Below are positions 1 through 64,000 of a DNA stretch of 64,000 nucleotides, piece by piece (within the stretch, counting starts at the first letter, position 1; the number at the start of each line of letters is the position of its first letter). The notes below the pieces were generated by a model, which saw only the letters and a program-made list of their open reading frames with translations, was not told the DNA's origin and did not search any database. The position numbers and the translations under genes were made by a program. The DNA comes from Minisyncoccota bacterium. GTDB lineage: Bacteria; Patescibacteriota; Minisyncoccia; Phycocordibacterales; UBA9973. The stretch covers positions 28,976 through 92,975 of the forward strand of contig JBAZRK010000001.1 in NCBI GenBank assembly GCA_041663005.1, written 5' to 3'.

Positions 1-1
1 C

Positions 2-1024
2 GTGAAAAAGCTCTGGGAAGGAGAGAAATTTAACAGCAAAATCCGAGTGCTCTGCAACGGCCCCAAGACTGACCAGTACCTGGACCTCGTGGAGGAATTG
101 CGAGGCAAAGGGATGAACATTGTCCCTATCATCGAAAGTATGGAAGAGATGGACCGAATTTTGAAGTATAAAGGCGACGTGGGTGTGCGGGTGGATTTGA
201 ATGTGAAAGCGGATACGCACTGGGATAAGAAGTTCGACCGCTTCGGGTTGTCCGAGAAAGATGTTTTGAGTTTGGGGAAGATTAAAAACCTCAAGATAAT
301 GCATTACCATATGGGTTCGCAGATCAAGACCCAGAAAAGTATCTTGGACGGAGTTAAGCATGGCTTTACCATTTATCGCGAACTGCAGAAAACTCACCCT
401 TCACTCGACACGCTCGACATAGGTGGTGGCTTCGGGGTTCCTTATGAGAAGAAGAAGTTTTATACCGCTAAGGGAGTTTCCAGTAAAATTATTAAAGTCT
501 TGAAAAATTTGTCCGACAAGTCGGGGATAAGGCATCCGAACTTGGCAGTAGAATGGGGTCAGTATATCGTTGCGCCGTCGCAGGTTACCATATACAGAGT
601 TATTTCTGAGAAATCCATCCCGAAAGCGAATGCTAAATCCTGGTACATAGTCGACGGGAGCTTTATGAATGACCTTAAAGACACCTGGGCCATACATCAG
701 AAGTGGCACACTATTCCGGCGAACAATATGAACGGCGCGCTAAGGACTGTGTGGCTCGCGGGTTCGACCTGTGATTCTGACGATAAATATACTGCCGGAG
801 GAAACTACATTCTCCTGCCTAAACTCCACGAGACGAAGGACCAGCTGGTGGCAATTTTAGACACGGGAGCATATCAAGATGCGCTATCCTCTCACCACTG
901 TCTGCTCTCAGCCCCTATGAAAATCATTGCTCAAGATGGAACAATTACCATAGCTCGTCGTCGAGAAAATCCTGATTCCATTGGTAAACTTTTCGGCTGG
1001 AACGGCTCCACTGGAAAACTATGA
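2..1024 (+). CDS. speA: biosynthetic arginine decarboxylase, C-terminal ~340 aa (5' part of gene lies upstream of window)
   Basis: ORF open to window edge; motifs CNGPK, MHYHMGSQ, LDIGGGFGVPYE, GSTCDSDD collinear with E. coli SpeA (CNGYK / LHFHLGSQ / FDVGGGLGVDYEG); Orn/DAP/Arg decarboxylase PLP fold. Confidence 0.8.
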   Translation: MKKLWEGEKFNSKIRVLCNGPKTDQYLDLVEELRGKGMNIVPIIESMEEMDRILKYKGDVGVRVDLNVKADTHWDKKFDRFGLSEKDVLSLGKIKNLKIMHYHMGSQIKTQKSILDGVKHGFTIYRELQKTHPSLDTLDIGGGFGVPYEKKKFYTAKGVSSKIIKVLKNLSDKSGIRHPNLAVEWGQYIVAPSQVTIYRVISEKSIPKANAKSWYIVDGSFMNDLKDTWAIHQKWHTIPANNMNGALRTVWLAGSTCDSDDKYTAGGNYILLPKLHETKDQLVAILDTGAYQDALSSHHCLLSAPMKIIAQDGTITIARRRENPDSIGKLFGWNGSTGKL

Positions 1025-1470
1025 AGAATAGTGTATTTATAATAATAATTTTTATACTGTGTGTCGGCTTTTTGGGTAGTTTGCCACCACGCAGTTTATT
1101 GCCGGAAAATATTCGTTATGCTGTGCTCGCTGGGCAGAGTGTGAAAGTTGAATTGGCTATAACAAAAGAAGCGCAAATTCGCGGACTCTCGGGGAGGAGC
1201 GGGCTTCCTGAGGGTGAAGGTATGCTTTTTATTTTTGACACCCCAAGCAAGAAAATATTCTGGATGAAAGATATGAATTTTGCGATTGATATGATATGGA
1301 TTACGGAAGGGAAGAAAGTTGTTTATATAGAAAAGAATGCCAGGCCGGAGTCCTACCCAGGGACGTATTTCGGGCCAGACACCCGTGTGAAATACGTACT
1401 CGAAGTGCCTGCCGGATTTGCCGACAAGTACAACCTGGAACCTGGCAATCCTGTCGTATTTACAGATTAG
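1021..1470 (+). CDS. DUF192 (COG1430) family protein with N-terminal signal/TM segment
   Basis: 149 aa; hydrophobic N-terminus; DUF192-like motif pattern (GEGMLFIF, FWMKDMNFAIDMIWI); 4-nt overlap with speA stop. Confidence 0.6.
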   Translation: MKNSVFIIIIFILCVGFLGSLPPRSLLPENIRYAVLAGQSVKVELAITKEAQIRGLSGRSGLPEGEGMLFIFDTPSKKIFWMKDMNFAIDMIWITEGKKVVYIEKNARPESYPGTYFGPDTRVKYVLEVPAGFADKYNLEPGNPVVFTD

Positions 1471-1492
1471 AACATTTATAGTATATTATTCG

Positions 1493-1897
1493 GAGCCTTG
1501 TGCTTTGATAGCTACTCTCCGTTTCGGCGGAGGGAGGAAAGTCCGAACACACAGCTCCGCAAGGAGTTAAACGTAGCGGGTAACGCCCGCCGCCCGCAAG
1601 GGCCGAGGTGCGAACAGTGACGAACCGATTCAGTTCGGGTGAAACGGCAAAATCCTTACGCGTGTGCAAGATCGTGCTCCAATTTTGCCTGCCATAGGCA
1701 GCTGCAAAATTGAGAGTCTTGAGCGAAGCCGAAAGGCCCTTCGATAAACTCAGGATGCTCAATTAATGCAACCACCTACGGTGGGCATAATTGGCAGAGA
1801 ATCGCTTGATCCGCCTGGTAACAGGCGTGACAGATAAATTGCTATCGCTCGATGTAATATCAAGCCACAGAATTCGGCTTATAAAGCGCAAGGCCCA
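1493..1897 (+). ncRNA. rnpB: RNase P RNA, bacterial type A
   Basis: Conserved RNase P motifs read directly: GGAGGAAAGUCCGAAC (P4 5' strand/CR-I), GGUAACGCC (CR-II), GGGUGAAACGG (CR-IV), ACAGAAUUCGGCUUAUA (CR-V/P4 3' strand); P1 helix gccuugugc(1495-1503)/gcgcaaggc(1885-1893); followed by intrinsic terminator. Confidence 0.9.
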
Positions 1898-1902
1898 AAT
1901 AT

Positions 1903-1936
1903 GAAAAATCCCCTAGAAATAGGGGATTTTTCTATT
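1903..1936 (+). terminator. intrinsic terminator after rnpB
   Basis: aaaaatcccctagaaataggggatttttc: 8-bp GC-containing stem plus T-run. Confidence 0.75.
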
Positions 1937-1963
1937 GAACTGGCGATAGGAGCCCTTAAAACT

Positions 1964-1991
1964 TGCATTTTTAAATAGAATATGCTATACT
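1964..1991 (+). promoter_or_regulatory. sigma70-like promoter (TTGCAT-16/17-TATACT)
   Basis: ttgcat at 1964-1969, tatact at 1986-1991; lies ~60 nt upstream of a GC hairpin terminator. Confidence 0.4.
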
Positions 1992-2048
1992 ATGGAAGTG
2001 AGTGTGAGGTTGATCCTTACATTTATCGTAAACAACATAAGTGCCGCA

Positions 2049-2083
2049 AAACCCCGCCGCAAGGCGGGGTTTTGTTTTGTTTT
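2049..2083 (+). terminator. intrinsic terminator / attenuator hairpin upstream of EamA-like gene
   Basis: aaaaccccgccgcaaggcggggttttgttttgtttt: 7-bp G/C stem, T-rich tail; sits between promoter at 1964-1991 and a second TATAAT (2098-2103) preceding the 2112 start. Confidence 0.6.
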
Positions 2084-2111
2084 AAATATCGTTGCGAGGT
2101 ATAATTTACAT

Positions 2112-2561
2112 ATGTATATCATTTACGCATTGCTCGGGGCTGTTATGGCGAGCATGGGGACAATCTTTGCAAAGTTGGGGCTCAAGGGTGTGGACGCAAA
2201 TTTACTCACTGCGATTCGGGGTATAGTGATGGCTATTATAGTTTCTATCGCAGCGCTTTCTTTTGGCAAGCTTACAATGCCCGCAGTACAATCGCTATCT
2301 CCAAGGCAGTGGCTCTTTGTGGTGCTCTCCGGCTTGGGCGGCGCTTTGTCTTGGATATTTTTCTATCAAGCGCTATCTGTGGGTCCCACGGTCGCCGTCA
2401 CGGTCATAGATAAACTTTCTGTAGTTATCACCGCAATTCTCGCAATCTTCGTCCTGGCGGAAGGTATGACCATCCAATCGGGGATTGGGCTCGCTTTAGT
2501 CTTCCTCGGTACGCTTTTGGTGTCTGTGCCTTGGGAAAAAATAAAAGGATTATTTTTTTGA
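2112..2561 (+). CDS. small DMT/EamA-family membrane protein (single EamA domain, 4 TM)
   Basis: 149 aa from ATG 2112 (upstream in-frame extension to 1992 crosses a promoter and terminator so is unlikely translated); hydrophobic profile and EamA-like motif ...FFYQALSVGPTVAVTVIDKLSVVITAILAIFVLAE. Confidence 0.6.
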   Translation: MYIIYALLGAVMASMGTIFAKLGLKGVDANLLTAIRGIVMAIIVSIAALSFGKLTMPAVQSLSPRQWLFVVLSGLGGALSWIFFYQALSVGPTVAVTVIDKLSVVITAILAIFVLAEGMTIQSGIGLALVFLGTLLVSVPWEKIKGLFF

Positions 2562-2586
2562 ATTATTAAAAATTAATAAAATAAAG

Positions 2587-3441
2587 ATGATCACCAAAGA
2601 ATTAGAAAGATACATTATTCAAGCAAAAGCTCAGGGAATGACTGAAGCGCAAATTCGCCAGAACCTTATGGGGAGCGGAGGTTGGAGTCCTGCTGACCTA
2701 GATCAAGCCTTTAGTGTTTTTAGCGGAGGTGGTATTTCTGGGGGAACTGTTGTTGCCGGGGGCGCAACTGTTGGTGCAAAAAGTTATTTAGGCTGGGTGA
2801 TAGGAGCAATCCTCATATTAGGGGCAGTCGGCGGAGGTGGTTATTATTTTTTGAATCTTTCCAATAACCCAGGTTCATCTAGTTCAGAATTTAACGCAAG
2901 CACCGGTCAATTAAATTCATCAGAGGAAGATTTAGCTGCAGAAGGTTTGGGGCAAACACCGACTAACCCAGTACCAGGCACTTTAACAGAAAGCAAGCCT
3001 TCAAATACTTTTGGAGTAGAAAAAGATTGTGGAATTGCGTTGAATGATGATGAGTTTAATGATAAGGGAGCTTGCATGGGTCTGGCCCTAGCCACTTGTT
3101 CTCTAGCTAAGATAGCTCAAGGTCCTACCACCGAAAGGCTTACCATTACTATTAAACCAGAAGGAAACTCTTGCATATTATCAGCCTCTTCGAATGTAGA
3201 GGTTTCAGGTTTTGAACTCAAAACCTGCAAATTTTCAAATTCTTCCTTAAGCACACTAAGGTCAGAGTTACTTAATCTTAAGCAACGCGTTAACCCCTCT
3301 TTTAAAGGGGGTGCTATGGATGAATCCATTAATACCGATATTTTTCTAAGAATTTTTGAGGCGACGTTGGATGAAAAAGCATTGAAGAGTTTACAAACCG
3401 GCACTATTTCTTTCTCAAAAATGGATGTGAGTTGCCAGTAA
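2587..3441 (+). CDS. single-pass membrane protein, paralog family member A: conserved N-terminal cytoplasmic module + TM + Cys-rich ectodomain ending FSKMDVSCQ
   Basis: 284 aa; N-term MITKELERYIIQAKAQGMTEAQIRQNLMGSGGWSPADLDQAF, Gly-rich TM, ectodomain KDCG..ACMG..C..IKPEG..C..CKF...FSKMDVSCQ shared with the next gene. Confidence 0.75.
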   Translation: MITKELERYIIQAKAQGMTEAQIRQNLMGSGGWSPADLDQAFSVFSGGGISGGTVVAGGATVGAKSYLGWVIGAILILGAVGGGGYYFLNLSNNPGSSSSEFNASTGQLNSSEEDLAAEGLGQTPTNPVPGTLTESKPSNTFGVEKDCGIALNDDEFNDKGACMGLALATCSLAKIAQGPTTERLTITIKPEGNSCILSASSNVEVSGFELKTCKFSNSSLSTLRSELLNLKQRVNPSFKGGAMDESINTDIFLRIFEATLDEKALKSLQTGTISFSKMDVSCQ

Positions 3442-3470
3442 GAAATTATTATTAATTATTAACTAATTTT

Positions 3471-4355
3471 ATGATCACACCGGAATTAGAAAATTACATA
3501 AAACAATCTCGTGTGCAAGGAGTGCCCGATGCTCAAATCCGCCAGAATCTTATGGCAAGTGGGGGCTGGAGTGAAGGTGATTTAAATGAAGCGTTTGGAG
3601 GTTTTCAAACACCCATACCAACCCCAGTAGCAGCCGTAGGCATAGCCGCGTCCAGTCATTTGCCACTAATCTTTGGCATAATTGGAGTGTTGATTTTAGT
3701 TGGTGGAGGATTTTTGGGCTATCAATATTATTTAAAATATAAATTTTCACACTCTATAATGGTTTTCGATATGCCGTCTGATGAGAAAGTAAATGAACCG
3801 TCAAACACCACACAAGAAAATCCGCCCATAGAGCCAGAAGAGAGTTCGGGGTTTAGTGGGTTAATGTCTGGTGAAAAAGACTGTGGAACAGCTTTTATTT
3901 ACAGTAAAGATTATGATTTTAATAAAGCTAGCACAGACCTTCAAAACGCTACGAATATTAGAGAGGGTAATGCTTGTATGGGACGAGCTTTTTCTCCCTG
4001 CACGCCTGCAAAGTTAAAGGTATCGTTTTCCGACCCACAATTCGGTACGTCATACTACACAATTAAGCCAGAAGGAGATTTCTGTGTTCTTAATTTTTCA
4101 GAAGAAAATACCGTCAAATCAAATCAGGCACCATACAAATCTTGTAAGTTTTTAAATTCGGATATACCAGAAGTAAAAGCTGACCTCCAAAAAGTCCAAA
4201 ATTCTATGGGGATTATGGGGGCTGATGCCGAGCTTGCGACCAATGCCACGTTCTTTATGTTTGTCTCTACCACTTTATATAACGCAGAAAGTTTAAAACA
4301 AACTAAATCCATAATTGGGGTGGATTTCTCAAAAATGGATGTGAGTTGCCAGTAA
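3471..4355 (+). CDS. single-pass membrane protein, paralog family member B (tandem duplicate of previous gene)
   Basis: 294 aa; N-term MITPELENYIKQSRVQGVPDAQIRQNLMASGGWSEGDLNEAF; same six-Cys ectodomain pattern and identical C-terminus FSKMDVSCQ. Confidence 0.75.
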   Translation: MITPELENYIKQSRVQGVPDAQIRQNLMASGGWSEGDLNEAFGGFQTPIPTPVAAVGIAASSHLPLIFGIIGVLILVGGGFLGYQYYLKYKFSHSIMVFDMPSDEKVNEPSNTTQENPPIEPEESSGFSGLMSGEKDCGTAFIYSKDYDFNKASTDLQNATNIREGNACMGRAFSPCTPAKLKVSFSDPQFGTSYYTIKPEGDFCVLNFSEENTVKSNQAPYKSCKFLNSDIPEVKADLQKVQNSMGIMGADAELATNATFFMFVSTTLYNAESLKQTKSIIGVDFSKMDVSCQ

Positions 4356-4485
4356 ATCAAGCAAAGCTAATCCCTGGAGTCAGTTAACAGCTTTAGTTAT
4401 CCACAGTTTATTTTATATTAGTTAGGTATATAATTATGCTAAATTATAGTATTTTTATATTAATTATTAACTAATTTAATTAAAT

Positions 4486-5928
4486 ATGGATAACACATCC
4501 ACACGGGCAGGGCTGAAGAACTTTTTAGAAATTCCTTACGATACGCTCGAGGCGATGAACTTGAGAGCTAAGGCCCTTGCCGAGAAAGCGAGCGGGGCGG
4601 TGCTTGAGAAAGAATACCGAGCTTATCTCGCGAAAGAGAAACGAATAAAAGCAGTGACACTCTGCTTTACGGACCTAGAAGGGCGCTTCCATATGCTCGA
4701 CTACGATAAAAAATTTTTACTTAATTCAGCCGACAACCTGACCTTCGACGGGTCATCGATTCGTGGATTTTCCGAACAGCACGAGTCCGACCTGCGCCTG
4801 TCTGTGGACTGGGGCAGTATCCGATTTCTTCCCGCAGATATTTTCGGCCCTGGGAAAGTCGTGATGTTTGTGGATGTTTTAGATCGTGACCGCAAGCAAT
4901 ATATTTCTGATTTCCGCGGGCAGTTGAAAATGTATACTGCAACACTTAAAAAGAAGAGCGGACTTACTGCCTTTGCAGCGGCCGAAGTGGAGGGCTTCCT
5001 CGTGGATGGGGCTAATGCTGAGCAAGAATATGAAAAGAAAGGATTTACCCTTATTTCTACAGGGGGATATTACCATTCATTGCCACTGGACCGCTTGCGT
5101 CAATTCATTGACAGAGCGGCGGAAGCTCAGCGAGCGATGGGTTTCCTAAATGAAAAAGACCATCCGGAAGTGGCGCCCTCGCAGTTCGAAATGAATTTCT
5201 CTTATAGCGACATCATCCGTGCCGCGGACAATATTCAACTTTATAAGCTTGTGTGCCGTCAGGTGGCGGACAATCTCGGGATGACAGCGACATTCTTGCC
5301 GAAGCCGGTGGTGGGCATTAACGGTTCGGGAATGCATATCAATTTTTCTCTGGCAAAAAATGGCAAAAATATTTTCTATAGCGCCAAAGGTAAAGAAGGC
5401 TTGTCGGACATTGCCTGGGATTTCATTTCCCGACTTCTAAACCACGCGCCTGACATATGTCTCGCTTTCAACTCGAGCGTAAATGCTTATCGCCGATTGG
5501 ACCCGCATTTTGAAGCACCGAATCAGATAAAAGTATCACCGATAGATCGCGGATCAATGATTCGTATTCCAGTAGGGAACGAGAAAACAACACGAATAGA
5601 AGTGCGCTCTGTGGCACCTGACTCGAATCCTTACCTCGCCCTTTACACTATTCTCCGCACGGGGTTAGAAGGAAAGCCTCTAGTGAAAGACAAGGATAAA
5701 CGCGAACGAGTGCGTGTGTTACCGGACAACATTAATGACGCCATCAAGCTTTTCAAAGCGAGCGATTTCATTGGACGAATTTTAAGTGCGCCAAACCAGT
5801 GGAAATATGCAGAGTTCAAGCAAATGGCTGCAGACCGTAGCCCGAAGGCCCTGGGTGCTACCATCAAACCGTCGGAAATAATCTATCACCACGAAGTGAC
5901 CAACCAGGTCCTATGGCACGAGTTTTAG
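4486..5928 (+). CDS. glutamine synthetase family protein (GlnA-like; could alternatively be a gamma-glutamyl-amine ligase)
   Basis: 480 aa; beta-grasp N-domain (CFTDLEGRFH), catalytic-domain motifs PSQFEMNF and GSGMHINFSL resembling GS PGQFEI / GSGMHxHxSL. Confidence 0.75.
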   Translation: MDNTSTRAGLKNFLEIPYDTLEAMNLRAKALAEKASGAVLEKEYRAYLAKEKRIKAVTLCFTDLEGRFHMLDYDKKFLLNSADNLTFDGSSIRGFSEQHESDLRLSVDWGSIRFLPADIFGPGKVVMFVDVLDRDRKQYISDFRGQLKMYTATLKKKSGLTAFAAAEVEGFLVDGANAEQEYEKKGFTLISTGGYYHSLPLDRLRQFIDRAAEAQRAMGFLNEKDHPEVAPSQFEMNFSYSDIIRAADNIQLYKLVCRQVADNLGMTATFLPKPVVGINGSGMHINFSLAKNGKNIFYSAKGKEGLSDIAWDFISRLLNHAPDICLAFNSSVNAYRRLDPHFEAPNQIKVSPIDRGSMIRIPVGNEKTTRIEVRSVAPDSNPYLALYTILRTGLEGKPLVKDKDKRERVRVLPDNINDAIKLFKASDFIGRILSAPNQWKYAEFKQMAADRSPKALGATIKPSEIIYHHEVTNQVLWHEF

Positions 5929-6004
5929 TGGTGGACCCGAGGAGACTCGAACTCCTTACCCCCTCATTGCAAATGAGGTGCTCTACCAGATGAGCTACGG
6001 GCCC
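5929..6004 (-). tRNA. tRNA-Ala (anticodon UGC)
   Basis: Reverse complement GGGCCCGUAGCUCAUCUGGUAGAGCACCUCAUUUGCAAUGAGGGGGUAAGGAGUUCGAGUCUCCUCGGGUCCACCA: cloverleaf with 7-bp acceptor, G3:U70 Ala identity pair, anticodon loop UUUGCAA, discriminator A73, encoded CCA; abuts glnA-family stop codon. Confidence 0.9.
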
Positions 6005-6044
6005 GTTAATTAAACTTTGCCTATTCTAACGTATTTTACTGATA

Positions 6045-7115
6045 ATGCAAATTACTGTTCCCTATGCTAGTCTAAAAAGCATAATGGCCTACGAATTTTA
6101 TACCAACTCACAGAAGACCTGGACGGCAATGTTTCAAGCGATTGAGAACGCTAGAAGCTCTGTTTACTTGGAAACATATATATTTCTCGACGACTTGCAC
6201 AAATTTGATTTCCTGCGGTTGTTTCAAAAGAAAGCAGAGCAGGGAGTAAGGGTGCGCATTGTGCTTGATGCGTTCGGTAGTAGAGAATTGCCCAAGAAAT
6301 CAGTAGAAGAGCTTAAGGCGAGCGGGGTGGAAGTATTTTTTTACAGCCAGCTCTTGCACAGGATTCATAGGAAAATATTGATAATCGATGACAATACCGC
6401 TTTCATTGGCGGAGTCAATTTCCACGAAGTTGCGCGAACCTGGAATGATTTAACTATTCTTATTCGCGGTGTCTTAGTGAAGTCTATATTGCGCTCCTTT
6501 GCGAAGGTCTATGTCGAATGTGGGGGGCGAGACCCGCTAATTTTGAAAGAAAACAAAAAGCTCATCCTGGACAAAGCACGCAACTGGCTGGTGGAGCATT
6601 TCCCGGAAAACAAAAGCGCGACACTGAAGAAAGTTTATAAAAAAGCGTTAAGCAAAGCGGAGAGCCACGTGATACTAGTGACGCCTTACTTAATGCCCAG
6701 GCGGTGGTTCGTGAGAGCGCTCCACCAGGCGGTGCTTCGTGGGGTCCGGGTAGATGTCTTGGTGCCGAAAGTTTCCAATCACATTTGGGGTGACAGCATA
6801 GGAGCCTTTTTTATGCATAGACTTGCGCTCCTAGGGGTAAACTTTTATCTCGAGCCCGAGATGAACCATGCCAAAGGTATGCTCATCGATGATAGCGAAG
6901 GTCTGGTGGGCTCGAACAATCTCGACTTCTTTTCTTTCGATCTCAATTCAGAAGTTTGTGTTTTCTTAAGGGATCCAGAAGCGGTACAAAGGCTTGCGGA
7001 AATAATAGTAGGCTGGCAGAAGAAGGCAGAGCTTTTCAACCCGGACACCTATAAACCAAAATTTATCGATTACATTATCTCGCCTCTAGTGCGAATTCTC
7101 TCGCGAATTTTCTAA
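6045..7115 (+). CDS. phospholipase D / cardiolipin-synthase-like protein with two HKD motifs
   Basis: 356 aa; HRKILIIDDNTAFIGGVNF and HAKGMLIDDSEGLVGSNNLD = two HxKxxxxD motifs; start may be at downstream Met (6084). Confidence 0.75.
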   Translation: MQITVPYASLKSIMAYEFYTNSQKTWTAMFQAIENARSSVYLETYIFLDDLHKFDFLRLFQKKAEQGVRVRIVLDAFGSRELPKKSVEELKASGVEVFFYSQLLHRIHRKILIIDDNTAFIGGVNFHEVARTWNDLTILIRGVLVKSILRSFAKVYVECGGRDPLILKENKKLILDKARNWLVEHFPENKSATLKKVYKKALSKAESHVILVTPYLMPRRWFVRALHQAVLRGVRVDVLVPKVSNHIWGDSIGAFFMHRLALLGVNFYLEPEMNHAKGMLIDDSEGLVGSNNLDFFSFDLNSEVCVFLRDPEAVQRLAEIIVGWQKKAELFNPDTYKPKFIDYIISPLVRILSRIF

Positions 7116-7219
7116 TTTTGTAATATTAAAGCTTCCGAAGCGTCAAATATAGTGACGAGTCGAAAAGTATGCGCGCAGGAAATGCGAGCAAATTATTTAT
7201 TAGCTTAATTAATTGAAAA

Positions 7220-7759
7220 ATGAAAAAAACAACAATTGGAATTTTCGTCGAGCGAAATGATGCGGAAAAATTTATAAACTACGTTCACAATGAAATCAAA
7301 ATTCCCCACGAAGACATTTCTTACATCTATAAAGATGTACTAGGGATTGAAAGGGAAGTTGATACTGAAGAAATAAGCTCGCTTACCACAGCCGAGGGTG
7401 CTGAGAAAGGGGCGAAGACTGGAGCTGTCGTGGGAGCCTTGGGCGGCATCGCTGCCGTCGCGGGCGTCATACCTATAGTCGGGATGCTTTTTGCTGCAGG
7501 GCCCTTGATTGCGGCCATTGGGATTACCGGGGCATTGGGCACTACAGCAGCCGGGGCGGTGACTGGGGCGGCCATAGGGGGCATTATAGGAGCACTAGCT
7601 AACCTTGGGGTGGGTAAAGAGCGAGCCAAGGATTATGAAGACAGGGTTCTCTCCGGCAACATCCTAGTTGCGGTTAACTCAGAACAAGAGAAGGACGTAG
7701 AGGATGCAATGGCGAAACACAATGCCCTTGAGGTGGAGACATATGTGCCGAGTGTATAA
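7220..7759 (+). CDS. glycine-zipper membrane protein (general-stress-protein-like, DUF1269/YflT-like; name tentative)
   Basis: 179 aa; central GxxxG/AxxxG-rich hydrophobic segment flanked by charged N and C domains. Confidence 0.55.
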   Translation: MKKTTIGIFVERNDAEKFINYVHNEIKIPHEDISYIYKDVLGIEREVDTEEISSLTTAEGAEKGAKTGAVVGALGGIAAVAGVIPIVGMLFAAGPLIAAIGITGALGTTAAGAVTGAAIGGIIGALANLGVGKERAKDYEDRVLSGNILVAVNSEQEKDVEDAMAKHNALEVETYVPSV

Positions 7760-7792
7760 ATTCTTATAATTAAAATAGCAGAGGAAACGCCC

Positions 7793-7840
7793 AGCTCGCA
7801 AGGTATCTTGCGAGCTGGGCGTTGTTTTTTGTCGTTTTTC
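7793..7840 (+). terminator. intrinsic terminator
   Basis: cccagctcgcaag gtatc ttgcgagctggg (13-bp stem) followed by cgttgttttttgtcg. Confidence 0.75.
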
Positions 7841-7881
7841 TGCTAAGATGTTAGAAGTTCTTTCAACAATTAAAAATACAT

Positions 7882-7953
7882 TCCGGGGTAGCTCAGCGGT
7901 AGAGCGGTCGCCTGTTAAGCGATTGGTCGTAGGTTCGATCCCTACCCCCGGAG
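7882..7953 (+). tRNA. tRNA-Asn (anticodon GUU)
   Basis: UCCGGGGUAGCUCAGCGGUAGAGCGGUCGCCUGUUAAGCGAUUGGUCGUAGGUUCGAUCCCUACCCCCGGAG: acceptor UCCGGGG/CCCCGGA, anticodon loop CUGUUAA, T-loop UUCGAUC, discriminator G; 3' end overlapped by the stop region of the recombinase ORF. Confidence 0.85.
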
Positions 7954-9426
7954 CCCAATAGGTTGGTTAGAAGTTGCAAGTATCTTGTCAAAGGGAGAAC
8001 GCATTGAAAACACTAGGTTTTTTCCTTCTAACTGACAGTTCTGAAGTAGAAAATTAAGAAGTTGCCTTTTTTCAGGCACTTCAGAACTCTTGAAAATCTC
8101 AAGGGCCCTTTTTGCTATGTTTAGTATTGTATTTGCAATCAAATAAAACTCTTCATCTGCTTCAGAGTGGATGCTCATATCAGTCAAAATAGCACTTTGT
8201 CTTTCTTTGAACTCTTTCAATTTCTTGTCATACATTTCATCTGTAATACGACCATCTAATTTGTCGTCATACATTTTACTTATGCGGTCCTCAATTTGAT
8301 CGTATTCTTTCTTTAGGTTTGTCATATGGAACTTATGAAAACTAGCTTCACTTTTGCCCATAGAGCGTAATCCTTCAGTTATCTCTCTGATACGCTCATC
8401 AGGCATTTCTAAGCCCTCTAGGACCTTATAAACGGGCTTTAGAAGCACATTCTCAGGCACATAGTCCCGTTTACATTCCTTACGATAATTAGTGCAACTA
8501 TAGTAAATATAGGTCTTGCCGTTCTTCTTAACTTTGATTTCAGGGCTTATACCGCAACCACATTTTGAACACTTAATAAGCCCTCTAAAAATGAATGGCT
8601 TAGCTGAGTATTGAAAAGGTTTCTTATTGTAGCTCAATCTAACATCTTGGCATTTATCAAAAAGGTCCTTGCTGATGATTGGTTTATATTTATGAGTGTT
8701 GGTTTTCCCTTTATAAAGCATAACGCCATAATAGAAAGGATTTTGTAGTATATGAGCAATCATACTAACTGAAAGCATTTTTCCATTTGAACTTTTAAGC
8801 CCATATTCAAAAATCAGCTTTCTTAATTGATGATGAGAGCTGTTGCCAGTTGCATATACTTCAAACATTTTCTTGATTAGTGGTGCATCGTGTTCGTCTA
8901 ATTCTATATCTTGTTTATCTTCAATGTTCGTAAAGTTTCTGTATCCTCTAGGTGCTTTTCCTGACCATTCGTGATTATCAAACTTCTGCCAAATACTACG
9001 CTTTACATCATCAGAAAGTCGGTTTAGATATTGTTTAGCTAAGAATACTTTAGCTTCCCACATAAACATTTGATTACCTGTAGCATCTTTGTTTATGAAG
9101 AAACCGTCTTTTACGAAATGGATTTCAAGCCCTTCATTTTTACGCATCTCGTCAAGGTCCACAGCATCCTTGAAGTTTCTAGTTGCTCGGTCCACATTTT
9201 CACAGAGTAAAACCTTTATATTATTTTTTCTAATATGTTCAAGAACTTCTTCAAACTTTCTGCGGATTTTTGGACCAGCACTTTCAGAGAAGCAAAACTC
9301 TTTTTCTATTTCAAAATCTCTTTTGATTGCATATTTCCGTAAACTATCAATTTGAGCAGGGAGTGAGTGTCCTGTTTCTTCTTGCTCTTTAGTTGATACT
9401 CTTGCGAGAACTACAGCTTTTATCAT
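7942..9426 (-). CDS. large serine recombinase (resolvase/invertase catalytic domain + recombinase domain + Zn-ribbon)
   Basis: 494 aa; N-terminal VVLARVSTKEQ catalytic-Ser motif; C-terminal CSKCGCG...YYSCTNY zinc ribbon and coiled-coil tail typical of phiC31-type integrases. Confidence 0.85.
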   Translation of the reverse strand: MIKAVVLARVSTKEQEETGHSLPAQIDSLRKYAIKRDFEIEKEFCFSESAGPKIRRKFEEVLEHIRKNNIKVLLCENVDRATRNFKDAVDLDEMRKNEGLEIHFVKDGFFINKDATGNQMFMWEAKVFLAKQYLNRLSDDVKRSIWQKFDNHEWSGKAPRGYRNFTNIEDKQDIELDEHDAPLIKKMFEVYATGNSSHHQLRKLIFEYGLKSSNGKMLSVSMIAHILQNPFYYGVMLYKGKTNTHKYKPIISKDLFDKCQDVRLSYNKKPFQYSAKPFIFRGLIKCSKCGCGISPEIKVKKNGKTYIYYSCTNYRKECKRDYVPENVLLKPVYKVLEGLEMPDERIREITEGLRSMGKSEASFHKFHMTNLKKEYDQIEDRISKMYDDKLDGRITDEMYDKKLKEFKERQSAILTDMSIHSEADEEFYLIANTILNIAKRALEIFKSSEVPEKRQLLNFLLQNCQLEGKNLVFSMRSPFDKILATSNQPIGLRG

Positions 9427-10763
9427 AGGTCAAATAAATTAGTTTCAAAATCTTTTCTTGCTTCTTCTTTTTGTAATTCAATCTTTCTTTTTATGTCGCT
9501 TATCTCTTCTCTTAAAGAGATTATTTTATTTACTATTTTTTCTTGAGTTTTTATATCAGGAAGTGGAATTGGGAAGCTAAGATATTCTTGACCATTTATG
9601 TTGGGCTGTCCAGATACTCTTTGTTTAGAGTTTATCCATAACTTAAAAGGTTTTGTTTTTGAGTAGAAAAATATAAAATCAGAATTAGCGATTTTAGGGT
9701 TTATTCTATACCTAACTAAATATCCAGCATAGATACATTTACCAAAATGATTTTTATATAAAAATGTTTTTCCAACAGTATTACCTGATCTAGCTATAAG
9801 AAGGTCGTTATCCTCTAAAAGATACTGTTTATCAAACTTTTCGCTTGAAACAATTTCATCATTAAGTGAACCGTCTTCATTTATATCTGTAATTCTTACA
9901 TACCTTGTATCTGTTATTTTATCCGATGCTCTTGAGTTAGAGCCATATTTAGGTTTATCTAAAAGAGTAGTTCCAAAACTAACAATATCAAACTTTGATG
10001 ATTTCATTATTTCTTTTTTATTCCAAAAATCCCATCTATCTAATTCTTTGAAATTAGTAAGATAAAATCTTTTATTTTTTAGTTTTTCTTCAATACTTAT
10101 TCCCAATTCCTCTGATAGATAATCTTCAATTTTTTCATTAAGTTCATCTACTTTCTGTTCTAATTTTCTTACTTGAACTAATTCTTTATCATACTTGGCT
10201 ACTAGAGATTTTTGAGTAGGTATAGACGGAAGGGGTATTTCTATATTACTAAGCAGGTCAAAAGATAGGTTTTGTCTAACTGAACCCTTCGTTGATTTCT
10301 TTACTAGATGATTGAAAGTATTTGTTTTGAATAGTCGGAAGAAGAAATCATTATCTAGTTTGTCTTCTAGGCAACTAAATACAACATAAGCATTACTTAT
10401 ATACTCATATTTTTGATTTTCAGTTTTGATACCAACAGAGCCAACATTTACACGATATGGATTATAGGCAATCCAGTTTGTTTTCATTATCTTGTATGGC
10501 TGGTTTATTTTTGAACCTTTCTCTAGGTAAGCATCAAATACGCCTGTCTTGTTATTTACTCCCAAAATACCAAACTCTTGATCTGGAAAATCTTTCAGTT
10601 TTACTTTCTCTGTCTGTTCGTTTAAGACCAAGCTGAGTTTTACAAAGTCATACTTTGATTTAAGGTTATTGGTAGCATAACTTTTTACATCCCAGTTTAG
10701 CCAATTACTAAAAGACACAGTTTGAAGGTATTTGTATTCAGTTTTTTCTTTTACTGATGACAT
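9423..10763 (-). CDS. hsdS: type I restriction-modification specificity subunit
   Basis: 446 aa; two target-recognition halves separated and followed by conserved coiled-coil repeats (TQKSLVAKYDKELVQVRKLEQKVDELNEKIEDYL... and TQEKIVNKIISLREEISDIKRKIELQKEEARK); 4-nt overlap with recombinase start. Confidence 0.8.
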   Translation of the reverse strand: MSSVKEKTEYKYLQTVSFSNWLNWDVKSYATNNLKSKYDFVKLSLVLNEQTEKVKLKDFPDQEFGILGVNNKTGVFDAYLEKGSKINQPYKIMKTNWIAYNPYRVNVGSVGIKTENQKYEYISNAYVVFSCLEDKLDNDFFFRLFKTNTFNHLVKKSTKGSVRQNLSFDLLSNIEIPLPSIPTQKSLVAKYDKELVQVRKLEQKVDELNEKIEDYLSEELGISIEEKLKNKRFYLTNFKELDRWDFWNKKEIMKSSKFDIVSFGTTLLDKPKYGSNSRASDKITDTRYVRITDINEDGSLNDEIVSSEKFDKQYLLEDNDLLIARSGNTVGKTFLYKNHFGKCIYAGYLVRYRINPKIANSDFIFFYSKTKPFKLWINSKQRVSGQPNINGQEYLSFPIPLPDIKTQEKIVNKIISLREEISDIKRKIELQKEEARKDFETNLFDL

Positions 10764-10764
10764 A

Positions 10765-12888
10765 TTACTTTGTTTTTTTATACTTACGATATTCTTTTAC
10801 AACATCAATAAGCTCATTTTCACACTTTTCGCCTGTAGTTGTAATACCAGCTTTTTCAACTTCAGCTATTGGGATTTGGTAATCAAACTTTGTTTTGATT
10901 TCTTGTTTGATTTCATTATCAATCGTGCTGTTTAGAGTATTAAGTTCTTTTTTCTTTGTCTTTTTTACTTCGCCTTTTAGGTCCTTAACTTCTTTTTCCA
11001 ATTTCTCTAATTCTTTTTGGTATTTTGCTCTAATAGAGTTATTAGCTTCTTCTTTTATCTTTTCATACTTTTTACTTTCTGCATCAGTAAACTTTTGTAA
11101 GAATACCAAGCTTGGTTTTACTGTAGCCCCACTAGCTATAAATACATCTTGAGGAATAGAAACGATAAGATCTATTTTCGCTCTACCTTCAAAGTATTCA
11201 CGGACCTTTTGCAAGTTAGGATTATTCAAAAATCCTTCAGGTAATACAACTGCCATTTTTCCGCCTTTCTTAAGTATTCTTAAGTAGCGTTCCATAAATA
11301 GAACTTCGGTAAGTGTTGAGAAGTTTCCAGTTTCGTATGTATCAATAAGATTTTTACCTATATTCCTCTCTAGGTTTCTAATTGCTTCTAAACCTTCTTC
11401 GCCAAATCTCTTTTGAATATAACTTTCTTTTCCTGCATATTTATTATCATTTTCAGTTATTTTTTGGTCCTTATTTACTCTTGAGCCAAAGGGTGGGTTA
11501 GTAAGAACTATGTCAAAGCGATTTTCAAATATACCTCCAACATCTAGTAAGCCGTCATTATGATGAACTCCTCCGTGTCCATCGCCGTGCATAATCATAT
11601 TCATTTTACTTGTTCTAGCCATTCTAGGGTTAGCATCAGAACCATAAATACATTTATGAGAAAGGTCATACAATCTTGAACCTTCGGTTTGATTATCTAA
11701 TTCTTTGTTTAGCTTTTTGAACTCTGTTTCAACAACTGCATCAATTTTTTCCTTTTCGGTATCATTTGATTTTTGATACTTTTCATCAAAGTATTTTTTC
11801 TTTATTTCTTCTTTTTTATTTAGAATATCATCTTCAATCTTTTCTCTTACATAATCAAACGCCTTAATAAGAAATCCTCCTGAGCCACAACAAGGGTCGC
11901 AAATCAGATCGCCTTCCTTTGGGTCCACAATATCAATCATAAAATCAACTATGGTTCTTGGTGTAAAGAATTGACCAAGTTCACCTCTAAAGGTTTTACC
12001 TAAGAATTGTTCAAAAGCTATACCTTTTACATCATCACCAGTATCAGAAAGGTTGTATCTTTCAAGTTCTTTCACTATTTGCTCAAAGCTATTTTCACGG
12101 ATTTTGATTTCTTCATTAGCTTCAAAGAGTTCATCTTTCTCAAAATCTTCTTTTGTCTTTTCAAATAGGACCTGATAGAAAGGTTTTGAGTTCTTAGATG
12201 CTGTTTCATCATATCCTTTTTTAAGTTCGTTGAAACGACTTATTGAGAATACCTTCTTTCCTTGCTGTCTTTCATATCTAATTTTTATAAACAAGATTTT
12301 ACTTATCTCATCAAAAGCACCTTCAGGGGATAGTTTGTCATTATTTCTAATTATATTGTGGCACTTGAAAAGTAGTTTTGAAAACTCATCTCTAGTAAAT
12401 ACTTTTGTTTCTTCAGCTAATTCTTTGAGCTTTTCTTCATCATTTACATCACTTGCTTTCGGTATGTTTACAATTTCATTCAAATCAACAGGGAGCTTAT
12501 TCTCAAGCATTTGAAAATACTTTGTTTCTGCATTGTTGTGAGTTATGAAAAACTTGGCTCTAGCCCAAGAAGCATAGTTATTACCTTGATAGTAATCTTC
12601 AGGGTGTATAACGACATTGTCTGACTTACATTCAACTACAATGAAAGCATTTGTTTTACTTAGTTTTTCTTCTTTTGATTTCCAAATTACAATATCCGCT
12701 CTTGATTTTCCTTGTCCTCTTTGGCTGTTATTTACTTGAAGTTCTTCATCCATTTGCTCAAGTGAATATCCGTAATCATTTACAAGTGTGCAAATATAAT
12801 TTTGTCGGACCTCTTCTTCAGGGGTATAAGAAAGCCACTTGTTTCTTAGAGGAGAGAATATCTTATTGTTTTCCATTTGTATTTTCAT
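10765..12888 (-). CDS. hsdM: type I RM N6-adenine DNA methyltransferase subunit with extra N-terminal HsdR-N/Mrr-like domain
   Basis: 707 aa; motif I DPCCGSGGFL, motif IV LTNPPFG; N-terminal ~130 aa (RADIVIWKS...NAFIVVECKSDN) matches HsdR N-terminal (PD-(D/E)xK-like) module pattern. Confidence 0.85.
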   Translation of the reverse strand: MKIQMENNKIFSPLRNKWLSYTPEEEVRQNYICTLVNDYGYSLEQMDEELQVNNSQRGQGKSRADIVIWKSKEEKLSKTNAFIVVECKSDNVVIHPEDYYQGNNYASWARAKFFITHNNAETKYFQMLENKLPVDLNEIVNIPKASDVNDEEKLKELAEETKVFTRDEFSKLLFKCHNIIRNNDKLSPEGAFDEISKILFIKIRYERQQGKKVFSISRFNELKKGYDETASKNSKPFYQVLFEKTKEDFEKDELFEANEEIKIRENSFEQIVKELERYNLSDTGDDVKGIAFEQFLGKTFRGELGQFFTPRTIVDFMIDIVDPKEGDLICDPCCGSGGFLIKAFDYVREKIEDDILNKKEEIKKKYFDEKYQKSNDTEKEKIDAVVETEFKKLNKELDNQTEGSRLYDLSHKCIYGSDANPRMARTSKMNMIMHGDGHGGVHHNDGLLDVGGIFENRFDIVLTNPPFGSRVNKDQKITENDNKYAGKESYIQKRFGEEGLEAIRNLERNIGKNLIDTYETGNFSTLTEVLFMERYLRILKKGGKMAVVLPEGFLNNPNLQKVREYFEGRAKIDLIVSIPQDVFIASGATVKPSLVFLQKFTDAESKKYEKIKEEANNSIRAKYQKELEKLEKEVKDLKGEVKKTKKKELNTLNSTIDNEIKQEIKTKFDYQIPIAEVEKAGITTTGEKCENELIDVVKEYRKYKKTK

Positions 12889-12896
12889 AATAGTTT

Positions 12897-13088
12897 TTAT
12901 TGTGTGCTTGTTTTCTTTAAGAATGCTTCAAAGTCCGACCTATCTATACGAAACTCTTTTCCTATCTTATGTGCCTTGAGTTTCTTTTTGTCTATGTAGC
13001 GATAAATTGTCATTATGTTTAGCCCCAATTTATCTGCTAAATCTTTGGCGGTGTAGAAATCTTTTTCTTTCATATGTTTTTTATTCAT
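12897..13088 (-). CDS. excisionase-family helix-turn-helix DNA-binding protein
   Basis: 63 aa; YTAKDLADKLGLNIMTIYRYIDKKKLKAHKIGKEFRIDRSDFEAFL matches excisionase/MerR-type HTH pattern (..LS..T.YR.I..G.L.A.K.G...RI...D...F). Confidence 0.65.
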   Translation of the reverse strand: MNKKHMKEKDFYTAKDLADKLGLNIMTIYRYIDKKKLKAHKIGKEFRIDRSDFEAFLKKTSTQ

Positions 13089-13106
13089 AGTTATATTTAT
13101 AATACT

Positions 13107-14243
13107 TTACTTTTCTTTACAAGGCAAATCTTGAAGAGTGGATAAACGGAATGGTTCAAAGTCCTTTAAGCTATGCTCTATTTGCCTTACCCAAGCGTGG
13201 TATGTTTTACCTGAAATATCATCAAGAAACTTCAAATCTTCTGCTATACGATACCAAGTCCGAGTTGTAGCGTATCTTTCAATAATGGATCTAGTATCTC
13301 TTATACCTTCCTTGCTAAGAGCCCTAAGTCCTACTAAGTAAATTGCATCTACTGGCTTTATTTTCGGCTTATTTTTGAAGATAGTATCTAGCGTTTTCTT
13401 TGGATTACTTTCTACATCAAACAAGAATAAGTTTTTACCTGTTATTAGTTCGGTCCAGTAATTGAGAAGTATTTTTTGACAAAGTTCTTTATTGAAAACC
13501 TCCTTAAAGGTTGGTTTTTCCTTGAACCCTAAACTTTTTAGAGTGGCATTCATTTTTACTTTTTTTGCAAGTCTAACTTCTATTCGTAATACTTCTTTTT
13601 TATCTTTTTTAATTAAGGTATCAAACAAGGAAAGTTGGACCGAGTTTTGGTCTTTATCCATTGCTCTTTTGTCTGGTTTTTTAAGGTCCTGAACTTTGTC
13701 ATAAACAACAAGCGAGTGTGAGTTCGTATAGAACTGAAGAGAGTGTCCGCTATTTCTGAAACTATCACGATTAAGGTCCATTTTCTTACTAACATCAATC
13801 TTGTGTAGTTCAGTAATAACAAAACTTGAAGTATAACCTTCTGTTAGTTCTATGTTTTTGGAGGGGTGGAAAGCAGATACTTTCGCATTTCTCAAATCTT
13901 CGTGAGATACGCCAACTAACATATCAAGCATTGCTTCGTGTAGAGCAGATATAACTTTTTCAAAGTCCTTTTCTTCAACTTCATCAACATTGTTTCCGTA
14001 TAGCATTTTGGCTACAGAGAACTCTATCTTCAGCGGTATTTCATCGCCGTTTCTTGTCATTCTTTTCATTAGGGTTAGGCGTGGCTTGTAAGTTCCTTGT
14101 TTTTTATCTGTAGCGGTTGGATTGTTTACGCATTTCACTAAGTAATTTCCTGACATCTTAAGAATGTTCGCATTCGGTGTAAATGCTTCAGGTCTGAGCT
14201 TATAGGATCCTCTAGGGATTGTTAGGATTACTGTATCTAGCAT
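13107..14243 (-). CDS. uncharacterised island protein, possibly a replication-initiation (Rep_trans/CRI-like) protein
   Basis: 378 aa; N-terminal MLDTVILTIPRGSYKL resembles start of rolling-circle/phage replication initiator families; no other recognisable motifs; assignment tentative. Confidence 0.35.
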   Translation of the reverse strand: MLDTVILTIPRGSYKLRPEAFTPNANILKMSGNYLVKCVNNPTATDKKQGTYKPRLTLMKRMTRNGDEIPLKIEFSVAKMLYGNNVDEVEEKDFEKVISALHEAMLDMLVGVSHEDLRNAKVSAFHPSKNIELTEGYTSSFVITELHKIDVSKKMDLNRDSFRNSGHSLQFYTNSHSLVVYDKVQDLKKPDKRAMDKDQNSVQLSLFDTLIKKDKKEVLRIEVRLAKKVKMNATLKSLGFKEKPTFKEVFNKELCQKILLNYWTELITGKNLFLFDVESNPKKTLDTIFKNKPKIKPVDAIYLVGLRALSKEGIRDTRSIIERYATTRTWYRIAEDLKFLDDISGKTYHAWVRQIEHSLKDFEPFRLSTLQDLPCKEK

Positions 14244-14446
14244 ATTTTTCTTTTACATATAAATGCGGATTTACTCTTTTATCAACCTTAAGAAGCAAGG
14301 CAAAAAAACCTAATACATTGTCTTGCTCTGTTTCGCTAAGTTCTTTTAACGACCAGTCCGTATTCAATTTTTCTTTGTTTTCTTCGGACATAAAAAAACC
14401 TATAAGGTTATGCTTATAGATTATTCTTATGCTTGTTTACAAAAGT

Positions 14447-16042
14447 TTATAAACTTTTGCGGACCTTTATATATTTTGGATTTATGGATATTGTCTTAGT
14501 TGTTATTTCAAGAAAATCCTTAATAGTAGTTTCTTGGGCTATGGTCCTATTTACTGCTTTTCCTGCTTGATAAGCTTTGTTTTTCTTTATCTTTTCGCCA
14601 AAAGAGTAGCCCCAATCTTCTTGTATTTCATCATTAGCCCAAGTTTTAGAAACATCTTTGAATAAGGTTCTCATTAGTTTATGCGGATCGCTTTCTTCTT
14701 TTTTGGCAATAAGTATTTCTTTTCCTGCAAAAATAAGTTTACGGTTTTTATCATCAAAAATAGGATTTTTATCAATCTTAATTTCTTTGACTGGTTCGGT
14801 TGTTTTTCTCTTATTACTTAATCTTACTTTGAAAAGATAACCTCTATCATATAAATCAAATAAATGTTTAGGACCATATGAAAAATCTTCAATAGTAAGA
14901 TAACCTTCTCTTTCTAAGGAAAGCATAGCGTGAACAAACAAAAACAAATCCTTTATTTTGTCTTTATCGTTCAATGGGACCAGTTTTACAGTGTTGTCTG
15001 TATAGTCGCCAATATACTCAGGTTCAAAGAATGGGTGTCCTATTTCTAGGTCATTTCTTTGATACTCTTCATATTTTCCTTCAATATGTTTTACAAGCAT
15101 ATCCCTTTGTTTTTTGAAGCCAAAAAATTGAGTATGCAAAGGCGTTGAAAGTCCTTTAGAAAAGAAAGTTCCAGTTAGTCCTTTTTTACTAGTTCCGTCT
15201 AATTCATCTCTTTCAAAAGAGGTTATATATTTATCTAAAAACGCTTCTAGTTTCGTGGTGTTTTTTATAGCCAATCCAAACTCAGCGTATTCAAAAATAA
15301 GTTTTGCTAATCTTGTTTGAGTATCTTCATAAAATGCTGTTTTTTCTGTAAGAGCATTTATTTTGAATTGTTCTTTGTTGTGCCTGAAATATATACTTAA
15401 AAACCCTTCAGCTTCTTTCGTGGTCCATTTACTGCCGTCATACTCAGTAATAAGTTTGTTTATTATTTCAATAAAATCTTTATCAGATTTTTTATTAAGA
15501 ATTGCTTCTTGATATTCTCTTACTGGGGGATTAGCTAATTTTGTAAATAACACTTGATCGTCTATGTTGTTTTTTCTTTTTCTACTTATCAATTCATCTA
15601 GGAATTGTTTTTGCTCTTTTGTTAGATATTTTAAGATTTCCTTATCTTTAGGGTTTTCTAAGTAATCATTCATTGAACCTCTAACATCATCGGTAAGAAA
15701 TCCTCCTTCAACCAAGCTATAATCAGCATTCGCATATACAATAAAACCTTTTTCATCAAGAAGTTTTCCTATCTCTAAAAGATAACGCAAGACAAAAGGA
15801 GAACCCATAAGAGAATCTATTCTCTTCATTGATTGCTCATATGAATTACTTATATCTTCTTCTAGTGTAGCAATTTCACTAGGTTGTTTTGGGATCTGTA
15901 TAGGCGTAAACTTTTGGTTGGGTGTAAATAATCCGCTATTATCAGTAGATATTCTTTTATATCTAAAAAGCCAATACAAAATAAGAAGCTCTTTTTCATC
16001 TAAGTATTTTTTGTCCTTATTTTCTATATCTAAGGGGTTCAT
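14447..16042 (-). CDS. hypothetical protein (531 aa), no recognisable domain
   Basis: Long uninterrupted ORF, AT-rich island codon usage, first gene of the co-oriented island operon; no Walker, nuclease or MTase motifs seen by eye. Confidence 0.55.
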   Translation of the reverse strand: MNPLDIENKDKKYLDEKELLILYWLFRYKRISTDNSGLFTPNQKFTPIQIPKQPSEIATLEEDISNSYEQSMKRIDSLMGSPFVLRYLLEIGKLLDEKGFIVYANADYSLVEGGFLTDDVRGSMNDYLENPKDKEILKYLTKEQKQFLDELISRKRKNNIDDQVLFTKLANPPVREYQEAILNKKSDKDFIEIINKLITEYDGSKWTTKEAEGFLSIYFRHNKEQFKINALTEKTAFYEDTQTRLAKLIFEYAEFGLAIKNTTKLEAFLDKYITSFERDELDGTSKKGLTGTFFSKGLSTPLHTQFFGFKKQRDMLVKHIEGKYEEYQRNDLEIGHPFFEPEYIGDYTDNTVKLVPLNDKDKIKDLFLFVHAMLSLEREGYLTIEDFSYGPKHLFDLYDRGYLFKVRLSNKRKTTEPVKEIKIDKNPIFDDKNRKLIFAGKEILIAKKEESDPHKLMRTLFKDVSKTWANDEIQEDWGYSFGEKIKKNKAYQAGKAVNRTIAQETTIKDFLEITTKTISINPKYIKVRKSL

Positions 16043-16083
16043 ATATACTTTACTTTACTTTACTTTTAGATATAATTCAATAG

Positions 16084-16871
16084 TGGAAAATCAAAAATAC
16101 AGATTATACATAGATGAGTCGGGCACTCATAAATACAGTAATTCTACTGACATCAAAGAACGCTATTTGTGTTTATTAGGGGTGATAATTTCTTCTGAGC
16201 ACAATCAAAACTTTATTTCTCCAAAATGGGAAGAGTTAAGAAATATATTTACACAAGATGCTGATTTTCCGCCTGTCTTTCATTATGTAGATGTTGTAAG
16301 TGGGAATAATGGGTTTGGAAAACTATCTGAACAAAATACCAGAGAAACATTTAATCAAAAGTATTTAGAACTCTTAAAAGATGGCGAATATACCATTTGT
16401 TGTGTTGTATTAGATAAAAAAACACATATTGAAACATATAATACCTCAGCTATGCATCCGTATCATTATTGCCTAAATGTTCTCTTGGAAAGATATGTAA
16501 GGTTTTTATCAAGTAAAAATGCAAGTGGTGATGTTTTAGCTGAAGCCAGAGGAAAAAAAGAAGATAATTTACTTCGTTCAGAGTTTGAGAGATTTTATGA
16601 ACACGGAACATCTTTTCTGGAAGCTGATATTGTAAAAAAGCGATTGACGAGCCATAAGCTAAAACTCAAAACTAAGGAAGCTAAAATTGCTGGTTTAGAA
16701 ATTGCAGATATGTTGGCTACGCCAATGAAGTATCTGACACTTAAAAAATATAAGAAAATAGATGCTCTGAGTGATAATTTTACAAAAACTGTATTAGATA
16801 CTGTTTTCTCTAAAGTTCGTAAAAGTCCCTTTACTGGTTCTACTCAAGGTTATGGGATCAAGCTAATATAA
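16084..16871 (+). CDS. DUF3800 family protein
   Basis: Probable GTG start at 16084 just after TATAAT (16070-16075); N-terminal YRLYIDESGT motif characteristic of DUF3800; annotated ORF extension to 15918 overlaps divergent gene and is rejected. Confidence 0.5.
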
Positions 16872-17111
16872 ATAGAAAAACCAGCTTTCGCTGGTCCTCT
16901 ACGACGCTCTTACGAGACATCCCACTCCAATAAATGGATTACTTTTATTATACCAGTTTTAAGCTCAAAATGATAGGAAAAACTTTTTGGTGTGTATAAC
17001 TTATTATATAGCCACTGGTCTTTGTAAAAGCCCTAAAATACCGCTAAAGCCCAATTCTTTCTGTATTTCTTTCCAATTGATAGTTCTGAACTCGGACAAT
17101 ACAGGGAGCAA

Positions 17112-17146
17112 TGTTAAAATCTTAAGTCCACGAAAGTGGGCTTAAG
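17112..17146 (-). terminator. hairpin terminator downstream of PP-loop gene (possibly bidirectional)
   Basis: cttaagtccacgaaagtgggcttaag stem-loop flanked by A/T runs on both sides. Confidence 0.4.
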
Positions 17147-17151
17147 ATTTT

Positions 17152-18459
17152 TTAGTTTACCAAGACCCTTTTCTCCATTTCATCAAAATTGTAGTTCGCA
17201 GGAAAGTGTTTTAGAAAAAGCTCGATCGCCGGTTCGCCTGCATATTCTTTACTCTCTGCTGCATAATGCATTGCGAGAATCATCTCTTCCGGTTCACCGA
17301 CACAGTCCAGTGGTTTAAACCCTTCGATGCCTAGGATGCGGCGAAAGAGTGGTAGCAAACGCAAGTTTTCATAAAGGTTGGCCCCGAAGATACTGACCAC
17401 TTCTTTTTTTGGGAGATATGCCGAAAAGCAGGCAAAGAGGAATACACATTTAGGACACCGTTTGCACCAGTATGCCCGACGCCGTAGAAGCTGCTCCGGG
17501 CGCGAAAGCCAAAAATAGTTATTGCAGCTGGTAACGTGGTGGAGATACTGCGGATACTGCACGAAGCGACGCACAATTTCTAGCTCGCTGTACTTTCGCA
17601 AAAGCGATTTTGTGGAAATGTCGGGTGTTATGTAGCGTTGTATGTAATCATTAACCATTTTTTCTGCCTCGGATGATTTACACCATTGATGATTAACTTC
17701 AAGTCCGCGGTAGGTGAGATTGCCGAAATCAGCGCTTCGTTCGTTTGAGAATACGATGGAATTGTAGCCTAGAAGTTCAGCTAGTAACGCAGCAACGAAG
17801 CTGAAAGTTGAAACTGACGGATAGGCGTTAGAAATTCCAAAAATGGACATTATAAAGTCGCTGGATGAATCGCGGCGGCGAGTTACGGTAATTGTTTTCG
17901 CGCCCACGAGCGCGCCAATGCGCTTGTGTGCTGGGGTTGGAGCAAAAGCGAAAAAGTCGAACGGTGCACCTGACCCCTTCAACATTTCAGCGGAGAGGAT
18001 AGAATCTTTGCCTGCGCCATTTAGAAGAAGAGCTCTCGCTGGCCGGGGGAAACGCGCGGGCGTAGGCGCAGGAAGAGATTCATCATAGGGGAAGGAGATA
18101 ACATTATGAAAATCCATCTTCATATCGTAGAAGAATTCTCCGAGTCCATTCAAATATAGCGAGTCCCAGAAATGGGCTTGCTCACGCGTTAACGTAAAGT
18201 CCTGAATGCGGATGTTCCTCGTCGGGAAGAGGCACCAGTAGTTAATACCGAGCATTAGGAGAAGCGCCTGAAGCGTAGGCTCGAGAACTTCCTTCGGAAC
18301 ATTGCCCCATGATTCCGGAGGGATGTCCTTGAGTATAAGCTTATCGGTAAAAGTTTTCGTAATCCCAAATTTAAATTGTACTTTGTAGGTAAAGGTGATG
18401 ATTGAACTAGTAGGGTCCACTTTATATGTGCCGAAAGTAAAAGATGACGGATGCAACAT
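17152..18459 (-). CDS. PP-loop (adenine nucleotide alpha-hydrolase) superfamily ATPase with C-terminal CxxC Zn-ribbon-like motifs; function unknown
   Basis: 435 aa; LLLNGAGKDS resembles SGGxDS PP-loop; WCKRCPKC plus additional Cys; GC-rich relative to neighbouring island. Confidence 0.6.
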   Translation of the reverse strand: MLHPSSFTFGTYKVDPTSSIITFTYKVQFKFGITKTFTDKLILKDIPPESWGNVPKEVLEPTLQALLLMLGINYWCLFPTRNIRIQDFTLTREQAHFWDSLYLNGLGEFFYDMKMDFHNVISFPYDESLPAPTPARFPRPARALLLNGAGKDSILSAEMLKGSGAPFDFFAFAPTPAHKRIGALVGAKTITVTRRRDSSSDFIMSIFGISNAYPSVSTFSFVAALLAELLGYNSIVFSNERSADFGNLTYRGLEVNHQWCKSSEAEKMVNDYIQRYITPDISTKSLLRKYSELEIVRRFVQYPQYLHHVTSCNNYFWLSRPEQLLRRRAYWCKRCPKCVFLFACFSAYLPKKEVVSIFGANLYENLRLLPLFRRILGIEGFKPLDCVGEPEEMILAMHYAAESKEYAGEPAIELFLKHFPANYNFDEMEKRVLVN

Positions 18460-18542
18460 TTTTACATCATAACATAGCCCAGAGGTTAAGTTTTCCTGAT
18501 ATAATGCCTAGACGAACGTAATTTTCGGTTCGGATTAATTAT

Positions 18543-18782
18543 ATGAAAATAGAAGTACTTGGCTCAGGATGTGCGACTTGTAAAAAATTGTTTGAAATAA
18601 CAGAGAAAGCTGTGAGCGAGCTAGGGCTCGACACAGAAGTTGCCTACATAACAGATATTCAAAAGATTGTGGCTATGGGCCTGATGCAGAGCCCGGTTTT
18701 AGCTATCAACGGTAAGCCGGTTCTCGTCGGCTTTACTTCTGACATAGAAAAAATCAAAAAGCTAGTAGAAGAAAATAAATAA
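18543..18782 (+). CDS. small thioredoxin-fold protein (CxxC, redox-active disulfide protein-2-like)
   Basis: 79 aa; MKIEVLGSGCATCKK; conserved pairing with downstream DUF318 permease. Confidence 0.7.
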   Translation: MKIEVLGSGCATCKKLFEITEKAVSELGLDTEVAYITDIQKIVAMGLMQSPVLAINGKPVLVGFTSDIEKIKKLVEENK

Positions 18783-18785
18783 TTT

Positions 18786-19751
18786 ATGAGCATTTTCTAC
18801 CCAATAAAACTCCTTGCCGATTGGCTTACTTACTCTGTACTATCCATCACCCCTGACACACTTTTAGGAGAGGCAGTAAACTTTTTCATATATGACAACT
18901 TAAAAATATTTATACTGATGGCGGTTATTATATTTTCTGTTTCTATAATTCGGTCATATTTGCCACCAGAAAAAATACGGGTCTTGCTTTCGCATAAAAA
19001 TAAATACACAGGCAACATTGCTGCCTCGCTCTTGGGCATAATTACACCCTTTTGTTCTTGCTCAGCGATACCTTTATTCTTGGGGTTTATTCAAGCTGGG
19101 GTGCCACTCGGCACCACCTTCTCTTTCCTAGTGGCCTCGCCGATGATAAACGAGATAGCGCTCGTTCTTCTCTTGGGAATGTTCGGCTGGAAAATAGCTC
19201 TGATGTATATAGCAAGCGGGCTCATAATTTCAATCTTTTCGGGAATTATAATTGGAAAAATGAAAGTAGAAAATTTAGTGGAGCCATTTGTATATCAAAA
19301 TTCTATAAATGGAAATGTGGAATTGCCACCGATGACCAAGACAGAGAGAATTATTTATGCCAGAGATTATACTTTAGATATTCTTAAAAAAGTTTGGCTT
19401 TATATTTTAATCGGGATTGGCATTGGGGCTTGGATACACGGGTATGTCCCGGCAGATTTCTTGGCACAGTATGCCGGAAGTGATAAATGGTACGCTGTGT
19501 CCTTGGCTGTCCTAATCGGTATACCTCTGTATTCGAACGCCGCGGGAGTTATACCTCTTGTTTCTGCCTTGACCGAAAAGGGGGTTGCTATGGGTACGAC
19601 TCTTGCTTTTATGATGTCTATCACCGCATTATCTTTGCCTGAGTTTATGATTCTTAAAAAAGTAATGAAAATAAAATTGATTTTTATTTTTGCTGGAATA
19701 GTTGCGCTTGGCATTACCCTTACAGGGTATCTCTTTAATGCAGTGTTATAA
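18786..19751 (+). CDS. DUF318/ArsP-like permease with CxC motif
   Basis: 321 aa polytopic membrane protein; TPFCSCSAIPLF motif typical of the two-Cys permease family. Confidence 0.7.
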   Translation: MSIFYPIKLLADWLTYSVLSITPDTLLGEAVNFFIYDNLKIFILMAVIIFSVSIIRSYLPPEKIRVLLSHKNKYTGNIAASLLGIITPFCSCSAIPLFLGFIQAGVPLGTTFSFLVASPMINEIALVLLLGMFGWKIALMYIASGLIISIFSGIIIGKMKVENLVEPFVYQNSINGNVELPPMTKTERIIYARDYTLDILKKVWLYILIGIGIGAWIHGYVPADFLAQYAGSDKWYAVSLAVLIGIPLYSNAAGVIPLVSALTEKGVAMGTTLAFMMSITALSLPEFMILKKVMKIKLIFIFAGIVALGITLTGYLFNAVL

Positions 19752-19772
19752 GTTCTTGCTATAATAGTATTA

Positions 19773-20021
19773 ATGAAGAAAAATACACGAGCTGGCGCAG
19801 TGCATAGCGCCCCGGCTGATTTAAGAAAAATGCTTAATGCCGACAAAGCGGCAGGAGAGGCGTGGAAAGATATTACTCCACTTGCTCGGAACGAGTGGAT
19901 TTGCTGGATTACGTCGCCAAAGAAACCCGAAACTCGAAAACAGCACATAGATAGGGCTCGGTCAGAACTTAAAAACGGAAAGCGCCGACCCTGCTGCTGG
20001 GCCGGGTGTCCGCATCGCTAA
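19773..20021 (+). CDS. YdeI/OmpD-associated (OmdA) family protein
   Basis: 82 aa; pattern ...RNEWICWITSPKKPETRKQHIDRARSEL...RRPCCWAGCPH resembles OmdA domain; tentative. Confidence 0.45.
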   Translation: MKKNTRAGAVHSAPADLRKMLNADKAAGEAWKDITPLARNEWICWITSPKKPETRKQHIDRARSELKNGKRRPCCWAGCPHR

Positions 20022-20208
20022 AAGGTAGCTCGAGTGTTATAATTTATCTATGCGTAATAAAATATCCGAACTTAACCAATCTTTTTTGTTTATGCTCGCG
20101 TTTACTATTATCAGCTCCTTGATTGCGTTTCACTTAATTACCAAAGCGTACGATACTGTCTTTGCGGTCTCACAGTTTGAAATCGCGCAATAATTTTCTC
20201 CCTGCTTT

Positions 20209-20763
20209 TTATTTTTTAGAGCTTTCCAGGGTGGACATATAATAAAATAGTCCACCTATTATTGAGAGCATTAGAATAAGCCATGCTACGAAGAGAAAAG
20301 GTCGAACGCCTGTAACCGGGAGAGTGGGTATGAACTCTGCGCCGAGAACCTGGCCGTCGCCATTGGGGCCAGTAGAAGCACCTAGCACATCGCCGTTGCT
20401 ACCCCCGCTGCTTCCCCCACTACTACTGCTACCGCTAGAACTTCCTCCTCCACCACCACCACTACCACCACCACTACCTCCGGTGACTGTTCCGGAAATA
20501 GAGTTCCCGACGTTTCCGCCGATGCTTCCTCCTGAAGATGATCCTCCGATGCCCCCACCAATACTGCCGCCAACGGATGAGCCTCCTACTCCGCCACCCA
20601 GACTTCCTCCGACGGAAGAGCCCCCGACTGAGCCCCCGACTCCTCCATTTACTTCAGCCGCATCTGCCCGGAGACTCAAACTACCATTTGAGCTTACTAA
20701 GGCTACCAGGGTTGCGAATATAATAATCCCTCCAAATATTGCTAATTTTTTAATTATTTTCAT
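20209..20763 (-). CDS. secreted Gly/Ser-rich low-complexity protein with C-terminal LPVTG sortase-type cell-wall sorting signal
   Basis: 184 aa; N-terminal signal/TM; ~110 aa of GGS/GGV repeats; C-terminus LPVTG + hydrophobic stretch + SSKK charged tail. Confidence 0.7.
   Translation of the reverse strand: MKIIKKLAIFGGIIIFATLVALVSSNGSLSLRADAAEVNGGVGGSVGGSSVGGSLGGGVGGSSVGGSIGGGIGGSSSGGSIGGNVGNSISGTVTGGSGGGSGGGGGGSSSGSSSSGGSSGGSNGDVLGASTGPNGDGQVLGAEFIPTLPVTGVRPFLFVAWLILMLSIIGGLFYYMSTLESSKK
20380..20660. repeat. low-complexity GGN/TCC-rich coding repeats (Gly/Ser repeats of LPVTG protein)
   Basis: Imperfect tandem triplet repeats (ccacc, gctacc, ggaag units) visible directly. Confidence 0.7.
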
Positions 20764-20892
20764 AAAATATTTTTAAACTTTTAAGTATTTTTAAAGTATT
20801 CGATATGATTCGACCAAACCTGTAAGTATTGAGCCGAAGCAGTCGCGCTTTTATTACCACAGCTGAAATGAAATGGTGTTATAATCGGCAAT

Positions 20893-21411
20893 ATGCTTAT
20901 GGAACCAAAATCCGAAAACAAAAAGCTCATTATTATGATTGTAGCTATCATTGTGCTGGCCCTGGGGATTTATATTCTATCTCAGAGATTTTCCGCCACG
21001 ACCGAGAATAAGCAAGAAAACGTTATTCCGCCCGAAGTGCAAAATGCCCCACTCGAGCTTTATACTAAATACGTAACTGCCGTTGACTGGCCGCCGTTTG
21101 TGCGGACAGAAGACGAAGCCTTTACTTGTACGGAAGCTGGCACTCCGACGGAGCGGGCAGGAGGCACGGAGCTTAAAACTATCAATGGTCGGACTTATTG
21201 TGTGACGGAGGTGACCGAAGGCGCGGCCGGGAGCACATATACGCAGTACGCCTATGCTTTCCCTAAAGATAATAAAACTATGATTGCTACCTTTAGTCTC
21301 AAGTTTGTGCAATGTGCTAACTATGACGAACCGGAAAGGTCTGACTGCGCCGGCGAGCAGGCGGGATTTAATGTCGACATTTTAGCCGACAGCTACGCCC
21401 AGGGTCTCTAA
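20893..21411 (+). CDS. hypothetical membrane-anchored protein
   Basis: 172 aa; N-terminal TM (LIIMIVAIIVLALGIYIL), four Cys in ectodomain; no recognisable family. Confidence 0.5.
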   Translation: MLMEPKSENKKLIIMIVAIIVLALGIYILSQRFSATTENKQENVIPPEVQNAPLELYTKYVTAVDWPPFVRTEDEAFTCTEAGTPTERAGGTELKTINGRTYCVTEVTEGAAGSTYTQYAYAFPKDNKTMIATFSLKFVQCANYDEPERSDCAGEQAGFNVDILADSYAQGL

Positions 21412-21447
21412 GCAGAATTTGCCGGCGGAAATGATATAATTAAGTTT

Positions 21448-21846
21448 ATGAAAGGCTTCAACGCTAATATCGAACAAGAAACAATAGCTAACGAAAATTT
21501 TCGCAAAGTTTTGTACACTGCGAAACACAGTCAGCTCGTGCTGATGAGCCTAAACGTGGGCGAAGAAATCGGAATGGAGGTTCATCCCGACAACGACCAA
21601 TTTTTTCGAATTGAAGCAGGCGAGGGGAGCTGTATCATTGACGACAACGTGTATGCTCTAAGTGACGGCTCTGCCATAGTAGTGCCCGCCGGAAGTGAAC
21701 ACAACGTCATCAACACTTCGCCTACTCAAAAGTTGAAACTATACACTATCTATTCCCCAGCACATCATAAGGATGGAGTCATCCATAAAACCAAAGCCGA
21801 TGCGGAGTCCGACGATGAAGAATTTGACGGCAAGACTACGGAGTAA
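21448..21846 (+). CDS. cupin-domain protein
   Basis: 132 aa; cupin motifs G(X)5HxH-like (EIGMEVHPDNDQFF...GSEHNVIN). Confidence 0.6.
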   Translation: MKGFNANIEQETIANENFRKVLYTAKHSQLVLMSLNVGEEIGMEVHPDNDQFFRIEAGEGSCIIDDNVYALSDGSAIVVPAGSEHNVINTSPTQKLKLYTIYSPAHHKDGVIHKTKADAESDDEEFDGKTTE

Positions 21847-21951
21847 AGCTATCCTTATGGCTCAAATTTAAGCCAATCTACCCTAACGATATAGGTCTTT
21901 TTTGCGGTCCTTTTTATCCCCTTATTGTGCACACCCTTGTGCACCTTTTTC

Positions 21952-21981
21952 ATTGACACACCTACAGTAGAGTTTTAATCT
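21952..21981 (+). promoter_or_regulatory. sigma70-like promoter (TTGACA-17-TAATCT) preceded by palindrome gtgcacacccttgtgcac
   Basis: cattgacacacctacagtagagttttaatct 30 nt upstream of the 22012 start. Confidence 0.4.
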
Positions 21982-22011
21982 GAAGTTTATTAATAACATT
22001 TACCATAAATT

Positions 22012-24171
22012 ATGAAAAAATTGAATTTGATGTCTCGTTTAGGTTTGTTAGGAACCGCGATGCTTATAGCAGTGGGCGGTTTTTTTGTGGCAGAAAAAGC
22101 TTTAGCAGTTACAGCAAATATTAATCATTTGGCTATAACCACCGAAGCGCAAACAATTTCTGTTAGTGTGGCTTCAAGCGTCATTACTGTACAGACAAGA
22201 AATGCTGAAGACACAGCAGAGCAGTTGGATACGAGTGGGACAACTGTCTCATTAGCTAGTTCCTCGGCTACCGGAGAATTTTCCAGTAATAGTGAAACGT
22301 GGGAAGCCGTGACGACCCTGGGAATGAATAATGGTACAGCTAACAGAAACTTTTATTACAAAGATTCCGTTCCTGGAACTTACACAATTACAATAAGCGC
22401 AGATGGTTGGACTGAAGCTACCCAAAGTATAGTTGTAGAAGGCGACGTTCCACCTGCCGCAGGTCCGGTTTTTATTGATGATAACACCAATGGAACATTT
22501 GATGAAGGAGAAAGTGATTTTGAAACTATTCAAGAAGCCGTTGATGCGGCGAATCCTGGTGATACCACAGGCGACACCATAGTTGTAACAGCAGGAACTT
22601 ACGACAGTTTTTCAGTGGTTGATAAATCCGACCTTACTATCTCCGGTGCAGGTCAGGGTGAGACAATAATAGAACCGACCACTTTAGTGACCACTAGCAC
22701 TGCGCATAAATATACTGCAAATATGCTGGCTTCAGTATTTGTAAATGGATCGACGGGCATAACCATTCAGAATATGACAATCAAGTCAAACGATCAAACT
22801 CCTGGCTCAGGAGGTCCTGACGCAATAGTCTTTTGGAATGCCTCTACGGGCACAATAGGGAATTGCGACATAACCGGTGTTTATACGATAAATGGGGTAC
22901 AGAGCGGCCAAGGTATCGCGATAGATGCGAGCGGCAGTCAAGCATCCGACCTTAGTGTTGAGGACTCTAACATAAGTGGATTCCAGAAGAACGGGATAGA
23001 AGCCATTGATGGCAACGGGGCAACATCCGGCGCCACGGACACAATTACAATTTCAATTAATGGTGGGAGCATAACTGGTGCCGGCCCGACCGATGCAATC
23101 GCACAGAATGGTGTGCTGGCTTGGAACCGTGGCGGGGGCGGAGTGTCGGCTTCCATAGATGGAACTGAGATTTCCGGTTTTAGCTATACTGGTGACGCTA
23201 CGGCTGCTGGAGTTCTGGCCTACGGTGGCGGCAACATTATGGTAAACAATTCCACATTAACTAATAATCAGCTGAATGTTTCTAATGTCGATAGTCCGCA
23301 AATAGATGCGAGCAAAAATTATTGGGGTAGCGAAGACGGTCCGGTCGCCGAAAGCATCGAGGGCGATGTAATATTTTCTCCTTGGTTTTCGGATGCGGAT
23401 ATGACTGAGCTCTCAACCACTCTGGCAACTACACTTCCGGTAACAGTAGGAGCCTTAACCATAGATATACCTGACGATATAACGATAACAGGTGATGAAA
23501 ACTGGGACGGCTTACTTGAAACACCTACTGCAACTACAGTGACCTTGGATATTCCCGGCTTTAATACCGACGTAAGTTCTGCGATTGCCCTCGGTTCAAG
23601 TTTATATGATCTTACTTTTGACAAGGCGGTAAAGCTTACATTCGCAGGACAAGCTGGCAAGCATATCGGCTGGTACGATGCCGCTGGTGACTTCACTGAA
23701 ATTACTGACGACTGTAATGCAACGGGCGGAGATGACCAAGCACTACAAACAGCTCAACTTGGAGGAGAGGCCTCATGTAAGATGGATGTGGGTGAAAACC
23801 TAATTGTTTTTACCAAGCACTTTTCTACATTTCTTACTTACACAACCGAAGCGGAAAGTGCTGGAAGCAGTAGCGGTAGTCGACGAAACTCAACTGCTCC
23901 TTCAACTCCTGGACAGATTCTCGGTGCAGAGACTGGTCCAGATGAAAGCTTCGTTTTCACTCTTTCTTTGAAAATGGGCCCACCATATCAAAACCAGGCA
24001 GAAGTTATGGAACTTCAGAAATTCTTAAATGCCGCTGGGTTTGGACCGCTAGTTATAGATGGAAAGTTCGGTCCATTGACGAAAGATGCACTGGTTAAAT
24101 TCCAGTTGGCGAATGGATTGGTGGGGGACGGAGTGGTAGGTCCTTTGACTCGAGCGGTTCTAAACAAGTAA
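22012..24171 (+). CDS. secreted right-handed beta-helix (pectate-lyase-fold) protein with C-terminal peptidoglycan-binding domain
   Basis: 719 aa; signal peptide; Gly/Asn/Thr-rich repeats typical of parallel beta-helix; C-terminal LQKFLNAAGFGPLVIDGKFGPLTKDALVKFQLANGLVGDGVVGPLT = PG_binding_1 pattern. Confidence 0.7.
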   Translation: MKKLNLMSRLGLLGTAMLIAVGGFFVAEKALAVTANINHLAITTEAQTISVSVASSVITVQTRNAEDTAEQLDTSGTTVSLASSSATGEFSSNSETWEAVTTLGMNNGTANRNFYYKDSVPGTYTITISADGWTEATQSIVVEGDVPPAAGPVFIDDNTNGTFDEGESDFETIQEAVDAANPGDTTGDTIVVTAGTYDSFSVVDKSDLTISGAGQGETIIEPTTLVTTSTAHKYTANMLASVFVNGSTGITIQNMTIKSNDQTPGSGGPDAIVFWNASTGTIGNCDITGVYTINGVQSGQGIAIDASGSQASDLSVEDSNISGFQKNGIEAIDGNGATSGATDTITISINGGSITGAGPTDAIAQNGVLAWNRGGGGVSASIDGTEISGFSYTGDATAAGVLAYGGGNIMVNNSTLTNNQLNVSNVDSPQIDASKNYWGSEDGPVAESIEGDVIFSPWFSDADMTELSTTLATTLPVTVGALTIDIPDDITITGDENWDGLLETPTATTVTLDIPGFNTDVSSAIALGSSLYDLTFDKAVKLTFAGQAGKHIGWYDAAGDFTEITDDCNATGGDDQALQTAQLGGEASCKMDVGENLIVFTKHFSTFLTYTTEAESAGSSSGSRRNSTAPSTPGQILGAETGPDESFVFTLSLKMGPPYQNQAEVMELQKFLNAAGFGPLVIDGKFGPLTKDALVKFQLANGLVGDGVVGPLTRAVLNK

Positions 24172-24195
24172 ATTATTAAAGTTTTACTTCACAAA

Positions 24196-24230
24196 ACCCC
24201 ACCTGTACAGGCGGGGTTTTGTTTGTTACA
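24196..24230 (+). terminator. intrinsic terminator
   Basis: aaaaccccacctgtacaggcggggttttgtttg. Confidence 0.65.
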
Positions 24231-24238
24231 ATACGCGA

Positions 24239-25246
24239 ATGAAAAAATGGCTCAAGAAGCATTTTATTCCCCACCCAGAAAATGACCATCGGCCGCACCT
24301 ACTCCGCGCCGATACTGCCAGGAACACTATCCTCGTAGTGCTTTTTTTTGAAATCACTCTCTTTGTTATTCCGGCGCTATTAAATTTGAATCTTTCCGGG
24401 GGTATGGCTGCGGTGCTGCCTGCTGTTTTAGGAAACCTGACGAATGAAGAGAGACAAGAGCTCAACCTGCCGACGCTTACAGTGAACCCCCTACTCGAGC
24501 AAGCAGCACAAATGAAAGCCCAAGATATGGCAGATAAGGGTTACTTCGCGCACACGAGCCCCGAAGGCAAGACACCCTGGTACTGGATGGAAGTAGCGGG
24601 ATATAAATACCAATACGCCGGAGAAAACTTGGCCGTAAACTTTCGGGATTCGGAAGACGTAACCCGCGCCTGGCTCGCGAGCCCTACCCACCGAGCCAAT
24701 ATTGTGAAAGGCAACTACACAGAGATGGGGACAGGTATAGCTCGAGGGAAATATAATGGCAAGGCCACTGTTTTTGTAGCACAAGTGTATGCCAACCCGA
24801 TGCCAGCGCCTATCGCCAAAGAAATTATTCCCGTCAATGTGCCGGTGCGCGCTTTCGTAGCCACTCCTACAATCAAACCGCAAGTGTTAGGCACCGAGAC
24901 AGTAGCACAAGCCCTAGAGAAGAATACTGATGTTGCCGAGACTCCGATTAAAGAGGAATTAAAATTCGAGGCTAAAGTTTCCGAAGAGCCATCGCCTTGG
25001 CACGAGTTTATGGCTTCGCCGCGTAATACGACCAATACAATTCTTATAGTCATTTCAGGCGTTATGGCTCTAGCCCTATTCTTCTACTTGGCACTTCGAA
25101 TGAAAGAACACGAAACAGATCTCGTAAACAATGGCCTCACAGTGCTAGCCATCGCGCTCGCGGTTATGATAGGTAACTACTATTTGACCTTCAACAATAT
25201 GACCGTAACTGCAAGTTACGATTACGCGCTCGAAGACACAATCTAA
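24239..25246 (+). CDS. CAP/SCP/PR1-like (YkwD-type) domain protein with N- and C-terminal TM segments
   Basis: 335 aa; CAP motifs GYFAHTSPEGK, YAGENLA, ASPTHRANIV..YTEMGTG; C-terminal hydrophobic helices. Confidence 0.7.
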   Translation: MKKWLKKHFIPHPENDHRPHLLRADTARNTILVVLFFEITLFVIPALLNLNLSGGMAAVLPAVLGNLTNEERQELNLPTLTVNPLLEQAAQMKAQDMADKGYFAHTSPEGKTPWYWMEVAGYKYQYAGENLAVNFRDSEDVTRAWLASPTHRANIVKGNYTEMGTGIARGKYNGKATVFVAQVYANPMPAPIAKEIIPVNVPVRAFVATPTIKPQVLGTETVAQALEKNTDVAETPIKEELKFEAKVSEEPSPWHEFMASPRNTTNTILIVISGVMALALFFYLALRMKEHETDLVNNGLTVLAIALAVMIGNYYLTFNNMTVTASYDYALEDTI

Positions 25247-25386
25247 CTCCTATCAATATGAAAACTGGTAACGTACCTGAATATACCAGACCGATCTGCG
25301 AGTTCTAAACACCTATTCTGGCGTGTCTTTTGCTGTCGAGGTATAATAAAGTTGGTTTTTTACTAATTAATTTTAAAAGATAAAAT

Positions 25387-26934
25387 ATGATTACTCCCGA
25401 ACTTGAAAGTTATATTAAACAAGCTCGCATACAAGGTTTAAGTGATATGCAAATTCACCAAAACCTCCTCTCGGGTGGTTGGAGCGAAGCAGATTTAAAG
25501 GAAGCTGGAATTTCTTCCCCGGAAAATTCAGTTCCAACTTCATTTCAAGCTCCTATGTCTGCCATCCGGCCACATTTAATCCAGCAGACAACTACACCCG
25601 GTATGTATATACAGAAAAAGAGCCACGCAGGACTTTACGCCCTACTGATAATTATCTTTGTTCTTCTCGGCGCCGGAGGCGGATATGCTTACTACAAGCA
25701 TATTTGGCCTTTCCAAAACGAACTTACTGATCAGTCGAGGGAGGGTGGCGTTCAAGTATCGACAGAACCCATCAATTCTGAGGCTCAGAAACAATTTTTT
25801 TCGAACGAATACTATTCGCTGACATACCCTGGCCTTTGGACCCACAATGACAAAGACGGGGTAGATTATTTCCGCGCCCCCGTCGAGGAAAATTTTACCG
25901 CCAACCTGAGCGTCGCGCGCATCTCTCCGATGGCACCCGGCACCACGATAAAACAAATAGCCGAAGCTTCTAAGGCGGCATGGGCCTCTGAGACACCGTC
26001 CTATTTGGTTTTAAGCGAGAATGAAACGGTAACTACAGAGGGAGATCCGGCTTACGAAATAGTGTTCACCTTCACGGATGCTTCCCATGGGGATTTAAAA
26101 ATAACCCAGAAACAATATATGGTTTTGGTAGGGAGTGATTATTTTGTACTGACTTCTACTGCCACCCCAGGGTTGTTTGAGAAATATGCTGAAGATTTTA
26201 AGGCCATTGAACAGTCTTTCCTCATCAAAGCTCTTCCAGTTGAGCAAGAGGTCGCCGCACCCAAAGCAGAACCCGGCGCCTTTTGCGCCAAAGAACCCGT
26301 GGGGCTCACTATTTGGTACTCCGGAGGAAATCTCGTAGATTATAAAAACCTAAACACGCTTCTCCCTAAAGGAAAAGTAATATTTGCTCCAGGGAAAATA
26401 GACACCGCTTTTGGATTCGATGGCCTGACGGGTTATCTCCAAGGCGGAAGTAACAAAAACAACGATCCTACTTCGGCGGGCAGTATTATGGCTTGGGTCA
26501 AAGTTAATTCCCTACCTTCTGCGTCCCATATTATGCAAATTGTGGGCAAGGGTAGTGAGGGCAAGGATTTCGATCTTCAAATCAACAAGGACAATAAATT
26601 TCACTTTTATGTCGGAGCAGGCACTGACGTAGCGTCGGACACAGTAGTGAAGACGGGGAGTTGGTATCTCGTGGCGGGAACATGGGATTCTTCTGGGCTC
26701 AAGATGTATGTTAATGGGGTATTAGAAGAAGATAAGGCTGTGAAGGTTTCTCGCCTCGCGAGTGGTCAAAATCTTAGAATTGGCAGCCACCCATCTTTCC
26801 CAGGCAGGTTTTTCAACGGTGCTATCAGCGAAATAATGATCGCAACCAAGGCGATAACCGCAGAAGAAATAAAAGCAGTGTATGACGCGGGGTCAAAAGG
26901 CGTGTGTCGCCCAGAAACTCCCCCCAAGATATAA
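25387..26934 (+). CDS. paralog family member C: conserved N-terminal module + TM + LamG/concanavalin-A-like lectin domain
   Basis: 515 aa; N-term MITPELESYIKQARIQGLSDMQIHQNLLSGGWSEADLKEA (same module as 2587 and 3471 genes); C-terminal GSWYLVAGTWDSSGLKMYVNGVL typical of Laminin_G_3 fold. Confidence 0.75.
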   Translation: MITPELESYIKQARIQGLSDMQIHQNLLSGGWSEADLKEAGISSPENSVPTSFQAPMSAIRPHLIQQTTTPGMYIQKKSHAGLYALLIIIFVLLGAGGGYAYYKHIWPFQNELTDQSREGGVQVSTEPINSEAQKQFFSNEYYSLTYPGLWTHNDKDGVDYFRAPVEENFTANLSVARISPMAPGTTIKQIAEASKAAWASETPSYLVLSENETVTTEGDPAYEIVFTFTDASHGDLKITQKQYMVLVGSDYFVLTSTATPGLFEKYAEDFKAIEQSFLIKALPVEQEVAAPKAEPGAFCAKEPVGLTIWYSGGNLVDYKNLNTLLPKGKVIFAPGKIDTAFGFDGLTGYLQGGSNKNNDPTSAGSIMAWVKVNSLPSASHIMQIVGKGSEGKDFDLQINKDNKFHFYVGAGTDVASDTVVKTGSWYLVAGTWDSSGLKMYVNGVLEEDKAVKVSRLASGQNLRIGSHPSFPGRFFNGAISEIMIATKAITAEEIKAVYDAGSKGVCRPETPPKI

Positions 26935-27061
26935 TCCGGCCTAGATTTTAGTCCACAAATAACTAAAAAGTAAACATGTTCGAGAAGTGGACGAACTAGA
27001 ATAATTATGTACTTTCTGCTATACTTTGAATCTGTTGAAATTTATTAGTTAAATTTATATT

Positions 27062-27175
27062 ATGGCAAAAAGAGGAACGACATTGAGCCCAAAGAACAAG
27101 TCCAGGCATTCTCATAAGACCAAGAAACGACTGGCAATTAAACACGAGATGCTAGTGAAAAAAGCAAAGAGGTAA
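27062..27175 (+). CDS. small basic protein (37 aa), possibly ribosomal-protein-like
   Basis: MAKRGTTLSPKNKSRHSHKTKKRLAIKHEMLVKKAKR; directly followed by a strong intrinsic terminator; weak resemblance to the NNRSHALNATKRRF region of bL28; below ORF-track length cutoff. Confidence 0.3.
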   Translation: MAKRGTTLSPKNKSRHSHKTKKRLAIKHEMLVKKAKR

Positions 27176-27185
27176 ATCGACAAAC

Positions 27186-27226
27186 TAAAATCACCCTTCG
27201 ATAAACTCAGGGTGATTTTAGTTTTT
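27186..27226 (+). terminator. intrinsic terminator
   Basis: aaaatcaccc ttcgataaactca gggtgatttt agttttt. Confidence 0.65.
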
Positions 27227-27255
27227 AGTATCGGCCATACTATATTGTTTTAGTT

Positions 27256-27468
27256 TTAAACGTATTCAACGTCATACATAGCTAGCGCTTCTTCAACGCA
27301 AGCCGAGCAGATACCAAATCGAACAGAAACTTTTTCATCAGCATCTTTTTCGAGTAGGTAGTCGGGTCTTTCGAAGTGCCACCTGTTGTCATACTTGAAA
27401 GCATAACACTTGCGGCACATTTCTAGTAAGTCGGTATTTAGAACTTGTTCCTTATGTTCCTTTAACAT
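27256..27468 (-). CDS. small Cys-containing hypothetical protein (CxxC...CxxC)
   Basis: 70 aa; CRKC and CSAC pairs suggest a Zn-ribbon; no family recognised. Confidence 0.4.
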   Translation of the reverse strand: MLKEHKEQVLNTDLLEMCRKCYAFKYDNRWHFERPDYLLEKDADEKVSVRFGICSACVEEALAMYDVEYV

Positions 27469-27760
27469 TTTGGTTGTTCCTCACTAGAGGAGGGCAAGTT
27501 ATTTGTAATTTATTCGTATTAAGCGACTATATTTTGTAGCAGATGCCAATTAGCCCATCTCTACAAATCTTAATACAATTTTAATATTAACTTTTTATAA
27601 ATATGATTGTCAACACGCAAAATATACATATTGGGCATATTCTGTGAATAAATTGTGCATAACTTTAATAAGAATTTAACATAAAGCATAATATTGTTTT
27701 AATCAAAGATGAAAGGAGAATATTGCAAAAGATAAAAAAGAATGGTATTATTTTGCCACT

Positions 27761-28429
27761 ATGACAATTTTAGTAATTGAAGACGAAGTAAAACTGGCTG
27801 AAGTGCTTAGAAAGGCACTTGTTGGCCAGCGCTATACCGTTGAAGTGGCGCATGACGGCGAGGCGGGTTTCAATAAGGCGCTAAAGAATAATTATGGATT
27901 AATAATCCTAGACCTGATGCTACCGAAAAAAGACGGCATGGATGTCTGTCGAGAGCTTAGAGAGCGACACATTCATACGCCTATCGTAATGCTCACAGCA
28001 AAAGGAGTCCTAGAAGATAGGGTGCAGGGACTTGATGTCGGAGCGGATGATTATATTATGAAGCCATTCGAAATGGAAGAATTGTTCGCGCGAGTGCGAG
28101 CGGTGTTGCGCAGAAGGAAAGTAAGTGACCCGCTTGTTCTAAAAGTTGCCGATTTAGTAATGGACACGAAGTCACACGAAGTCACCCGCGCCGGGAAAAA
28201 GGTTGCCCTAACTCCCAAAGAATATAAAATTTTAGATACTCTAATGCGCCAGAGTGGAGAGGCGCTATCTCGTGACCAGCTTATTAAAGAAGCCTGGGGC
28301 AATGACTTCAAGGAAGACAATCACGAGCTCAACGTGCATATGAGATATTTACGTACTAAGGTGGACAAAGGGAATTCTAAGCCGTTAATCCAGACAGTAA
28401 GGGGAGTGGGCTACATAATTAAAGAGTAA
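27761..28429 (+). CDS. OmpR-family two-component response regulator (REC + winged helix)
   Basis: 222 aa; ILVIEDE, DLMLP...DG, KP fold motifs; C-terminal wHTH (LTPKEYKILDTLMRQ, RYLRTKVD); no histidine kinase adjacent. Confidence 0.85.
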   Translation: MTILVIEDEVKLAEVLRKALVGQRYTVEVAHDGEAGFNKALKNNYGLIILDLMLPKKDGMDVCRELRERHIHTPIVMLTAKGVLEDRVQGLDVGADDYIMKPFEMEELFARVRAVLRRRKVSDPLVLKVADLVMDTKSHEVTRAGKKVALTPKEYKILDTLMRQSGEALSRDQLIKEAWGNDFKEDNHELNVHMRYLRTKVDKGNSKPLIQTVRGVGYIIKE

Positions 28430-28477
28430 TATTAAATTTATATTAACTCTTTACACAGGATTATTAACAGTCCTTGT

Positions 28478-29173
28478 TTGACGTGCTATAATGAAAATAT
28501 GGAACACTCAAAAAACAGTTGGGCTTGGGTTATCGGTGGGGCAGTTTTAATATTTACACTAGCATTTTTCTTCGGAGCTCGAGGCTTCTCAGACCAAGGG
28601 TCTTATGTGGAAGTTAAAGGTCTATCAGAGCGAATTGTTAAAGCCGATGTGGCTATTTGGTCGCTTAACTTTGAGGTAAAGTCTAATGATGTAGATAGCC
28701 TTTATGCCGGAATTGCCAAAAATACGGAGGCGATTAAGTCATTCCTGACTGCGAAAGGTTTCGAGGAAGCAGAAATTAACATTGCTCCAGTAAACATTTA
28801 CCAAGATACTTACCGTGACGCTTTGTTCCGATACAATTCGAATACACAGCTTTCCGTATATACCAAGAAAGTTGACCTAGTTCGCTCCGCCTCGAAAGAT
28901 ACTTTACTCTTAGTCAAACAAGGAGTTACCTTGAATCAAAATTCCATTGCTTTTGAATTCTCCGATATAAATTCAATAAAGCCGGAAATGCTAGCAGAAG
29001 CAATCAAGAACGCCAAAGCGTCCGCGGAGCAGTTTGCCACAGAGGCGGGTTCGGGTCTGGGGAAAATCACCCGAGGCAATCAGGGAGTTTTCGACATTTC
29101 CGACAAGGACCCAGGTTCGCCGGAATACAAGAAAATCCGAGTGGTTTCAACTTTGAGATTTTTACTTAAGTAG
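28478..29173 (+). CDS. SIMPL/DUF541 domain protein (periplasmic, signal-anchored)
   Basis: 231 aa; N-terminal TM; DUF541-like pattern through C-terminal QGVFDISDKD...IRVVSTLRF. Confidence 0.6.
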   Translation: MTCYNENMEHSKNSWAWVIGGAVLIFTLAFFFGARGFSDQGSYVEVKGLSERIVKADVAIWSLNFEVKSNDVDSLYAGIAKNTEAIKSFLTAKGFEEAEINIAPVNIYQDTYRDALFRYNSNTQLSVYTKKVDLVRSASKDTLLLVKQGVTLNQNSIAFEFSDINSIKPEMLAEAIKNAKASAEQFATEAGSGLGKITRGNQGVFDISDKDPGSPEYKKIRVVSTLRFLLK

Positions 29174-29175
29174 AC

Positions 29176-29625
29176 GTGCAAAATCAGAATAAAAAAATAG
29201 TGATGGTGAGTGGAGGTTTTGACCCGGTACATATCGGGCACGTGCGGCTATTCCAGGAAGCGAAGAAGTTGGGTGATGAGCTCGTGGTTGTAATAAACAA
29301 CGACAACTGGCTTCGCTTCAAGAAAGGTTTCGCGTTTATGTCGGAAATGGACCGAAAGGAAATTGTCGAATCATTTCGGTTCGTTGATCGTGTTCACATC
29401 ACTAGCCACGAAGAAGAAACGACTGATATATCCGTATGTCGTGAGATAGAGCTTATTCGGCCGCATATATTTGCCAATGGCGGAGATAGAAAGCAGGACA
29501 ACATTCCAGAATACGAACTCTGCAACCGCCTAGGCATCGAAATGGTTTTCAATGTAGGCGACGGCGGTAAAATCCGAAGTTCTTCTGAACTTGTTTTGAA
29601 AGCAAAAGAATTAATCAAAAAATAA
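29176..29625 (+). CDS. cytidylyltransferase-fold nucleotidyltransferase, RfaE domain II / RibL-like (sugar-1-phosphate or FMN adenylyl/cytidylyl-transferase)
   Basis: 149 aa, GTG start; GGFDPVHIGHVRLFQEAKKLGDELVVVINND matches G.FD..H.GHV..L..A..LGD.L.V..N.D signature of HldE domain II. Confidence 0.7.
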   Translation: MQNQNKKIVMVSGGFDPVHIGHVRLFQEAKKLGDELVVVINNDNWLRFKKGFAFMSEMDRKEIVESFRFVDRVHITSHEEETTDISVCREIELIRPHIFANGGDRKQDNIPEYELCNRLGIEMVFNVGDGGKIRSSSELVLKAKELIKK

Positions 29626-29626
29626 G

Positions 29627-30394
29627 ATGCTGCCAGATAAAAAAATTATTGCTTTTGACGTGGATGGTACCCTGACGGCAAGCAAAACTTTAATTACCGA
29701 CAGTATGGCGGCGTTGATAAAGAAATTAATAAAAGAAAGAGTGGTCGTTGCCATTGCTGGTGGGAGCTTCGAACAAATGAAGACTCAGTTTTTGCCGCCG
29801 TTTGTAAACGATAGTTCTATGTTGCCTTATATCAAGAATTTTACCTTACTACCTACGAGTGGCAGTCAGCGGTACGAGTATGATGAGAAGACGAAAGAAT
29901 GGCTTTTGACTGACAAAGAACCCTTGTCCGAAGAGGTAAAAGCCAGAGCCATAAGTTTACTGGAAGAAGTCATTCTTAATCCCGAATACGAGATACCCCC
30001 TAATCCTTATGGCAAGATTATTGAAGACAGAGATACTCAGATTACCTTTACTCCGAACGGTCAGCAGGCGCCTGTGGACGTAAAATTGCGTTTTGACCCC
30101 GATAGGCGCAAACGGCAAAAAATAAAAGAAATGCTTGAGCCACATTTATCGGAGGTTACTATTTTAATTAATGGGACTTCGAGCATAGACATTCTGCCGA
30201 AAGGTTTTAATAAAGCTGTGGGAATGAATAGATTTCTAAAGAAAGCAGGACTAGAGAAATCCGATGTAATTTTCGTTGGTGACGGGCTTTTCCCGGGAGG
30301 AAACGATTATTCTATATATGAAGACGGTTTTGAAACCATAGCAGTTAAAAGTCCAACAGAGACTGAGGCACTTATAGCGGGGTGGATTGGTTAA
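29627..30394 (+). CDS. eukaryotic-type phosphomannomutase (HAD-IIB, PMM family)
   Basis: 255 aa; FDVDGTLT HAD motif I; C-terminal FVGDGLFPGGNDYSIYEDGFETIAVKSPTET aligns with PMM GDKTMPGGNDHEIF...V..PEDT. Confidence 0.7.
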   Translation: MLPDKKIIAFDVDGTLTASKTLITDSMAALIKKLIKERVVVAIAGGSFEQMKTQFLPPFVNDSSMLPYIKNFTLLPTSGSQRYEYDEKTKEWLLTDKEPLSEEVKARAISLLEEVILNPEYEIPPNPYGKIIEDRDTQITFTPNGQQAPVDVKLRFDPDRRKRQKIKEMLEPHLSEVTILINGTSSIDILPKGFNKAVGMNRFLKKAGLEKSDVIFVGDGLFPGGNDYSIYEDGFETIAVKSPTETEALIAGWIG

Positions 30395-30424
30395 AAAAGC
30401 TTTTTGGGTTTATAATTAAAACAT

Positions 30425-30775
30425 ATGGAGGAAATCAAGCCATTTGAAGTTGTGCGTCCTTGGGGAAAATTCAGGCAATTCTCATCTAACGTTGTTAGTT
30501 CTGTGAAAATTCACGATGTTAGTCCCCTGGGTAAGTCGAGTCTCCAGAGCCACGGTAAGCGAGCGGAATTCTGGCATATTATTAGTGGTAGCGGGACGGT
30601 ACAAATAGACGAAAAGGAGCATATGGCTCACGCTGGGGATGAATTTGTAGTTTCACAAGGTATGAAACATCGCTGGACCGGAGGTCCTGAGGGGATGAAG
30701 GTTTTAGAAATAATGACGGGGGACTTCGTGGAAGATGACGAGGTTCGTTATGACGACAAATATGGCCGCGCTTAA
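30425..30775 (+). CDS. cupin-type mannose-6-phosphate isomerase (type II PMI C-terminal-domain-like)
   Basis: 116 aa; VVRPWGKF, AEFWHIISGSGTV, HRW.G cupin motifs as in ManC/PMI cupin domains. Confidence 0.6.
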   Translation: MEEIKPFEVVRPWGKFRQFSSNVVSSVKIHDVSPLGKSSLQSHGKRAEFWHIISGSGTVQIDEKEHMAHAGDEFVVSQGMKHRWTGGPEGMKVLEIMTGDFVEDDEVRYDDKYGRA

Positions 30776-31988
30776 AATGCAAAAGCCCCGACGCCCAAAG
30801 GGATCGGGGTCCCGACTGAAAACGTCGGGAAAAAAAGTAATAAAGAAGAAAAGTGTTGCCGTAAAAAAGAAAACGGTTAAGGTAAAGGTAGCAATAAAGA
30901 AAAAGATAATTGCCAAGAAAGTCATACGAAAGACTCCGGCTAAATCGCGAGCGAAAATTTTAAAGAAAAAAATTTCACTGCTTGAGCTGCAAAGGTCCAA
31001 GAAGAACCCAATAATTATGCCAGACAGTAGTCGCTACTGGGAATCGAAAGCCGCCTTTAATCCGAGTGCCATAGTGCACGATGGCAAAGTCCATATTATT
31101 TATCGGGCGATAGGCGAGAGCGATGTTTCGGTTCTGGGTTATGTGGACAGCCGCGACGGTCTTTCTTTCGATAAAAACTCCAAAATGTTGGCCTACTGGA
31201 GCAAGAAGAAACCCGCAATATATATTTCCGATCCAAAAGTTTTGTATTCTTCCGGCGGTGGTTGGGGAGGAGGATGTGAAGATCCGAGGCTCACACTTCT
31301 TGGCGACAGGGTTTATATGCTCTACACTCTGTTTGACGGCTGGGGGTCGCTGCGAATCGCTATGACCTCAATAAGCTTGAATGATTTCATCAACAAACGT
31401 TTCAACTGGAGAGAGCCGGTGCTAATTTCTCCTCCGGGCGAGATACATAAAAATTGGGTTTTGTTCCCGGAGAAGATTGGCGGTAAGTACGCCATTATGC
31501 ACAGCTTCGCGCCGAAGATTCTAATCGATTACTTTGATAGTTTGGACGAGCTAGACGGTAAAAAGTTTATTAAGAGTAACAATACTCGACCAATCGACAA
31601 GACTCGCACCTGGGACAGCTGGTTCCGTGGCGTGGGTCCTTCTCCCATTAAAACGAAATATGGATGGCTCATAATTTACCAAGCCATGAATCATCTAAAC
31701 CCGGACCGTTACCGCATTGGCGCCATGCTTTTGGACATCAAAGACCCGACGCGAGTTCTTTATCGTTCAAATGAGCCGATTCTTGAGCCCGAGGAATGGT
31801 ATGAGAACGAAGGATACAAGAGTGGGGTGGTGTATTCGTGTGGGGCAGTGGTGAAAGATAGAACGCTCTTTGTGTACTACGGTGGCGCCGACAAGGTTTC
31901 ATGTGTGGCTACTGCAGACTTAGATAAGTTCTTAAAAGAGCTTGTGCGAACCGGAACGACGAAATTAAAAAGTAGCGCTAAAAAATAA
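30762..31988 (+). CDS. GH130-family beta-mannoside phosphorylase/hydrolase with ~90-aa Lys-rich N-terminal extension
   Basis: ~408 aa (start 30762 or 30777; overlaps upstream stop); K-rich tail KKVIKKKSVAVKKKTVKVKVAIKKKIIAKKVIRK; GH130 core (AFNPSAIVHDGKVHIIYRAIG, CEDPRLT, YGGADK). Confidence 0.75.
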   Translation: MAALKMQKPRRPKGSGSRLKTSGKKVIKKKSVAVKKKTVKVKVAIKKKIIAKKVIRKTPAKSRAKILKKKISLLELQRSKKNPIIMPDSSRYWESKAAFNPSAIVHDGKVHIIYRAIGESDVSVLGYVDSRDGLSFDKNSKMLAYWSKKKPAIYISDPKVLYSSGGGWGGGCEDPRLTLLGDRVYMLYTLFDGWGSLRIAMTSISLNDFINKRFNWREPVLISPPGEIHKNWVLFPEKIGGKYAIMHSFAPKILIDYFDSLDELDGKKFIKSNNTRPIDKTRTWDSWFRGVGPSPIKTKYGWLIIYQAMNHLNPDRYRIGAMLLDIKDPTRVLYRSNEPILEPEEWYENEGYKSGVVYSCGAVVKDRTLFVYYGGADKVSCVATADLDKFLKELVRTGTTKLKSSAKK

Positions 31989-31997
31989 AAAGAATTC

Positions 31998-33926
31998 ATG
32001 TTTGTTGTAAAAAGGTCTCACCACAATCCGATTTTAGTACCGTACAAAGACCATTATTGGGAGGCGTATGCCTCTTTTAATATGAGTGTCGAGAAGCGAG
32101 GGCGAACGTTCTATGGGGTGTACCGGGCTATGAGCGCTGAAGATAAAATGCAGAACCCATCCCGAATCTCAAGTATCGGCTTAGGGAAAAGTTCAGACGG
32201 CGTTCATTTTAAAGATTGTGTTTCGTTTATATCACCCAAAGAAGAGTGGGAAAAATATGGATGCGAAGATCCGCGTTTGACGTATTTCGAAGGTAATTAT
32301 TATATTTTTTATACAGCCTTATCGAAATATCCTTTCGAGGCAGAGGGAATTAAGGTTGCGGTCGCCGTCTCGAAGGATATGAAAACAATCAAAGAGCGAC
32401 ATCTAGTGACACCTTTTAACGCTAAGGCTATGGTGCTTTTCCCCGAGCGGGTCAACGGCAAGGTTACGGCGATTCTCACAATGCATACAGATTCTCCGCC
32501 GTCTAGAATTGTGGTGGCTCAAGCAGATGAGGTTAAAGAATTTTGGGATCAGAGATTTTGGGAAAAATGGAACGAAAATATCGACCGTCACACCATTGAC
32601 CCGAGGAGGTTCCCGTCTGACCACGTAGAAGTCGGCGCTGTGCCTGTAAAAACTAAGGCCGGCTGGCTCCTCCTCTATTCTCACATTCAGAACTATTTTC
32701 CAACTGGCGAAAACTTAGAACGAATTTTCGGTATCGAAGCCGTGTTACTCGATTTGCATAACCCCGAACATATAATTGGACGTACGGAGGGTCCCATTTT
32801 GGCGCCTCAGGAGCCTTATGAGATGATAGGTCACGTACCTGACGTGATTTTCCCCACCGGAGCGGTCTTAAAAAAGGATAAACTTTTTATTTATTACGGA
32901 GCCGCTGATACTACCACTTGTGTCGCCCATGTGAATTTATCCGATTTGGTTGAAACAATGCGTCCGGAAGATATAAATTCGATGTATCGCTTCCGACGTT
33001 ACGAGGAAAATCCAATTATCGAGCCAGATCCGTCCCACGAATGGGAGGCTCAGGCAACCTTTAACCCTGCAGCTTTGAAAATTGGAAATACGATACATAT
33101 TCTCTATAGAGCACTTTCACCCGACAACACTTCGGTCATAGGTTATGCCAGTACAAACGACGGCGTACATATCCGCGAGCGGGACGCGGTGCCTGTGTAT
33201 ATACCCCGGGAGGATTTCGAAGCCAAGAAAGTCCCCGGTGGGAATTCCGGATGCGAAGATCCGCGCTTAGTGAAAATAGGTAAGATTATTTATATGTGCT
33301 ATACGGCTTACGATGGTATAAATTTGCCTAGAGTCGCTGTGACGTCGATATCAGAGAAAGATTTTGTAAATAAAAATTGGAATTGGGAAAAGCCAATTGT
33401 TATTACTCCGGCTGGCTTTGACGACAAGGACGCTTCTATTTTTCCGGAGCGAATCAATGGCAAATATTTCATTATCCATCGAGTGGGCGGAGAGATTTGT
33501 GGAGATTACCTGGAGTCTCTTGATTTTCACCACGAAACAGTTGATAAATGTATTCGGATTTTCGGTCCAAGATTAAACGCGTGGGATAGCTCTAAGGTTG
33601 GAATCTCTGCTCCACCTATGAAAACCAAGCACGGCTGGCTCTTGCTCTACCACGGAATTTCTAAAAATCACAATACGTATCGCGTTGGGGCGGCGTTACT
33701 TTCCTTGAAGGATCCGTCCATAGTGCTGGCGCGAACAACTGACCCTATATTTGAGCCAGAAGAACAGTATGAAAAGGAGGGAATAATTCGTAACGTGGTT
33801 TTCCCTTGTGGTATGGTAGAGAAAAATAAATTGCTCTATGTTTACTACGGTGGAGCTGACAAAGTAGTAGGAGTAGCGACTATTCACCTTGATACGCTCC
33901 TTAAGACGCTTTCGCGCGATCTTTAG
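31998..33926 (+). CDS. tandem double GH130 protein (two GH130 modules fused)
   Basis: 642 aa; module 1 (SFNMSV...YRAMS, CEDPRLTYF, YGAADT) and module 2 from ~aa 325 (TFNPAALKIGNTIHILYRALS, CEDPRLVKI, YGGADK). Confidence 0.8.
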   Translation: MFVVKRSHHNPILVPYKDHYWEAYASFNMSVEKRGRTFYGVYRAMSAEDKMQNPSRISSIGLGKSSDGVHFKDCVSFISPKEEWEKYGCEDPRLTYFEGNYYIFYTALSKYPFEAEGIKVAVAVSKDMKTIKERHLVTPFNAKAMVLFPERVNGKVTAILTMHTDSPPSRIVVAQADEVKEFWDQRFWEKWNENIDRHTIDPRRFPSDHVEVGAVPVKTKAGWLLLYSHIQNYFPTGENLERIFGIEAVLLDLHNPEHIIGRTEGPILAPQEPYEMIGHVPDVIFPTGAVLKKDKLFIYYGAADTTTCVAHVNLSDLVETMRPEDINSMYRFRRYEENPIIEPDPSHEWEAQATFNPAALKIGNTIHILYRALSPDNTSVIGYASTNDGVHIRERDAVPVYIPREDFEAKKVPGGNSGCEDPRLVKIGKIIYMCYTAYDGINLPRVAVTSISEKDFVNKNWNWEKPIVITPAGFDDKDASIFPERINGKYFIIHRVGGEICGDYLESLDFHHETVDKCIRIFGPRLNAWDSSKVGISAPPMKTKHGWLLLYHGISKNHNTYRVGAALLSLKDPSIVLARTTDPIFEPEEQYEKEGIIRNVVFPCGMVEKNKLLYVYYGGADKVVGVATIHLDTLLKTLSRDL

Positions 33927-35164
33927 AGTTCGGATATATCTCTTGCCGAAAGTAGATTTATGGTCCACTCGATGGCGACTCGTAGTTTTTTGCGTAAAGA
34001 GATAAATTTAAACAAATAAACTGTTCGCCAAATCCACCACGCTAACTTCCCATAAAAAGTGAAGCCCTTCACTTCACCGGCTGCCATCCACTGGCCCAGG
34101 GAGAGCATAGAGCCCAAGTGCTTGTATCTAAATTCCTTCGGCGGTAGTTCAGACAATATGAGGCTGATGTTTTGAGCCAATGTGCGGGCCTCTTGTTCCG
34201 CCACTTGAGCTAGGGCAGGCAAGTATCCGTTATTGTCTTTGAATGCGGCAAGGTCGCCAATCGCAAAAATATTTTTATGATTTGTTAATGCGAAAAATTT
34301 GTCAACAATTAAACGCCCATCGGCGGTTGCTTCTGTTTTCTGGTCGAACTCTGGAGCGTTACCTCTAACTCCCCCTACCCAGATCACAGTTTCGCTTTCT
34401 AGTTTTTGACCATCGGCTAAGCCGATAAAATCTACCCCAACTTCTGTCACCGAGCTTTCAAGCATAACATTGACACCCTTTTTCCTGAGAACTTGTAAAC
34501 TTTTTTGCCTGATTTTTTCACCGAATTGGGCTAAAAGCTCCTTGTCTCGGTGGATGAGCACCAGGGAAACATATTTTAAAACTCCGTATCTATAGTAGCG
34601 AGAAAACGTATCTTGAATTAACTCGGCTAGTTCGGCAACAAGCTCAACTCCCGTGGGACCACCACCTACCACCACAAAGCGAAGCATCTTGTGTTTTTTA
34701 TCCTCGTCCGCTACTTGAGAGGCGTGTTCTATTTGGGAGATGACGCGATTTTTAATATTTATAGCGTCTTCAATTGATTTTAAGGTGTAGGAATATTGCT
34801 CGGCACCAGGTATTCCATAGAAATTAGTTGTTGCGCCGGTGGCGAGCACCAAGTAGTCATAAAGTACGGCACCGTCTTTGGTTGTTACTGTTTGGTTTAC
34901 AGTATCTATAAACTGAGCTTTCCCAAGATAAAATTTATTCAAGCAACAACCCAATACTTTACGTATCGGCTCTACGATATTACTGCGATTTAATCCGCCG
35001 GTGGCAACTTCGTGAAGTAGGGGAGTAAAAAGGAAATAATTTTTCTCGCTTATAAGTGAGAGCTCTATATTTTTGGTGTTGTGAGCAAATTTGTGCAAAT
35101 ATTTCAGGGCATATATACCGCCAAATCCGTTGCCCACAATTACTACCCTTACCGGTTTTTCCAT
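33923..35164 (-). CDS. ndh: type II NADH dehydrogenase (NDH-2) / FAD-dependent pyridine nucleotide-disulfide oxidoreductase
   Basis: 413 aa; VRVVIVGNGFGGIYA and RFVVVGGGPTGVE Rossmann motifs, FAIGDLAAF. Confidence 0.75.
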   Translation of the reverse strand: MEKPVRVVIVGNGFGGIYALKYLHKFAHNTKNIELSLISEKNYFLFTPLLHEVATGGLNRSNIVEPIRKVLGCCLNKFYLGKAQFIDTVNQTVTTKDGAVLYDYLVLATGATTNFYGIPGAEQYSYTLKSIEDAINIKNRVISQIEHASQVADEDKKHKMLRFVVVGGGPTGVELVAELAELIQDTFSRYYRYGVLKYVSLVLIHRDKELLAQFGEKIRQKSLQVLRKKGVNVMLESSVTEVGVDFIGLADGQKLESETVIWVGGVRGNAPEFDQKTEATADGRLIVDKFFALTNHKNIFAIGDLAAFKDNNGYLPALAQVAEQEARTLAQNISLILSELPPKEFRYKHLGSMLSLGQWMAAGEVKGFTFYGKLAWWIWRTVYLFKFISLRKKLRVAIEWTINLLSARDISEL

Positions 35165-35202
35165 AATTTCTATTCTAACATAAAAAATGATATCATTACC
35201 GG

Positions 35203-35835
35203 ATGACAGAATCGGTTGTATGGGTTCAGTCTTTCATTGCTAATTATTCAGCTTGGAAGTACGTGATAATTTTTCTAGGAGCAGCTTTTGGTGGCGAGCC
35301 TGCCGTATTAGTGCTGTCCTTTCTTGCCGCACAAGGGATATTCCCCTTGGCCCCATACATAGCTGTGAGCTTTCTTGGTGTATTTTCTTCTGATTGTCTG
35401 TATTTTTTTCTGGGAAGGACGGCAATTGCCAAGAAAGCCATCGAACATAGATATGCGACTAAAACAATTTCGGTAATTATTGAAGTTATAAATCGGCTTT
35501 CTAGGGGCAGGCATACAATTGCCTTTATAATGGCAAAGTTCGTCATAGGTACCAGGGCTGTTCTTATTATGTATGTAAGTAAAACAGGGCTTTCTTTGGG
35601 AAAATTCATGCGACATAATTTACCGGCGATCGTGATTTGGCTCGTTATCGTTAGTGCTACGGGCTACCTGTCGGGTTTAGGTTTTGCTCACATTTCGAAA
35701 ACCATCGAGAATGTATATGCCGGTATCGGATTTGTGTTGTTAATTTTAATAATTCTTATGGCAATCCAGCGCTGGTTCAATAAGACAATTGAAAAGGAAG
35801 AAGAGAAAGTTTTGGAAGAAGAAAATATGATATAA
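35203..35835 (+). CDS. DedA/SNARE-associated family membrane protein
   Basis: 210 aa; multiple TM helices, DedA-like pattern; tentative. Confidence 0.5.
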   Translation: MTESVVWVQSFIANYSAWKYVIIFLGAAFGGEPAVLVLSFLAAQGIFPLAPYIAVSFLGVFSSDCLYFFLGRTAIAKKAIEHRYATKTISVIIEVINRLSRGRHTIAFIMAKFVIGTRAVLIMYVSKTGLSLGKFMRHNLPAIVIWLVIVSATGYLSGLGFAHISKTIENVYAGIGFVLLILIILMAIQRWFNKTIEKEEEKVLEEENMI

Positions 35836-35843
35836 TTAAAAAT

Positions 35844-36236
35844 ATGCAAATAAATTTACAGAGTAAAAATATTGAATTAACCGACGAGATAAAAAATTAT
35901 GCCGAGAAGCGAGTAACTAATTTAGACAAGCTGCTTTCTGGCCTGGCATCCGAAGAAGCCCAGGCTACACTAGAGGTATCTCGGAATACATTACACCATA
36001 AAGCCGGCGATGTTTTTCACGCCGACTGCTCCTTGACTCTTCAAGGCAAACACTTTTATGCTTCGAGCGACAACGAGGATCTTTATACCGCCATCGATAA
36101 CGTTAAGGACACGTTATTTAACGACATAAACAAAACCAAGGGTCGTGAGCAGACTCTTTTGGTTCGTGGAGCTCGAAGTGTCAAAAAAATGCTGAAGGGT
36201 CTCTCTGACCGCAATCCTTTTACTTCGAAATATTAA
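35844..36236 (+). CDS. hpf: ribosome hibernation promoting factor / RaiA family
   Basis: 130 aa; MQINLQSKNIELTDEIKNYAEKRV matches HPF N-terminus (MQINIQGHNIELTDALREYV). Confidence 0.8.
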   Translation: MQINLQSKNIELTDEIKNYAEKRVTNLDKLLSGLASEEAQATLEVSRNTLHHKAGDVFHADCSLTLQGKHFYASSDNEDLYTAIDNVKDTLFNDINKTKGREQTLLVRGARSVKKMLKGLSDRNPFTSKY

Positions 36237-37078
36237 TTTCGGTTGAATTCCTCCCAGGTTATCTCCTTTCTTCCTTCCGGGATAACTTTTTTGATTGTGA
36301 AAGTATTATTTTCCAGTACCGCATCAGTGATAATTATTCGTTTTCCATTTTCAAAAAGGAAGGTCCGAGGCCAGTGGGCATAAGCACGGAATTTGTTGTA
36401 ATTCGTAACAGGGTCGGCACTTAAATTTATCAGGCCGTCTTCTTTTTTAATTTTTTTACAATGAGTTGCCAGCTTTTCATCTTGTGGTGCTTCTTTTATA
36501 TCACCAGCTATTATTTTCGGTAATGTTTCTACAAGTAGTTCGCCTCCAGCTTTAATTAAAGCTAAACGGAGTTCGGGTGCGGTTTGGTCAGGCAAGATTT
36601 CAAGCTTCTTGCTTGCGATTATCGGTCCCGCATCCATTTGATATACCATTTTCTGGATTGTGACTCCTGTCGTGCTATCTCCGTTTAAGATCGCCGTTTC
36701 GACAGGGGAAGCGCCACGATATTTAGGCAACAGGGAATAGTGAATATTTATTGAACCGTATTTTGGTATTTTTAAAATTTCTTCTGGCAATATTTTGCCA
36801 TAGGCTACGATTATAAATAGGCAGTTAGGTCCTAGGCATCTAAGCTTTAGCTCGTTATAAAATATTTCATCAAGTTTCTCGGGTTGAAGGTAAGATATAT
36901 TATTTTCTTCCGCCCAGACTTTAACCGGAGAGGGAGTTAGGAGCATTTTACGCCCGGATCTGGCATCCGGAGAGGTAACAATAATACTAGGCAAATAACC
37001 TGCTTGCTTCAATGTTTCCAGGGTATCGCTCGCCACGTTCGGTGTGCCAAAAAATGCAAATGTAAATTGACTAGACAT
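36233..37078 (-). CDS. fmt: methionyl-tRNA formyltransferase
   Basis: 281 aa; N-terminal formyl-transferase domain (FAFFGTPNVASDTLETL...IVTSPD, SINIHYSLLPKYRGASPV) and C-terminal Fmt domain. Confidence 0.85.
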   Translation of the reverse strand: MSSQFTFAFFGTPNVASDTLETLKQAGYLPSIIVTSPDARSGRKMLLTPSPVKVWAEENNISYLQPEKLDEIFYNELKLRCLGPNCLFIIVAYGKILPEEILKIPKYGSINIHYSLLPKYRGASPVETAILNGDSTTGVTIQKMVYQMDAGPIIASKKLEILPDQTAPELRLALIKAGGELLVETLPKIIAGDIKEAPQDEKLATHCKKIKKEDGLINLSADPVTNYNKFRAYAHWPRTFLFENGKRIIITDAVLENNTFTIKKVIPEGRKEITWEEFNRN

Positions 37079-37093
37079 TATTTTTTTATTGAA

Positions 37094-37651
37094 TTACTTA
37101 ACTGGAAGTTCTTCCTTGATATCCTTAGCGTGGTCTATGAACAAGATTCCTTTCAGGTGGTCTGTTTCGTGCTGGAAAATTTGAGCCAATAGCCCTGATG
37201 CACCGCGCGTAAACTTCTTGCCATTTTCGTCATACGCTACTACCGTAGCTTTTTTTGAGCGCAAAGCCTTACCGTACAACCAGCGGACGGACAGACAGCC
37301 TTCAGGTAGCCACTCCTTGTCACGGGACAATTTGGAAATTTGCGGGTTAATGAATATTAAATCCTTTATCTTAACTTTTTTTGCTTTTTCCGCCACTTCT
37401 TCACCCGCTAGAATTTTTTCAGCGCGCGCCCGAGCGAAGTCAGGAGCAAATATTTTTCCCGATACCACGAAAATTTGCAAAGAATATCCGATCTGCGGAG
37501 CCGCTATGGCTACACCATCATCTTGACTTTTCAGGGCTGCGGACATCTCGCTGAGAATTTTTTTAATTTTTTCTTTCTTTATTTCACTGACAGGCACCTC
37601 TTGGGCTTGTTTACGAAGCACCTTTTCTGTTTGTTGAAGAATTTTCTTCAT
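37094..37651 (-). CDS. def: peptide deformylase
   Basis: 185 aa; GIGLAAPQ-like (VAIAAPQIG), EGCLS, QHETDHL motifs. Confidence 0.9.
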   Translation of the reverse strand: MKKILQQTEKVLRKQAQEVPVSEIKKEKIKKILSEMSAALKSQDDGVAIAAPQIGYSLQIFVVSGKIFAPDFARARAEKILAGEEVAEKAKKVKIKDLIFINPQISKLSRDKEWLPEGCLSVRWLYGKALRSKKATVVAYDENGKKFTRGASGLLAQIFQHETDHLKGILFIDHAKDIKEELPVK

Positions 37652-37653
37652 AG

Positions 37654-38961
37654 TTACTTGAGGTTTTTTAGATACTCGAGAAGCTTGGTGAGTTTGACGG
37701 TATCTTGAGATCTGTTGGACATATCACGCACGATAACAGCATTTTCTAATGCCTCTTTTACTCCGAAGATTATCGCATAAGGGATAGCCAGACGTTCAGC
37801 AATGGCTAATTGTGACCCTAGACTGTCTTTCGACAAGGATTGTGCAATAGGAATGTGAGCTTTTCGTAAAATTTCGATAACGTTTAGGCTCTTGAGCTTG
37901 GCATCAGCCCCCAATTGAATGAAATATATTTTCGGCTTTTTCATAATGCGAGGCGCGAGCTTCTTGTACCAAGGCGCCGCGACAATTCTGTCTACGCCGA
38001 TAGACATTCCTACTGCTGGGACGTCGCGCTTGCTGCCGACTTGGCGTGCCAGATAGTCATAGCGTCCACCGCCGGCGAGCGCCAATAGCGTGCCACCTTC
38101 GCCAGCCTCCTTCTCCATAATTTCAAAAACAGTGCGGGTATAGTAAGAGAGTCCTCGTACCAGGTTCTTGTTTATGTTGTATGGTATACCCATCTCCTCC
38201 AGATATTCCAGCACTTCCTTGAAGTGTTTCTTGCATGAAGCGCACAGGAAAGAAATTGAGTCCGGGGCACCTTCGTTTATTTCTTTTGTTTTTTCTTCTT
38301 TGGAATCAAGGATGCGAAGGGGATTAGTTTTCAATCGTTCGCGGTCTACGGACGGCAAACTGCTTAAATGCTTTTTATAGTAATTTGAAAGTTCCTTCAA
38401 GTAGACATTTCGGCATTCCTTGTCGCCGATAGAATTTATATCAATAGACAAGTCGGTTGCTCCGGCATCCTCGAGGATACACATACCTGCCTTGATGGTA
38501 AGGGCGTCTAGGATGCTCTTGTCGCTTCCTAGACAGTCTAAATCAAATTGGTAAAACTGTCGGTATCGGCCGCGTTGTGGTTTATCGTGGCGAAAGACTG
38601 GTCCGTATTGGTAGAACATTACTGGTTGTGGTTGGTTCTGCATTCCGTGCTCGATATAAGCACGCATAAGCGGAGCAGTGTGTTCTGGGCGAAGTGCTAG
38701 ATGGTCGCCCCCTTTTGTTTTTAGATTGTAAATTTCCTTGTCGACTATGTCTGTGCCTTGTCCGATGCCTCCGGTGATAAGGTCTTCGTGTTCAAGCATT
38801 GGAGTATCGATAGGTTTGAATCCGTAGTAGACGGCCACCTCCTGCGCCTTCTCGAAAAATCCCTGAAAAGCGTAATACTCTTCGTTCATAATGTCTCGCA
38901 TACCTTTCGGGGTTGCGAGTTCGGCGGCCTTACTTTTCGGAGCGCGTGTTAGTTTTTTCAT
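37654..38961 (-). CDS. hisS: histidyl-tRNA synthetase
   Basis: 435 aa; PKGMRD N-terminal motif, class II aaRS core, C-terminal anticodon-binding domain. Confidence 0.85.
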   Translation of the reverse strand: MKKLTRAPKSKAAELATPKGMRDIMNEEYYAFQGFFEKAQEVAVYYGFKPIDTPMLEHEDLITGGIGQGTDIVDKEIYNLKTKGGDHLALRPEHTAPLMRAYIEHGMQNQPQPVMFYQYGPVFRHDKPQRGRYRQFYQFDLDCLGSDKSILDALTIKAGMCILEDAGATDLSIDINSIGDKECRNVYLKELSNYYKKHLSSLPSVDRERLKTNPLRILDSKEEKTKEINEGAPDSISFLCASCKKHFKEVLEYLEEMGIPYNINKNLVRGLSYYTRTVFEIMEKEAGEGGTLLALAGGGRYDYLARQVGSKRDVPAVGMSIGVDRIVAAPWYKKLAPRIMKKPKIYFIQLGADAKLKSLNVIEILRKAHIPIAQSLSKDSLGSQLAIAERLAIPYAIIFGVKEALENAVIVRDMSNRSQDTVKLTKLLEYLKNLK

Positions 38962-38966
38962 AATAC

Positions 38967-39527
38967 TTATTTTTCTTCTTTATAATCGCCCGGTAAAATA
39001 TTGATTTTATCAAACGGCAAGAGGCGTATGAAGGCCTTGCCAGTGAGAAGCTCTTTTTTTACAGCACCCCAATAACGAGAATCAGAACTTGCGCCCCTGT
39101 TGTCTCCCATTACGAAGTATTCGTTATCTTTTAACTCGAAGTGCGTTTCGCTATTGCTCTTATTTTTAACAAAAGGTTGATTTAAGACAAGCCCATTCTT
39201 GTGGTCATTATTTTTAATCGTGACCGTGCTGCCATCTATGTCCACGGTTTCGTTTGGCAAACCGATAATTCTTTTTATGAAAAACTTACTTGGGTCAGCG
39301 GGGTAGCGGAATACCACCACGTCATATCTCTCGGGCGCACCAAGTCGATAGGAAATTTTATCTACTATGAGGTAGTCTCCGTTTTCAAAAGTGGGAAACA
39401 TAGATGACCCTGAAACTATGAAGGGCTCGGCCACGAATGCGCGAATGGGCACCACAATAAGTAAAGCTAAAAAAGCGAAGCGCAGTAGCTCCCAAAAAGA
39501 TTGCCAACCTGATTTTTTCTCTTCCAT
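38967..39527 (-). CDS. lepB: signal peptidase I
   Basis: 186 aa; N-terminal TM, catalytic GSSMFPT (Ser) and GDNRGASSDSRYWG motifs. Confidence 0.85.
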   Translation of the reverse strand: MEEKKSGWQSFWELLRFAFLALLIVVPIRAFVAEPFIVSGSSMFPTFENGDYLIVDKISYRLGAPERYDVVVFRYPADPSKFFIKRIIGLPNETVDIDGSTVTIKNNDHKNGLVLNQPFVKNKSNSETHFELKDNEYFVMGDNRGASSDSRYWGAVKKELLTGKAFIRLLPFDKINILPGDYKEEK

Positions 39528-39623
39528 TCGGACATCATAGCATAAAACATTCTTGACATTATGGGAAGTTTTGTTTTCTAATTAAAAGTATAGCTATTAA
39601 AAATAATATGGTATCATTCTAAT

Positions 39624-40151
39624 ATGAAATTAGTAGTAGGGCTTGGAAATCCGGGCGAAGAATATGAGAAAACTCGTCATAATACGGGGCGAATTTTAGT
39701 TGGGTTAATTGAGAAGAAATGGGAAGGCCCCAAGGTGAAATTCATAACGCCCGACACGTTTATGAATAATTCGGGTAAAGCAGTGACGACATTCGTAAAA
39801 TCAAAAAAAGATCTCAAAGACTTGGTTGTTGTCTACGACGACATCGATCTTCCTATTGGCAAAATTAAAATTTCTTTCAACAGGTCATCCGGCGGGCACA
39901 ACGGGCTGGGCTCTATAATTAAATCTCTCAAGTCAGAAGAATTTGTGCGTATACGAATTGGCATAGCCCCAACAACTCCTTCCGGTAAAATCCGAAAGCC
40001 TTCCGGGGAGAAAGAGGTGCTTAAATTCCTACTGGGAGAATTTAAAAAGTCTGAGTTTGAAACTATAAAAAAGCTTTCTAAAAAAGTGAGTGATGCAATT
40101 GAGTGTATTTTCTCCGAGAGTAAAGAGAAGGCAATGAGCTTGTATAATTAA
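39624..40151 (+). CDS. pth: peptidyl-tRNA hydrolase
   Basis: 175 aa; MKLVVGLGNPGEEYEKTRHNTG signature. Confidence 0.9.
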   Translation: MKLVVGLGNPGEEYEKTRHNTGRILVGLIEKKWEGPKVKFITPDTFMNNSGKAVTTFVKSKKDLKDLVVVYDDIDLPIGKIKISFNRSSGGHNGLGSIIKSLKSEEFVRIRIGIAPTTPSGKIRKPSGEKEVLKFLLGEFKKSEFETIKKLSKKVSDAIECIFSESKEKAMSLYN

Positions 40152-43100
40152 ATTTCCTTCACGGCCTCGAGGATAATGCTTTTTTCACCGTTTCGATTGG
40201 AAACTTTCCCTGAGAGAGCGATGCATTTTTCGGGAACCAAGATGTCCACAGAGGTTTGATATAGACGAGGGAAGGCTACAGCCTCGATTGAATCAGTCAG
40301 GTCGGATATTTTCAAGAAAGCCATCCGCTCGTTATTTTTTGTTATCACTACTCTGGCGGTTTCGATGATGCCGCCAAGGGTAACCGGCAGACCGTTACCC
40401 ATTTCTTCTTTTATCTTTTTGATATTTATGGTCCTTTTTTCTAATTTATCGCGCAAGCGTTCTAGTGGGTGCCCTGAGATGTAGAGACCTAGGAGTTCCT
40501 TTTCCCACGCTAACTTCTCCGCTTGTGTGGCTTCGGTGGCAGGCTGAAGCTTGAACTCCGGGGCTTGCACTGATGTAGCGCCACCGAAAAGCGAGGTTTG
40601 GGCGCCGTTTTGCTTGCCGTTTTCGTGGTTATACTCGAGCATCGCTTCGAGATTGCCAAGGAGTATGCCACGGTCGCCCCATTCGTCCATACTGCCGGAT
40701 TTTATCATAGCTTCCATAGATTTTTTATTCAAATTTTTATGCTTGATACGATCGAGGAAATTGGTGATTGATTGAAATTTACCGTTTAGCTTTCTTTCTT
40801 CGATGATGGCGTCGGCGATATCAGTCCCCAAGTTTTTAATCGTATAAAAGCCGAACCTTATGCGCTCGCTTTTGTTGGTTTTGGCAATTGGAATGTTCGT
40901 GTCTTTCGGCAAACAGGAAAAGCCGCCGTAACTTTCATTGATGTCAGGTGGCAGGACGGGGATTTTCATATTTTTGCATTCCTCTATAATCTCGGCTATT
41001 TTTTCTACATCACCTGATTCAGCCGTAAGAATTGCTGCCATATATTCCACAGGGTAATGCGCTTTCATATATGCCGTCTCGTAGGCAACCTTGCCGTAGC
41101 TTGCCGCGTGTGCCTTATTGAACCCGTAGGCCTGGAACGGCTCGAAGAGTTTCCACAATTTTTCTGCGAACTCTGGAGTTTGTCCGTTCTGGATGATACC
41201 TTTCGTAAATTTTTCTCTCTGCGCGGCCATTTCTTTTGGAATTTTCTTTCCAACAGCCTTGCGGAATTTGTCCGCTTCTTCCCAGGTGTAACCGGCAAGT
41301 TCTATGGCGCAGAAAAGCAGGTCGTCCTGATACACAATGAGCCCGTGGGACTCCGCGAGGAATTTCTTCATTCGAGGGTCCATATATTTAACCAGGCGGG
41401 GATTGTGCTTCCTTTTAATGTATTCCGGAATTGTTTCCATCGGACCTGGGCGGTAGAGCGCAACCATAGCATTGATGTCATGAATCGTAGTGGGCTTGAG
41501 CTCTTTCAAGTAGCGGGTCATTCCCGCGCCGTTTAACTGGAAAAGTCCTTCTGTCTGCCCGTTGGCCAGAAGTTCGAAAGTTTTCTTGTCATCTAGTGGA
41601 ATTCGAGTTAAATCTATATTTACTCCGTAAAATTTTCGTACTAGACGTACCGCATCGGCGAGTATGGCCAGGTTACGAATACCCAAGAAGTCGAATTTCA
41701 GAAGTCCGGCCTCCTCAGCACTGTACATATCGTACTGAGTAATTATTTTTCCGCCCTTCGGGTCTAACTGAGTGGGCATATACTCGTAAATCGGCTTAGG
41801 TGCTATAACTACGCCGGCGGCGTGCACGGAAATGTGTCGGACACAGCCTTCAAGTTTCTTTGCGAGGTCTATGATTTCTTTGGTGTCTTTTTCCTTTTCG
41901 TAGGCTTCTTTGAGCTCGGGGACTATTTCCATGGCGTGGTCTATGGTCATTGGCATTCCTTGCGAACCCATAGGAATCATTTTAGAAATGCGGTCACCTA
42001 CGGCATAGGGGTAGGCTAGGGCTCGAGCAACGTCACGCACCGCACCGCGCGCCATCATCGTTCCGAAAGTACCGATCTGGGCCACATTCGCTTCACCATA
42101 TTTTTGTTTCACATATTCAATCATCTCATCCCGCCTGTTGTCAGCGAAGTCCATATCTATATCGGGAGCCGAAGGTCGGAAAGGGTTTAAAAATCTTTCA
42201 AACGGGAGCTTGTATTCCAAAGGGTTAATATTTGTAATCCCCAGAAGATACGTAACCATAGAGCCGGCAACCGAGCCTCGAATTGCGGTCAGAATGCCGT
42301 GTGCCTTGGCATAATCCAGTAGGTCGTCTACCACTAGGAAGTATGGAGAATAACCTTTAGTGAAAATTATCTGGAGTTCGTACTCGATGCGTTCTTTGAT
42401 TTCGGTAGTTTCTTTTATATTTAAATTTTTCAGCCCCTCGTAAGTAAGTTCTCGGAGTTTTTCATCATATGTTTTTCCTTGTTCCACTTTGAAATCCGGG
42501 AAAACCCACTTTCCAAGTTCGAGCTCGAGGTCACACATTGCTGCCACCTTGTTTGTATTTTCCACCGCGTCGGGGACATCTTTGAAAAGTTCCATCGCCT
42601 CTTTGCTGTTAACGAAATGGTATTCTTCGTTACCGAAAGAAAATTTATTTTCATCCTTAATATCCGAGTTAGTTTGGATAGCCAGAAGAGTCTCGTGGGC
42701 TTTGCGGTCGTCTCGCATAGGATAATGCGAGTCCATTGTAGCGACTAACGGTACGCCCAACTTTTTACTTAAGGCGATAATACCTTCACGCACGTTTTCC
42801 GCACCATCGACTCCGGACTGCTTCTGCTGAATTTCCAGGAAATAATTCTCTTTGCCGAAAATTTCTTGGTGCTCGGCTATGACAGCTTCAGCTTTTTGAA
42901 AATCTTTACCTGAAAGTGCGCGCCCTAATTCTCCGCCTAAGCATCCGGAAAGTGCGATGATACCATCGGAATACTTGCGTAAAATTTCTTTATCCATTCG
43001 TGGCTTGTAGTAAAAGCCCTCGATATGCGAAATTGTGACCAGGCGCATCAGGTTTTTATAACCGGTCAAATTTTTTGCAAGCAAAGTCAGATGAAATCTT

Positions 43101-43366
43101 TTATTATCGATACCGGGATCTTTGTCCGCGCGGCCACGGTTGGCCACATAGGCTTCGACGCCGATGATCGGCTTAATTCCAGCCGCCTTCGCTAGTTTAT
43201 AGAATTCAACGGCGCCATACATATTGCCATGGTCGGTAATAGCCAGCGCCGGCATTCCGTACTCTTTAGCCAAATTTATCAAAGTTTCAAGCTTAGAAAG
43301 CCCGTCGAGTAGGGAATAGTGCGAGTGGGTGTGCAGATGCACGAATTTTGCTTTTTCTTCCGCCAT
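40148..43366 (-). CDS. dnaE: DNA polymerase III alpha subunit
   Basis: ~1072 aa from Met at 43366 (MAEEKAKFVHLHTHSHYSLLDG PHP domain); polymerase core and OB-fold follow; upstream in-frame extension to 43477 overlaps gap start and is rejected. Confidence 0.9.
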   Translation of the reverse strand: MAEEKAKFVHLHTHSHYSLLDGLSKLETLINLAKEYGMPALAITDHGNMYGAVEFYKLAKAAGIKPIIGVEAYVANRGRADKDPGIDNKRFHLTLLAKNLTGYKNLMRLVTISHIEGFYYKPRMDKEILRKYSDGIIALSGCLGGELGRALSGKDFQKAEAVIAEHQEIFGKENYFLEIQQKQSGVDGAENVREGIIALSKKLGVPLVATMDSHYPMRDDRKAHETLLAIQTNSDIKDENKFSFGNEEYHFVNSKEAMELFKDVPDAVENTNKVAAMCDLELELGKWVFPDFKVEQGKTYDEKLRELTYEGLKNLNIKETTEIKERIEYELQIIFTKGYSPYFLVVDDLLDYAKAHGILTAIRGSVAGSMVTYLLGITNINPLEYKLPFERFLNPFRPSAPDIDMDFADNRRDEMIEYVKQKYGEANVAQIGTFGTMMARGAVRDVARALAYPYAVGDRISKMIPMGSQGMPMTIDHAMEIVPELKEAYEKEKDTKEIIDLAKKLEGCVRHISVHAAGVVIAPKPIYEYMPTQLDPKGGKIITQYDMYSAEEAGLLKFDFLGIRNLAILADAVRLVRKFYGVNIDLTRIPLDDKKTFELLANGQTEGLFQLNGAGMTRYLKELKPTTIHDINAMVALYRPGPMETIPEYIKRKHNPRLVKYMDPRMKKFLAESHGLIVYQDDLLFCAIELAGYTWEEADKFRKAVGKKIPKEMAAQREKFTKGIIQNGQTPEFAEKLWKLFEPFQAYGFNKAHAASYGKVAYETAYMKAHYPVEYMAAILTAESGDVEKIAEIIEECKNMKIPVLPPDINESYGGFSCLPKDTNIPIAKTNKSERIRFGFYTIKNLGTDIADAIIEERKLNGKFQSITNFLDRIKHKNLNKKSMEAMIKSGSMDEWGDRGILLGNLEAMLEYNHENGKQNGAQTSLFGGATSVQAPEFKLQPATEATQAEKLAWEKELLGLYISGHPLERLRDKLEKRTINIKKIKEEMGNGLPVTLGGIIETARVVITKNNERMAFLKISDLTDSIEAVAFPRLYQTSVDILVPEKCIALSGKVSNRNGEKSIILEAVKEI

Positions 43367-43402
43367 TTTGCCTATAATAGCACATTTTGCTACAATAATA
43401 TT

Positions 43403-44425
43403 ATGAAAAAAATACGAGTAGGTATTAATGGTTTTGGAAGAATAGGGCGTGCTTTTCTCAAGGTTGCCTGGGAACATCCGGAAGTTGAAGTAGTCGCCCT
43501 AAATGACTTGGGCAGCGTAGACAATATGGCTTACCTTTTGAAATACGACACTGTCTACGGAAAATGGGGTCATGAAATTAAAACAGAAGGGGACAGTTTA
43601 GTTATCGATGGAGCGAAAGTCAAAGTTCTGGCAGAAAAGGACCCTAGCAAGCTTCCTTGGAAAGATTTAAATATTGATGTAGTTGTGGAGTCAACCGGAC
43701 TTTTTACTAATTATGAAAAAGCTCAAGCGCACATCGTTGCCGGAGCGAAAAAAGTTGTAATCTCCGCCCCAGCGAAAGGTGACAGTACCGTTAAGGGTGA
43801 AATGATTCTCTTGGGTGTCAACGAAGACAAATTCGGCGCAAGTGACATAACTTCCAACGCTTCCTGCACTACTAACGCCGCTTCGCCTCTCATTGCGATT
43901 TTGCACCAAGCTTTAGGGGTAGAGAAAGCTTTACTCAATACCGTGCACGGATACACGGCTTCACAAGCACTGATCGACGGCCCAAGCAAAAAAGATTTAC
44001 GTGAAGGTAGGGCAGCAGCCCAGAACCTTGTGCCATCCTCGACCGGGGCAGCTATCGCCGTGGCTAAAGTGTTCCCAGAACTCACTGGTCTCTTTGACGG
44101 CATATCTATCCGTGTGCCGGTGCCAGCTGGATCTATCGTGGATATAACTTTCATTTCCAAGAAAGATACAACCGCTGAAGAAGTGAATGAAATCCTCAAA
44201 AAAGCGGCAAAGGATCCTCGCTGGGAAAAACTTTTCGCGGTAACCGAAGAACCTTTAGTCTCAAGCGATATACTTGGAAGCCATTACGGCTCTATCGCGG
44301 ACCTCAAGATGACCCGCGTGGTTGGCGGCAATCTAGTTAAGGTGATGGGCTGGTATGACAACGAAATGGGGTACACTCACACTCTCGTCGACCACGTCCT
44401 CAAAACCGCTGCGACGATAAAATAA
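43403..44425 (+). CDS. gap: glyceraldehyde-3-phosphate dehydrogenase
   Basis: 340 aa from MKKIRVGINGFGRIGR; active-site ASCTTNA; upstream in-frame extension rejected. Confidence 0.9.
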   Translation: MKKIRVGINGFGRIGRAFLKVAWEHPEVEVVALNDLGSVDNMAYLLKYDTVYGKWGHEIKTEGDSLVIDGAKVKVLAEKDPSKLPWKDLNIDVVVESTGLFTNYEKAQAHIVAGAKKVVISAPAKGDSTVKGEMILLGVNEDKFGASDITSNASCTTNAASPLIAILHQALGVEKALLNTVHGYTASQALIDGPSKKDLREGRAAAQNLVPSSTGAAIAVAKVFPELTGLFDGISIRVPVPAGSIVDITFISKKDTTAEEVNEILKKAAKDPRWEKLFAVTEEPLVSSDILGSHYGSIADLKMTRVVGGNLVKVMGWYDNEMGYTHTLVDHVLKTAATIK

Positions 44426-44426
44426 A

Positions 44427-44642
44427 ATGAAACAAAAAATATATTGGTTGCGGGGTCTGATTGGAGGAGTAATTGCTTATGTGCTTTTTTTGTTTATTCT
44501 TTATATATGTTTAAGTAGGCTTGGAGGTGGAGATGGGGAATATGCGTTTGGTCTGATACTTCCAATAATCGCCCCTTTCCTTCTACCTGTTATTCCTCTG
44601 GGGGCATTCATTGGTTGGTTCTATGGAAGAAAGATAAATTAA
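44427..44642 (+). CDS. small hydrophobic membrane protein (71 aa)
   Basis: Two predicted TM helices; no family recognised. Confidence 0.4.
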   Translation: MKQKIYWLRGLIGGVIAYVLFLFILYICLSRLGGGDGEYAFGLILPIIAPFLLPVIPLGAFIGWFYGRKIN

Positions 44643-44718
44643 TACTCGATTAACCATTGTGATTTTCTTTATAACACTTGAAATCTCCTAGTCAAAGATA
44701 TAATGCGCAAATTTCTTA

Positions 44719-44745
44719 ATATACAATATATAGTATACTAAGGAA
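44719..44745 (+). promoter_or_regulatory. 27-nt palindromic repeat copy A (TATAC-N8-GTATA) upstream of TrpR-like gene
   Basis: tatacaatatatagtatactaaggaat; near-identical copy at 45177-45203. Confidence 0.5.
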
Positions 44746-44753
44746 TATAAGAT

Positions 44754-45164
44754 ATGCCGCACATTTCTTCCAAAAAACTGAAGAAGGATACGCTAAGTAG
44801 GTTGTATGGCCAGTTTAGTGACGCTTTTGAAAAGTCAGCGCGTAAATCACAAGCAAAATTTTTCCTAGGTGATCTTCTGACTAAGACCGAAAAAATAATG
44901 CTCGCGAAAAGATTTGCAGTTATTTATCTATTATCTCAAGATGTGCCGATGTCTTATATTGCAGAGTCATTAGGTATGAGCTACACTACCGTTTTTAAGA
45001 TGTCACTAAAATATGATATTGGGAAATACTCTGCACTGCTTCGTTCTGTTGAACAAGAAAAAGTAGAGATATGGAAAATCTTGGAGAAGATTTTACGGGC
45101 AGGTCTGCCACCCCGAGCGGGAAGGGGGAGGTGGCGATTTTTGTATGATAACACTAAAAAGTAA
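44754..45164 (+). CDS. TrpR/YerC-like helix-turn-helix protein
   Basis: 136 aa; LTKTEKIMLAKRFAVIYLLSQDVPMSYIAESLGMSYTTVFK pattern of Trp-repressor-like family; SD aaggaa 10 nt upstream. Confidence 0.55.
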   Translation: MPHISSKKLKKDTLSRLYGQFSDAFEKSARKSQAKFFLGDLLTKTEKIMLAKRFAVIYLLSQDVPMSYIAESLGMSYTTVFKMSLKYDIGKYSALLRSVEQEKVEIWKILEKILRAGLPPRAGRGRWRFLYDNTKK

Positions 45165-45176
45165 TTTAAAAATTAG

Positions 45177-45203
45177 TATACAATATATCGTATACTAAAG
45201 AAT
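45177..45203 (+). promoter_or_regulatory. 27-nt palindromic repeat copy B (AGTATAC-N8-GTATACT) downstream of TrpR-like gene
   Basis: tatacaatatatcgtatactaaagaat; 25/27 identical to copy A. Confidence 0.5.
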
Positions 45204-45337
45204 TAGGTAGATAGAGTATTGTTAATATTAAAAATTTAACAGATTTTACAAAAAGATTATTTTGCTACATAAATCGCAAAAAAGTTAATTTTTGCGTGTT
45301 TTAAACATAGAATATGAGTGGAAAAGGAGAGCACGAA

Positions 45338-45565
45338 ATGTGTAATTATGTAGAACCTCGCACAGTTGGCAAGACGGTAGTACTCGGCGCGGAAGCGTGC
45401 CGAAGCGAGGGCAGCCGCAAGCGCGTGTTCGTCCCCGAGGTGCGTGATTCGAGGGCGCTTCGTCCTTCCGCGCCTTCGTGGATCACTGAGTTCAAAGGCC
45501 GCGCGCCCAACGGAGACATTGTTATTGTCCCCGTCGGAACCGTGTTTGATGTCATCGAAGGATGA
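45338..45565 (+). CDS. small ORF (75 aa) inside anomalous GC-rich segment, preceded by strong SD (AGGAGA-7-ATG)
   Basis: GC ~65% over 45340-45600 versus 35-45% nearby; strong RBS unusual for this genome; protein MCNYVEPRTVGKTVVLGAEAC... has no recognised family; could instead be a structured RNA. Confidence 0.3.
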   Translation: MCNYVEPRTVGKTVVLGAEACRSEGSRKRVFVPEVRDSRALRPSAPSWITEFKGRAPNGDIVIVPVGTVFDVIEG

Positions 45566-45621
45566 CATACCGCGGAGGACGGATTCCTTCACCCCGCCGG
45601 ACGCAAGTGCCGGCTTTACTT

Positions 45622-46536
45622 TTATTTAAAATAATTTTTGGAAAGATATGCGCGACCGGAGTCACCGAAAAGCATAACTACCACGTCGCCCCGTTTTAAC
45701 TTCCTTAAATATTTCTCTGTGGCATATGATACGGCGCCGGAGCCGGTGCCGCCTAGAAGGCCGTATTTTCGCGCCATTGTTTTCATCATACCGAGGCCCT
45801 CATTATCCGAGACAGGGATAAACTCATCTATAATTTTTTCATTAAGACAAGGTGTTTCGAAATCTATACCTATGCCTTCCATCCGGTAGGGCTTTGGGTG
45901 GCCCCGAGTAGAGTGAAACGAAGTATCTACGTCGACCGCTATTATTTTGATTTTCGGATTTTTTTCTTTTAAAAATTTTCCAGCGCCTGATATTGTGCCA
46001 CCAGTGCCGCCCGCTGCGATAAAGTGGGTAATCTTACCTTTTGTCTGTCGCCAGATTTCAGGTCCCAGATTTTTATAATGAGCTTTTGGGTTGGAGAGAT
46101 TAAAATATTGATTGGGCATAAAAGAATTTGGTACTTCCTTTAGCAGTTTTTCTGCGACGCTGTGCCGACTCCGAGGGTCGTGAATATCGACGGCCGGGCA
46201 ATGAATGACCTTGGCGCCGTAGGCTTCGATAGCCTTTATTTTTTCCTCGCTCATAGCAGGGGAGGCCGTAATAACTACTTTATATCCCTTGACTGCGCCA
46301 ATCATCGCGCAAGCTACGCCCTGATTGCCGGATGAGGATTCAATGAGGGTGCCACCAGGTTTTAAGTTACCTTTTTTCTCGGCTTCTTCAATCATAAAAA
46401 GCGCCGAGCGGTCCTTTATACTGCCACCGGGGTTTAGATATTCGAGCTTGGCGAAAATCTTTGCCGAGGACTTGAAGGGGACTGGCACGATAGGCGTATT
46501 GCCTATAAAATCTAGTAAATTGTTTCTATTTTTCAT
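45622..46536 (-). CDS. cysteine synthase family PLP enzyme (CysK/CysM/CBS-like)
   Basis: 304 aa; GNTPIVPV, PLP-lysine motif GGSIKDRSAL, SSGNQGVACA, Gly-rich GTGGT loop. Confidence 0.8.
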   Translation of the reverse strand: MKNRNNLLDFIGNTPIVPVPFKSSAKIFAKLEYLNPGGSIKDRSALFMIEEAEKKGNLKPGGTLIESSSGNQGVACAMIGAVKGYKVVITASPAMSEEKIKAIEAYGAKVIHCPAVDIHDPRSRHSVAEKLLKEVPNSFMPNQYFNLSNPKAHYKNLGPEIWRQTKGKITHFIAAGGTGGTISGAGKFLKEKNPKIKIIAVDVDTSFHSTRGHPKPYRMEGIGIDFETPCLNEKIIDEFIPVSDNEGLGMMKTMARKYGLLGGTGSGAVSYATEKYLRKLKRGDVVVMLFGDSGRAYLSKNYFK

Positions 46537-46629
46537 ATTTAAACGATATCGCCAAAACTAAGCGGTGTGAAGTTTTACAACACTCATATTGCAATTGTGA
46601 CTTTTTGTAAAATCTGTTAGAATATAGAA

Positions 46630-47286
46630 ATGATCAAAATTCAGCCAATTGTGCGGGAAATTGTGAAAAAAGAGTTTGAGGCCTACCTGGCGCTCACTAA
46701 TGGTTATATGAATATGTCGAGTTATGCGTACCGCATCAAACCCAAAGTTGAGGAGCTCACCAAGAAACAAGTGACAATCACAAGCTTGGTCGTTTCTCTT
46801 TCGCGCTTGCGTAAAGAATTTAAAAAAGCGAAGCCCCTGATTCACGATGTACATATAACCAACATAACCACTAAGCTGCCATTAACGGAGCTAGCATATG
46901 ACAACAGCCCGGCGCTTAATCGAGAGCTAGAATCTTTACAGAAAAATATTTCTGCGTCGCACGAAGACTTTTTCACCGTTACTAAGGGCTTGACGGAAGT
47001 TGACATTATTTGCTCCTCAAGTCTCGAGAAGAAAGTGCTAAAACATTTCAAAATAAAACCAAAAATCATAAATCATAATTTCGCGGCCGTCGGCGTGGCT
47101 TACGGTCCGGAAGTTTTCGGAACCCCGAACGTATTTTTCTCGCTTCTCTCGGTAACTTCTCGCGCCCGGATCAATATCGAGGAATTAGTGTCGACACCCA
47201 CAGAGCTTGTTTTCATTGTAGCGGAGAAAGATTTTGCCCAGACGGTGGCACTTTTCTCAGAATTGCATAGACAAACCAATCAATGA
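46630..47286 (+). CDS. hypothetical protein with C-terminal ACT-like segment
   Basis: 218 aa; no confident family. Confidence 0.45.
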   Translation: MIKIQPIVREIVKKEFEAYLALTNGYMNMSSYAYRIKPKVEELTKKQVTITSLVVSLSRLRKEFKKAKPLIHDVHITNITTKLPLTELAYDNSPALNRELESLQKNISASHEDFFTVTKGLTEVDIICSSSLEKKVLKHFKIKPKIINHNFAAVGVAYGPEVFGTPNVFFSLLSVTSRARINIEELVSTPTELVFIVAEKDFAQTVALFSELHRQTNQ

Positions 47287-47298
47287 TATACTCTTGAT

Positions 47299-47790
47299 AT
47301 GAAAATTTACATCGGCGCCGACCACACTGGATTTGAGCTGAAGGATAAATTGAAAACCTATCTCACCGAGCTTGGGCTCGGGTACGAAGTTGTCGACAAA
47401 GGTCCATTTACTTATGATGCATCGGACGATTATCCCGATTTCATCAGACCGGTGGCGGAAGCTGTGGCTAAGGATGAAGGAAGTTTTGGCGTGGTGTTAG
47501 GAGGCTCGGGCCAGGGAGAAGCTATGGCCGCTAACCGCGTGCCAGGAGCCAGGGCCGCGGTTTTTTATGCAGAAGCAGTTGCGGCAGCTGCTATTGATGT
47601 GTCTGGTACTAAAAGCAGTGATCCGTACGAAATAATTAAGCTGGCTCGGATTCATAATAACGCCAACATCATATCTTTAAGTATGAGATTTCTTTCTGAA
47701 GACCAGATAAAATTTGCGATAGAGCTTTTCCTTAAGACTCCTTTTCCCGGAGAAGCGAGACATATTAAGAGAATCCAGAAGCTTGGTTAA
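47299..47790 (+). CDS. rpiB: ribose-5-phosphate isomerase B
   Basis: 163 aa; MKIYIGADHTGFELK, GGSGQGEAMAANRVPGARAA as in RpiB/LacAB. Confidence 0.85.
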   Translation: MKIYIGADHTGFELKDKLKTYLTELGLGYEVVDKGPFTYDASDDYPDFIRPVAEAVAKDEGSFGVVLGGSGQGEAMAANRVPGARAAVFYAEAVAAAAIDVSGTKSSDPYEIIKLARIHNNANIISLSMRFLSEDQIKFAIELFLKTPFPGEARHIKRIQKLG

Positions 47791-47792
47791 AT

Positions 47793-48596
47793 ATGGAAAA
47801 CAAATCTCAAGAACTTGAAATCGCAATCAAGGCAGCGCTAGAGGCTGGCGTTATTTTGGAGAAATATTTCGAGACGGAAATTTTGAAAGAATTTAAAGAG
47901 GACAATACACCTGTCACGCTCGCCGACAACGAGTGCGAGGCGGCAATTAAGAAAATAATTTTAGAAGCTTTCCCCACCCATTCCATTCTTGGAGAAGAAA
48001 CGGGGATGACTGAAAATGGAAGCGAATATGTCTGGAACATAGATCCGATTGATGGAACCCGAAATTTTATGAACGGCATTCCCATCTTTGCCGTGTCGGT
48101 AGCTTTGGTGAAAAATGATCAAGTTGTCGTCGGCGTTATTCATAACCCCATAACCCATTCACTGTTCTATGCTGAGAAGGGCAGAGGCGCGTATTTCAAC
48201 GACAAGCAGATATTTGTTTCAAAAGACGGCCGTGAACACGCAATGATAAGTATCTCACCGGGAAAGAAGACCGACCCAGCCAAGCTCCTGTTTCGGGAGC
48301 TTTATTATAATTTTAAACAAGGGGTGGTAAGCTCGGTAAGAAATTTTGGCTGTACAGCTATGGAGCTTGCTTATGTGGCGCGCGGAGCGCTAGAGGCCAA
48401 CGTACAGCTGGGACTATCCACGTATGATTTTGCCGCGGGGGTGCTTCTGATAGAAGAAGCGGGTGGTACTATTACCAAGCACGATGGCGGGCTGTGGCAG
48501 TTTCCGGATGGTGAATTTATCGCTTCTAACGGACTTTTCCATGATGTTTTAGTGGAAGAAATTAAAAAGCAGAAAGAGAAATTAAATATTAAGTAA
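47793..48596 (+). CDS. inositol monophosphatase family protein
   Basis: 267 aa; WNIDPIDGT metal-binding motif and downstream GxxD elements. Confidence 0.8.
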   Translation: MENKSQELEIAIKAALEAGVILEKYFETEILKEFKEDNTPVTLADNECEAAIKKIILEAFPTHSILGEETGMTENGSEYVWNIDPIDGTRNFMNGIPIFAVSVALVKNDQVVVGVIHNPITHSLFYAEKGRGAYFNDKQIFVSKDGREHAMISISPGKKTDPAKLLFRELYYNFKQGVVSSVRNFGCTAMELAYVARGALEANVQLGLSTYDFAAGVLLIEEAGGTITKHDGGLWQFPDGEFIASNGLFHDVLVEEIKKQKEKLNIK

Positions 48597-48600
48597 AAAT

Positions 48601-49302
48601 ATGAAAGCTATTACCCCGGCAATTTTAGATAAGGATTTCGATGAGATAAAAAACAAGCTTGCGTTTATGCGTGGGCGAACCAGGTGCGTGCAGATTGATT
48701 TCTGTGATGGAGCGTTTGTGCCGAGCACCACTTGGCCTTTCGCTTCGGGCGGATTGGAGGATATTAATTTCAGGAAAATAGTGAACGAAGAAGAGGGTAT
48801 GCCTTACTGGGAAGATTTCGATTTTGAGTTCGATATGATGGTGATGGATGCAGTAGAGAATTTCGACATCTATATGAAGCTGGGGCCGAAAAGAATAATT
48901 TTCCACTTGGCAGCCCAGAAAAACTTGGCCGAATTTGAAGAATTTTTGGAGGGGATAGACAATTATGTACGTGATAACGTTGAAATTGGCGTGGCGGTGC
49001 TTCCTAATACGGATTTGTCGATGCTAGGTAGCTTGATAGGTAAGGTGGATTTCGTGCAATGTATGGGTATTGATAAGATTGGCTTTCAAGGGCAAGCTTT
49101 CAACCCTGTAATACTGGAAAAGATTAAATTTCTGAAAGATAAGTTCCCCGGTTTGCCGGTGGCTGTTGACGGCAGCGTGAATTTGGATACTGCTGAGGAT
49201 ATTATAGCTGCAGGCGCGGACAGGTTGGGGGTAGGGAGTGCCATATGGAAGGCTCCGGACCCGATAGGAGCTTTGGAAAAATTTGAAAGTCTGATACAAT
49301 AA
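48601..49302 (+). CDS. rpe: ribulose-phosphate 3-epimerase
   Basis: 233 aa; ITPAILDKDF and QIDFCDGAFVPS align with Rpe SxLSADF / HxDVMDGHFVPN; C-terminal VDGSVN..GA. Confidence 0.7.
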   Translation: MKAITPAILDKDFDEIKNKLAFMRGRTRCVQIDFCDGAFVPSTTWPFASGGLEDINFRKIVNEEEGMPYWEDFDFEFDMMVMDAVENFDIYMKLGPKRIIFHLAAQKNLAEFEEFLEGIDNYVRDNVEIGVAVLPNTDLSMLGSLIGKVDFVQCMGIDKIGFQGQAFNPVILEKIKFLKDKFPGLPVAVDGSVNLDTAEDIIAAGADRLGVGSAIWKAPDPIGALEKFESLIQ

Positions 49303-49308
49303 AAAGTA

Positions 49309-50184
49309 ATGGCATTTTTGTCTGAAGAGAAAACAAAAGAACTTGCGAATAAAGCGAACGACATTCGTATGTCTATTATTACGATGCTAGCGGCTGCGAA
49401 GAGCGGACACACGGCTGGACCGCTTGGAATGTCAGACATATTTGCACTTTTTTATTTTCATATATTGAAACACGACCCTAAGAACCCGACCTGGCCGGAG
49501 CGCGACAGAGTGATACTTTCAAACGGTCACATTTGTCCCGTTTTGTATGCCGCAATGGCTCATTCGGGATATTTCCCTGTGGAAGAATTGCAAACTTTAA
49601 GAAAGCTGGGCAGCCGCTTGCAAGGTCATCCGCACCGCGAATTTCTACCAATGCTTGAAACTTCGTCAGGCCCACTCGGCTCCGGTCTTTCTCAGGCTGT
49701 GGGTATGGCTCTCGCTGATAAAATTGATAAAAAGGACAAAGGGAGATTTATTTACTGCTTTATGGGAGACGGGGAATTAGACGAAGGAAATATCTGGGAA
49801 GCGGCAATGCTCGCCGGTAAATATAAATTAGGAAATATTATCTCCGTTATAGACAGGAACAATATTCAGATTGAGGGCGTAACTGAAGAAGTTCTTCCGC
49901 TTGAACCTCTGCAATCCAAGTGGCGAAGTTTCGGCTGGCACGTGATAGAAGTTTCAGGGCACGATTTTCGTGCATTGAACGAAGCTGTAGAAGAAGCTCA
50001 AGCGATTTTCGATAAGCCTATCGTACTTATTGCGCACACGATTCCAGGCAAAGGCGTGTCTTTTATGGAAGGAGATTATAGATGGCACGGCAATCCGCCT
50101 GGTTCGATAGAACCAGCAGGTGCGCCTCCTAAGTCTGAACAAGTCAAAGTCGCACTTGAAGAACTTCAAGCAAATAGATTTTAA
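49309..50184 (+). CDS. transketolase, N-terminal (TPP-binding) subunit of split enzyme
   Basis: 291 aa; GHTAGPLGMSDIFALFYFHILKHDPKNPTWPERDRVILSNGH matches TktA N-terminus. Confidence 0.85.
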   Translation: MAFLSEEKTKELANKANDIRMSIITMLAAAKSGHTAGPLGMSDIFALFYFHILKHDPKNPTWPERDRVILSNGHICPVLYAAMAHSGYFPVEELQTLRKLGSRLQGHPHREFLPMLETSSGPLGSGLSQAVGMALADKIDKKDKGRFIYCFMGDGELDEGNIWEAAMLAGKYKLGNIISVIDRNNIQIEGVTEEVLPLEPLQSKWRSFGWHVIEVSGHDFRALNEAVEEAQAIFDKPIVLIAHTIPGKGVSFMEGDYRWHGNPPGSIEPAGAPPKSEQVKVALEELQANRF

Positions 50185-50187
50185 AAT

Positions 50188-51186
50188 ATGTTAAATCCAG
50201 ACTTAAAACTTAATCCGAAAATTTTTAACGCCGACGTTGAGCAAATACCCACGCGCAAAGGCTTCGGGCAGGGACTCTTGGCTGCCGGAGAAGCGGATCC
50301 TAATATTGTCGGACTTTGTGCTGATTTAACCGAGAGCACGCAGATGCATCTCTTCGCGGCAAAGTTTCCAGAGAGATTTGTGCAAGTTGGGGTCGCAGAA
50401 CAAAATCTAGTCACTGTGGCGGCCGGAATGGCTGCGATGGGAAAAATTCCTTTCTGTTCTTCATACGCAATGTTTTCTCCGGGGCGCAACTGGGAACAGA
50501 TACGAACAACAGCTTCCTATAATGACCAGCCTGTTAAAGTCGTGGGCTCTCACTCTGGAATTTCCGTGGGGCCTGACGGGGGAACGCACCAAGCGCTAGA
50601 AGACATAGCTCTTATGCGCATACTTCCGAATATGGATGTGGTTTCGCCCTGCGACGCCATTGAAGCAAAAAAGGCAACGCTTGCAATCGCGAAAACGAAA
50701 AAGCCGGCCTACATAAGACTGGTCCGAGAGAAAACGCCGGTGGTTACTACAGAAGAAACACCATTTGCGTTAGGTAAAGCTGAAATTTACTGGATGCCGG
50801 ACAATGGACTCGCCCAAGTGGGGATTATCGTGACCGGAGGATTAGTTTGCAAAGCATTGTTTGCTGCCAAAGAGCTCGAAGCTGAAGGAGTGAAAACGAA
50901 AGTTCTCAACTTGGCCACGATTAAACCTCTTGATACTGAGGCGATTATTGCGCTTGCAAAAGAATGTAAAAAAATTGTTACTGTAGAGGAGCACCAAGTA
51001 GCCGGAGGGATGGGTAGTGCCGTAGCGGAAACACTAGCGCAAAATTATCCGGTACCTATTGAATTCGTCGGCGTGCACGACCTTTTCGGACAGTCTGGTA
51101 CCCCCGATGAACTTATTGAACACTATGGAATGGGTAAAGACGCTATCAAAGAAGCGGTAAAGAAAATTCTCGCTAGAAAAGCTTAG
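50188..51186 (+). CDS. transketolase, C-terminal (pyrimidine-binding + C-terminal domain) subunit
   Basis: 332 aa; VGVAEQN motif, GxHxG region (GSHSGISVGPDGGTHQ). Confidence 0.85.
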   Translation: MLNPDLKLNPKIFNADVEQIPTRKGFGQGLLAAGEADPNIVGLCADLTESTQMHLFAAKFPERFVQVGVAEQNLVTVAAGMAAMGKIPFCSSYAMFSPGRNWEQIRTTASYNDQPVKVVGSHSGISVGPDGGTHQALEDIALMRILPNMDVVSPCDAIEAKKATLAIAKTKKPAYIRLVREKTPVVTTEETPFALGKAEIYWMPDNGLAQVGIIVTGGLVCKALFAAKELEAEGVKTKVLNLATIKPLDTEAIIALAKECKKIVTVEEHQVAGGMGSAVAETLAQNYPVPIEFVGVHDLFGQSGTPDELIEHYGMGKDAIKEAVKKILARKA

Positions 51187-51189
51187 CTT

Positions 51190-52188
51190 TTATATTTTAT
51201 TCACTTTGTAGCTCTCAGGGGCGTTTTTTAAATATTCCTCAATTTTGTCAGGAGTCAGGAGTCCGACGTTGGCGCCGACTTTCTGGACAACCGCCATAGA
51301 ATTTATCCCCGCCCAAGCCAGGGCTTCTGGTAAAGTTTTACCAAGAGCTAGCGCTGAAGTGATTGTAGAAGAAAAGGCATCGCCTGCGCCTGTGCGGGAA
51401 TACGGCGGTTTCGGGTCAGGATAGATGGGCGTTTGCCAATAATCAACGCCATCATAGGCGTATGCACCTTTAGGGCCGTCAGTAATGACTACAGTTTTAG
51501 GTCCTAGTTTATGTATCTCGGATAAAAGCTCTTTAATTTCTTTTTCTTTTCCTCCTAAAATTTTTTCTGCTTCTTCCACGTTACAGAAGAAAAGTTTCGA
51601 GAGCTTATAGAATCGGGTGAGTTTTTCCGCGCCAAGTTTTATTTCAAATTTACCAGGCTGGAAAGCCAAATTTATCTCGGGATGTTTCTCTAAATAATCT
51701 GCTACTTTGTTGTGAAAGTCTGGGTATGCTGTTTCGTTAACCGAACTAAAGTATATCCATTTAGGACTGCCAATTGGAGGCAAGATATATTCATAATTTT
51801 GATGTTTTATGAGAATAGTGCGCTCAGGCCCATACCACAGCACGTAGTGGTAGTTAGTTTTCATTCCCGCATTTACGCGCACGAAATCCATCACAACATT
51901 ATTTTTCTTAAACTCCGCTATACAGTCTTCTCCCTCGCGGTCTTCTCCCAAGTTAGTTACAATGCCGGTTTTGAGCCCCAGTCGGGCAGCCGAGATGGCG
52001 GCATTGGCAGCGTTACCTACGGCGGGTATTACGAAAACGTCCTCATATTCAACCTTTTCCGCGAAAGGAATAGCTATTTCATAGCTTGGAGTATCAGGTT
52101 CGCCCAGGATTTCTGCCTTTTTAAGCTTAATAAACGCATCTATGACCGTATCCCCAATAGACAGGAATTCTATTTTATTTTCATTCAT
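51190..52188 (-). CDS. PfkB-family carbohydrate kinase (ribokinase-like)
   Basis: 332 aa; C-terminal RTGAGDAFSS anion-hole motif, N-terminal GG pattern. Confidence 0.8.
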   Translation of the reverse strand: MNENKIEFLSIGDTVIDAFIKLKKAEILGEPDTPSYEIAIPFAEKVEYEDVFVIPAVGNAANAAISAARLGLKTGIVTNLGEDREGEDCIAEFKKNNVVMDFVRVNAGMKTNYHYVLWYGPERTILIKHQNYEYILPPIGSPKWIYFSSVNETAYPDFHNKVADYLEKHPEINLAFQPGKFEIKLGAEKLTRFYKLSKLFFCNVEEAEKILGGKEKEIKELLSEIHKLGPKTVVITDGPKGAYAYDGVDYWQTPIYPDPKPPYSRTGAGDAFSSTITSALALGKTLPEALAWAGINSMAVVQKVGANVGLLTPDKIEEYLKNAPESYKVNKI

Positions 52189-52222
52189 GATATTATTTTA
52201 ACATAAAAAGTAACCTAATAAA

Positions 52223-53629
52223 ATGTCTAAAAAACTAATTTTAGTTTTGACGATGGGTATATTTTTCTCGGGTTTTAGTGTGGCTAACGCAGCGTTGGTG
52301 ATTAATGAATTTGTATCCGATCCTGATTCGGGGTCGGAATGGATTGAGCTCAAGAATGATTCTTCTTCGGAAATAAATCTTGACGGTTGGAGTTGGACGG
52401 AGCTAGCAAGTCCTGGCGGAGATACGGAGCACGAAAGCTCGCAGAAAAATTTAAGTGGTACTGTGTCAGCGAACGGATTTTTCGTATTCGAAATGTCGAG
52501 CGCGCTCAACAATGCCGGTGATTCTATCGGCCTTTATAACGGCGGGAATTTAGTAGATAGAGTTAGTTTCGGCACTGTGGCCGGATATTCGAAAAATTTA
52601 GATGCTTCCGCCAAGGGTAAGTCAGGGGCGCTAGTTTCTGGCAACTGGCAGACCAACCAAGTGCCAACTAAGGGCGGGGCCAATGCTTCCGGAGGTTCTT
52701 CAGAGAATAACAGTGAAGATAATAATGATAGTAACTCGTCTCAGGGCAGTAGCAGTTCATCGGACACCCCCGCAACTGTAGCAACTCCTGCGAAAATAAA
52801 AACAGAAGTTACTGTCCGCAGTGTTGCCTATGTCGGTATTCCACAATCATTCCAGGGGAAAGTTATGCAGGGCGGGACGCAGTTGTCTCACGGGCGATAC
52901 TTTTGGAATTTTGGAGATGGTGATTTTCGTGAGGTTAAAGTCATAAATACTGACAAGTTTACGCATACTTATTATTATCCTGGTGACTATACTATAGTAT
53001 TCGAATATTACCCGGACCATTTTGCCGAAGAGCCCGAGGCTACCACGAAAATTAATATCAAAGTAATAAAGCCGGAGGTTACAATTTCGAGAGTTGGAGA
53101 CGCAAGTGATTTCTTTGTTGAGCTCATGAACAATACTTCTTACGATGTTGACTTATCTCTCTGGAAACTTTCGAGTCATAGCAAAAGTTTTACAATTCCA
53201 AAAAATACCAATATCTTTGCTAACAAAAAACTCATCATATCTGGTCGTACCAGCGGACTCAATATTTCCGATTTACCGGGGCTTAAACTTGTGTCTCCGG
53301 ACCAAGAAACTATTTTCGAATATTTTTCATACGCTCCGTCGGCAAAAGCTATACCGAAAGCTCCTAAATCCGTAGGGGTAAATAATTCACAAAATCTTAC
53401 GCCAGAACTAGTGCTAGGAGATGATGATACGAGCTTCCGCAATTTGGGTGCCAATGTCGCTCTCGCGGATGCAGGCGACGACTATGATACTTCAGGTTTA
53501 TTCTCGTCCTTAATTTGGCCCGTTGTCTTCCTAGGATTTATGAGCGTATCGGCTTATGCGGTCTATCTTGTGAGGCAGAAAAAAGCCTCACCTAATGCGA
53601 GCGATGAGTTTGAAATTTTAGATGAATAA
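52223..53629 (+). CDS. lamin-tail-domain (LTD) surface protein with signal peptide and C-terminal membrane anchor
   Basis: 468 aa; LVINEFVSDPDSGSEWIELKNDSSSEINLDGWSW = LTD signature; second LTD-like module (FFVELMNNTSYDVDLSLWKL); Ser-rich linker; C-terminal TM + KK. Confidence 0.7.
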   Translation: MSKKLILVLTMGIFFSGFSVANAALVINEFVSDPDSGSEWIELKNDSSSEINLDGWSWTELASPGGDTEHESSQKNLSGTVSANGFFVFEMSSALNNAGDSIGLYNGGNLVDRVSFGTVAGYSKNLDASAKGKSGALVSGNWQTNQVPTKGGANASGGSSENNSEDNNDSNSSQGSSSSSDTPATVATPAKIKTEVTVRSVAYVGIPQSFQGKVMQGGTQLSHGRYFWNFGDGDFREVKVINTDKFTHTYYYPGDYTIVFEYYPDHFAEEPEATTKINIKVIKPEVTISRVGDASDFFVELMNNTSYDVDLSLWKLSSHSKSFTIPKNTNIFANKKLIISGRTSGLNISDLPGLKLVSPDQETIFEYFSYAPSAKAIPKAPKSVGVNNSQNLTPELVLGDDDTSFRNLGANVALADAGDDYDTSGLFSSLIWPVVFLGFMSVSAYAVYLVRQKKASPNASDEFEILDE

Positions 53630-53690
53630 CTATTTATAGCATCCTAGCTTAAAAGTAGCTTCAGAGTTTAAATTCTGTTATATTTTAGGG

Positions 53691-55511
53691 ATGTGCGGAA
53701 TAGTAGGATATGTCGGGAAAAAGGAGGCCTTACCAATACTCATCGCTGGGTTGAGGGATTTGGAGTACCGCGGCTATGACTCCGCCGGGGTGGCAGTTTT
53801 AGACGGTAATAAAATTAATCGCGAAAGGGAAGTCGGCAAAGTCGATTTCTTGGTGAAAAAAATTAACCGCAAAGAACTCCTGGGCAGTACCGGTATTGCG
53901 CATACCCGCTGGGCGACCCACGGTGGCGTTACGGAAAAAAATGCTCACCCCCACTTGGTTGGACAAAACAAACTCGCAATAGTCCACAACGGCATCATCG
54001 AGAACTATCGAGAACTTAAAAAAGAACTAAAAGATCAGAATTTGGATTCCGAAACGGATTCGGAAATATTGGGGCGATTGATTTATGAAAATTATCAGGG
54101 CGATTTACTTAAAGCAGTAAAAAAAGTTTTACGGAAAGTGCGAGGCACCTACGGCCTCCTTGTTATTCACGCCGACCACCCGGACCAAATCGTGGCAGCG
54201 CGCTTAGGGAGCCCGCTCGTAGTAGGAATAGGTGATGGAGAATACTATATCGCCAGTGACGTGACCCCAATGCTACCTTTCACCAAGCAAGTGACATTTC
54301 TGGACGATGGTGAAGTGGCAGATATAAATTTATCCGGTTTTAAAATTTTTAATCTAAAAGACGAAGAAATTGACAAGGAGGTCACGGAGATAGACTGGAA
54401 CACGGAGCGGGCGCAGAAGGGAGGATATGAGAATTTTATGTTGAAAGAAATTTTCGATCAGCCGACGGTTTTCGAAGATGCTATTCGCGGACGTCTCGAT
54501 ATGAAGGAAGGCACCGCGAAACTCGGTGGACTCAATATGACCCTTGCCGAAATGCAAAAAATAAACCGCATAGTCTTGATTGCTTGCGGTACAGCTTACC
54601 ACGCCTGTCTGGTGGCGAAATATGCCTTCGAGCGACTCTCTGGAATTCCGACAGAAGTAGATGTTTCAAGCGAATTTCGTTACCGCGACCCAATTTTAGA
54701 TAAGAATACTTTAGTTTTCGGGGTATCGCAGTCCGGCGAAACTGCCGACACCATAATGGCGCTTCGAGAAGCTCGCAGGAAGGGAGGTGTCACCAGGGGT
54801 ATAGTTAACGTCATAGGCTCTACCATTGCGAGAGAAACCGGAGCAGGGACATATATCCACGCTGGGCCAGAACTATCCGTGGCTTCCACCAAGGCCTACA
54901 CCAATATGGTCGCAATCCTTTTACTCTATGCGCTGGAATTCGGCAGAATAAAGCATACGACTTTCTCTACGGGTCAGGAGATGATTCAAGGGCTCCTCGA
55001 GATTCCGGAAAAAATGAATAAAATTTTAGAACAGTCTGACAAGATTAAATCTCTGGCAGAGAAATACAAAGGGTACAGCGATTTTCTGTATTTGGGCCGA
55101 GGGATAAACTTTCCCGTAGCCCTAGAGGGGTCACTTAAGCTCAAAGAAGTAAGTTACATTCATAGTGAAGCTTACCCTGCCGGTGAGATGAAACACGGAG
55201 TAAACGCTCTATTGGCGCCCACGCTTCCCGTTATGGCCATTATGACCAAGAATCAAATTTATGAAAAAATGAAATCGAGCGTGGAAGAAGTCCGGGCGCG
55301 AAAGAGTAAAATAATTCTTATCGCCAGTGAAGGTGATACCGAGGCGCAAGAACTAGCAGGGGATGTAATTTATGTTCCAAAAACAATGGAACTTTTAGAA
55401 CCACTCCTCAATACCATTCCTTTGCAGCTTTTCGCTTATCATATGGCCGTAGCGCTCGGTCGCGACGTTGATCGACCACGCAACTTAGCAAAGAGTGTAA
55501 CGGTAGAATAA
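53691..55511 (+). CDS. glmS: glutamine--fructose-6-phosphate aminotransferase
   Basis: 606 aa; MCGIVGYVG Ntn-glutaminase start; two SIS domains; C-terminal ...LAKSVTVE. Confidence 0.9.
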   Translation: MCGIVGYVGKKEALPILIAGLRDLEYRGYDSAGVAVLDGNKINREREVGKVDFLVKKINRKELLGSTGIAHTRWATHGGVTEKNAHPHLVGQNKLAIVHNGIIENYRELKKELKDQNLDSETDSEILGRLIYENYQGDLLKAVKKVLRKVRGTYGLLVIHADHPDQIVAARLGSPLVVGIGDGEYYIASDVTPMLPFTKQVTFLDDGEVADINLSGFKIFNLKDEEIDKEVTEIDWNTERAQKGGYENFMLKEIFDQPTVFEDAIRGRLDMKEGTAKLGGLNMTLAEMQKINRIVLIACGTAYHACLVAKYAFERLSGIPTEVDVSSEFRYRDPILDKNTLVFGVSQSGETADTIMALREARRKGGVTRGIVNVIGSTIARETGAGTYIHAGPELSVASTKAYTNMVAILLLYALEFGRIKHTTFSTGQEMIQGLLEIPEKMNKILEQSDKIKSLAEKYKGYSDFLYLGRGINFPVALEGSLKLKEVSYIHSEAYPAGEMKHGVNALLAPTLPVMAIMTKNQIYEKMKSSVEEVRARKSKIILIASEGDTEAQELAGDVIYVPKTMELLEPLLNTIPLQLFAYHMAVALGRDVDRPRNLAKSVTVE

Positions 55512-55528
55512 ATTTAACTCCTTTTTAT

Positions 55529-56158
55529 ATGAAAATAATACCCAGAGAGAATGCGGAGAATTACTCACTGCCTTTACCCATTTTTAAATCCCTTCATATT
55601 GCGAATGCGATCTCAAAAGAGGGTAAGGAATTCGATGTACTGGTTGGTCTCGATAAAAAATATGTTGACCAGATGCGTGAGCTTTCTGCTTCTGAGGGCG
55701 ATACTGATTTACAGAATTTTACAGGCGACAGAAAACGGTTCGTGGAGGGAACCTATGAATATTGGTATAAGAAAAATCGTTCGATTTTTGCCTTGATTCA
55801 CAAACAGAATGATGACTTAGCGGCGATCATATGGTTCGGGCCAAAACCTCTTGGTAAGAAATCGCCGAAGTTTGGTATAAATGAAACGGAGATCAGTGAA
55901 GGTGAGCGCGATATGAAAAGCGAATGGCATACGATATCCTTCCGTTCTTACCCTAAATATCGCGGCAAGGGATTGATGAAAAGCTTCAGCCAGTTTGCCA
56001 TAGGTCTTTACAAGAGTCACTTACCTAATGCTAAACTTTGGACTGGAACCGACGACAGGAACGCAGCATTTATCCGGCTTATCACGGATTTAGGATTTAG
56101 CGTGGACGAAGAGAGTTCAGATTTAGGGGCGCATTGGCTTATTCTTAAGAAAATATGA
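55529..56158 (+). CDS. hypothetical protein, possible GNAT-fold acetyltransferase
   Basis: 209 aa; YPKYRGKGLMKSF resembles GNAT motif A (R/QxxGxG/A); otherwise unassigned. Confidence 0.4.
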   Translation: MKIIPRENAENYSLPLPIFKSLHIANAISKEGKEFDVLVGLDKKYVDQMRELSASEGDTDLQNFTGDRKRFVEGTYEYWYKKNRSIFALIHKQNDDLAAIIWFGPKPLGKKSPKFGINETEISEGERDMKSEWHTISFRSYPKYRGKGLMKSFSQFAIGLYKSHLPNAKLWTGTDDRNAAFIRLITDLGFSVDEESSDLGAHWLILKKI

Positions 56159-56169
56159 TAAGATAAAAT

Positions 56170-57126
56170 ATGCAACAAGGAGAAAAAATTCTAGTCATTG
56201 GGGCGTCAGGTATGGTGGGAGTTTCCTTAGTTTTAAAACTGCGTGAGAAATATGGCGGAGAGAATGTCATAGCCTCTGATATAAGAGAAGAGAACGCAGC
56301 CCTTAAGGATACTGGGCCTTATATAATCCTGGATGGTTTGGACGAAAATGGCGTAAAAGACATTATAAAAAAAGAAAAAATTTCCTCAGTGTATCTTTTA
56401 GCCGGGCTAATGTCTGCCGGTGCTGAGAAAAATCCGACCCTGGCCTGGAACCTTAATATGGGGGCGCTTAAGCTCTTACTCGACCTGGCGATAGAATTTA
56501 AATTTAAAATCTTTTGGCCTAGCTCAATCGCGGTTTTTGGACCAACGACTCCCCGGGACAATACTCCACAACACACCATACTTGAACCTTCTACTATATA
56601 CGGAGTTACCAAATACGCCGGCGAGCTCCTGTGTCAGTACTACTTTAAAAAATATGGGGTGGACGTGCGAAGTTTGCGTTACCCGGGGCTTATTAGCTGG
56701 AAGTCGGAGCCGGGGCCCGGTACTACTGAATATGCGGTAGAGATTTTCTATGGCGCCCTAAATGAGAAAAAGTTTACTTCTCCACTCAAAGCCGATTCAT
56801 ATCTACCTATGATGTATATGGAAGATGCTATCAGAGGCACACTTATGCTAATGGATGTACCAAGCGAACAAGTAAAAAACAGAATGAGCTACAATTTCTC
56901 GGCGATAAGCTTTTCTCCAGCCGAAATTGCCGCGGAGGTTAAAAAGCTTATGCCAGAGTTTGAAATCAAGTATGAACCGGATTTCCGTCAAGCTATTGCT
57001 GACAGCTGGCCGAAAAGTATAGATGATAGTGAAGCTCGCGCCGACTGGGGCTGGAAGCACGAGTACGATTTGCCGAAAATGGCGGAAGATATGATGAACA
57101 ATTTAAAAGTTAAACTAGGGAAATAG
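56170..57126 (+). CDS. tdh: NAD-dependent L-threonine 3-dehydrogenase (extended SDR / epimerase-like type)
   Basis: 318 aa; ILVIGASGMVG Rossmann, YGVTKYAGE catalytic YxxxK; immediately followed by kbl. Confidence 0.7.
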   Translation: MQQGEKILVIGASGMVGVSLVLKLREKYGGENVIASDIREENAALKDTGPYIILDGLDENGVKDIIKKEKISSVYLLAGLMSAGAEKNPTLAWNLNMGALKLLLDLAIEFKFKIFWPSSIAVFGPTTPRDNTPQHTILEPSTIYGVTKYAGELLCQYYFKKYGVDVRSLRYPGLISWKSEPGPGTTEYAVEIFYGALNEKKFTSPLKADSYLPMMYMEDAIRGTLMLMDVPSEQVKNRMSYNFSAISFSPAEIAAEVKKLMPEFEIKYEPDFRQAIADSWPKSIDDSEARADWGWKHEYDLPKMAEDMMNNLKVKLGK

Positions 57127-58352
57127 TGTATACAAAAAAATTACAAGATAGTTTAGAGAAAGATTTTGAAAACCTGAAGCAAGCAGGGAAGTTTAAGGTG
57201 GAGCGCGAGCTCGAGAGTGCCCAGGGCGCCGAGGTGGAAATTAAGGGAAAGGGCGTGCTTATGTTCGCGGCTAACAATTATTTGGGCCTGGCAAATGACG
57301 AAGCAATCAGGAAAGCTGCCGCTGAATCGATGAATAAATATGGTTTCGGACTTTCTTCGGTGCGCTTTATTTCTGGCACAGAGACAATACACAAAACGCT
57401 TGAAAAAAAGCTGGCGGAATTTTTAGGTACGGAAGACTCAATTTTATATTCGACTAACTTTATGTCGAATCTTGGATTTTTCGCTACCATAACCAACGAG
57501 GCTTTTGGCGGCGACGGCAAACACCTAGATGCGATTTATAGTGACGAACTTAACCACGCATCTATAATTGACGCCTTCAAGCTTTGCAAGCGAGAGAATG
57601 TCGTTAAGAGAATTTATCCCCACGGAGATGTCGCAGCTCTGGAGAAAATGCTTGAAGAAGATAAAGATAAGAGCTACAGATTTAAAATAATTGTTACCGA
57701 CGGGGTGTTCTCAATGGAAGGCTACCTTGCCGATTTGCCGAAACTTCACGCTCTCGCCGAGAAGTATGAAGCACTTCTGTTCGTGGATGATGCGCATGCT
57801 GTCGGGGTTTTAGGCGAAACAGGAGCTGGTACGCCCGAGCATTTCGGTCTGAAAGGCAAAATCGACGTTTTGTCGGGTACTTTCGGCAAAGCCCTCGGAG
57901 GTGCTGTCGGTGGATATATTGCAGGTAAAAAAGAAATTATCGAATTACTTCGCCAGAAATCACGCACCTATCTGTTTTCAAATTCTCTGCCACCATCCGT
58001 GGTCATTGCTTCTATGAAAGCGCTCGATCTCTTAAAGGAGCGACCGGAGCTTTTGAAAAAAGTAAAAGAAAATGCAGATTACTTCCGCACCAATGCCAAG
58101 AAATTAGGGTTTAATGTTCTAGAAGGCGAACACCCGATTGTGCCCGTAATGCTCGGGGATGCTGCCAAGACGCAAGAGATGAGCAAGAAACTTTTAGAGA
58201 AAGGAATTTTCGTCGTCGGGCTTTGGTTCCCGGTAGTTCCCGAGAACACTGCTCGTCTTCGTTTTCAAATTTCTGCTGCGCATACAAAGGAACAAATTGA
58301 CCGCGCCCTGGCAGTGTTGTCCGAGGCAGGGAAGGAGATGGAACTAATTTAA
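57126..58352 (+). CDS. kbl: 2-amino-3-ketobutyrate CoA ligase (glycine C-acetyltransferase)
   Basis: 408 aa; alpha-oxoamine synthase family (PLP-lysine region SGTFGKALGG); GTG start overlapping tdh stop. Confidence 0.8.
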   Translation: MYTKKLQDSLEKDFENLKQAGKFKVERELESAQGAEVEIKGKGVLMFAANNYLGLANDEAIRKAAAESMNKYGFGLSSVRFISGTETIHKTLEKKLAEFLGTEDSILYSTNFMSNLGFFATITNEAFGGDGKHLDAIYSDELNHASIIDAFKLCKRENVVKRIYPHGDVAALEKMLEEDKDKSYRFKIIVTDGVFSMEGYLADLPKLHALAEKYEALLFVDDAHAVGVLGETGAGTPEHFGLKGKIDVLSGTFGKALGGAVGGYIAGKKEIIELLRQKSRTYLFSNSLPPSVVIASMKALDLLKERPELLKKVKENADYFRTNAKKLGFNVLEGEHPIVPVMLGDAAKTQEMSKKLLEKGIFVVGLWFPVVPENTARLRFQISAAHTKEQIDRALAVLSEAGKEMELI

Positions 58353-58371
58353 GTTGTGATATACTCCCCGT

Positions 58372-58590
58372 ATGTTTAAAAATTTTTTAATGAAAAAGAT
58401 TCTTCGGCAGCAGGGTGTACCCGAAGCACAGATTGATGTGTTTATCAGTATGATGGAAAAGAACCCTGAGCTTTTTCAGAATATAGCCAAGGAGACGAAA
58501 GAAAAGATGGATGCGGGTATGGACCAGCAGACCGCATCGCTCGAAGTTACGAAGAAATACGAAGCCGAACTCCGAAAATTGGCAGAATAG
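58372..58590 (+). CDS. small hypothetical protein (72 aa)
   Basis: ORF followed by intrinsic terminator; no family recognised. Confidence 0.4.
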   Translation: MFKNFLMKKILRQQGVPEAQIDVFISMMEKNPELFQNIAKETKEKMDAGMDQQTASLEVTKKYEAELRKLAE

Positions 58591-58603
58591 ATTTTTAGAA
58601 TAA

Positions 58604-58636
58604 TAAAAAGCCCAGTAGAATGCTGGGCTTTTTTAG
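58604..58636 (+). terminator. intrinsic terminator
   Basis: aaaagcccagtagaatgctgggcttttttag. Confidence 0.75.
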
Positions 58637-58658
58637 TTTTCCACAGCTTGTTTGACAA

Positions 58659-58675
58659 ATACCCCCGGGGGGTAT
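58659..58675 (+). promoter_or_regulatory. CsoR-type operator palindrome ATACCCCCGGGGGGTAT between -35 (ttgaca 58652-58657) and -10 (tatgat 58675-58680)
   Basis: Perfect 17-bp GC-core palindrome matching known CsoR operator style (TACCC-N-GGGGTA); overlaps promoter of csoR-copA operon. Confidence 0.65.
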
Positions 58676-58687
58676 ATGATGGCTGTA

Positions 58688-58968
58688 TGCATACACACCA
58701 TTTAGATCAAGCATTAAAAAAACGGGCTCTGCATCGGGCCCACATTATTCGTGGCCAGATGGACGGACTTATTAAAGCTATTGAGACAGAAGTTTACTGT
58801 CCGCGATTATTGGAGCAGTCTCTAGCAATACAAAAATCGCTTATAAGTTTGGACGCCTATATGCTCGAGAACCACTTACGCACCCACGTAAAGCATATGC
58901 TCCACATGGGCGACGATGATAAGGCGGTCAAAGAATTGATTAAAATTTACAAGTTATCAAATAAATAA
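58688..58968 (+). CDS. csoR: CsoR/RcnR-family metal-sensing transcriptional repressor
   Basis: ~93 aa from ATG 58688 (ORF-track start 58648 lies within the promoter/operator); RIRGQ-like HRAHIIRGQMDGL, metal ligands YCPRLL..H..H..C pattern. Confidence 0.65.
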
Positions 58969-58971
58969 TTT

Positions 58972-61293
58972 ATGAGCTCACACAAAGTATACAAAGTAAA
59001 AGGAATGCATTGTGCGTCATGCTCGAGCATCATAGAGCGGACCGTGAAAAAGATTGAGGGGGTAGAAGAAATATCCGTAAATCCTGGCACGGAACAAGCC
59101 AAGATTTCTTTTGACAAAAATAAAACCAGTCCGGAAGTTTTTAACGAAAAACTAGAAAAGCTCGGGTATTCTTTCGTAATAAATAAAGATAATCACAACA
59201 TGCAGGGCATGTCCGCTCTAGAAATGAGTATGAGCGAAGATGAGCATGCAGCCCATTTAGGAATCAACCAATCTAAGGCGGAGAAGCTTGCCGAGCTGAA
59301 AGAAATGCGCAACAAAGTAATTTCTGTAATTCCACTAGCTATTTTTAGTGTATTTGTGATGGCCTGGGAAATTTTAATGAAATATAATTTTGTGCCTGAG
59401 ATGTCCGTTGTTTGGGAAGAATTTTTTCATCATTTGATGCCAATCATTGCCACATATGTTCTTTTCGTAGTGGGGAAGCCATACCTTTTAGGCTTTTACA
59501 GATTTTTGAAATATGGCAAAGCAAATATGGATACGCTAATAGGCATAGGTACATCTGTGGCATTCCTCTTTAGTTTTATCGTCACTGCATTTGAAGAAAC
59601 ACTCGCGCCCTATATCGATGTGTCGAGCACTTATTATGATGTGACTATAATTGTCATAGCTTTTATCGCGCTGGGGAAATATCTGGAAACTCGCTCCAAG
59701 ATGAAAACAGGCGATGCGATAGAGAAACTTTTAAATTTACAAGCGAAGACGGCACAAGTCATTCGCGAGGGCAAAGAAGTTGAAATACCCATTGAGCAAG
59801 TAATGCATGGAGATTTGATAATAGTAAAACCCGCAGGGAAAATCCCAGTAGACGGAGTAATTGTTTCCGGTGCTTCGTATGTAGATGAATCAATGGTGAC
59901 CGGTGAGCCTATGCCTGTCGGCAAAAAAGAAGGCGACAGTGTGGTTTCTGGAACGATGAACACTACAGGAGCTTTTACATTTAAAGCTACAAAAGTAGGC
60001 TCAGAAACTTTGCTGGCAAATATTATCAAAATGGTAGAAGAAGCCCAGGGAAGTAAAGCACCGATACAGGCACTTGCTGATAAAATTTCAAGTATATTTG
60101 TGCCCGTGGTTTTAGTTATTGCTGGTCTTACACTCGCCTTGTGGCTCATTATAGGTACGAAATATCTTGGGTTCGCACAAGCACTTTCATTTGGCTTGGT
60201 TTCTTTTGTGGGAATCTTGGTTATTGCTTGCCCTTGCGCGCTTGGGCTCGCGACACCGACAGCAATAATCGTAGGCGTGGGTAAGGGCGCAAAAGAGGGA
60301 ATTCTAATCAAAGATGCGGGGACATTGCAAAAACTTCATCAAGTAAATGCAGTAGTCGTGGATAAAACAGGCACACTTACTTTCGGTCGTCCCGAACTTG
60401 TCTCAATAAATAATTTTTCTAACAAAACAGACGAGGAGCTTGCGGCGATACTCGCAACCTTAGAAAATAAATCTGAACATCCTATTGCGCACGCTGTACT
60501 TAATTATGCCAAGGAAAAAAACATAGAAGTGGCTGCAGTGGAGAATTTTGAAATTATTAAAGGTAAAGGATTGAAAGGTTTTGTGGATGGAATAGAATAC
60601 TTCGCTGGAAACACAAAAATAGTTGAAGACTTAAAGATTACATTTAATAAGGACAGTATCGAAAAAGAAACACTTGAAGGTAAAACTCCTATAATCCTTG
60701 CGTCAAACAAAGAAGTGCTGGCTGTCGTAATGGTGGCTGATAAGGTAAAAGATGAAGCTATTGTCGCAGTGAAAAGTATGCACAAGCTCGGGATAAAAGT
60801 CGTTATGCTCACTGGCGACAATAAAAACACGGCAAATTATATTGCGAAGTTAATAGGCATTGATGAAGTCGTGGCAGAGGCAATGCCGGAAGATAAACTT
60901 AATAAAATAAAAGAACTACAAGCCGAGGGTAAAATTGTGGCTATGGCGGGAGATGGAGTGAATGATGCACCAGCGCTCGCGCAAGCAGATGTAGGCATAG
61001 CTATGGCGACGGGTACGGATGTGGCGATAGAGAGTGCAGGAATTACACTCCTTGGTGGAGATATTTCCAAACTTGTAAAAGCGATAAAGCTTTCGAAAAT
61101 AACAATGCGGGGCATAAAGCAAAACCTTTTCTGGGCTTTCGCGTATAATGTAATAGGTATACCACTTGCAGCAGGATTGTTCTATCCGATATTTGGCTGG
61201 TTACTCTCGCCAGTGTTCGCTGGCTTTGCGATGGCGATGTCTTCTGTTTCCGTGGTCGGGAATTCATTACGAATTAAAACTAAGAAATTATAA
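58972..61293 (+). CDS. copA: copper-translocating P1B-type ATPase
   Basis: 773 aa; N-terminal HMA (GMHCASCSS), TGEP, CPC ([11 protein letters not shown]), [17 protein letters not shown]. Confidence 0.9.
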
Positions 61294-61294
61294 T

Positions 61295-62302
61295 ATGAAA
61301 AAATATACACTACATGTTTCAGGAACACATTGTGCATCTTGTAAAATTTTGATTGAAGATGTTTTAGGAGAGCAGGATTTTATTGGGAAGGTGGACGTTA
61401 ACTTAAAGAAACAGACAGTTGATGTAGAAACCGAAAGCGAGAAAAGTATTGAAGATATTGCGGAACTTTTGACGAGTAAAATAAAACCGAATGGTTATAC
61501 TCTTTCAGTAGAAAAAATCACAGTAGAAAAAACCCCTGATGATGTTATCTGGAAAGCTATACCGATAGGCTTAATATTCCTAGGATTGTTTTTTATCCTT
61601 CAAAAATCAGGGATACTCAACTTCGGCCTGGGGGGAACAACGACGCCAACGGCAAGCTTTATCATCGGGCTCATCGCGTCTGTTTCTAGCTGTTTAGCTG
61701 TGGTGGGAGGATTGGTCCTGTCTCTGTCTGCAAAAATTTCTGAAGATGATGTTAGTGACAAGAAAACATTTTTGCTTTTCCATTTTGGAAGAATAGCGAG
61801 CTTCGCTCTGCTTGGAGGATTATTGGGGCTCTTAGGTAATGCAATAGGTATAAATTTCACATTCACTGCAATTCTCGGGCTTCTGGCGTCGCTCATTATG
61901 CTTTTCCTTGGTTTGAACCTGATGGGGGTGTTATCGAAAAATAAAATAACTTTGCCATCTGGAATATTTAATTTTTTCAGAAAAGTTGAACACAAGACCC
62001 TCACTCCATTAATTATTGGCTTTGCAACTTTCTTCCTACCGTGTGGATTCACACAGTCAATGCAATTTGTGGCACTTTCGAGCGGCTCGTTTATGGGTGG
62101 AATGTTGGTTATGTTTGCTTTCGCGCTAGGCACCTTGCCCGTCTTGGCGCTTCTGTCTTTTGGATCGGCGTCCTTTGCGCATTCAAAGCACGCGCCACTA
62201 TTCTTTAAATCTGCAGGAGTAGTAGTGGTGGGCCTAGGGTTGTTTGCTTTCATAGCTGGTCTAGCTGGTCTTGGAATTATTCCTCCACTCTTTAATATTT
62301 AA
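61295..62302 (+). CDS. HMA-domain-fused polytopic membrane protein (TauE/SafE- or DsbD-like permease fold)
   Basis: 335 aa from ATG 61295 (upstream in-frame extension overlaps copA); N-terminal GTHCASCKILIE metal-binding domain then ~8 TM helices with conserved FLPCGF. Confidence 0.6.
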   Translation: MKKYTLHVSGTHCASCKILIEDVLGEQDFIGKVDVNLKKQTVDVETESEKSIEDIAELLTSKIKPNGYTLSVEKITVEKTPDDVIWKAIPIGLIFLGLFFILQKSGILNFGLGGTTTPTASFIIGLIASVSSCLAVVGGLVLSLSAKISEDDVSDKKTFLLFHFGRIASFALLGGLLGLLGNAIGINFTFTAILGLLASLIMLFLGLNLMGVLSKNKITLPSGIFNFFRKVEHKTLTPLIIGFATFFLPCGFTQSMQFVALSSGSFMGGMLVMFAFALGTLPVLALLSFGSASFAHSKHAPLFFKSAGVVVVGLGLFAFIAGLAGLGIIPPLFNI

Positions 62303-62320
62303 CTTGCTATAATATATCTT

Positions 62321-62707
62321 ATGAATAAAATTGCCCTTATAATCCTAAGTATTGCCCTGGTCATTGTTTTCGCGATTATTTTTTCTGGTGGTTCGAAGAA
62401 GCAGATCATTTCCGTAAATAATGTCGAAATAAAAGATGGGATACAGTACATACGTATAGACGCGAAAGGAGGATATTCTCCAGCGGTCACGCTAGCGAAA
62501 GCAGGTATTCCTACTAAGCTACTTGTTCAAACAAATAACACATTCGATTGTTCGGCGGCGCTAGTGGTAAGGGATGCAGATTTCCAGGGTATATTACCCC
62601 AGAATGCAGAAACCGAAATTGACCTGGGCATAAAACAAGCGGGGGAGAAAGTTGAAGGCGTATGCGGAATGGGGATGTATAATTTTGAAATAAATTTCGA
62701 GGTTTGA
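62321..62707 (+). CDS. membrane-anchored cupredoxin-like small protein
   Basis: 128 aa; N-terminal TM; C-terminal CSAALVV...GVCGMGMYNFEINFEV resembles cupredoxin_1-type copper site; tentative. Confidence 0.45.
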   Translation: MNKIALIILSIALVIVFAIIFSGGSKKQIISVNNVEIKDGIQYIRIDAKGGYSPAVTLAKAGIPTKLLVQTNNTFDCSAALVVRDADFQGILPQNAETEIDLGIKQAGEKVEGVCGMGMYNFEINFEV

Positions 62708-62737
62708 AAATAGTGGCCTTTCTGTTATATTGCTCTT

Positions 62738-63727
62738 ATGTCATTGTCCATCGGAATTGTTGGTCTGCCGAATGTGGGTAAGTCCACGCTTTTTAATGCG
62801 CTTACGAAAAAGGGTGTGCCCGCAGAAAATTACCCTTTTTGTACCATTGACCCGTCGGTGGGGATTGTTCCGGTGCCTGATGATAGGCTCTGGAAACTTT
62901 CAGAATTTTCAAAATCTAAAAAAACCATACCAGCAGTAATTGAATTCGTGGACATTGCGGGGCTTGTGGCGGGTGCTTCGAAAGGCGAGGGGCTTGGAAA
63001 TAAATTTCTCTCTAACATTCGCGAAGTTGATGCTATTGCGCACGTGGTGCGAGTGTTTGAAGACCCATCAGTGATTCACGTTGCCAATAAAATAGACCCC
63101 ATGTCTGACATCGGTGTTATAAATCTTGAGTTGGTGCTTTCTGATATGGAGGTTGTTTCGAAAAGATTGGCAGGACTTCTTCGTGATGTAAAAAGGGGAG
63201 AGAAAGAAGCGGCACTCGAAGAAGATATTTTAAGAAAAGTGGAAAAAGTTCTAGAAGAAGGAAAAATGGCGACCGAGGCTGGTTTGAGCAGTGATGAGAA
63301 ATTAAAAATAAAATCCTTAAATCTCCTTACGTTGAAGCCGATGCTCTATGTGCTCAACACTTCTGAAGCCAACGAAAACCTGGAAGTAAATGCTCCAGGC
63401 GCTTTTGTAAAAGTCGATACTGTGTTTGAAAAAGGATTTGATGATTTGATAAAAGAAAGCTATAAACTTCTTGGACTTGAGACATTTCTCACAACAGGAG
63501 AAGATGAATCTCGTGCCTGGACTATTAAAATTGGCTCGACGGCACCAGTGGCTGGTATGGCAATTCACACTGATTTCAAGGATAAATTTATTCGCGCCGA
63601 AGTAATAAACTGGCAAGATTTACTCAATACTGGTTCATATGCAGGTGCCAGGTCCAAGGGTCTCGTACGTACCGAAGGCAAGGAGTATATAGTTAAAGAC
63701 GGGGATGTCATTGAATTTTTAATCTAA
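62738..63727 (+). CDS. ychF: ribosome-binding ATPase YchF (Obg-family)
   Basis: 329 aa; IGIVGLPNVGKSTLFNALT G1, DIAGLV G3, TGS-like C-terminal domain (YIVKDGDVIEF). Confidence 0.85.
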   Translation: MSLSIGIVGLPNVGKSTLFNALTKKGVPAENYPFCTIDPSVGIVPVPDDRLWKLSEFSKSKKTIPAVIEFVDIAGLVAGASKGEGLGNKFLSNIREVDAIAHVVRVFEDPSVIHVANKIDPMSDIGVINLELVLSDMEVVSKRLAGLLRDVKRGEKEAALEEDILRKVEKVLEEGKMATEAGLSSDEKLKIKSLNLLTLKPMLYVLNTSEANENLEVNAPGAFVKVDTVFEKGFDDLIKESYKLLGLETFLTTGEDESRAWTIKIGSTAPVAGMAIHTDFKDKFIRAEVINWQDLLNTGSYAGARSKGLVRTEGKEYIVKDGDVIEFLI

Positions 63728-63732
63728 GAACA

Positions 63733-64000
63733 TGGAAATTAAAATTTTTTATTCGAAAGATTGGTCGTTCGACCCTGCTCACGGTAAAACAGACTATGAA
63801 CTCGTAGACACCGGGGAAGGAGAAAAGTTGGAGCGATTTGGGCAGTACACATTTGTTCGACCGTTCGAGGACGCTGTCTGGCCCAAGACTCTACCAAAAA
63901 AAGATTGGGAAAAAGCCAATGGAAAATTTTGGAGTTCAAAACAGGGGGCAAAAGCAGGTTGGACCTTTTCCAATAAAATAACAGAAAAATGGGAAATGTC
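63733..64000 (+). CDS. 5' part of a probable class I SAM-dependent rRNA methyltransferase (RlmI/RlmK-like PUA-type N-terminus); truncated by window end
   Basis: Open to window edge; ELVDTGEGEKLERFGQYTFVRP resembles the ..SDGLPG..IDRFGNFLVLQ region of RlmI; weak. Confidence 0.35.

Follow-up and report, generated by a model that had tools for sequence, protein, structure and literature searches.

A candidate CPR membrane-protein family defined by an N-terminal three-helix module and transmembrane helix

The two adjacent genes at positions 2587–4355 of the window, which is the whole 64-kb stretch of DNA analyzed here, are tandem paralogs and belong to a family that is defined by its N-terminal cassette, not by its ectodomain. 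The cassette begins with a module of about 42 amino acids predicted to form three helices, and there is good support for proposing this module as a new curated domain family. As to function, we tentatively favor an interaction or co-assembly handle of a large N-in/C-out membrane-protein family of CPR, a reading to which we give slightly less than an even chance.

The tandem genes and the module family

Both ORFs have the common start MIT(K/P)ELE.YI.Q..QG..(E/D)AQIRQNLM.SGGWS..DL..AF and, as the original prediction described, both ectodomains contain six Cys residues in the pattern KDCG..ACMG..C..IKPEG..C..CKF.NS with the terminal FSKMDVSCQ. The two proteins align end to end with 33% identity (E = 2e-40). 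The NCBI counterpart identical to paralog 1 is named [quoted passage not shown], and P0002 in L007 is an ortholog of paralog 2 (75% identity). The coding features in the window are as follows.

2587–3441, + strand: paralog 1 (ORF, 284 aa), with module, linker, transmembrane (TM) helix, and six-Cys ectodomain
2587–2718, + strand: N-terminal three-helix module of paralog 1 (aa 1–44; module HMM 72 bits; AF2)
2785–2853, + strand: TM helix of paralog 1 (aa ~67–89, YLGWVIGAILILGAVGGGGYYFL; hydropathy scan, cassette statistics)
3010–3438, + strand: six-Cys alpha/beta ectodomain of paralog 1 (aa 142–284)
3471–4355, + strand: paralog 2 (ORF, 294 aa), with the same architecture as paralog 1
3471–3605, + strand: N-terminal module of paralog 2 (aa 1–45; module HMM 81 bits)
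3660–3731, + strand: TM helix of paralog 2 (aa ~64–87, LPLIFGIIGVLILVGGGFLGYQYY; sequence, cassette statistics)
3864–4352, + strand: six-Cys ectodomain of paralog 2 (aa 132–294)
25387–26934, + strand: third module-headed gene (515 aa; module HMM, Pfam-type domains)

A third copy of the module had been claimed 21 kb away at the head of a LamG protein. The gene at 25387–26934 indeed shares the 42-aa N-terminal module (25387–25509), which is followed by a linker, a TM helix (~25627–25695), a PsbP_2/DcrB-like domain, and Laminin_G_3. When all six-frame ORFs of the 64 kb are compared with a 130-sequence module HMM, the total is exactly three copies. The genes around the module loci in the window encode EamA, glnA, a CAP-domain protein, and a response regulator.

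The module extends well beyond these three genes and heads very different bodies. An exhaustive HMMER search (E ≤ 1e-3) found it in at least 930 protein clusters at the 50% identity level, mostly metagenomic singletons without taxonomy. The family had been called lineage-specific; in our reading it is probably a large Patescibacteria (CPR) family. The module is present in 144 of the best 150 matches, starts nearly always at residue 1–4, and usually occurs as a single copy, rarely two, per protein. Scans of genomes and metagenomes with narrow peptide patterns recovered 5 and 13 module loci, respectively; the 130-sequence alignment showed too much diversity for patterns to be designed from it. 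The module was also seen in several MAGs and metagenomes, and one array in L013 carries five cassette genes. In a word-indexed search of a 5.8-billion-protein collection, the full protein matched itself only and the 45-aa profile matched three fragments, while the 150-sequence alignment found two proteins only, because low-complexity linkers dominate the word index. Chance similarity, an assembly artifact, or restriction to a single genome is extremely improbable in view of the 930 independent clusters and the several MAGs and metagenomes. The synonymous divergence seen in the module points to selection at the protein level over a long time. The module has no Pfam or NCBIfam model, and no description of it was found in the literature searched.

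Among the bodies that follow the cassette are LamG, PsbP/DcrB, FGE-sulfatase, a lysozyme, and a YkuD motif, besides polytopic domains and a large number of uncharacterized ones. They are extracytoplasmic or polytopic and mutually unrelated, and the cassette is common to all. This diversity over the matches bears out the earlier suggestion that a common N-terminal module is joined to different outer parts. The six-Cys ectodomain forms a separate family, found in about 35 of the best 150 module proteins, and has no Pfam or PDB relative. It is probably a previously undescribed domain with three disulfides, and thus a second new family beside the module.

Fold and topology of the cassette

The AF2 model of the paralog 1 module (pLDDT 87.5) contains helices at residues 4–15, 20–31, and 35–44, in agreement with the three-helix unit expected from the sequence. 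The module, about 42 aa long, is a compact three-helix bundle, a generic trait common to many folds. Its conserved polar positions are E5, R/K24, and D37; much of the conservation lies in core positions, as in any folded domain, and is no proof of a binding surface.

The original prediction compared the module with UBA/EF-Ts domains, of which the three-helix pattern holds and the assignment itself does not. UBA/TS-N (PF00627) and the module are alike in forming three helices within ~40–45 aa, in a Gly loop after helix 1, and in a third helix of the form hydrophobic-x-x-A-[LF]. The window modules, however, give no PF00627 match even at E ≤ 10, weak matches occur in 3 of the 130 family modules (best E 0.017), and the best superposition of the predicted structure is not onto UBA-fold domains.

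Judging from the model, the fold is closest to one RecX repeat, and the predicted structure can be superimposed on the three-helix HTH-like repeats of RecX. It should be noted that this link is one of fold only, and that the sequence scores come from thin templates: hhalign gave P 0.0043 with a probability of 8% for residues 77–109 of E. coli RecX, and P 0.0078 with a probability of 5% for a two-species RecX template. A PDB profile search reached RecX at E = 1, and Pfam RecX_HTH1 and RecX_HTH2 matched 6/130 and 4/130 module members, all below the cut-off. RecX (PF21982/PF02631; RecX_HTH1/2/3; PDB 3c1d, 3dfg, 3e3v, and 3d5l) is a soluble RecA inhibitor of about 150–160 aa with three stacked repeats, typically encoded beside recA, whereas the module is acidic and single-copy and lies at the N-terminus of membrane proteins. 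Neither three tandem repeats nor a recA neighbor was found for the module, the neighbors at the window locus being EamA and glnA. PDB sequence searches with the module and its profile gave nothing significant, and the best match was a designed repeat protein artifact. The scores for the Ltp superinfection-exclusion repeat (PDB 4eqq) were likewise not significant, with no sequence similarity; the Ltp repeats belong to a lipoprotein and lie outside the cell, unlike the putatively cytoplasmic module.

If the module were a true RecX/Smg-type HTH, it might serve to bind DNA or RecA/DprA at the membrane, e.g., in relation to DNA uptake. With a mean net charge of −2.3 (range −7 to +1) and a helix 3 rich in Asp/Glu, however, the module is acidic, and this disfavors DNA binding. 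In addition, the bodies have no link to DNA and the sequence evidence is not significant, and we consider such a role very unlikely.

The linker behind the module consists of Pro, Ser, Ala, and Thr and has a median length of 24 aa in the 144 module proteins of the best 150 (about 20–30 aa typically, with tethers spanning 20–130 aa). One TM helix is found in 141 of the best 150 matches. In the module proteins among these matches, the helix is aliphatic in its inner half and rich in Gly/Ala in its outer half and carries a Tyr/Phe belt, as in paralog 1, where the outer half is Gly-rich. Within the hydrophobic segment, an aliphatic stretch of ~12 aa precedes a series of small residues, e.g., LLGAGGG, and then YAYY. 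Across the 144 proteins, one Cys occurs in the 10,765 residues before the TM helix versus 454 in the 32,188 residues after it, the post-TM Cys count is even in 140 proteins, and K+R averages 2.29 before the helix versus 1.61 after. This Cys asymmetry, the even counts, and the positive-inside bias place the cassette in the predicted N-in/C-out, type II signal-anchor class, and support the location originally given for the module, on the cytoplasmic side.

The outer half of the TM helix, with its small residues, could equally be a signal-peptidase site. In that case the module, linker, and hydrophobic segment would be a long cleavable signal peptide whose folded n-region governs the place, time, or route of export. 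The aliphatic stretch of ~12 aa followed by small residues fits the −3/−1 rule, a cut by signal peptidase I in the Gly/Ala run would release the ectodomain, the module is strictly N-terminal, and the bodies are extracytoplasmic. However, the Tyr/Phe belt after the Gly run resembles the interfacial end of a TM helix of 21–24 aa, and cleavage would make little sense for polytopic bodies. YSIRK/GS, ESPR, and KxYKxGKxW are N-terminal routing extensions of surface proteins and consist of short unstructured motifs in the n-region of cleaved signal peptides. Like them, the module is N-terminal, precedes a hydrophobic segment, and is common to only some of the exported or surface proteins, but it is folded and carries a long tether, and a folded domain of 45 aa plus a tether of 20–130 aa is, to our knowledge, far beyond any known n-region. 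The module has no Pfam or NCBIfam match to the ESPR (PF13018), YSIRK, or KxYKxGKxW models. No L-x-x-C lipobox was found at the end of the hydrophobic segment in the 70 TM segments shown with flanks, in which Cys occurs mid-helix in P0110 and P0075 only. The module corresponds to none of these signal-peptide or lipobox-type elements, and we regard the signal-peptide reading as unlikely.

The module can also be read as a topogenic or biogenesis element, an acidic domain that folds fast, is unable to pass the membrane, and so fixes the N-in/C-out orientation of the TM helix behind it. It might in addition recruit SRP, YidC, or a chaperone, and would have no role in the mature protein. The obligatory N-terminal position, the acidic charge, and the invariable pairing agree with this, and the breadth of the bodies suits a generic biogenesis role. 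On the other hand, the basic cluster before the helix already provides for the positive-inside rule, orientation has no need of the conserved E5, R/K24, and D37 or of the Gly/Tyr pattern in the TM helix, and the module HMM finds the majority of the membrane or secreted proteins in the 64-kb window to be without the module. We judge such a purely topogenic role improbable.

The 3′ ends of the tandem genes

The tandem genes also resemble each other at their 3′ ends, where the features are as follows.

3411–3441, + strand: 31-nt 3′ end of paralog 1 (FSKMDVSCQ + TAA), holding a −35-like TTGCCA
4325–4355, + strand: 31-nt 3′ end of paralog 2, at which the ortholog differs in 4 of 31 nt
3450–3469, + strand: 20-nt motif copy 1, ending 1 nt before the ATG of paralog 2
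4397–4477, + strand: conserved glnA upstream region, nearly base-for-base identical to the L007 glnA upstream region
4458–4477, + strand: 20-nt motif copy 2, inside the conserved glnA upstream region

The final 31 nt of the two paralogs are identical (31/31), a feature that had gone unremarked before. The 20-nt motif TATTAATTATTAACTAATTT follows both stop codons, as had been noticed, although its coordinates had been given 1–3 nt off (3447–3466 and 4459–4478). The two copies have 0 mismatches, no further copy occurs at ≤3 mismatches, and 0.01 copies are expected by chance. The motif had been taken as a sign that the duplication unit included the 3′ flank. We reject a flank kept since the duplication and prefer gene conversion together with a copied glnA leader. 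Paralog 1 would have had its 3′ end and flank homogenized with those of paralog 2, and the homogenized flank, now directly before paralog 2, would have been copied from the conserved glnA leader/promoter region. In promoter and terminator scans, the counts did not exceed those for shuffled sequence, and the reading of the 20-nt motif as a promoter is only a lead. The 31-nt identity and the 20-nt motif are a local phenomenon, separate from the cassette family.

Proposed function of the cassette

The cassette consists of (i) an acidic cytoplasmic three-helix domain of ~42 aa starting at Met1, (ii) a flexible Pro/Ser/Ala/Thr tether of ~20–30 aa, (iii) a basic cluster, and (iv) a TM helix whose inner half is aliphatic and whose outer half is rich in Gly/Ala, with Tyr/Phe residues as an interfacial belt. 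Evolution has set many unrelated extracytoplasmic or polytopic bodies behind it, in the window the six-Cys alpha/beta domain twice and a PsbP/DcrB-LamG body once. This architecture, its topology, the size of the family, the fold, and the range of bodies come out of the analysis itself; the function is an inference. Most likely, the cytoplasmic domain, perhaps with the Gly-rich TM helix, would serve as a protein–protein interaction handle that binds a common cytoplasmic partner or lets cassette proteins associate with each other, and a particular group of membrane and surface proteins would thereby be co-localized or co-assembled.

A shared small N-terminal cytoplasmic domain combined with one TM helix and different extracellular sensing heads is known from the nine RsgI paralogs of Clostridium thermocellum (PMC12203970), and the gross layout matches that of the cassette. 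The module might accordingly be an RsgI/anti-sigma-type signaling unit: on sensing of a ligand by the ectodomain it would be freed by regulated intramembrane proteolysis and then bind a sigma factor or another regulator. A site-2 protease could plausibly act on the Gly-rich TM helix, and the structure of the anti-sigma factor RslA is among the weak Foldseek matches. There is, however, no sequence relationship to RsgI, the module family is far larger, and its bodies are more heterogeneous. Full proteins and 130 modules gave no Pfam match to RsgI_N, zf-HC2, or RskA, and the five cassette genes of the L013 array would be five sensors without regulators. No sigma-factor gene adjoins any of the three window genes, and the bodies are diverse, with enzymes and polytopic proteins among them instead of sensors; these two observations disfavor the anti-sigma role, which we hold to be quite unlikely.

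The interaction handle remains the reading we favor. A more far-reaching version, speculative and with a low chance of being right, is that the cassette is the recognition tag of a new CPR sorting or co-assembly system, an N-terminal counterpart, facing the cytoplasm, of LPXTG/sortase or PEP-CTERM/exosortase. A dedicated receptor, or stacked RecX-like modules and Gly-zipper TM helices, may gather ectodomains and polytopic subunits into a membrane platform, perhaps at the host-contact site of episymbionts, and the L013 array may encode its subunits.

Much of bacterial diversity belongs to the Patescibacteria (CPR), whose genomes are tiny and whose cells are mostly host-attached; the majority of their envelope proteins lack annotation. 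With the 42-aa domain as a simple sequence tag, a particular part of the membrane and surface proteins of CPR can be catalogued. Even if the cassette does no more than set topology, or is a long signal peptide, it would be a useful annotation rule for CPR genomes. The module is further a testable entry to CPR surface organization, either through a partner of the handle or through self-assembly of the cassettes.

Module genes in the window and their family

Three genes in the window, whose G+C content is 42%, carry the module, an N-terminal three-helix domain of about 42 residues.

2587-3441, + strand: paralog 1, ORF of 284 aa
3471-4355, + strand: paralog 2, ORF of 294 aa, adjoining paralog 1
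25387-26934, + strand: third module gene, 515 aa; module followed by PsbP_2/DcrB-like and Laminin_G_3 domains

When all six-frame ORFs are scanned with a profile of 130 family members, these three copies and no others are recovered. Paralogs 1 and 2 align end to end (33% identity, E = 2e-40). Both start with MIT(K/P)ELE.YI.Q..QG..(E/D)AQIRQNLM.SGGWS..DL..AF, followed by a Gly-rich hydrophobic helix, and both ectodomains contain six Cys residues in the pattern KDCG / ACMG / C / IKPEG..C / CKF.NS / FSKMDVSCQ-COOH. The tandem pair and the third copy heading a LamG protein, both described in the original prediction, are thus borne out. In the database, paralog 1 is labeled as a hypothetical protein (locus tag WCT29_00130) on a 337-kb contig of a Candidatus Paceibacterota MAG.

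The genes belong, as had also been supposed, to a wider family. A profile of both paralogs and the third module was run against the representatives of 1.84 billion clusters (50% identity). It matches 930 proteins at E <= 1e-3; the number falls to 59 at E <= 1e-10 and to just two at E <= 1e-30. Among the best 150 matches, the module is present in 144 and starts at residues 1-4 in 135; one protein has a tandem pair of modules, and exactly one TM helix is predicted in 141. Near-invariant positions are Y9, I10, G17, I23, L27, G32, W33, and D37, and E5, L6, R14, R/K24, A41, and F42 are strongly preferred. Neither Pfam-A (2025) nor NCBIfam (2026) contains a model for the module. All organism-labeled loci are from Patescibacteria (Paceibacterota, Minisyncoccia, Yanofskybacteria, and 'Saccharibacteria'-labeled MAGs), and among the metagenome loci are some from groundwater, in several cases from 0.1-um fractions. 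No match was found by tblastn in 50,697 phage or 72,556 plasmid records. Restriction to Patescibacteria is well supported but falls short of proof, because most other matches are metagenomic singletons without an organism label.

The neighbors of the paralogs are housekeeping genes (Orn/Arg decarboxylase, DUF192, RNase P RNA, EamA transporter, glutamine synthetase, tRNAs, and PLD), whereas a pectinesterase-like/PG-binding protein, a CAP-domain protein, and a response regulator lie near the third gene. Genes for a sigma factor, a sortase, or a secretion ATPase are not found next to the window loci.

1496-1897, + strand: bacterial RNase P RNA class A, 102.6 bits (gathering score 100, narrowly exceeded), between the DUF192 and EamA genes
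2046-2075, + strand: strong terminator-like hairpin, 13-bp stem with 8 G-C pairs, then a T-run
5932-6004, - strand, and 7882-7953, + strand: tRNA genes, Rfam 65.6 and 70.2 bits
22012-25246, + strand: pair of probable secreted proteins lacking the module, immediately upstream of the third gene

The hairpin follows the RNase P RNA at a distance of about 150 nt and falls in the 5' part of the listed EamA ORF (1992-2561). Because the Pfam EamA match begins only at residue 41, translation of EamA probably starts at an internal Met near 2109-2112. The tRNA genes flank a PLD-like gene (6045-7115) and an unannotated ORF (7220-7759). The secreted pair consists of a pectinesterase-like/PG_binding_1 protein of 719 aa and a CAP protein of 335 aa (cysteine-rich secretory protein family); as neither has the module, the cassette is confined to part of the exported proteome.

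Cassette topology and module fold

Topology statistics were measured across 144 module proteins. Only 1 Cys occurs in 10,765 residues before the TM helix, compared with 454 in 32,188 after it. The post-TM Cys count is even in 140 of the 144 (mostly 2, 4, or 6), which fits disulfide bonding in extracytoplasmic domains. The mean number of K+R in 15 residues is 2.29 before the helix and 1.61 after it (higher before in 87 proteins, lower in 38), and the Pfam domains behind the helix are of extracytoplasmic types. Together these features place the module in the cytoplasm and give the proteins an N-in/C-out orientation. That the N-terminus serves as a long signal peptide, cleavable and with a folded n-region, is unlikely, and a purely topogenic or biogenesis role is equally so.

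The module is acidic (mean net charge -2.3), and its linker to the helix is rich in P, S, A, and T (median 24 aa, interquartile range 19-32, maximum 134). The inner half of the helix is 67% I/L/V and the outer half 22% Gly; Tyr makes up 19% of the six residues that follow. The pattern GG..aromatic..aromatic is matched by 86 of the 144 proteins, e.g. LLGAGGGYAYYK. With the helix so patterned, the conserved unit is thus the whole cassette of module, tether, basic cluster, and TM helix.

AF2 on the 130-sequence alignment (pLDDT 87.5) places helices at 4-15, 20-31, and 35-44. The three-helix pattern of the original prediction therefore stands, but its UBA/EF-Ts-like assignment is not supported: neither domain is in the top 60 structure matches to the module, and only 3 of the 130 modules give weak UBA matches in Pfam. 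Other weak Pfam matches are to DUF494/Smg (31), RepB_primase_C (24), DUF7626 (17), RecX_HTH1 (6), and RecX_HTH2 (4). Foldseek finds nothing significant for the model in the PDB (best E 2.4), and sequence searches there, with the module or with its profile, give no significant relative either.

The known unit that the fold resembles is the RecX repeat. hhalign aligns module positions 6-43 with residues 75-112 of RecX, which form the second repeat; identity is 29-33% (P 0.004-0.008 and probability only 5-8%, with thin templates), and repeat 2 of two species has nearly every core position in common with the module at the motif level. The module is a RecX-repeat-like three-helix domain whose homology to RecX is plausible, not established. 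Binding to DNA or to the RecA pathway is very improbable as the function of the cassette.

Identical gene ends and the glnA leader

The 20-nt motif TATTAATTATTAACTAATTT follows both paralogs. The original prediction recognized the two copies but misplaced them by 1-3 nt; they are at 3450-3469 and 4458-4477. No further copy occurs in the window even at <= 3 mismatches (0.01 expected). Where the paralogs have identical residues, the same codon is used at 13 of 25 in the module and 46 of 94 in the rest of the genes, which shows old divergence under protein-level selection. Over the last nine codons, however, the two genes agree in all eight degenerate codons and in the stop (P about 0.003).

An ortholog of paralog 2 in a related genome (75% protein identity) is split over two contig ends of one metagenome, Ga0172379_10000635 and Ga0172379_10001495 (at the 3' end of loci L003/L011 and the 5' end of L007); the split falls between module and TM helix. 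This ortholog differs at 4 of the 31 nt of the gene end (FSKLEVSCQ), whereas paralog 1, only 33% identical, differs at none. The comparison indicates that the 31-nt identity arose by intragenomic gene conversion. Repetition of the module DNA among paralogs probably caused the assembly break. In that genome, the place upstream of the ortholog is taken by an unrelated gene of 335 aa instead of paralog 1, and the leader of the ortholog is similar without being identical (TTATTAACTAACAACTAATTTT-ATG).

Over the roughly 80 nt in front of glnA, a stretch that contains the motif, the two genomes agree at almost every base; the motif is therefore part of a glnA leader or promoter region under selection. 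In the 29-nt spacer that follows paralog 1, this region recurs in shortened form (G + AAATTAT + motif). Inclusion of the 3' flank in the duplicated unit thus holds in outline, but the perfect identity reflects recent homogenization and is not a relic of duplication.

At 3432-3459 (+), a -35-like TTGCCA lies in the last codons of paralog 1, with AATTAT of the motif 16 nt on. The first motif copy ends 1 nt before the paralog 2 ATG (3471), upstream of which no Shine-Dalgarno sequence is visible. As a promoter of paralog 2, TTGCCA/AATTAT is only a lead, because shuffled sequence gives promoter-like matches at least as often; if real, it would make the paralog 2 mRNA almost leaderless.

Bodies, gene arrays, and a possible handle

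Most bodies behind the cassette have no Pfam domain. Those found are Laminin_G_3 (4 proteins), PsbP_2/DcrB (3), FGE-sulfatase, phage lysozyme, CarboxypepD_reg, TIG, CARDB, RDD, PLDc_N, and others. Among the fetched loci, the cassette heads LamG proteins (L010), small polytopic proteins, and, in L015 and L016, a polytopic region followed by a body tied to FGE-sulfatase by Pfam scan of the top matches. A divergent module (26.5 bits) in L006 and L021 heads a protein with a YkuD-type L,D-transpeptidase motif in its ectodomain; in L006 (2959-4362 of PCXO01000004.1, a Candidatus Yanofskybacteria MAG), HGWP...SGGCVRL, seen by eye, would place the cassette on a putative cell-wall enzyme.

Iterative HMM searches within the 150 best module matches detect the core of the paralogs' ectodomain (DCG..C..C..AK..G..C..tCk) in about 35, behind the cassette wherever the N-terminus is present. 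Exactly six Cys occur in 31 of 36 ectodomain proteins, the last usually within four residues of the C-terminus; five are invariant in the alignment and the sixth nearly so. This ectodomain is without detectable relative.

Locus L013, a 10-kb metagenome contig (ORMF010326801.1), has five consecutive module-headed genes on one strand (3839-8969), with boundaries that abut or overlap. Two bodies are related (51% identity); the other three are unrelated, one a different ectodomain and two polytopic. The array looks like an operon of cassette proteins. L015, L016, and L017 contain two cassette genes each, those of L015 and L016 being near-identical and thus not independent samples. Tandem or clustered cassette genes, as in the window, are therefore a recurrent arrangement.

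Hundreds of otherwise unrelated Patescibacteria membrane proteins, N-in/C-out and polytopic, have in common an acidic folded cytoplasmic domain, a flexible tether, and a patterned TM helix. Our best guess, held tentatively, is that the cassette is a protein-protein interaction handle. It may bind a common cytoplasmic partner, or cassette proteins may associate with one another, aided by the Gly-rich helix; either way, the membrane and surface proteins of a defined set would be co-localized or co-assembled. RsgI-like signaling by regulated proteolysis is decidedly unlikely: a general handle is preferred over a dedicated sensor because the bodies are broad, the genes form multi-gene arrays, and paired regulators are absent.

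A small shared cytoplasmic N-terminal domain with a TM helix and variable outer domains is already known in kind, and no new mechanism is demonstrated here. The module family, the cassette structure, the family size, and the CPR restriction do not appear in Pfam, NCBIfam, or the literature searched. The module family is well supported and can be annotated, and its function is testable.

What the first reader, a model, noticed from the sequence alone, without database searches (positions are those of the whole stretch)
7882..17150. AT-rich ~9 kb integrative island inserted into the 3' end of tRNA-Asn by a large serine recombinase
Between tRNA-Asn and a GC-rich PP-loop gene the composition drops to roughly 30% GC. 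Seven co-oriented or divergent genes are tightly packed there. The recombinase ORF (7942-9426, minus strand) terminates inside the last 12 nt of tRNA-Asn, the classic arrangement in which an integrated element re-supplies the tRNA 3' end. The cargo includes an excisionase-like HTH, a Rep_trans-like protein, a DUF3800 protein and a type I RM module, which together read as a mobile genomic island or integrative plasmid. Large serine recombinases (rather than tyrosine integrases) targeting a tRNA gene are less commonly described. The right end has no long direct repeat, consistent with serine-recombinase 2-bp crossover sites. A tttac x4 pentamer run sits in the divergent promoter region 16043-16083.
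Basis: partly seen in the sequence, partly recalled or inferred. Interest (0 to 1): 0.7.

Follow-up and report, generated by a model that had tools for sequence, protein, structure and literature searches.

The report
tRNA-Asn island moved by serine integrase
A 9.2-kb mobile island carrying DNA-methylation genes sits at the very end of the tRNA-Asn gene of an ultra-small (Patescibacteria) bacterium; a large serine integrase put it there, and inserting also swaps the tail of that integrase, an arrangement I have found described only for the tyrosine integrase of phage Mx8.

Summary
The ends can be placed more precisely than the finding gave them.

- **Composition:** window 7955-17109 (9,155 bp) is 32% GC; the flanks are 44-45%.
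- **Ends:** the island is bounded by a 5-bp repeat, GGAGC. One copy is the last bases of tRNA-Asn (7950-7954). The other closes a conserved ~40-nt end motif (17069-17109).
- **Host:** a Patescibacteria (CPR) genome.
- **Site specificity:** ten of ten related integrase loci (52-97% identity) abut tRNA-Asn, in different host contexts.
- **Empty site:** a distant relative (L005) has the uninterrupted site.
- **Circular form:** a sister element was assembled as a 9,559-bp circle, joined exactly at GGAGC.
- **Backbone:** a protein with an OmpR-like winged-helix domain, a small ORF, a Rep_trans-fold replication initiator, an HTH_17 excisionase-like protein, cargo, then the integrase.
- **Cargo here:** a methylase with an N-terminal nuclease-like domain plus a specificity subunit, with no HsdR, and a DUF3800 gene.

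The new point is that attP lies inside the integrase gene. Across 13 element ends the reading frame continues for 31-41 codons as a conserved peptide (LPLLSEFRTVDWKAI..EL.FSGL). Integration replaces that peptide with a short tail encoded antisense to the tRNA. This resembles Mx8 Int/IntX, but in a serine integrase. I rate it a new variant of a known kind, of moderate to high interest.

The parts
7881..7957 (+). Host tRNA-Asn(GTT). The mature tRNA probably spans 7882-7953. This is the B arm of attL.
   Evidence: ARAGORN. Acceptor stems co-vary between hosts up to GGA.
7950..7954 (.). Left copy of the GGAGC core, which contains the crossover. The attL junction is 7954|7955.
   Evidence: Host-specific sequence ends here and element-conserved sequence (CC[A/T/G]ATAGG...) begins, in 10 loci.
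7955..17109 (.). The integrated element: 9,155 bp, 32.2% GC.
   Evidence: Ends defined by comparison.
7942..9426 (-). Large serine recombinase in its integrated (short) form, 494 aa. Ser11 lies in the RVSTKEQ motif. The last 4 codons and the stop are read antisense to the tRNA.
   Evidence: Pfam PF00239, PF07508, PF13408. phrog_95 integrase 1.9e-72. A118 integrase 4kis, residues 178-470.
9423..10763 (-). Cargo slot 1: specificity (S) subunit with two target-recognition domains.
   Evidence: PF01420. PADLOC Specificity_I 8.6e-95.
10765..12888 (-). Cargo slot 1: N6-adenine methyltransferase with an N-terminal HSDR_N_2 (PD-(D/E)xK-like) domain. The motif D..ECK is visible in the sequence.
   Evidence: PF13588 + PF02384. 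PADLOC MTase_I 1101 bits. Longest PDB alignment is to RM.BsaXI.
12897..13088 (-). HTH_17 / excisionase-family DNA-binding protein. A backbone gene and the candidate directionality factor or regulator.
   Evidence: PF12728 5.6e-14. TIGR01764 48.1 bits against a cut-off of 28.8. Present in all related elements, and directly upstream of the integrase in L037 and L053.
13107..14243 (-). p378: putative rolling-circle replication initiator (or relaxase) with a Rep_trans fold.
14212..14391 (-). Conserved 59-aa ORF. In some relatives a SpoVG-like gene takes this position.
   Evidence: Gene calls in L031 and L036. Sequences.
14447..16042 (-). p531: first backbone gene. The N-terminal part varies between elements. 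The conserved C-terminal ~100 aa forms an OmpR/PhoB-type winged-helix DNA-binding domain.
16047..16066 (.). ACTTT x4 pentamer run (GTAAA repeats when read in the p531 direction). It lies in the divergent control region and overlaps a TTTACT-16-TATAAT promoter-like site on the + strand.
   Evidence: Sequence. Conserved 5-25 nt upstream of the first backbone gene in L034, L035, L036, L037, L045 and L049. Promoter scan.
16083..16871 (+). Cargo slot 2: DUF3800 protein. Related elements carry other genes here.
   Evidence: PF12686 6.1e-10. L045 matches the window up to 16095 and again from 17055, but not in between.
17004..17108 (-). Second coding segment of the integrase, used only when the two ends are joined: 34 codons (LPVLSEFRTINWKEIQKELGFSGILGLLQRPVAI) plus a stop.
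   Evidence: The frame is open and conserved as protein in 13 element ends. Differences by codon position are 0.35 / 0.21 / 0.48. Ser codons switch between AGC and TCA. The same tail is present in database proteins P0013, P0023, P0026 and P0087.
17069..17109 (.). Conserved right-end motif (P arm of attR), ending in the right copy of GGAGC (17105-17109).
   Evidence: Found in the window, L014, L028, L034, L035, L038, L045, L047, L049, L050, L051 and L052. The sequences diverge immediately after AGGGAGC.
17116..17151 (.). Host hairpin terminator. In the empty site it follows tRNA-Asn directly. It also ends the convergent MurL-like gene (17152-18459, -).
   Evidence: Terminator scan. L005 has tRNA-Asn followed at once by the homologous hairpin.

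Best explanation
Window 7955-17109 is an integrated copy of a site-specific integrative element that is widespread in Patescibacteria (Paceibacteria-like) genomes.

**How it moves.** Its large serine recombinase (LSR) recombines an element site (attP) with the extreme 3' end of the host tRNA-Asn gene (attB). The crossover falls inside the 5-bp core GGAGC, which is the last acceptor-stem bases, the discriminator G and one more base. The mature tRNA therefore stays entirely host-encoded, and its terminator is displaced 9.2 kb away.

**How the integrase changes.** attP lies inside the 3' end of the LSR gene.
- In the circular form the ORF runs across the junction into the other end of the element. 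The predicted protein is 525 aa and carries a conserved ~34-aa tail.
- After integration the ORF instead runs into the tRNA antisense strand and stops after a few host-dependent codons (494 aa here).

**What the other genes probably do.**
- After excision the circle is probably copied by the Rep_trans-fold protein p378.
- Excision is probably assisted by the adjacent HTH_17 excisionase-like protein.
- The element is probably controlled through the GTAAA repeats by the winged-helix protein p531.

**Cargo.** Two variable slots carry cargo. Here these are a two-gene adenine-methylase and specificity module without HsdR, and a DUF3800 gene.

**Shown by computation:** the boundaries, the site specificity across the family, the mosaic backbone-and-cargo layout, the circular sister element, and the coding conservation of the tail.

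**Inferred only:** catalysis by this copy, the exact crossover dinucleotide, the RDF role of the HTH protein, rolling-circle replication, what the tail does, and how the element passes between cells.
For: **Composition:** GC drop.

**LSR:** domain set.

**Left junction:**
- In 10 loci the host tRNA, with co-varying acceptor stems, ends at GGAGC and element-like sequence follows.
- A 92%-identical LSR region in L048 loses all similarity to the window to the left of the tRNA.

**Right junction:**
- The conserved ~40-nt motif ending in AGGGAGC is followed by unrelated sequence in every locus.
- Contig L034 ends exactly at that point.

**Empty site:** joining window 7882-7954 to 17110 onward reproduces the uninterrupted tRNA-Asn plus hairpin locus of L005. 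The alignment score is 156, against 114 for the integrated sequence.

**Specificity:**
- LSR homologues of 97, 86, 85, 78, 75, 65, 56 and 52% identity all abut tRNA-Asn.
- About 103 of the 120 best homologues end in tRNA-antisense tails.

**Circle:**
- L053 has a 30-nt exact terminal overlap, giving a 9,559-bp circle.
- It carries the same gene order, its Rep ORF spans the contig ends, and it has no tRNA.
- Its two ends are joined at GGGAGC.

**Tail:**
- All 13 P arms tested keep the frame open for 31-41 codons with a conserved peptide.
- Variability is highest at the third codon position (p = 0.002 against position 2).
- Ser codons switch between families.
- In L053 the motif is kept although it is shifted 9 codons from the core.

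**Backbone and cargo mosaic:**

**Rep fold:**

**p531 winged helix:**
Against: - No circular junction or empty site was found for this particular element. The predicted attP junction pattern gave no hit in IMG/VR or in JGI metagenome contigs.
- The only empty site comes from a distant relative (MurL 73% identical), which also has an extra ~700 bp between the hairpin and MurL.
- A 30-nt terminal overlap could in principle come from a tandem duplication rather than a circle.
- The B' side of attB is not conserved between hosts. That is unusual for LSR attB sites and is unexplained.
- The 13 element ends are related by descent, so the codon statistics overstate independence.
- No transfer machinery is encoded, so the route between cells is unknown.
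Confidence: 0.85

Rival explanations
1. The sequence conserved beyond the crossover (17004-17108) is conserved as DNA, as binding sites for the LSR or the HTH protein in the P arm of attP. It is not a translated extension of the integrase, and the open frame is incidental.
For: - LSR attP half-sites are conserved within families.
- The first ~9 codons (27 nt) are the most conserved part: differences by codon position are 0.20 / 0.10 / 0.35.
- They contain the AGTTCT(G/A)AA motif, which also occurs twice in the LSR 3' region.
Against: - Conservation continues to at least 63 nt from the core, beyond a usual LSR half-site.
- Variability follows codon position (3rd > 1st > 2nd, p = 0.002).
- Conserved residues use different codons, including AGC and TCA for Ser.
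- The frame is open in 13 of 13 ends, while the other two frames carry stops in most ends.
- In the circular L053 the peptide motif LDWKAI..EL.GL is kept although it lies 9 codons further from the core.
Confidence: 0.15
2. p378 is not a replication initiator but a MOB_T-type relaxase. The element would then be an integrative mobilisable element, transferred as single-stranded DNA by someone else's conjugation or DNA-uptake apparatus rather than replicating on its own.
For: - The Rep_trans fold is shared by rolling-circle Rep proteins and by MOB_T relaxases of ICEs and IMEs (general knowledge).
- The element encodes no other transfer function.
Against: - No coupling protein or type IV secretion gene is present in the element or in any related element examined.
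- Several relatives hit the phage G2P replication-protein family (Phage_CRI) rather than a relaxase model.
- A free circle was assembled as its own contig, which fits a form that is maintained or amplified.
Confidence: 0.25
3. The island is a dead remnant: an old insertion now fixed in this lineage, with the LSR retained or domesticated for some other role such as regulating the R-M genes.
For: - Decayed copies exist. L028 keeps only the last ~100 codons of the LSR plus the right-end motif.
- No excised form of this copy was found.
Against: - All backbone ORFs are intact and both ends match the family consensus, including an uninterrupted 34-codon tail.
- A 97%-identical LSR sits at tRNA-Asn in a different gene neighbourhood. 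An 88%-identical backbone carries different cargo. Both indicate recent movement and module exchange.
- No inverted hsdS repeats are present that would suit a shufflon role.
Confidence: 0.08
4. The element is a phage satellite or cryptic prophage that relies on a helper virus for packaging.
For: - Its size (9-11 kb), its tRNA site and its integrase, excisionase-like and replication genes resemble PICI-like elements and tycheposons (bioRxiv 10.1101/2020.12.28.424599).
- The LSR matches the PHROG integrase family phrog_95.
Against: - No capsid, terminase, portal or packaging-related gene was detected with Pfam, PHROGs or NCBIfam.
- p378 has no match in 50,697 phage records.
- The end motif and the attP pattern gave no hit in IMG/VR.
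Confidence: 0.1

Closest known systems
Phage Mx8 Int/IntX of Myxococcus xanthus (tyrosine integrase; reviewed in PMC6070905)
   Same: attP lies inside the integrase coding sequence. Integration therefore gives the integrase gene a new 3' end and a different C-terminus, which has been described as a molecular switch. From my own knowledge, not checked here, the Mx8 target is also the 3' end of a tRNA gene (tRNA-Asp).
   Different: Mx8 Int is a tyrosine recombinase of a 49-kb phage. The enzyme here is a large serine recombinase of a 9-kb non-viral element in Patescibacteria. The functional effect of the swap is untested here.
Large serine integrases of phages and cassettes (A118, TP901-1, Bxb1, phiC31, phiRv1, CcrAB)
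   Same: The same three-domain architecture. Short att sites with a tiny identical core and no long direct repeats. phiRv1 also pairs an LSR with a small HTH excisionase-type RDF (from memory).
   Different: - At most ~34% identity to any phage record, and ~25% to characterised integrases.
- The target is a tRNA gene. For serine integrases this was called 'not reported previously', with 14 of 297 predicted cases (PMC7192596).
- The ORF spans attP.
Tycheposons of Prochlorococcus (bioRxiv 10.1101/2020.12.28.424599)
   Same: Small cargo-carrying integrative elements at tRNA genes, with site-specific integrases and replication genes. A minority (27 of 937) use a large serine recombinase. They build up islands at tRNA sites, as the tandem arrays seen here do.
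   Different: Different phylum and different hallmark genes. No primase, helicase or polymerase is present here; there is a Rep_trans-fold protein instead. Membership was not tested.
Actinomycete integrative elements pSAM2 / SLP1 / pMEA300 (AICEs; PMC2440964)
   Same: Elements of 10-17 kb integrated in specific tRNA genes, with an int-xis-rep module and a free circular replicative form.
   Different: AICEs use tyrosine integrases and carry an FtsK-like Tra protein for conjugation. Neither is present here.
Rep_trans rolling-circle initiators (RepD/RepDE, 4cwc, 4cij) and phage G2P (Phage_CRI)
   Different: The window protein itself matches no Pfam, NCBIfam or PDB sequence model. It has an extra ~130-aa helical C-terminal domain. 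The catalytic tyrosine and the origin were not identified.
Type I and type IIB (BcgI/BsaXI-like) restriction-modification; MADS
   Same: HsdM-like and HsdS-like proteins. A nuclease-like domain fused to the methylase plus a separate S subunit, as in type IIB enzymes. The longest PDB alignment is to RM.BsaXI. An HTH-M-S gene order resembling mad1-mad2-mad5.
   Different: No HsdR in the island or anywhere in the 64-kb window. MADS scores are far below the cut-offs (290 against 720 bits), and the HTH belongs to the element backbone. Nuclease activity is unknown.

Membership tests
Large serine recombinase (serine integrase) | N-terminal resolvase catalytic domain with a serine nucleophile | tested here: met
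   PF00239 1.2e-18, residues 4-145. Ser11 lies in R-V-S-T-K-E-Q (sequence).
Large serine recombinase (serine integrase) | C-terminal Recombinase domain plus zinc-ribbon domain (with coiled-coil) | tested here: met
   PF07508 2.4e-14 and PF13408 7.5e-09. Residues 178-470 align to the A118 integrase C-terminal domain, 4kis. The coiled-coil was not examined separately.
Large serine recombinase (serine integrase) | Catalyses attP x attB recombination with a 2-bp crossover | not testable with these tools
   Only a 5-bp identical core (GGAGC) could be defined by comparison.
Site-specific integrative element (genomic island at a tRNA gene) | Same element ends found at the same target in different genomes | tested here: met
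   Ten of ten loci at tRNA-Asn, with different flanking genes.
Site-specific integrative element (genomic island at a tRNA gene) | Unoccupied target site in a related genome | tested here: met
   L005 has tRNA-Asn followed directly by the hairpin found at window 17116-17151. It is a distant relative only, and no same-species empty site was found.
Site-specific integrative element (genomic island at a tRNA gene) | Excised circular form with the ends joined at the core | tested here: inconclusive
   Met for the sister element L053, a 9,559-bp circular contig. Not found for the window's own element.
Rep_trans (PF02486) / Phage_CRI rolling-circle initiators | Significant match to the family sequence model | tested here: not met
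   The window protein has no Pfam hit at E <= 0.01. Among 30 relatives, 6 match Phage_CRI (best 1.7e-6) and 2 match Rep_trans (best 0.015).
Rep_trans (PF02486) / Phage_CRI rolling-circle initiators | Rep_trans fold | tested here: met
Rep_trans (PF02486) / Phage_CRI rolling-circle initiators | Catalytic tyrosine and a cognate nick site / origin | not tested
   Y181 is invariant in the alignment but was not mapped onto the RepD active site. No origin was identified.
Type I restriction-modification system | HsdM and HsdS subunits | tested here: met
   PF02384 and PF01420. PADLOC MTase_I 1101 bits and Specificity_I 316 bits.
Type I restriction-modification system | HsdR helicase-nuclease subunit | tested here: not met
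   None in the island. None among all ORFs of 550 aa or more in the 64-kb window.
Type IIB (BcgI/BsaXI-like) R-M | Nuclease and methylase fused in one chain, plus a separate S subunit | tested here: inconclusive
   HSDR_N_2 domain (5.8e-23) fused to N6_Mtase. The alignment to RM.BsaXI covers residues 165-611, the methylase part only. Cleavage is untestable here.
MADS (methylation-associated defence system) | mad1-mad8 gene set with scores above the model cut-offs | tested here: not met
   MAD2 290 bits against cut-off 720, MAD5 60 against 400, MAD1 32.7 against 80. No other mad genes are present.
Excisionase-family HTH (TIGR01764 / PF12728) | Match above the curated cut-off | tested here: met
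   48.1 bits against 28.8. PF12728 52.6 bits against 27. Function as a directionality factor is not testable here.
OmpR/PhoB winged-helix DNA-binding domain (p531 C-terminus) | Fold match to effector domains | tested here: met

The most novel reading that the evidence does not exclude
The integrase has two genetically programmed forms.
- Only the free circle encodes the full-length enzyme, with a conserved ~33-aa C-terminal tail (LPLLSEFRTVDWKAI..EL.FSGL).
- Insertion into tRNA-Asn cuts the gene at attP and replaces the tail with a few residues dictated by the host tRNA.

If the tail tunes activity, stability or directionality, integration would itself flip the enzyme from an 'integrate' state to a 'stay or excise with help' state. 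For example, the tail might be needed for attP x attB synapsis, or might act as a degradation or autoinhibition signal. That would be a built-in switch which, in my limited literature searches, I did not find described for any serine integrase. It would be carried by what may be the main tRNA-targeting mobile element family of Patescibacteria.
Probability: 0.45. Interest if true: 0.78.

Novelty: new variant of a known kind. Interest (0 to 1): 0.62.

Why it matters
- **Rare target for this enzyme class.** Serine integrases are the preferred tools for one-way insertion of large DNA. They were thought to avoid tRNA genes: a 2020 survey called such use unreported and in need of proof (PMC7192596). 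This is a large, internally consistent family that targets a 5-bp core at the end of tRNA-Asn. Its attP, attL, attR and a reconstructed attB can all be read from sequence, so it can be tested directly in vitro.
- **A poorly known mobilome.** The family gives a concrete picture of how streamlined Patescibacteria, whose mobile elements are little characterised, exchange restriction-modification and other defence cargo. The picture is a small integrating circle with its own replication initiator and two cargo slots, which accumulates in tandem at one tRNA.
- **A testable switch.** The gene-spanning attP offers a simple, testable way of coupling an integrase's form to the element's integration state.

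Tried and rejected
1. **AGCCCAAT as the att core.** I first took the 8-mer AGCCCAAT (7952-7959 and 17048-17055) to be the core. I rejected it because the conserved end motif lies to its right and is element-borne in many hosts. The second copy is simply codons ELGF of the integrase tail.
2. **The 36-nt direct repeat as att sites.** The repeat 8021-8056 / 17066-17101 (75% identical), with its AGTTCTGAA 9-mers, was considered as att sites or as an old integrase remnant. The two copies are read in different frames (LLQNC versus FRT), and many equally good repeats occur in this AT-rich DNA. I left it as probably chance, or possibly a shared binding motif.
3. **L028 as an empty site.** Rejected. 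It holds a decayed copy: the last ~100 LSR codons plus the right-end motif.
4. **Search for the attP junction.** The pattern gave nothing in IMG/VR or in JGI metagenome contigs. A search with the end motif alone gave integrated ends only.
5. **Short contig L032.** It ends 5 nt from the right junction. This was not informative.
7. **Rfam on L049/L050.** The gathering-threshold scan missed the tRNA intron. A local E-value scan found it.
8. **Shufflon or phase-variation reading of the LSR next to hsdS.** Rejected, because no inverted S-gene repeats are present.
9. **Origin-like hairpin in 16872-17010.** Folding shows only the DUF3800 terminator hairpin, with z = -1.4.

Full report
**1. The observation**

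ARAGORN finds tRNA-Asn(GTT) at 7881-7957 on the + strand. GC content falls from about 0.45 to 0.29-0.34 between about 8000 and 17000 and then recovers. With the boundaries derived below, the island is 32.2% GC against 44.6% and 43.6% for the two flanks.

The region holds seven large, tightly packed ORFs plus a conserved 59-aa ORF. The ORF at 7942-9426 (-) has the three domains of a large serine recombinase (LSR): Resolvase, Recombinase and Zn_ribbon_recom. Its stop codon lies inside the tRNA.

**2. Host and neighbourhood**

The window comes from a 332,839-bp metagenome contig, ENA ERZ27249449 k141_962724. The right-flank gene (17152-18459, -) is MurL-like. Its 30 closest genomic relatives (67-77% identity) are all Patescibacteria / CPR MAGs: Paceibacterota, Parcubacteria, Nomurabacteria and others.

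In five of those genomes a tRNA-Asn lies 0.75-4.8 kb downstream of MurL with varying content in between. The locus is therefore a variable spot.

**3. Boundaries**

*Left end.*
- In the window and in nine related loci the tRNA-Asn bodies differ between hosts.
- The two strands of the acceptor stem co-vary. For example TCCGGGG/CCCCGGA in the window, TCCGTGG/CCACGGA in L034, and TCCGGCG/CGCCGGA in L035.
- All end in GGAGC. After that comes sequence conserved among elements (CC[A/T/G]ATAGGTTGG...), which is the antisense of the LSR 3' end.
- The mature tRNA is therefore host DNA, and the junction is 7954|7955.

*Right end.*
- A ~40-nt motif, CTTTCCAATTGATAGTTCTGAACTCGGACAATACAGGGAGC (17069-17109), recurs at the far end of related elements in L014, L028, L034, L035, L038, L045, L047, L049, L050, L051 and L052.
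- In every case similarity stops right after AGGGAGC.
- Contig L034 ends exactly there.

*Result.* The element is 7955-17109 (9,155 bp), flanked by the 5-bp repeat GGAGC.

*Empty site.* Joining the window's tRNA to 17110 onward reproduces the uninterrupted locus of L005, where tRNA-Asn is followed at once by the same hairpin (TTAAAATCTTAAGTC...GATTTTTTAG). The alignment score is 156, against 114 for the integrated sequence.

**4. Site specificity and mobility**

The LSR belongs to a large family: 1,685 proteins with E <= 1e-20 among the candidates scored. I fetched contigs for homologues of 97, 86, 85, 78, 75, 65, 56 and 52% identity.
- All have the LSR 3' end running into the 3' end of a tRNA-Asn gene, and the host genes beyond it differ.
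- In L049 and L050 ARAGORN missed the tRNA because a group I intron interrupts it.
- The 97%-identical LSR (L048) is 92% identical in DNA to the window up to the tRNA and unrelated beyond it.
- L045 shares an 88%-identical backbone and the right-end motif, but has different DNA where the window has DUF3800.
- L028 keeps only a decayed stub.
- About 103 of the 120 best LSR homologues end in peptides that are antisense translations of a tRNA 3' end...GLRG*...LLRR*...LRGQDSNLRPIG*. The DSN comes from the T loop.

**5. A circular form**

Contig L053 (Logan assembly of SRR16915460) is 9,589 bp with a 30-nt exact terminal overlap. That is the signature of a circle in a k=31 assembly, giving 9,559 bp.
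- Opened at the predicted core, it shows LSR (58% identity), HTH (56%), p378 (53%, with an ORF spanning the contig ends), the p531 C-terminal domain (29%), cargo, and then the end motif.
- It has no tRNA.
- The two element ends are joined as ...CATCTCGGGAGC|CAGATGAAAT....

This is what excision at GGAGC predicts. I did not find the equivalent junction for the window's own element.

**6. The integrase gene spans attP**

I translated the minus strand of each right-end motif in the frame set by the LSR (…ATT GGG | CTC …).
- The result is an open frame of 31-41 codons in all 13 ends tested. In L053 this frame gives only 16 codons, because there the LSR reads across the junction in a different frame (see below).
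- The peptide is conserved. The window has LPVLSEFRTINWKEIQKELGFSGILGLLQRPVAI. Relatives have LPLLSEFRTVDWKAVRQDFEFSGL…, LPLIETFRTLNWSQIKADLGLSGV… and similar.
- Pairwise differences by codon position are 0.35 / 0.21 / 0.48. The third position exceeds the second with p = 0.002.
- Conserved residues use different codons, including Ser AGC versus TCA.
- The other two frames contain stops in most sequences.
- Database proteins P0013, P0026 and P0087 (521-525 aa), and P0023 from the circular L053, carry this tail. In L053 the LSR reads across the junction in a different frame, so the motif lies nine codons further from the core yet is preserved as protein.

The free circle of the window's element is therefore predicted to encode a 525-aa LSR, while the integrated copy encodes 494 aa ending in host-dictated GLRG*. 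What the tail does is unknown.

**7. Gene content**

*Backbone, conserved in order across elements:*
- **A 59-aa ORF**, or a SpoVG-like gene in its place.
- **An HTH_17 excisionase-family protein**.
- **The LSR.**

*Control region.* GTAAA pentamer repeats sit just upstream of the first backbone gene in most relatives. In the window they overlap a promoter-like site for the divergent gene.

*Cargo slot 1 (between HTH and LSR).* Contents vary:
- M+S modules, as here.
- m5C methylase with a HpaII-type or NgoFVII-type endonuclease.
- MmeI-like enzymes.
- Methylase plus helicase.
- Nothing at all.

The window's M protein carries an N-terminal HSDR_N_2 domain with a D…ECK motif. Its longest PDB alignment is to the type IIB enzyme RM.BsaXI. 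No HsdR exists in the island or elsewhere in the window.

*Cargo slot 2 (between the control region and the right end).* It holds DUF3800 here and other genes elsewhere.

**8. Mechanism: shown versus inferred**

*Shown by comparison:*
- where the element begins and ends;
- that the family inserts at tRNA-Asn;
- that ends can be joined in a circle;
- that the LSR frame crosses the joint under coding constraint;
- that cargo is exchanged within a fixed backbone;
- that elements pile up in tandem at the site (L038, L045, L051, L052).

*Inferred:*
- The LSR exchanges strands at a non-palindromic dinucleotide within GGAGC.
- The B arm is the tRNA T arm and acceptor end. The B' arm is tolerant, because host flanks differ.
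- The HTH_17 protein acts as a directionality factor or regulator. From memory, phiRv1 offers a precedent.
- p378 replicates the circle by a rolling-circle mechanism, or nicks it for transfer.
- p531 binds the pentamer repeats.
- The route between cells is unknown, as no capsid or conjugation genes are present.

**9. Comparison with what is known**

- For the gene-spanning attP, the closest working analogy is phage Mx8. Its attP lies within int, and integration creates a new 3' end that alters the enzyme (PMC6070905). That is a tyrosine integrase.
- For serine integrases, tRNA targets were called previously unreported, with 14 of 297 predicted cases needing proof (PMC7192596).
- A small minority of Prochlorococcus tycheposons use an LSR (bioRxiv 10.1101/2020.12.28.424599).
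- AICEs share the lifestyle of a small integrating circle at a tRNA with int-xis-rep, but use tyrosine integrases and Tra proteins (PMC2440964).
- Genomic islands with R-M genes have been noted in Patescibacteria without any mechanism (PMC12455944).
- My literature searches found no description of this family or of an LSR at tRNA-Asn. The library searched is incomplete.

**10. Verdict**

The element is a new variant of a known kind: a site-specific integrative element. Its unusual points are a serine integrase with family-wide specificity for a tRNA end, an attP embedded in the integrase gene so that integration swaps a conserved C-terminal tail, and a Patescibacteria-specific backbone. Interest is 0.62.

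Noticed in passing
L050 11520-11714 (-); L049 similar region next to its LSR: The tRNA-Asn genes next to the LSR in these two Patescibacteria genomes are interrupted in the anticodon loop by a ~200-nt group I intron (RF00028, 40.8 bits, E 4.6e-9, below the gathering score of 50). ARAGORN did not call these tRNAs for that reason.
   Followed up: partly
L038 5242-6813; L051 1516-3162; L045 7301 and 8345; L052 11340-11611: Elements accumulate in tandem at tRNA-Asn. A right-end motif directly abuts the 3' end of a second, different LSR (27% identity in L038; a 548-aa LSR in L051). L045 has two right-end motifs 1 kb apart. In L052 the LSR reads into a neighbouring element's end motif.
   Followed up: partly
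L054 (GenBank MT836653.1) 7574-9156: A 9.3-kb human-gut contig labelled 'Bacteriophage sp.' encodes an LSR 34% identical to this one, lying 48 nt from a convergent tRNA-Glu. tRNA-end targeting may extend to a wider LSR clade with other tRNA specificities. None of the other backbone genes was detected there.
   Followed up: partly
L007 8840-8885: A 46-nt copy of the 3' half of tRNA-Asn (like window 7916-7961) lies ~800 bp downstream of the MurL gene, with no complete tRNA in the 18-kb locus. It may be the displaced tRNA fragment of a different element that crosses over in the anticodon loop.
   Followed up: no
window 8036-8092: An 11-bp perfect inverted repeat, AGTTCTGAAGT...ACTTCAGAACT, with an inner hairpin, lies inside the LSR coding region ~85 nt from the left end. 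It is conserved in relatives down to 56% protein identity. The same 9-mer, AGTTCTGAA, occurs in the right-end motif (17082-17090). It could be a shared binding site or could simply reflect coding constraint (NFLLQNC).
   Followed up: partly
window ~2500-4500 and ~27000-28500: Two further dips in GC, to 0.36-0.39 against ~0.45. These might be other acquired segments.
   Followed up: no
window 7220-7759 (+): The left-flank 179-aa ORF has no family match. It has a glycine/alanine-rich C-terminal half (GAVVGALGGIAAVAGV...) that looks like a glycine-zipper membrane segment.
   Followed up: no
L032 (Logan SRR18595301 contig, 2,563 bp): A second sample carries an identical MurL gene on a short contig that stops 5 nt short of the island's right junction. 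This is compatible with an assembly break at a variable site but proves nothing.
   Followed up: partly

Follow-up and report, generated by a model that had tools for sequence, protein, structure and literature searches.

How a restriction-modification locus might restrict DNA when it encodes relatives of the Type I methyltransferase (HsdM) and specificity (HsdS) subunits, and no HsdR beside them, is the question raised by a gene pair within a 64-kb stretch of a Paceibacterota (CPR) genome (hereafter the window, meaning the whole of the DNA analysed). The preliminary description labelled the pair a Type I module without R, and envisaged either a methylation-only orphan, or restriction supplied in a non-canonical way, through a domain fused to the methylase or an uncharacterised partner in the same genomic island. 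That label now appears to be a misclassification, as the 707 aa RM subunit and the 446 aa S subunit probably constitute a restriction-modification enzyme without a motor, of the BcgI/BsaXI kind (Type IIB, or "multimeric Type IIG"). The combination of an RM fusion with an HsdS-like subunit is the established Type IIB, or BcgI-like "motor-less Type I", design (PMC3874165, PMC6158711, PMC11997821). The fused domain proves the best-supported of the original options, through its conserved residues and homology to BsaXI, although it is not non-canonical, and the pair most likely belongs to an already-known enzyme design rather than a new one.

A nuclease and a methyltransferase on one chain

Both genes were recovered as ORFs on the reverse strand, with Pfam and PADLOC matches that bear out their description as hsdS and a 707 aa hsdM. 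The RM subunit gene (10765..12888; annotated "N-6 DNA methylase" or hsdM) encodes a chain in which Pfam, PADLOC, profile and fold matches identify, in order, a nuclease, a connector, a gamma-class m6A methyltransferase and a C-terminal helical hairpin. The N-terminal PD-(D/E)xK nuclease domain (residues 1-150; 12439..12888) corresponds to Pfam HSDR_N_2, which matches residues 23-143 above its cutoff (E 5.8e-23), upholding the resemblance to the HsdR N-terminus previously noted in a region that includes RADIVIWKS (residues 63-71) and NAFIVVECKSDN (residues 80-91). The connector that follows (residues 151-285; 12034..12438) is all-helical in the AF2 model, and aligns with EcoKI M residues 8-195 and with BsaXI from residue 209 onward; judged by this alignment, it is the predicted equivalent of the HsdM N-terminal helical domain, or of the BsaXI multi-helical connector.

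The gamma-class N6-adenine methyltransferase domain (residues 286-601; 11086..12033) matches Pfam N6_Mtase (E 2.4e-33). Its motif I, DPCCGSGGFL (11869-11898, residues 331-340), precedes motif IV, NPPF (11488-11499, residues 464-467), as expected of the gamma class and on the same polypeptide as the nuclease, and both are unchanged in 80 of 80 genome homologues. The chain also has a long, antiparallel, K/E-rich helical hairpin (residues 602-668; 10885..11085), modelled by AF2 as helices at residues 602-636 and 640-668 with a pLDDT of about 85-92. The profile stretch spanning residues 529-669 matches BsaXI 550-694, with the hairpin falling where the BsaXI "knob" region begins; the hairpin is a probable S-binding or DNA-proximal element.

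The specificity subunit gene, hsdS (9423..10763), begins 1 nt past the RM stop codon. Its product has two target-recognition domains (TRDs) and two helical conserved regions, with Pfam Methylase_S matched in two stretches, PADLOC Specificity_I (PDLC03148) at 316 bits, and EcoKI S over residues 139-426 (E 1.2e-10). The M subunit is likewise matched over its full length by PADLOC MTase_I (PDLC03018, 1101 bits), a model labelled "Type I methyltransferase", and it also shows homology to StySJI M (E 1.7e-28).

The nuclease residues are intact and conserved

When a profile of 20 diverse N-domains was searched against all 177,635 PDB sequences, the one match at E<1 was to RM.BsaXI, in its N-terminal REase domain (E 4.3e-4). 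In this alignment E49, D65, E86 and K88 of the window protein correspond to BsaXI E73, D90, E105 and K107 respectively, and mutagenesis has found BsaXI cleavage to depend on each of these (PMC11997821). The putative catalytic core, assigned from the translation, the BsaXI alignment and conservation, therefore reads E25...E49...D65...E86-C-K88...Q101-xxx-Y105 (12574..12816, reverse strand), and retains the QxxxY motif of HsdR-type nucleases, which is shared with RecB (PMC2475608). The PD-(D/E)xK fold is also supported by a structure prediction made anew for the N-domain, separately from the full-length model. The domain is thus a homologue of the BsaXI nuclease, with its catalytic residues, the loss of which would have spoken against a restriction function, in place.

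This bears directly on the suggestion that the pair is a methylation-only orphan M2S, acting as an epigenetic or anti-restriction module, with an N-terminal domain that is catalytically silent or serves DNA binding or regulation. Such a function would fit the PADLOC and REBASE-derived models and the NCBI annotation, which name the family as methyltransferase only, and the absence of any PADLOC match to a REase model in the island. However, E49, D65, E86, K88, Q101 and Y105 are invariant among the 80 genome homologues, as is E25 in 79, the remaining sequence having a gap. Furthermore, among 90 diverse relatives, each representing a 50%-identity cluster, E25 and D65 are present in all, E86 and K88 in 87, Q101 in 86 and Y105 in 85. 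The N-domain is less conserved overall than the methyltransferase segments (mean identity of 57% versus 66-84% among the genome homologues), yet this is not the level expected of a dead domain, and the homologous domain of BsaXI is an active nuclease. The strength with which the nuclease residues are conserved therefore makes a dead domain, and with it an orphan methylase, unlikely.

In the motor-less Type IIB enzyme that we favour instead, the subunits would assemble, probably as (RM)2S, with the two TRDs of S reading a bipartite sequence. The methyltransferase on each RM subunit would protect host sites, while the PD-(D/E)xK nuclease on each (E49, D65 and E86-x-K88, plus E25 and Q101xxxY105) would cut unmodified DNA near the site, presumably on both sides. 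There would be no ATP-driven translocation, and so no need for HsdR, and the fusion of the nuclease to the methylase would likewise make a separate HsdR superfluous.

The gene pair is cargo of a mobile element

The pair is the cargo of a small integrative element at tRNA-Asn, with an HTH_17 gene on one side and the gene of a large serine recombinase on the other. The island has a GC content of 31-33%, compared with roughly 42-46% in its flanks. Both the island and the downstream side of the cargo slot end with the recombinase gene (7942..9426, reverse strand), the start of which overlaps the S stop codon by 4 nt (ATGA). Its 3' end is overlapped by 16 nt by that of the integration target, the tRNA-Asn(GTT) gene (7881..7957, forward strand), an arrangement that is identical in three related elements (L004, L092 and L093). 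A search of the island for att direct repeats gave none beyond chance expectation, and the tRNA-Asn 3' end is not duplicated; the lack of such repeats is consistent with a serine recombinase. The right-hand border is somewhere about 16.05-17.15 kb.

On its upstream side the cargo slot is bounded by the HTH_17 gene (12897..13088, reverse strand), which ends 8 nt before the RM gene starts and encodes a 63 aa excisionase/MerR-type protein that matches PADLOC mad1 (E 1.7e-12). It is a backbone gene, with 52-84% identity to its counterparts in elements carrying different cargo (L004 and L092-L096). That it is conserved alongside other cargo led us to reject a role as a C-protein-like RM controller, and makes an excisionase or element regulator more likely.

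The reverse strand also carries a 378 aa Rep-like backbone protein (13107..14243) with a weak PHROG replication-protein match, the L004 analogue of which weakly matches Phage_CRI; a conserved backbone ORF of 59 aa that precedes the Rep-like gene (14212..14391); and a CPR-restricted backbone protein of 531 aa and unknown function (14447..16042). The 531 aa and 378 aa proteins had no Pfam, PADLOC, NCBIfam or PDB matches. The proposal that an uncharacterised island partner supplies the missing nuclease could nevertheless be discarded, as homologue searches and the surrounding contexts identified both as backbone genes found with quite different, unrelated cargo in relatives, rather than as partners of the RM pair. 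The 531 aa protein, Rep-like protein, HTH_17 protein and serine recombinase together characterise a family of CPR integrative elements that carries different RM cargo in the same slot. As cargo, the M/S pair would contribute to host defence and/or stabilisation of the element, and it may plausibly serve the mobile element in a stabilising or defensive capacity.

A widespread family with variable neighbours

The family combining an HSDR_N_2-methylase with S is very large: clustering at 90% identity leaves at least 8000 groups, and the GTDB species representatives that have it number at least 479. A search of a plasmid collection returned 10 matches, all annotated "N-6 DNA methylase", and some relatives have S fused onto the same chain in an R-M-S arrangement (P0204 and P0208). 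S follows M in 66 of the 80 genome loci. In Bacteroidota, S is directly followed in 43 of 66 related loci by genes for a PtuA/mad3-like ATPase and for a small nuclease, PtuB or PDC-S14, such that the pair could often work with helpers. At least 30 of 77 Bacteroidota loci also have a small XRE-type HTH gene ahead of the RM gene, and it is for these alone that a small HTH protein may be read as an RM controller.

These neighbourhoods raise the possibility that the window pair is a fragment or minimal variant of a MADS-like or Septu-coupled system, in which the RM-like subunit mainly marks self DNA, and other proteins, such as an ATPase and HNH or TOPRIM nucleases, are the effectors. The best NCBIfam match of the M protein is indeed MAD2 (NF047738), in an alignment starting at residue 6, indicating that MAD2 has the same N-domain, and S matches PADLOC mad5, just as the upstream HTH_17 protein matches mad1. 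However, the MAD2 match scores 289.9 bits, far under the 720-bit cutoff, while the window contains no MAD3, MAD4 or MAD6-8, and the HTH_17 gene belongs to the element backbone rather than the cargo. No ATPase gene neighbours the M-S pair in the window, nor in the small-genome contexts L004, L087 and L089. We therefore consider this explanation improbable for the window, although MAD2 offers a counterpoint: it has the HSDR_N_2 fusion, yet MADS defence requires six further genes, and hence the fusion is no guarantee of self-sufficient restriction. With regard to the family as a whole, we tentatively suggest, at slightly less than even confidence, that it is an uncharacterised clade whose members restrict DNA unaided and without a motor, but are scored by annotation pipelines and defence finders as orphan "Type I methylases", and that it forms an evolutionary continuum with MADS and the four-gene Septu-coupled cassettes of Bacteroidota.

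No conserved HsdR accompanies the pair

The reported lack of HsdR held throughout the window, as a survey of the ORFs in the 64 kb found no HsdR or SF2 helicase, the largest encoding DnaE, a P-type ATPase, GH130, GlmS and similar proteins. When the island proteins were searched with PADLOC models, the M and S models were matched, and no island protein outside the pair had a match except for that of HTH_17 to mad1. When the 80 genome loci were viewed with flanks of 10 kb on either side, the sole recurrent protein of at least 600 aa was the PtuA-like ATPase. With this family excluded, 54 non-redundant flanking ORFs of at least 640 aa remained, taking one per similarity group; two contained SF2 helicase domains, and neither came from a recurrent family. 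Nine further contexts likewise lacked a conserved HsdR, and hence no conserved HsdR neighbour was present across approximately 90 related loci from many phyla.

A classical Type I system, with an HsdR motor encoded elsewhere in the genome that docks onto the M2S core, is accordingly the least credible explanation and can be regarded as very improbable, for although M and S are plainly akin to Type I subunits through their StySJI M and EcoKI S matches, no HsdR is present in the window or conserved at these loci, the pair moves as self-contained cargo of a roughly 8-kb mobile element, and the nuclease on M would duplicate that of HsdR.

The motor-less Type IIB assignment instead accommodates each of these features. 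Firstly, the N-terminal nuclease has intact residues. Secondly, it shares its chain with a gamma-class methyltransferase. Thirdly, the partner is an S subunit with two TRDs. Fourthly, there is no HsdR/Res translocase in the window or the related loci, and the pair has homology to a characterised member, BsaXI.

Implications for defence in small genomes

The puzzle of the missing HsdR most likely dissolves, with the system probably being complete as it is. Two-gene restriction systems are probably under-counted, especially in Bacteroidota and small CPR genomes, because the architecture is annotated just as an "N-6 DNA methylase", and PADLOC-type models report a Type I methyltransferase. Small CPR genomes may gain from a compact system with no ATP-dependent motor subunit, and the exchangeable RM cargo slot in a family of CPR integrative elements helps us to understand how genes move, and how defence works, in bacteria that have received little study.

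Comparison with known systems

The eight-gene MADS system of P. aeruginosa (mad1-8) includes the same nuclease-methyltransferase fusion (MAD2), an S subunit (MAD5) and a small HTH protein (MAD1), whereas the window lacks mad3, mad4 and mad6-8, and its HTH protein is that of the mobile element. MAD6, MAD7 and MAD8, which are mandatory in the authors' MADS model (bioRxiv 10.1101/2023.03.30.534895), had no PADLOC match among the other island proteins.

Classical Type I systems, such as EcoKI and EcoR124I, have M and S subunits homologous to the window pair, and the N-terminus of their HsdR shares the fold and motifs of the nuclease domain, QxxxY included. The window pair differs in being without an HsdR motor alongside hsdM and hsdS, and in bearing the nuclease domain on M. 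BcgI, the archetypal Type IIB enzyme (A2B1), is by description of similar design: its A subunit combines nuclease and methyltransferase, its B subunit is a Type I-like specificity subunit, and it has no ATP-dependent motor. The BcgI B subunit is about 340 aa, shorter than the 446 aa S of the window, which is Type-I-sized.

The likeness to BsaXI (RM.BsaXI and S.BsaXI; PDB 8w0p, PMC11997821) extends across the whole design. It too is encoded by two genes, with an RM chain comprising an N-terminal PD-(D/E)xK nuclease, helical connector, gamma-class m6A methyltransferase and C-terminal helical elaboration, an HsdS-like subunit with two TRDs, and four catalytic residues that align. The whole-chain profile matches RM.BsaXI strongly (E 1.4e-26), and Foldseek ranks it first among PDB folds for the full protein (E 1.3e-12; the best-placed Type I HsdM reaches 4e-6). 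The full-length AF2 model used in this comparison is a poor one (pLDDT 68, pTM 0.38, from a 14-sequence alignment, with a low-confidence methyltransferase core), giving low TM-scores over the whole chain (0.31), and it served for ranking PDB matches alone. The two proteins nevertheless differ in that their identity is only about 19%, and the 916 aa of RM.BsaXI include a complete "knob" and a long "paddle", in contrast to the 707 aa and single helical hairpin of the window protein.

The same two-gene layout occurs on another mobile replicon, plasmid D of Anabaena (Trichormus) variabilis (NC_021575.1), where HsdRM and HsdS are annotated as "N-6 DNA methylase" and "restriction endonuclease subunit S". 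This HsdRM has 917 aa, with approximately 70 extra N-terminal residues, a longer C-terminal coiled-coil region and 25% identity to the window protein. Their homology spans residues 22-630 of the latter (BLASTP E 7e-42), with the N-domain matched by hhalign at a probability of 97.7% (E 2.5e-12). Genetic evidence indicates that this pair bars incoming DNA: in vivo, the plasmid D hsdRM and hsdS genes alone lower conjugation (bioRxiv 10.1101/2025.10.21.683720).

A restriction-modification pair in an exchangeable cargo slot

The genes for the 446-aa S subunit (hsdS, 9423-10763) and the 707-aa RM subunit ("hsdM", 10765-12888) lie 1 nt apart on the minus strand, inside an island of 31-33% GC with flanks of roughly 42-46%. 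ORFs, Pfam and PADLOC bear out the preliminary description of this pair: the S subunit has two stretches of Methylase_S (Pfam) and matches Specificity_I with 316 bits (PADLOC), and the RM subunit combines N6_Mtase (E = 2.4e-33) with HSDR_N_2 at residues 23-143 (E = 5.8e-23), confirming its proposed HsdR-N-like start, and matches MTase_I model PDLC03018 end to end with 1101 bits. A Candidatus Paceibacterota MAG encodes an identical copy of the 707-aa protein.

The pair is the cargo of an integrative element (7881-16042) with relatives in CPR bacteria (Parcubacteria/Paceibacterota; loci L092, L093/L094, L095/L096 and L004), sharing a backbone of a 531-aa protein (14447-16042, minus strand), an ORF of about 50 aa, a Rep-like protein of about 380 aa (13107-14243, minus strand), HTH_17 and, beyond the cargo, a large serine recombinase (7942-9426, minus strand). 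Homologue searches with the 531-aa protein returned CPR hypothetical proteins only. What occupies the cargo slot is exchangeable, with RM-like systems that vary from element to element: the window has the RM and S genes, L092 a 155-aa protein, L093 an Eco57I/TaqI_C-type methylase and a 245-aa protein, and L095 a PLD-SNF2 helicase and an MmeI-like methylase. As the cargo differs on a common backbone, the other island genes are ruled out as restriction partners, and the earlier suggestion of an uncharacterised island partner supplying restriction falls away. The same argument identifies HTH_17, which PADLOC matched to mad1 of the methylation-associated defence system (MADS), as an element gene rather than a MADS component; no PADLOC model matched the remaining island proteins.

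Genes are tightly packed from the Rep-like one through to the recombinase, with gaps of 18, 8 and 1 nt followed by a 4-nt overlap. Each of the four elements inspected has a recombinase ORF whose 3' end overlaps that of a convergent tRNA gene by 13-36 nt (window, 7942-7957, tRNA-Asn; L004, 14982-15017, tRNA-Gln; L092, 12346-12358, tRNA-Ser; L093, 14751-14765, tRNA-Asn); the crossover site thus appears to fall within both genes. A search for long att repeats found none.

At the GC transition, a DUF3800 protein (15918-16871; Pfam E = 6e-10) is encoded on the opposite, plus strand; it probably starts near 16.1 kb, since the Pfam match begins at residue 63, and is not conserved in related elements. 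Just beyond the island, this CPR genome encodes a MurL-like enzyme of 435 aa (17152-18459, minus strand), whose NCBIfam MurL (UDP-MurNAc-L-Ala-L-Glu epimerase) score of 234 bits is below the 700-bit cutoff.

The N-terminal nuclease domain

The RM subunit contains the motif series E25, E49, D65, E86-C-K88 and Q101-GNN-Y105; the RecB/HsdR-type nuclease signature is PD-(D/E)xK followed by QxxxY (PMC2475608). When residues 1-164 were compared with a set of 1.84 billion cluster representatives, 903 matches reached E ≤ 1e-3, and 90 domain-covering representatives retain E25 (90/90), D65 (90/90), E86 (87/90), K88 (87/90), Q101 (86/90) and Y105 (85/90). All seven nuclease residues are invariant, bar one gap at E25, in 80 homologues taken from genomes (overall identity 55-84%), and so are methyltransferase motifs I and IV. 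When a profile of 20 diverse N-terminal domains was compared with every PDB sequence, the single match at E < 1 was the N-terminal REase domain of the Type IIB enzyme RM.BsaXI (8w0p_A residues 43-127, E = 4.3e-4). Hence the catalytic residues whose absence would have spoken against a nuclease are present: E49, D65, E86 and K88 align with BsaXI E73, D90, E105 and K107, alanine substitution of each of which abolishes cleavage (PMC11997821). Modelled alone, the domain has an alpha-beta-beta-beta-alpha-beta core (pLDDT 91, pTM 0.87). The module is conserved and appears to be an active nuclease.

Proteins of 360-570 aa that lack a methylase or any other Pfam domain (P0142, P0183, P0185, P0190 and P0206) carry a close relative of this domain C-terminally, and an 877-aa TPR protein (P0160) carries one N-terminally; all of these are possibly stand-alone nucleases built on the module.

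Architecture of the whole chain

The 707-aa chain comprises the nuclease (residues 1-150), a helical connector (151-285), a gamma-class methyltransferase with motif I preceding motif IV (286-601) and a long helical hairpin (602-668), the same order of parts as the R-H-M layout of BsaXI/BcgI-like enzymes. In relatives P0204 and P0208, HSDR_N_2, N6_Mtase and Methylase_S are fused on one chain. Profile searches placed the BsaXI RM subunit (E = 1.4e-26) about level with StySJI M (E = 1.7e-28), the top-scoring HsdM of a Type I system. BsaXI, with its three entries, supplied the top three PDB fold matches of the full-length model, itself only moderately confident (pLDDT 68), at E about 1e-12 over about 860 aligned columns; the best HsdM followed at E = 4e-6. 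Overall, the chain is more like the RM subunit of a Type IIB enzyme than the HsdM of a Type I system.

A functional precedent is hsdRM with hsdS from Anabaena variabilis plasmid D, which strongly reduced conjugation when moved into other strains (2025 preprint, bioRxiv 10.1101/2025.10.21.683720). This HsdRM is homologous to the 707-aa protein across residues 22-630 (E = 7e-42), and its N-terminal domain matches the N-domain profile with 97.7% probability, sharing the PEE..RQ, AD, VECK and QxxxY motifs. The preprint locates its PD...(D/E)XK motif at residues 444-452 (gene at 60-2813 of locus L091), which fall between methyltransferase motifs I and IV; our alignment instead places the nuclease motifs (PEE..RQ, AADV, VECK, QLKSY) N-terminally, at about residues 90-165.

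Probable function and alternative explanations

The pair is probably a self-sufficient Type IIB-like enzyme, a prediction tempered by the PADLOC label, the similarity to MAD2 and the Bacteroidota neighbours. A methylation-only system is unlikely given the conserved catalytic residues, albeit PADLOC/REBASE-derived models label PDLC03018-type proteins as Type I methyltransferases.

Little weight attaches to a MADS-like dependence on further genes. The best NCBIfam match of the 707-aa protein is MAD2 (290 bits; cutoff 720), which carries the same nuclease-methyltransferase fusion, yet defence by MADS requires six other genes (bioRxiv 10.1101/2023.03.30.534895). Related loci (within L007-L085), most of them from Bacteroidota, could also point to helper dependence: in 43 of 66, RM and S are directly followed by an ATPase of roughly 565 aa whose C-terminal part is TOPRIM-like (PADLOC: PtuA 125 bits, mad3 84 bits), after which the commonest gene encodes a PtuB-type HNH nuclease or PDC-S14 (DUF4357); examples lie at L035 14990-16690, L047 15070-15750 and L019 15336-16163. 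A small XRE-type HTH is found upstream of RM and S in at least 30 of 77 loci. The arrangement looks like a recurrent cassette of 4-5 genes in which a Septu-like module is linked to a motor-less RM. However, neither the ATPase nor PtuB/PDC-S14 occurs in the window or in several other small-genome contexts.

A remote HsdR likewise receives small weight, as comparative evidence from related loci makes it unlikely that this genome has a canonical hsdR at another site. As first described, the 64-kb window encodes no HsdR-like protein, its largest ORFs being DnaE, P-type ATPase, GH130, GlmS and similar. The first three contexts inspected, one from Bacteroidaceae, one from Empedobacter and one from an element closely related to that in the window, had M then S and no helicase, and three further contexts of closer homologues followed the same pattern, with no HsdR. 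Scanning one genome per GTDB species found relatives in at least 479 species; S was directly downstream of M in 66 of the 80 loci kept, with flanks of up to 10 kb. The sole recurrent flanking protein of at least 600 aa was the PtuA-like ATPase family, other large ORFs being singletons or present in two to three loci. Among 54 non-redundant flanking ORFs of at least 640 aa (one per similarity group, PtuA-like family left out), DEAD/Helicase_C/ResIII occurred in only two, neither from a recurrent family, and the 25 most frequent Pfam families included none specific to HsdR.

Relationship to known systems

The aspects most deserving attention are the size of the HSDR_N_2-methylase and S family, which is systematically annotated as mere methylase, its gradation into MADS/Septu-linked cassettes, and the exchangeable RM slot carried by CPR elements. 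Restriction by the fused N-terminal domain is the best supported of the branches originally proposed, through its conserved catalytic residues and BsaXI homology, but it is not "non-canonical", since the class is established. Reviews (PMC3874165, PMC6158711) portray BcgI-like enzymes, with their 2RM:1S composition, as Type I systems that are "trimmed-down" or "motor-less", and BsaXI assembles as (RM)2S (PMC11997821). Hence the pair, in matching this established class, would be a further member of an already known type.
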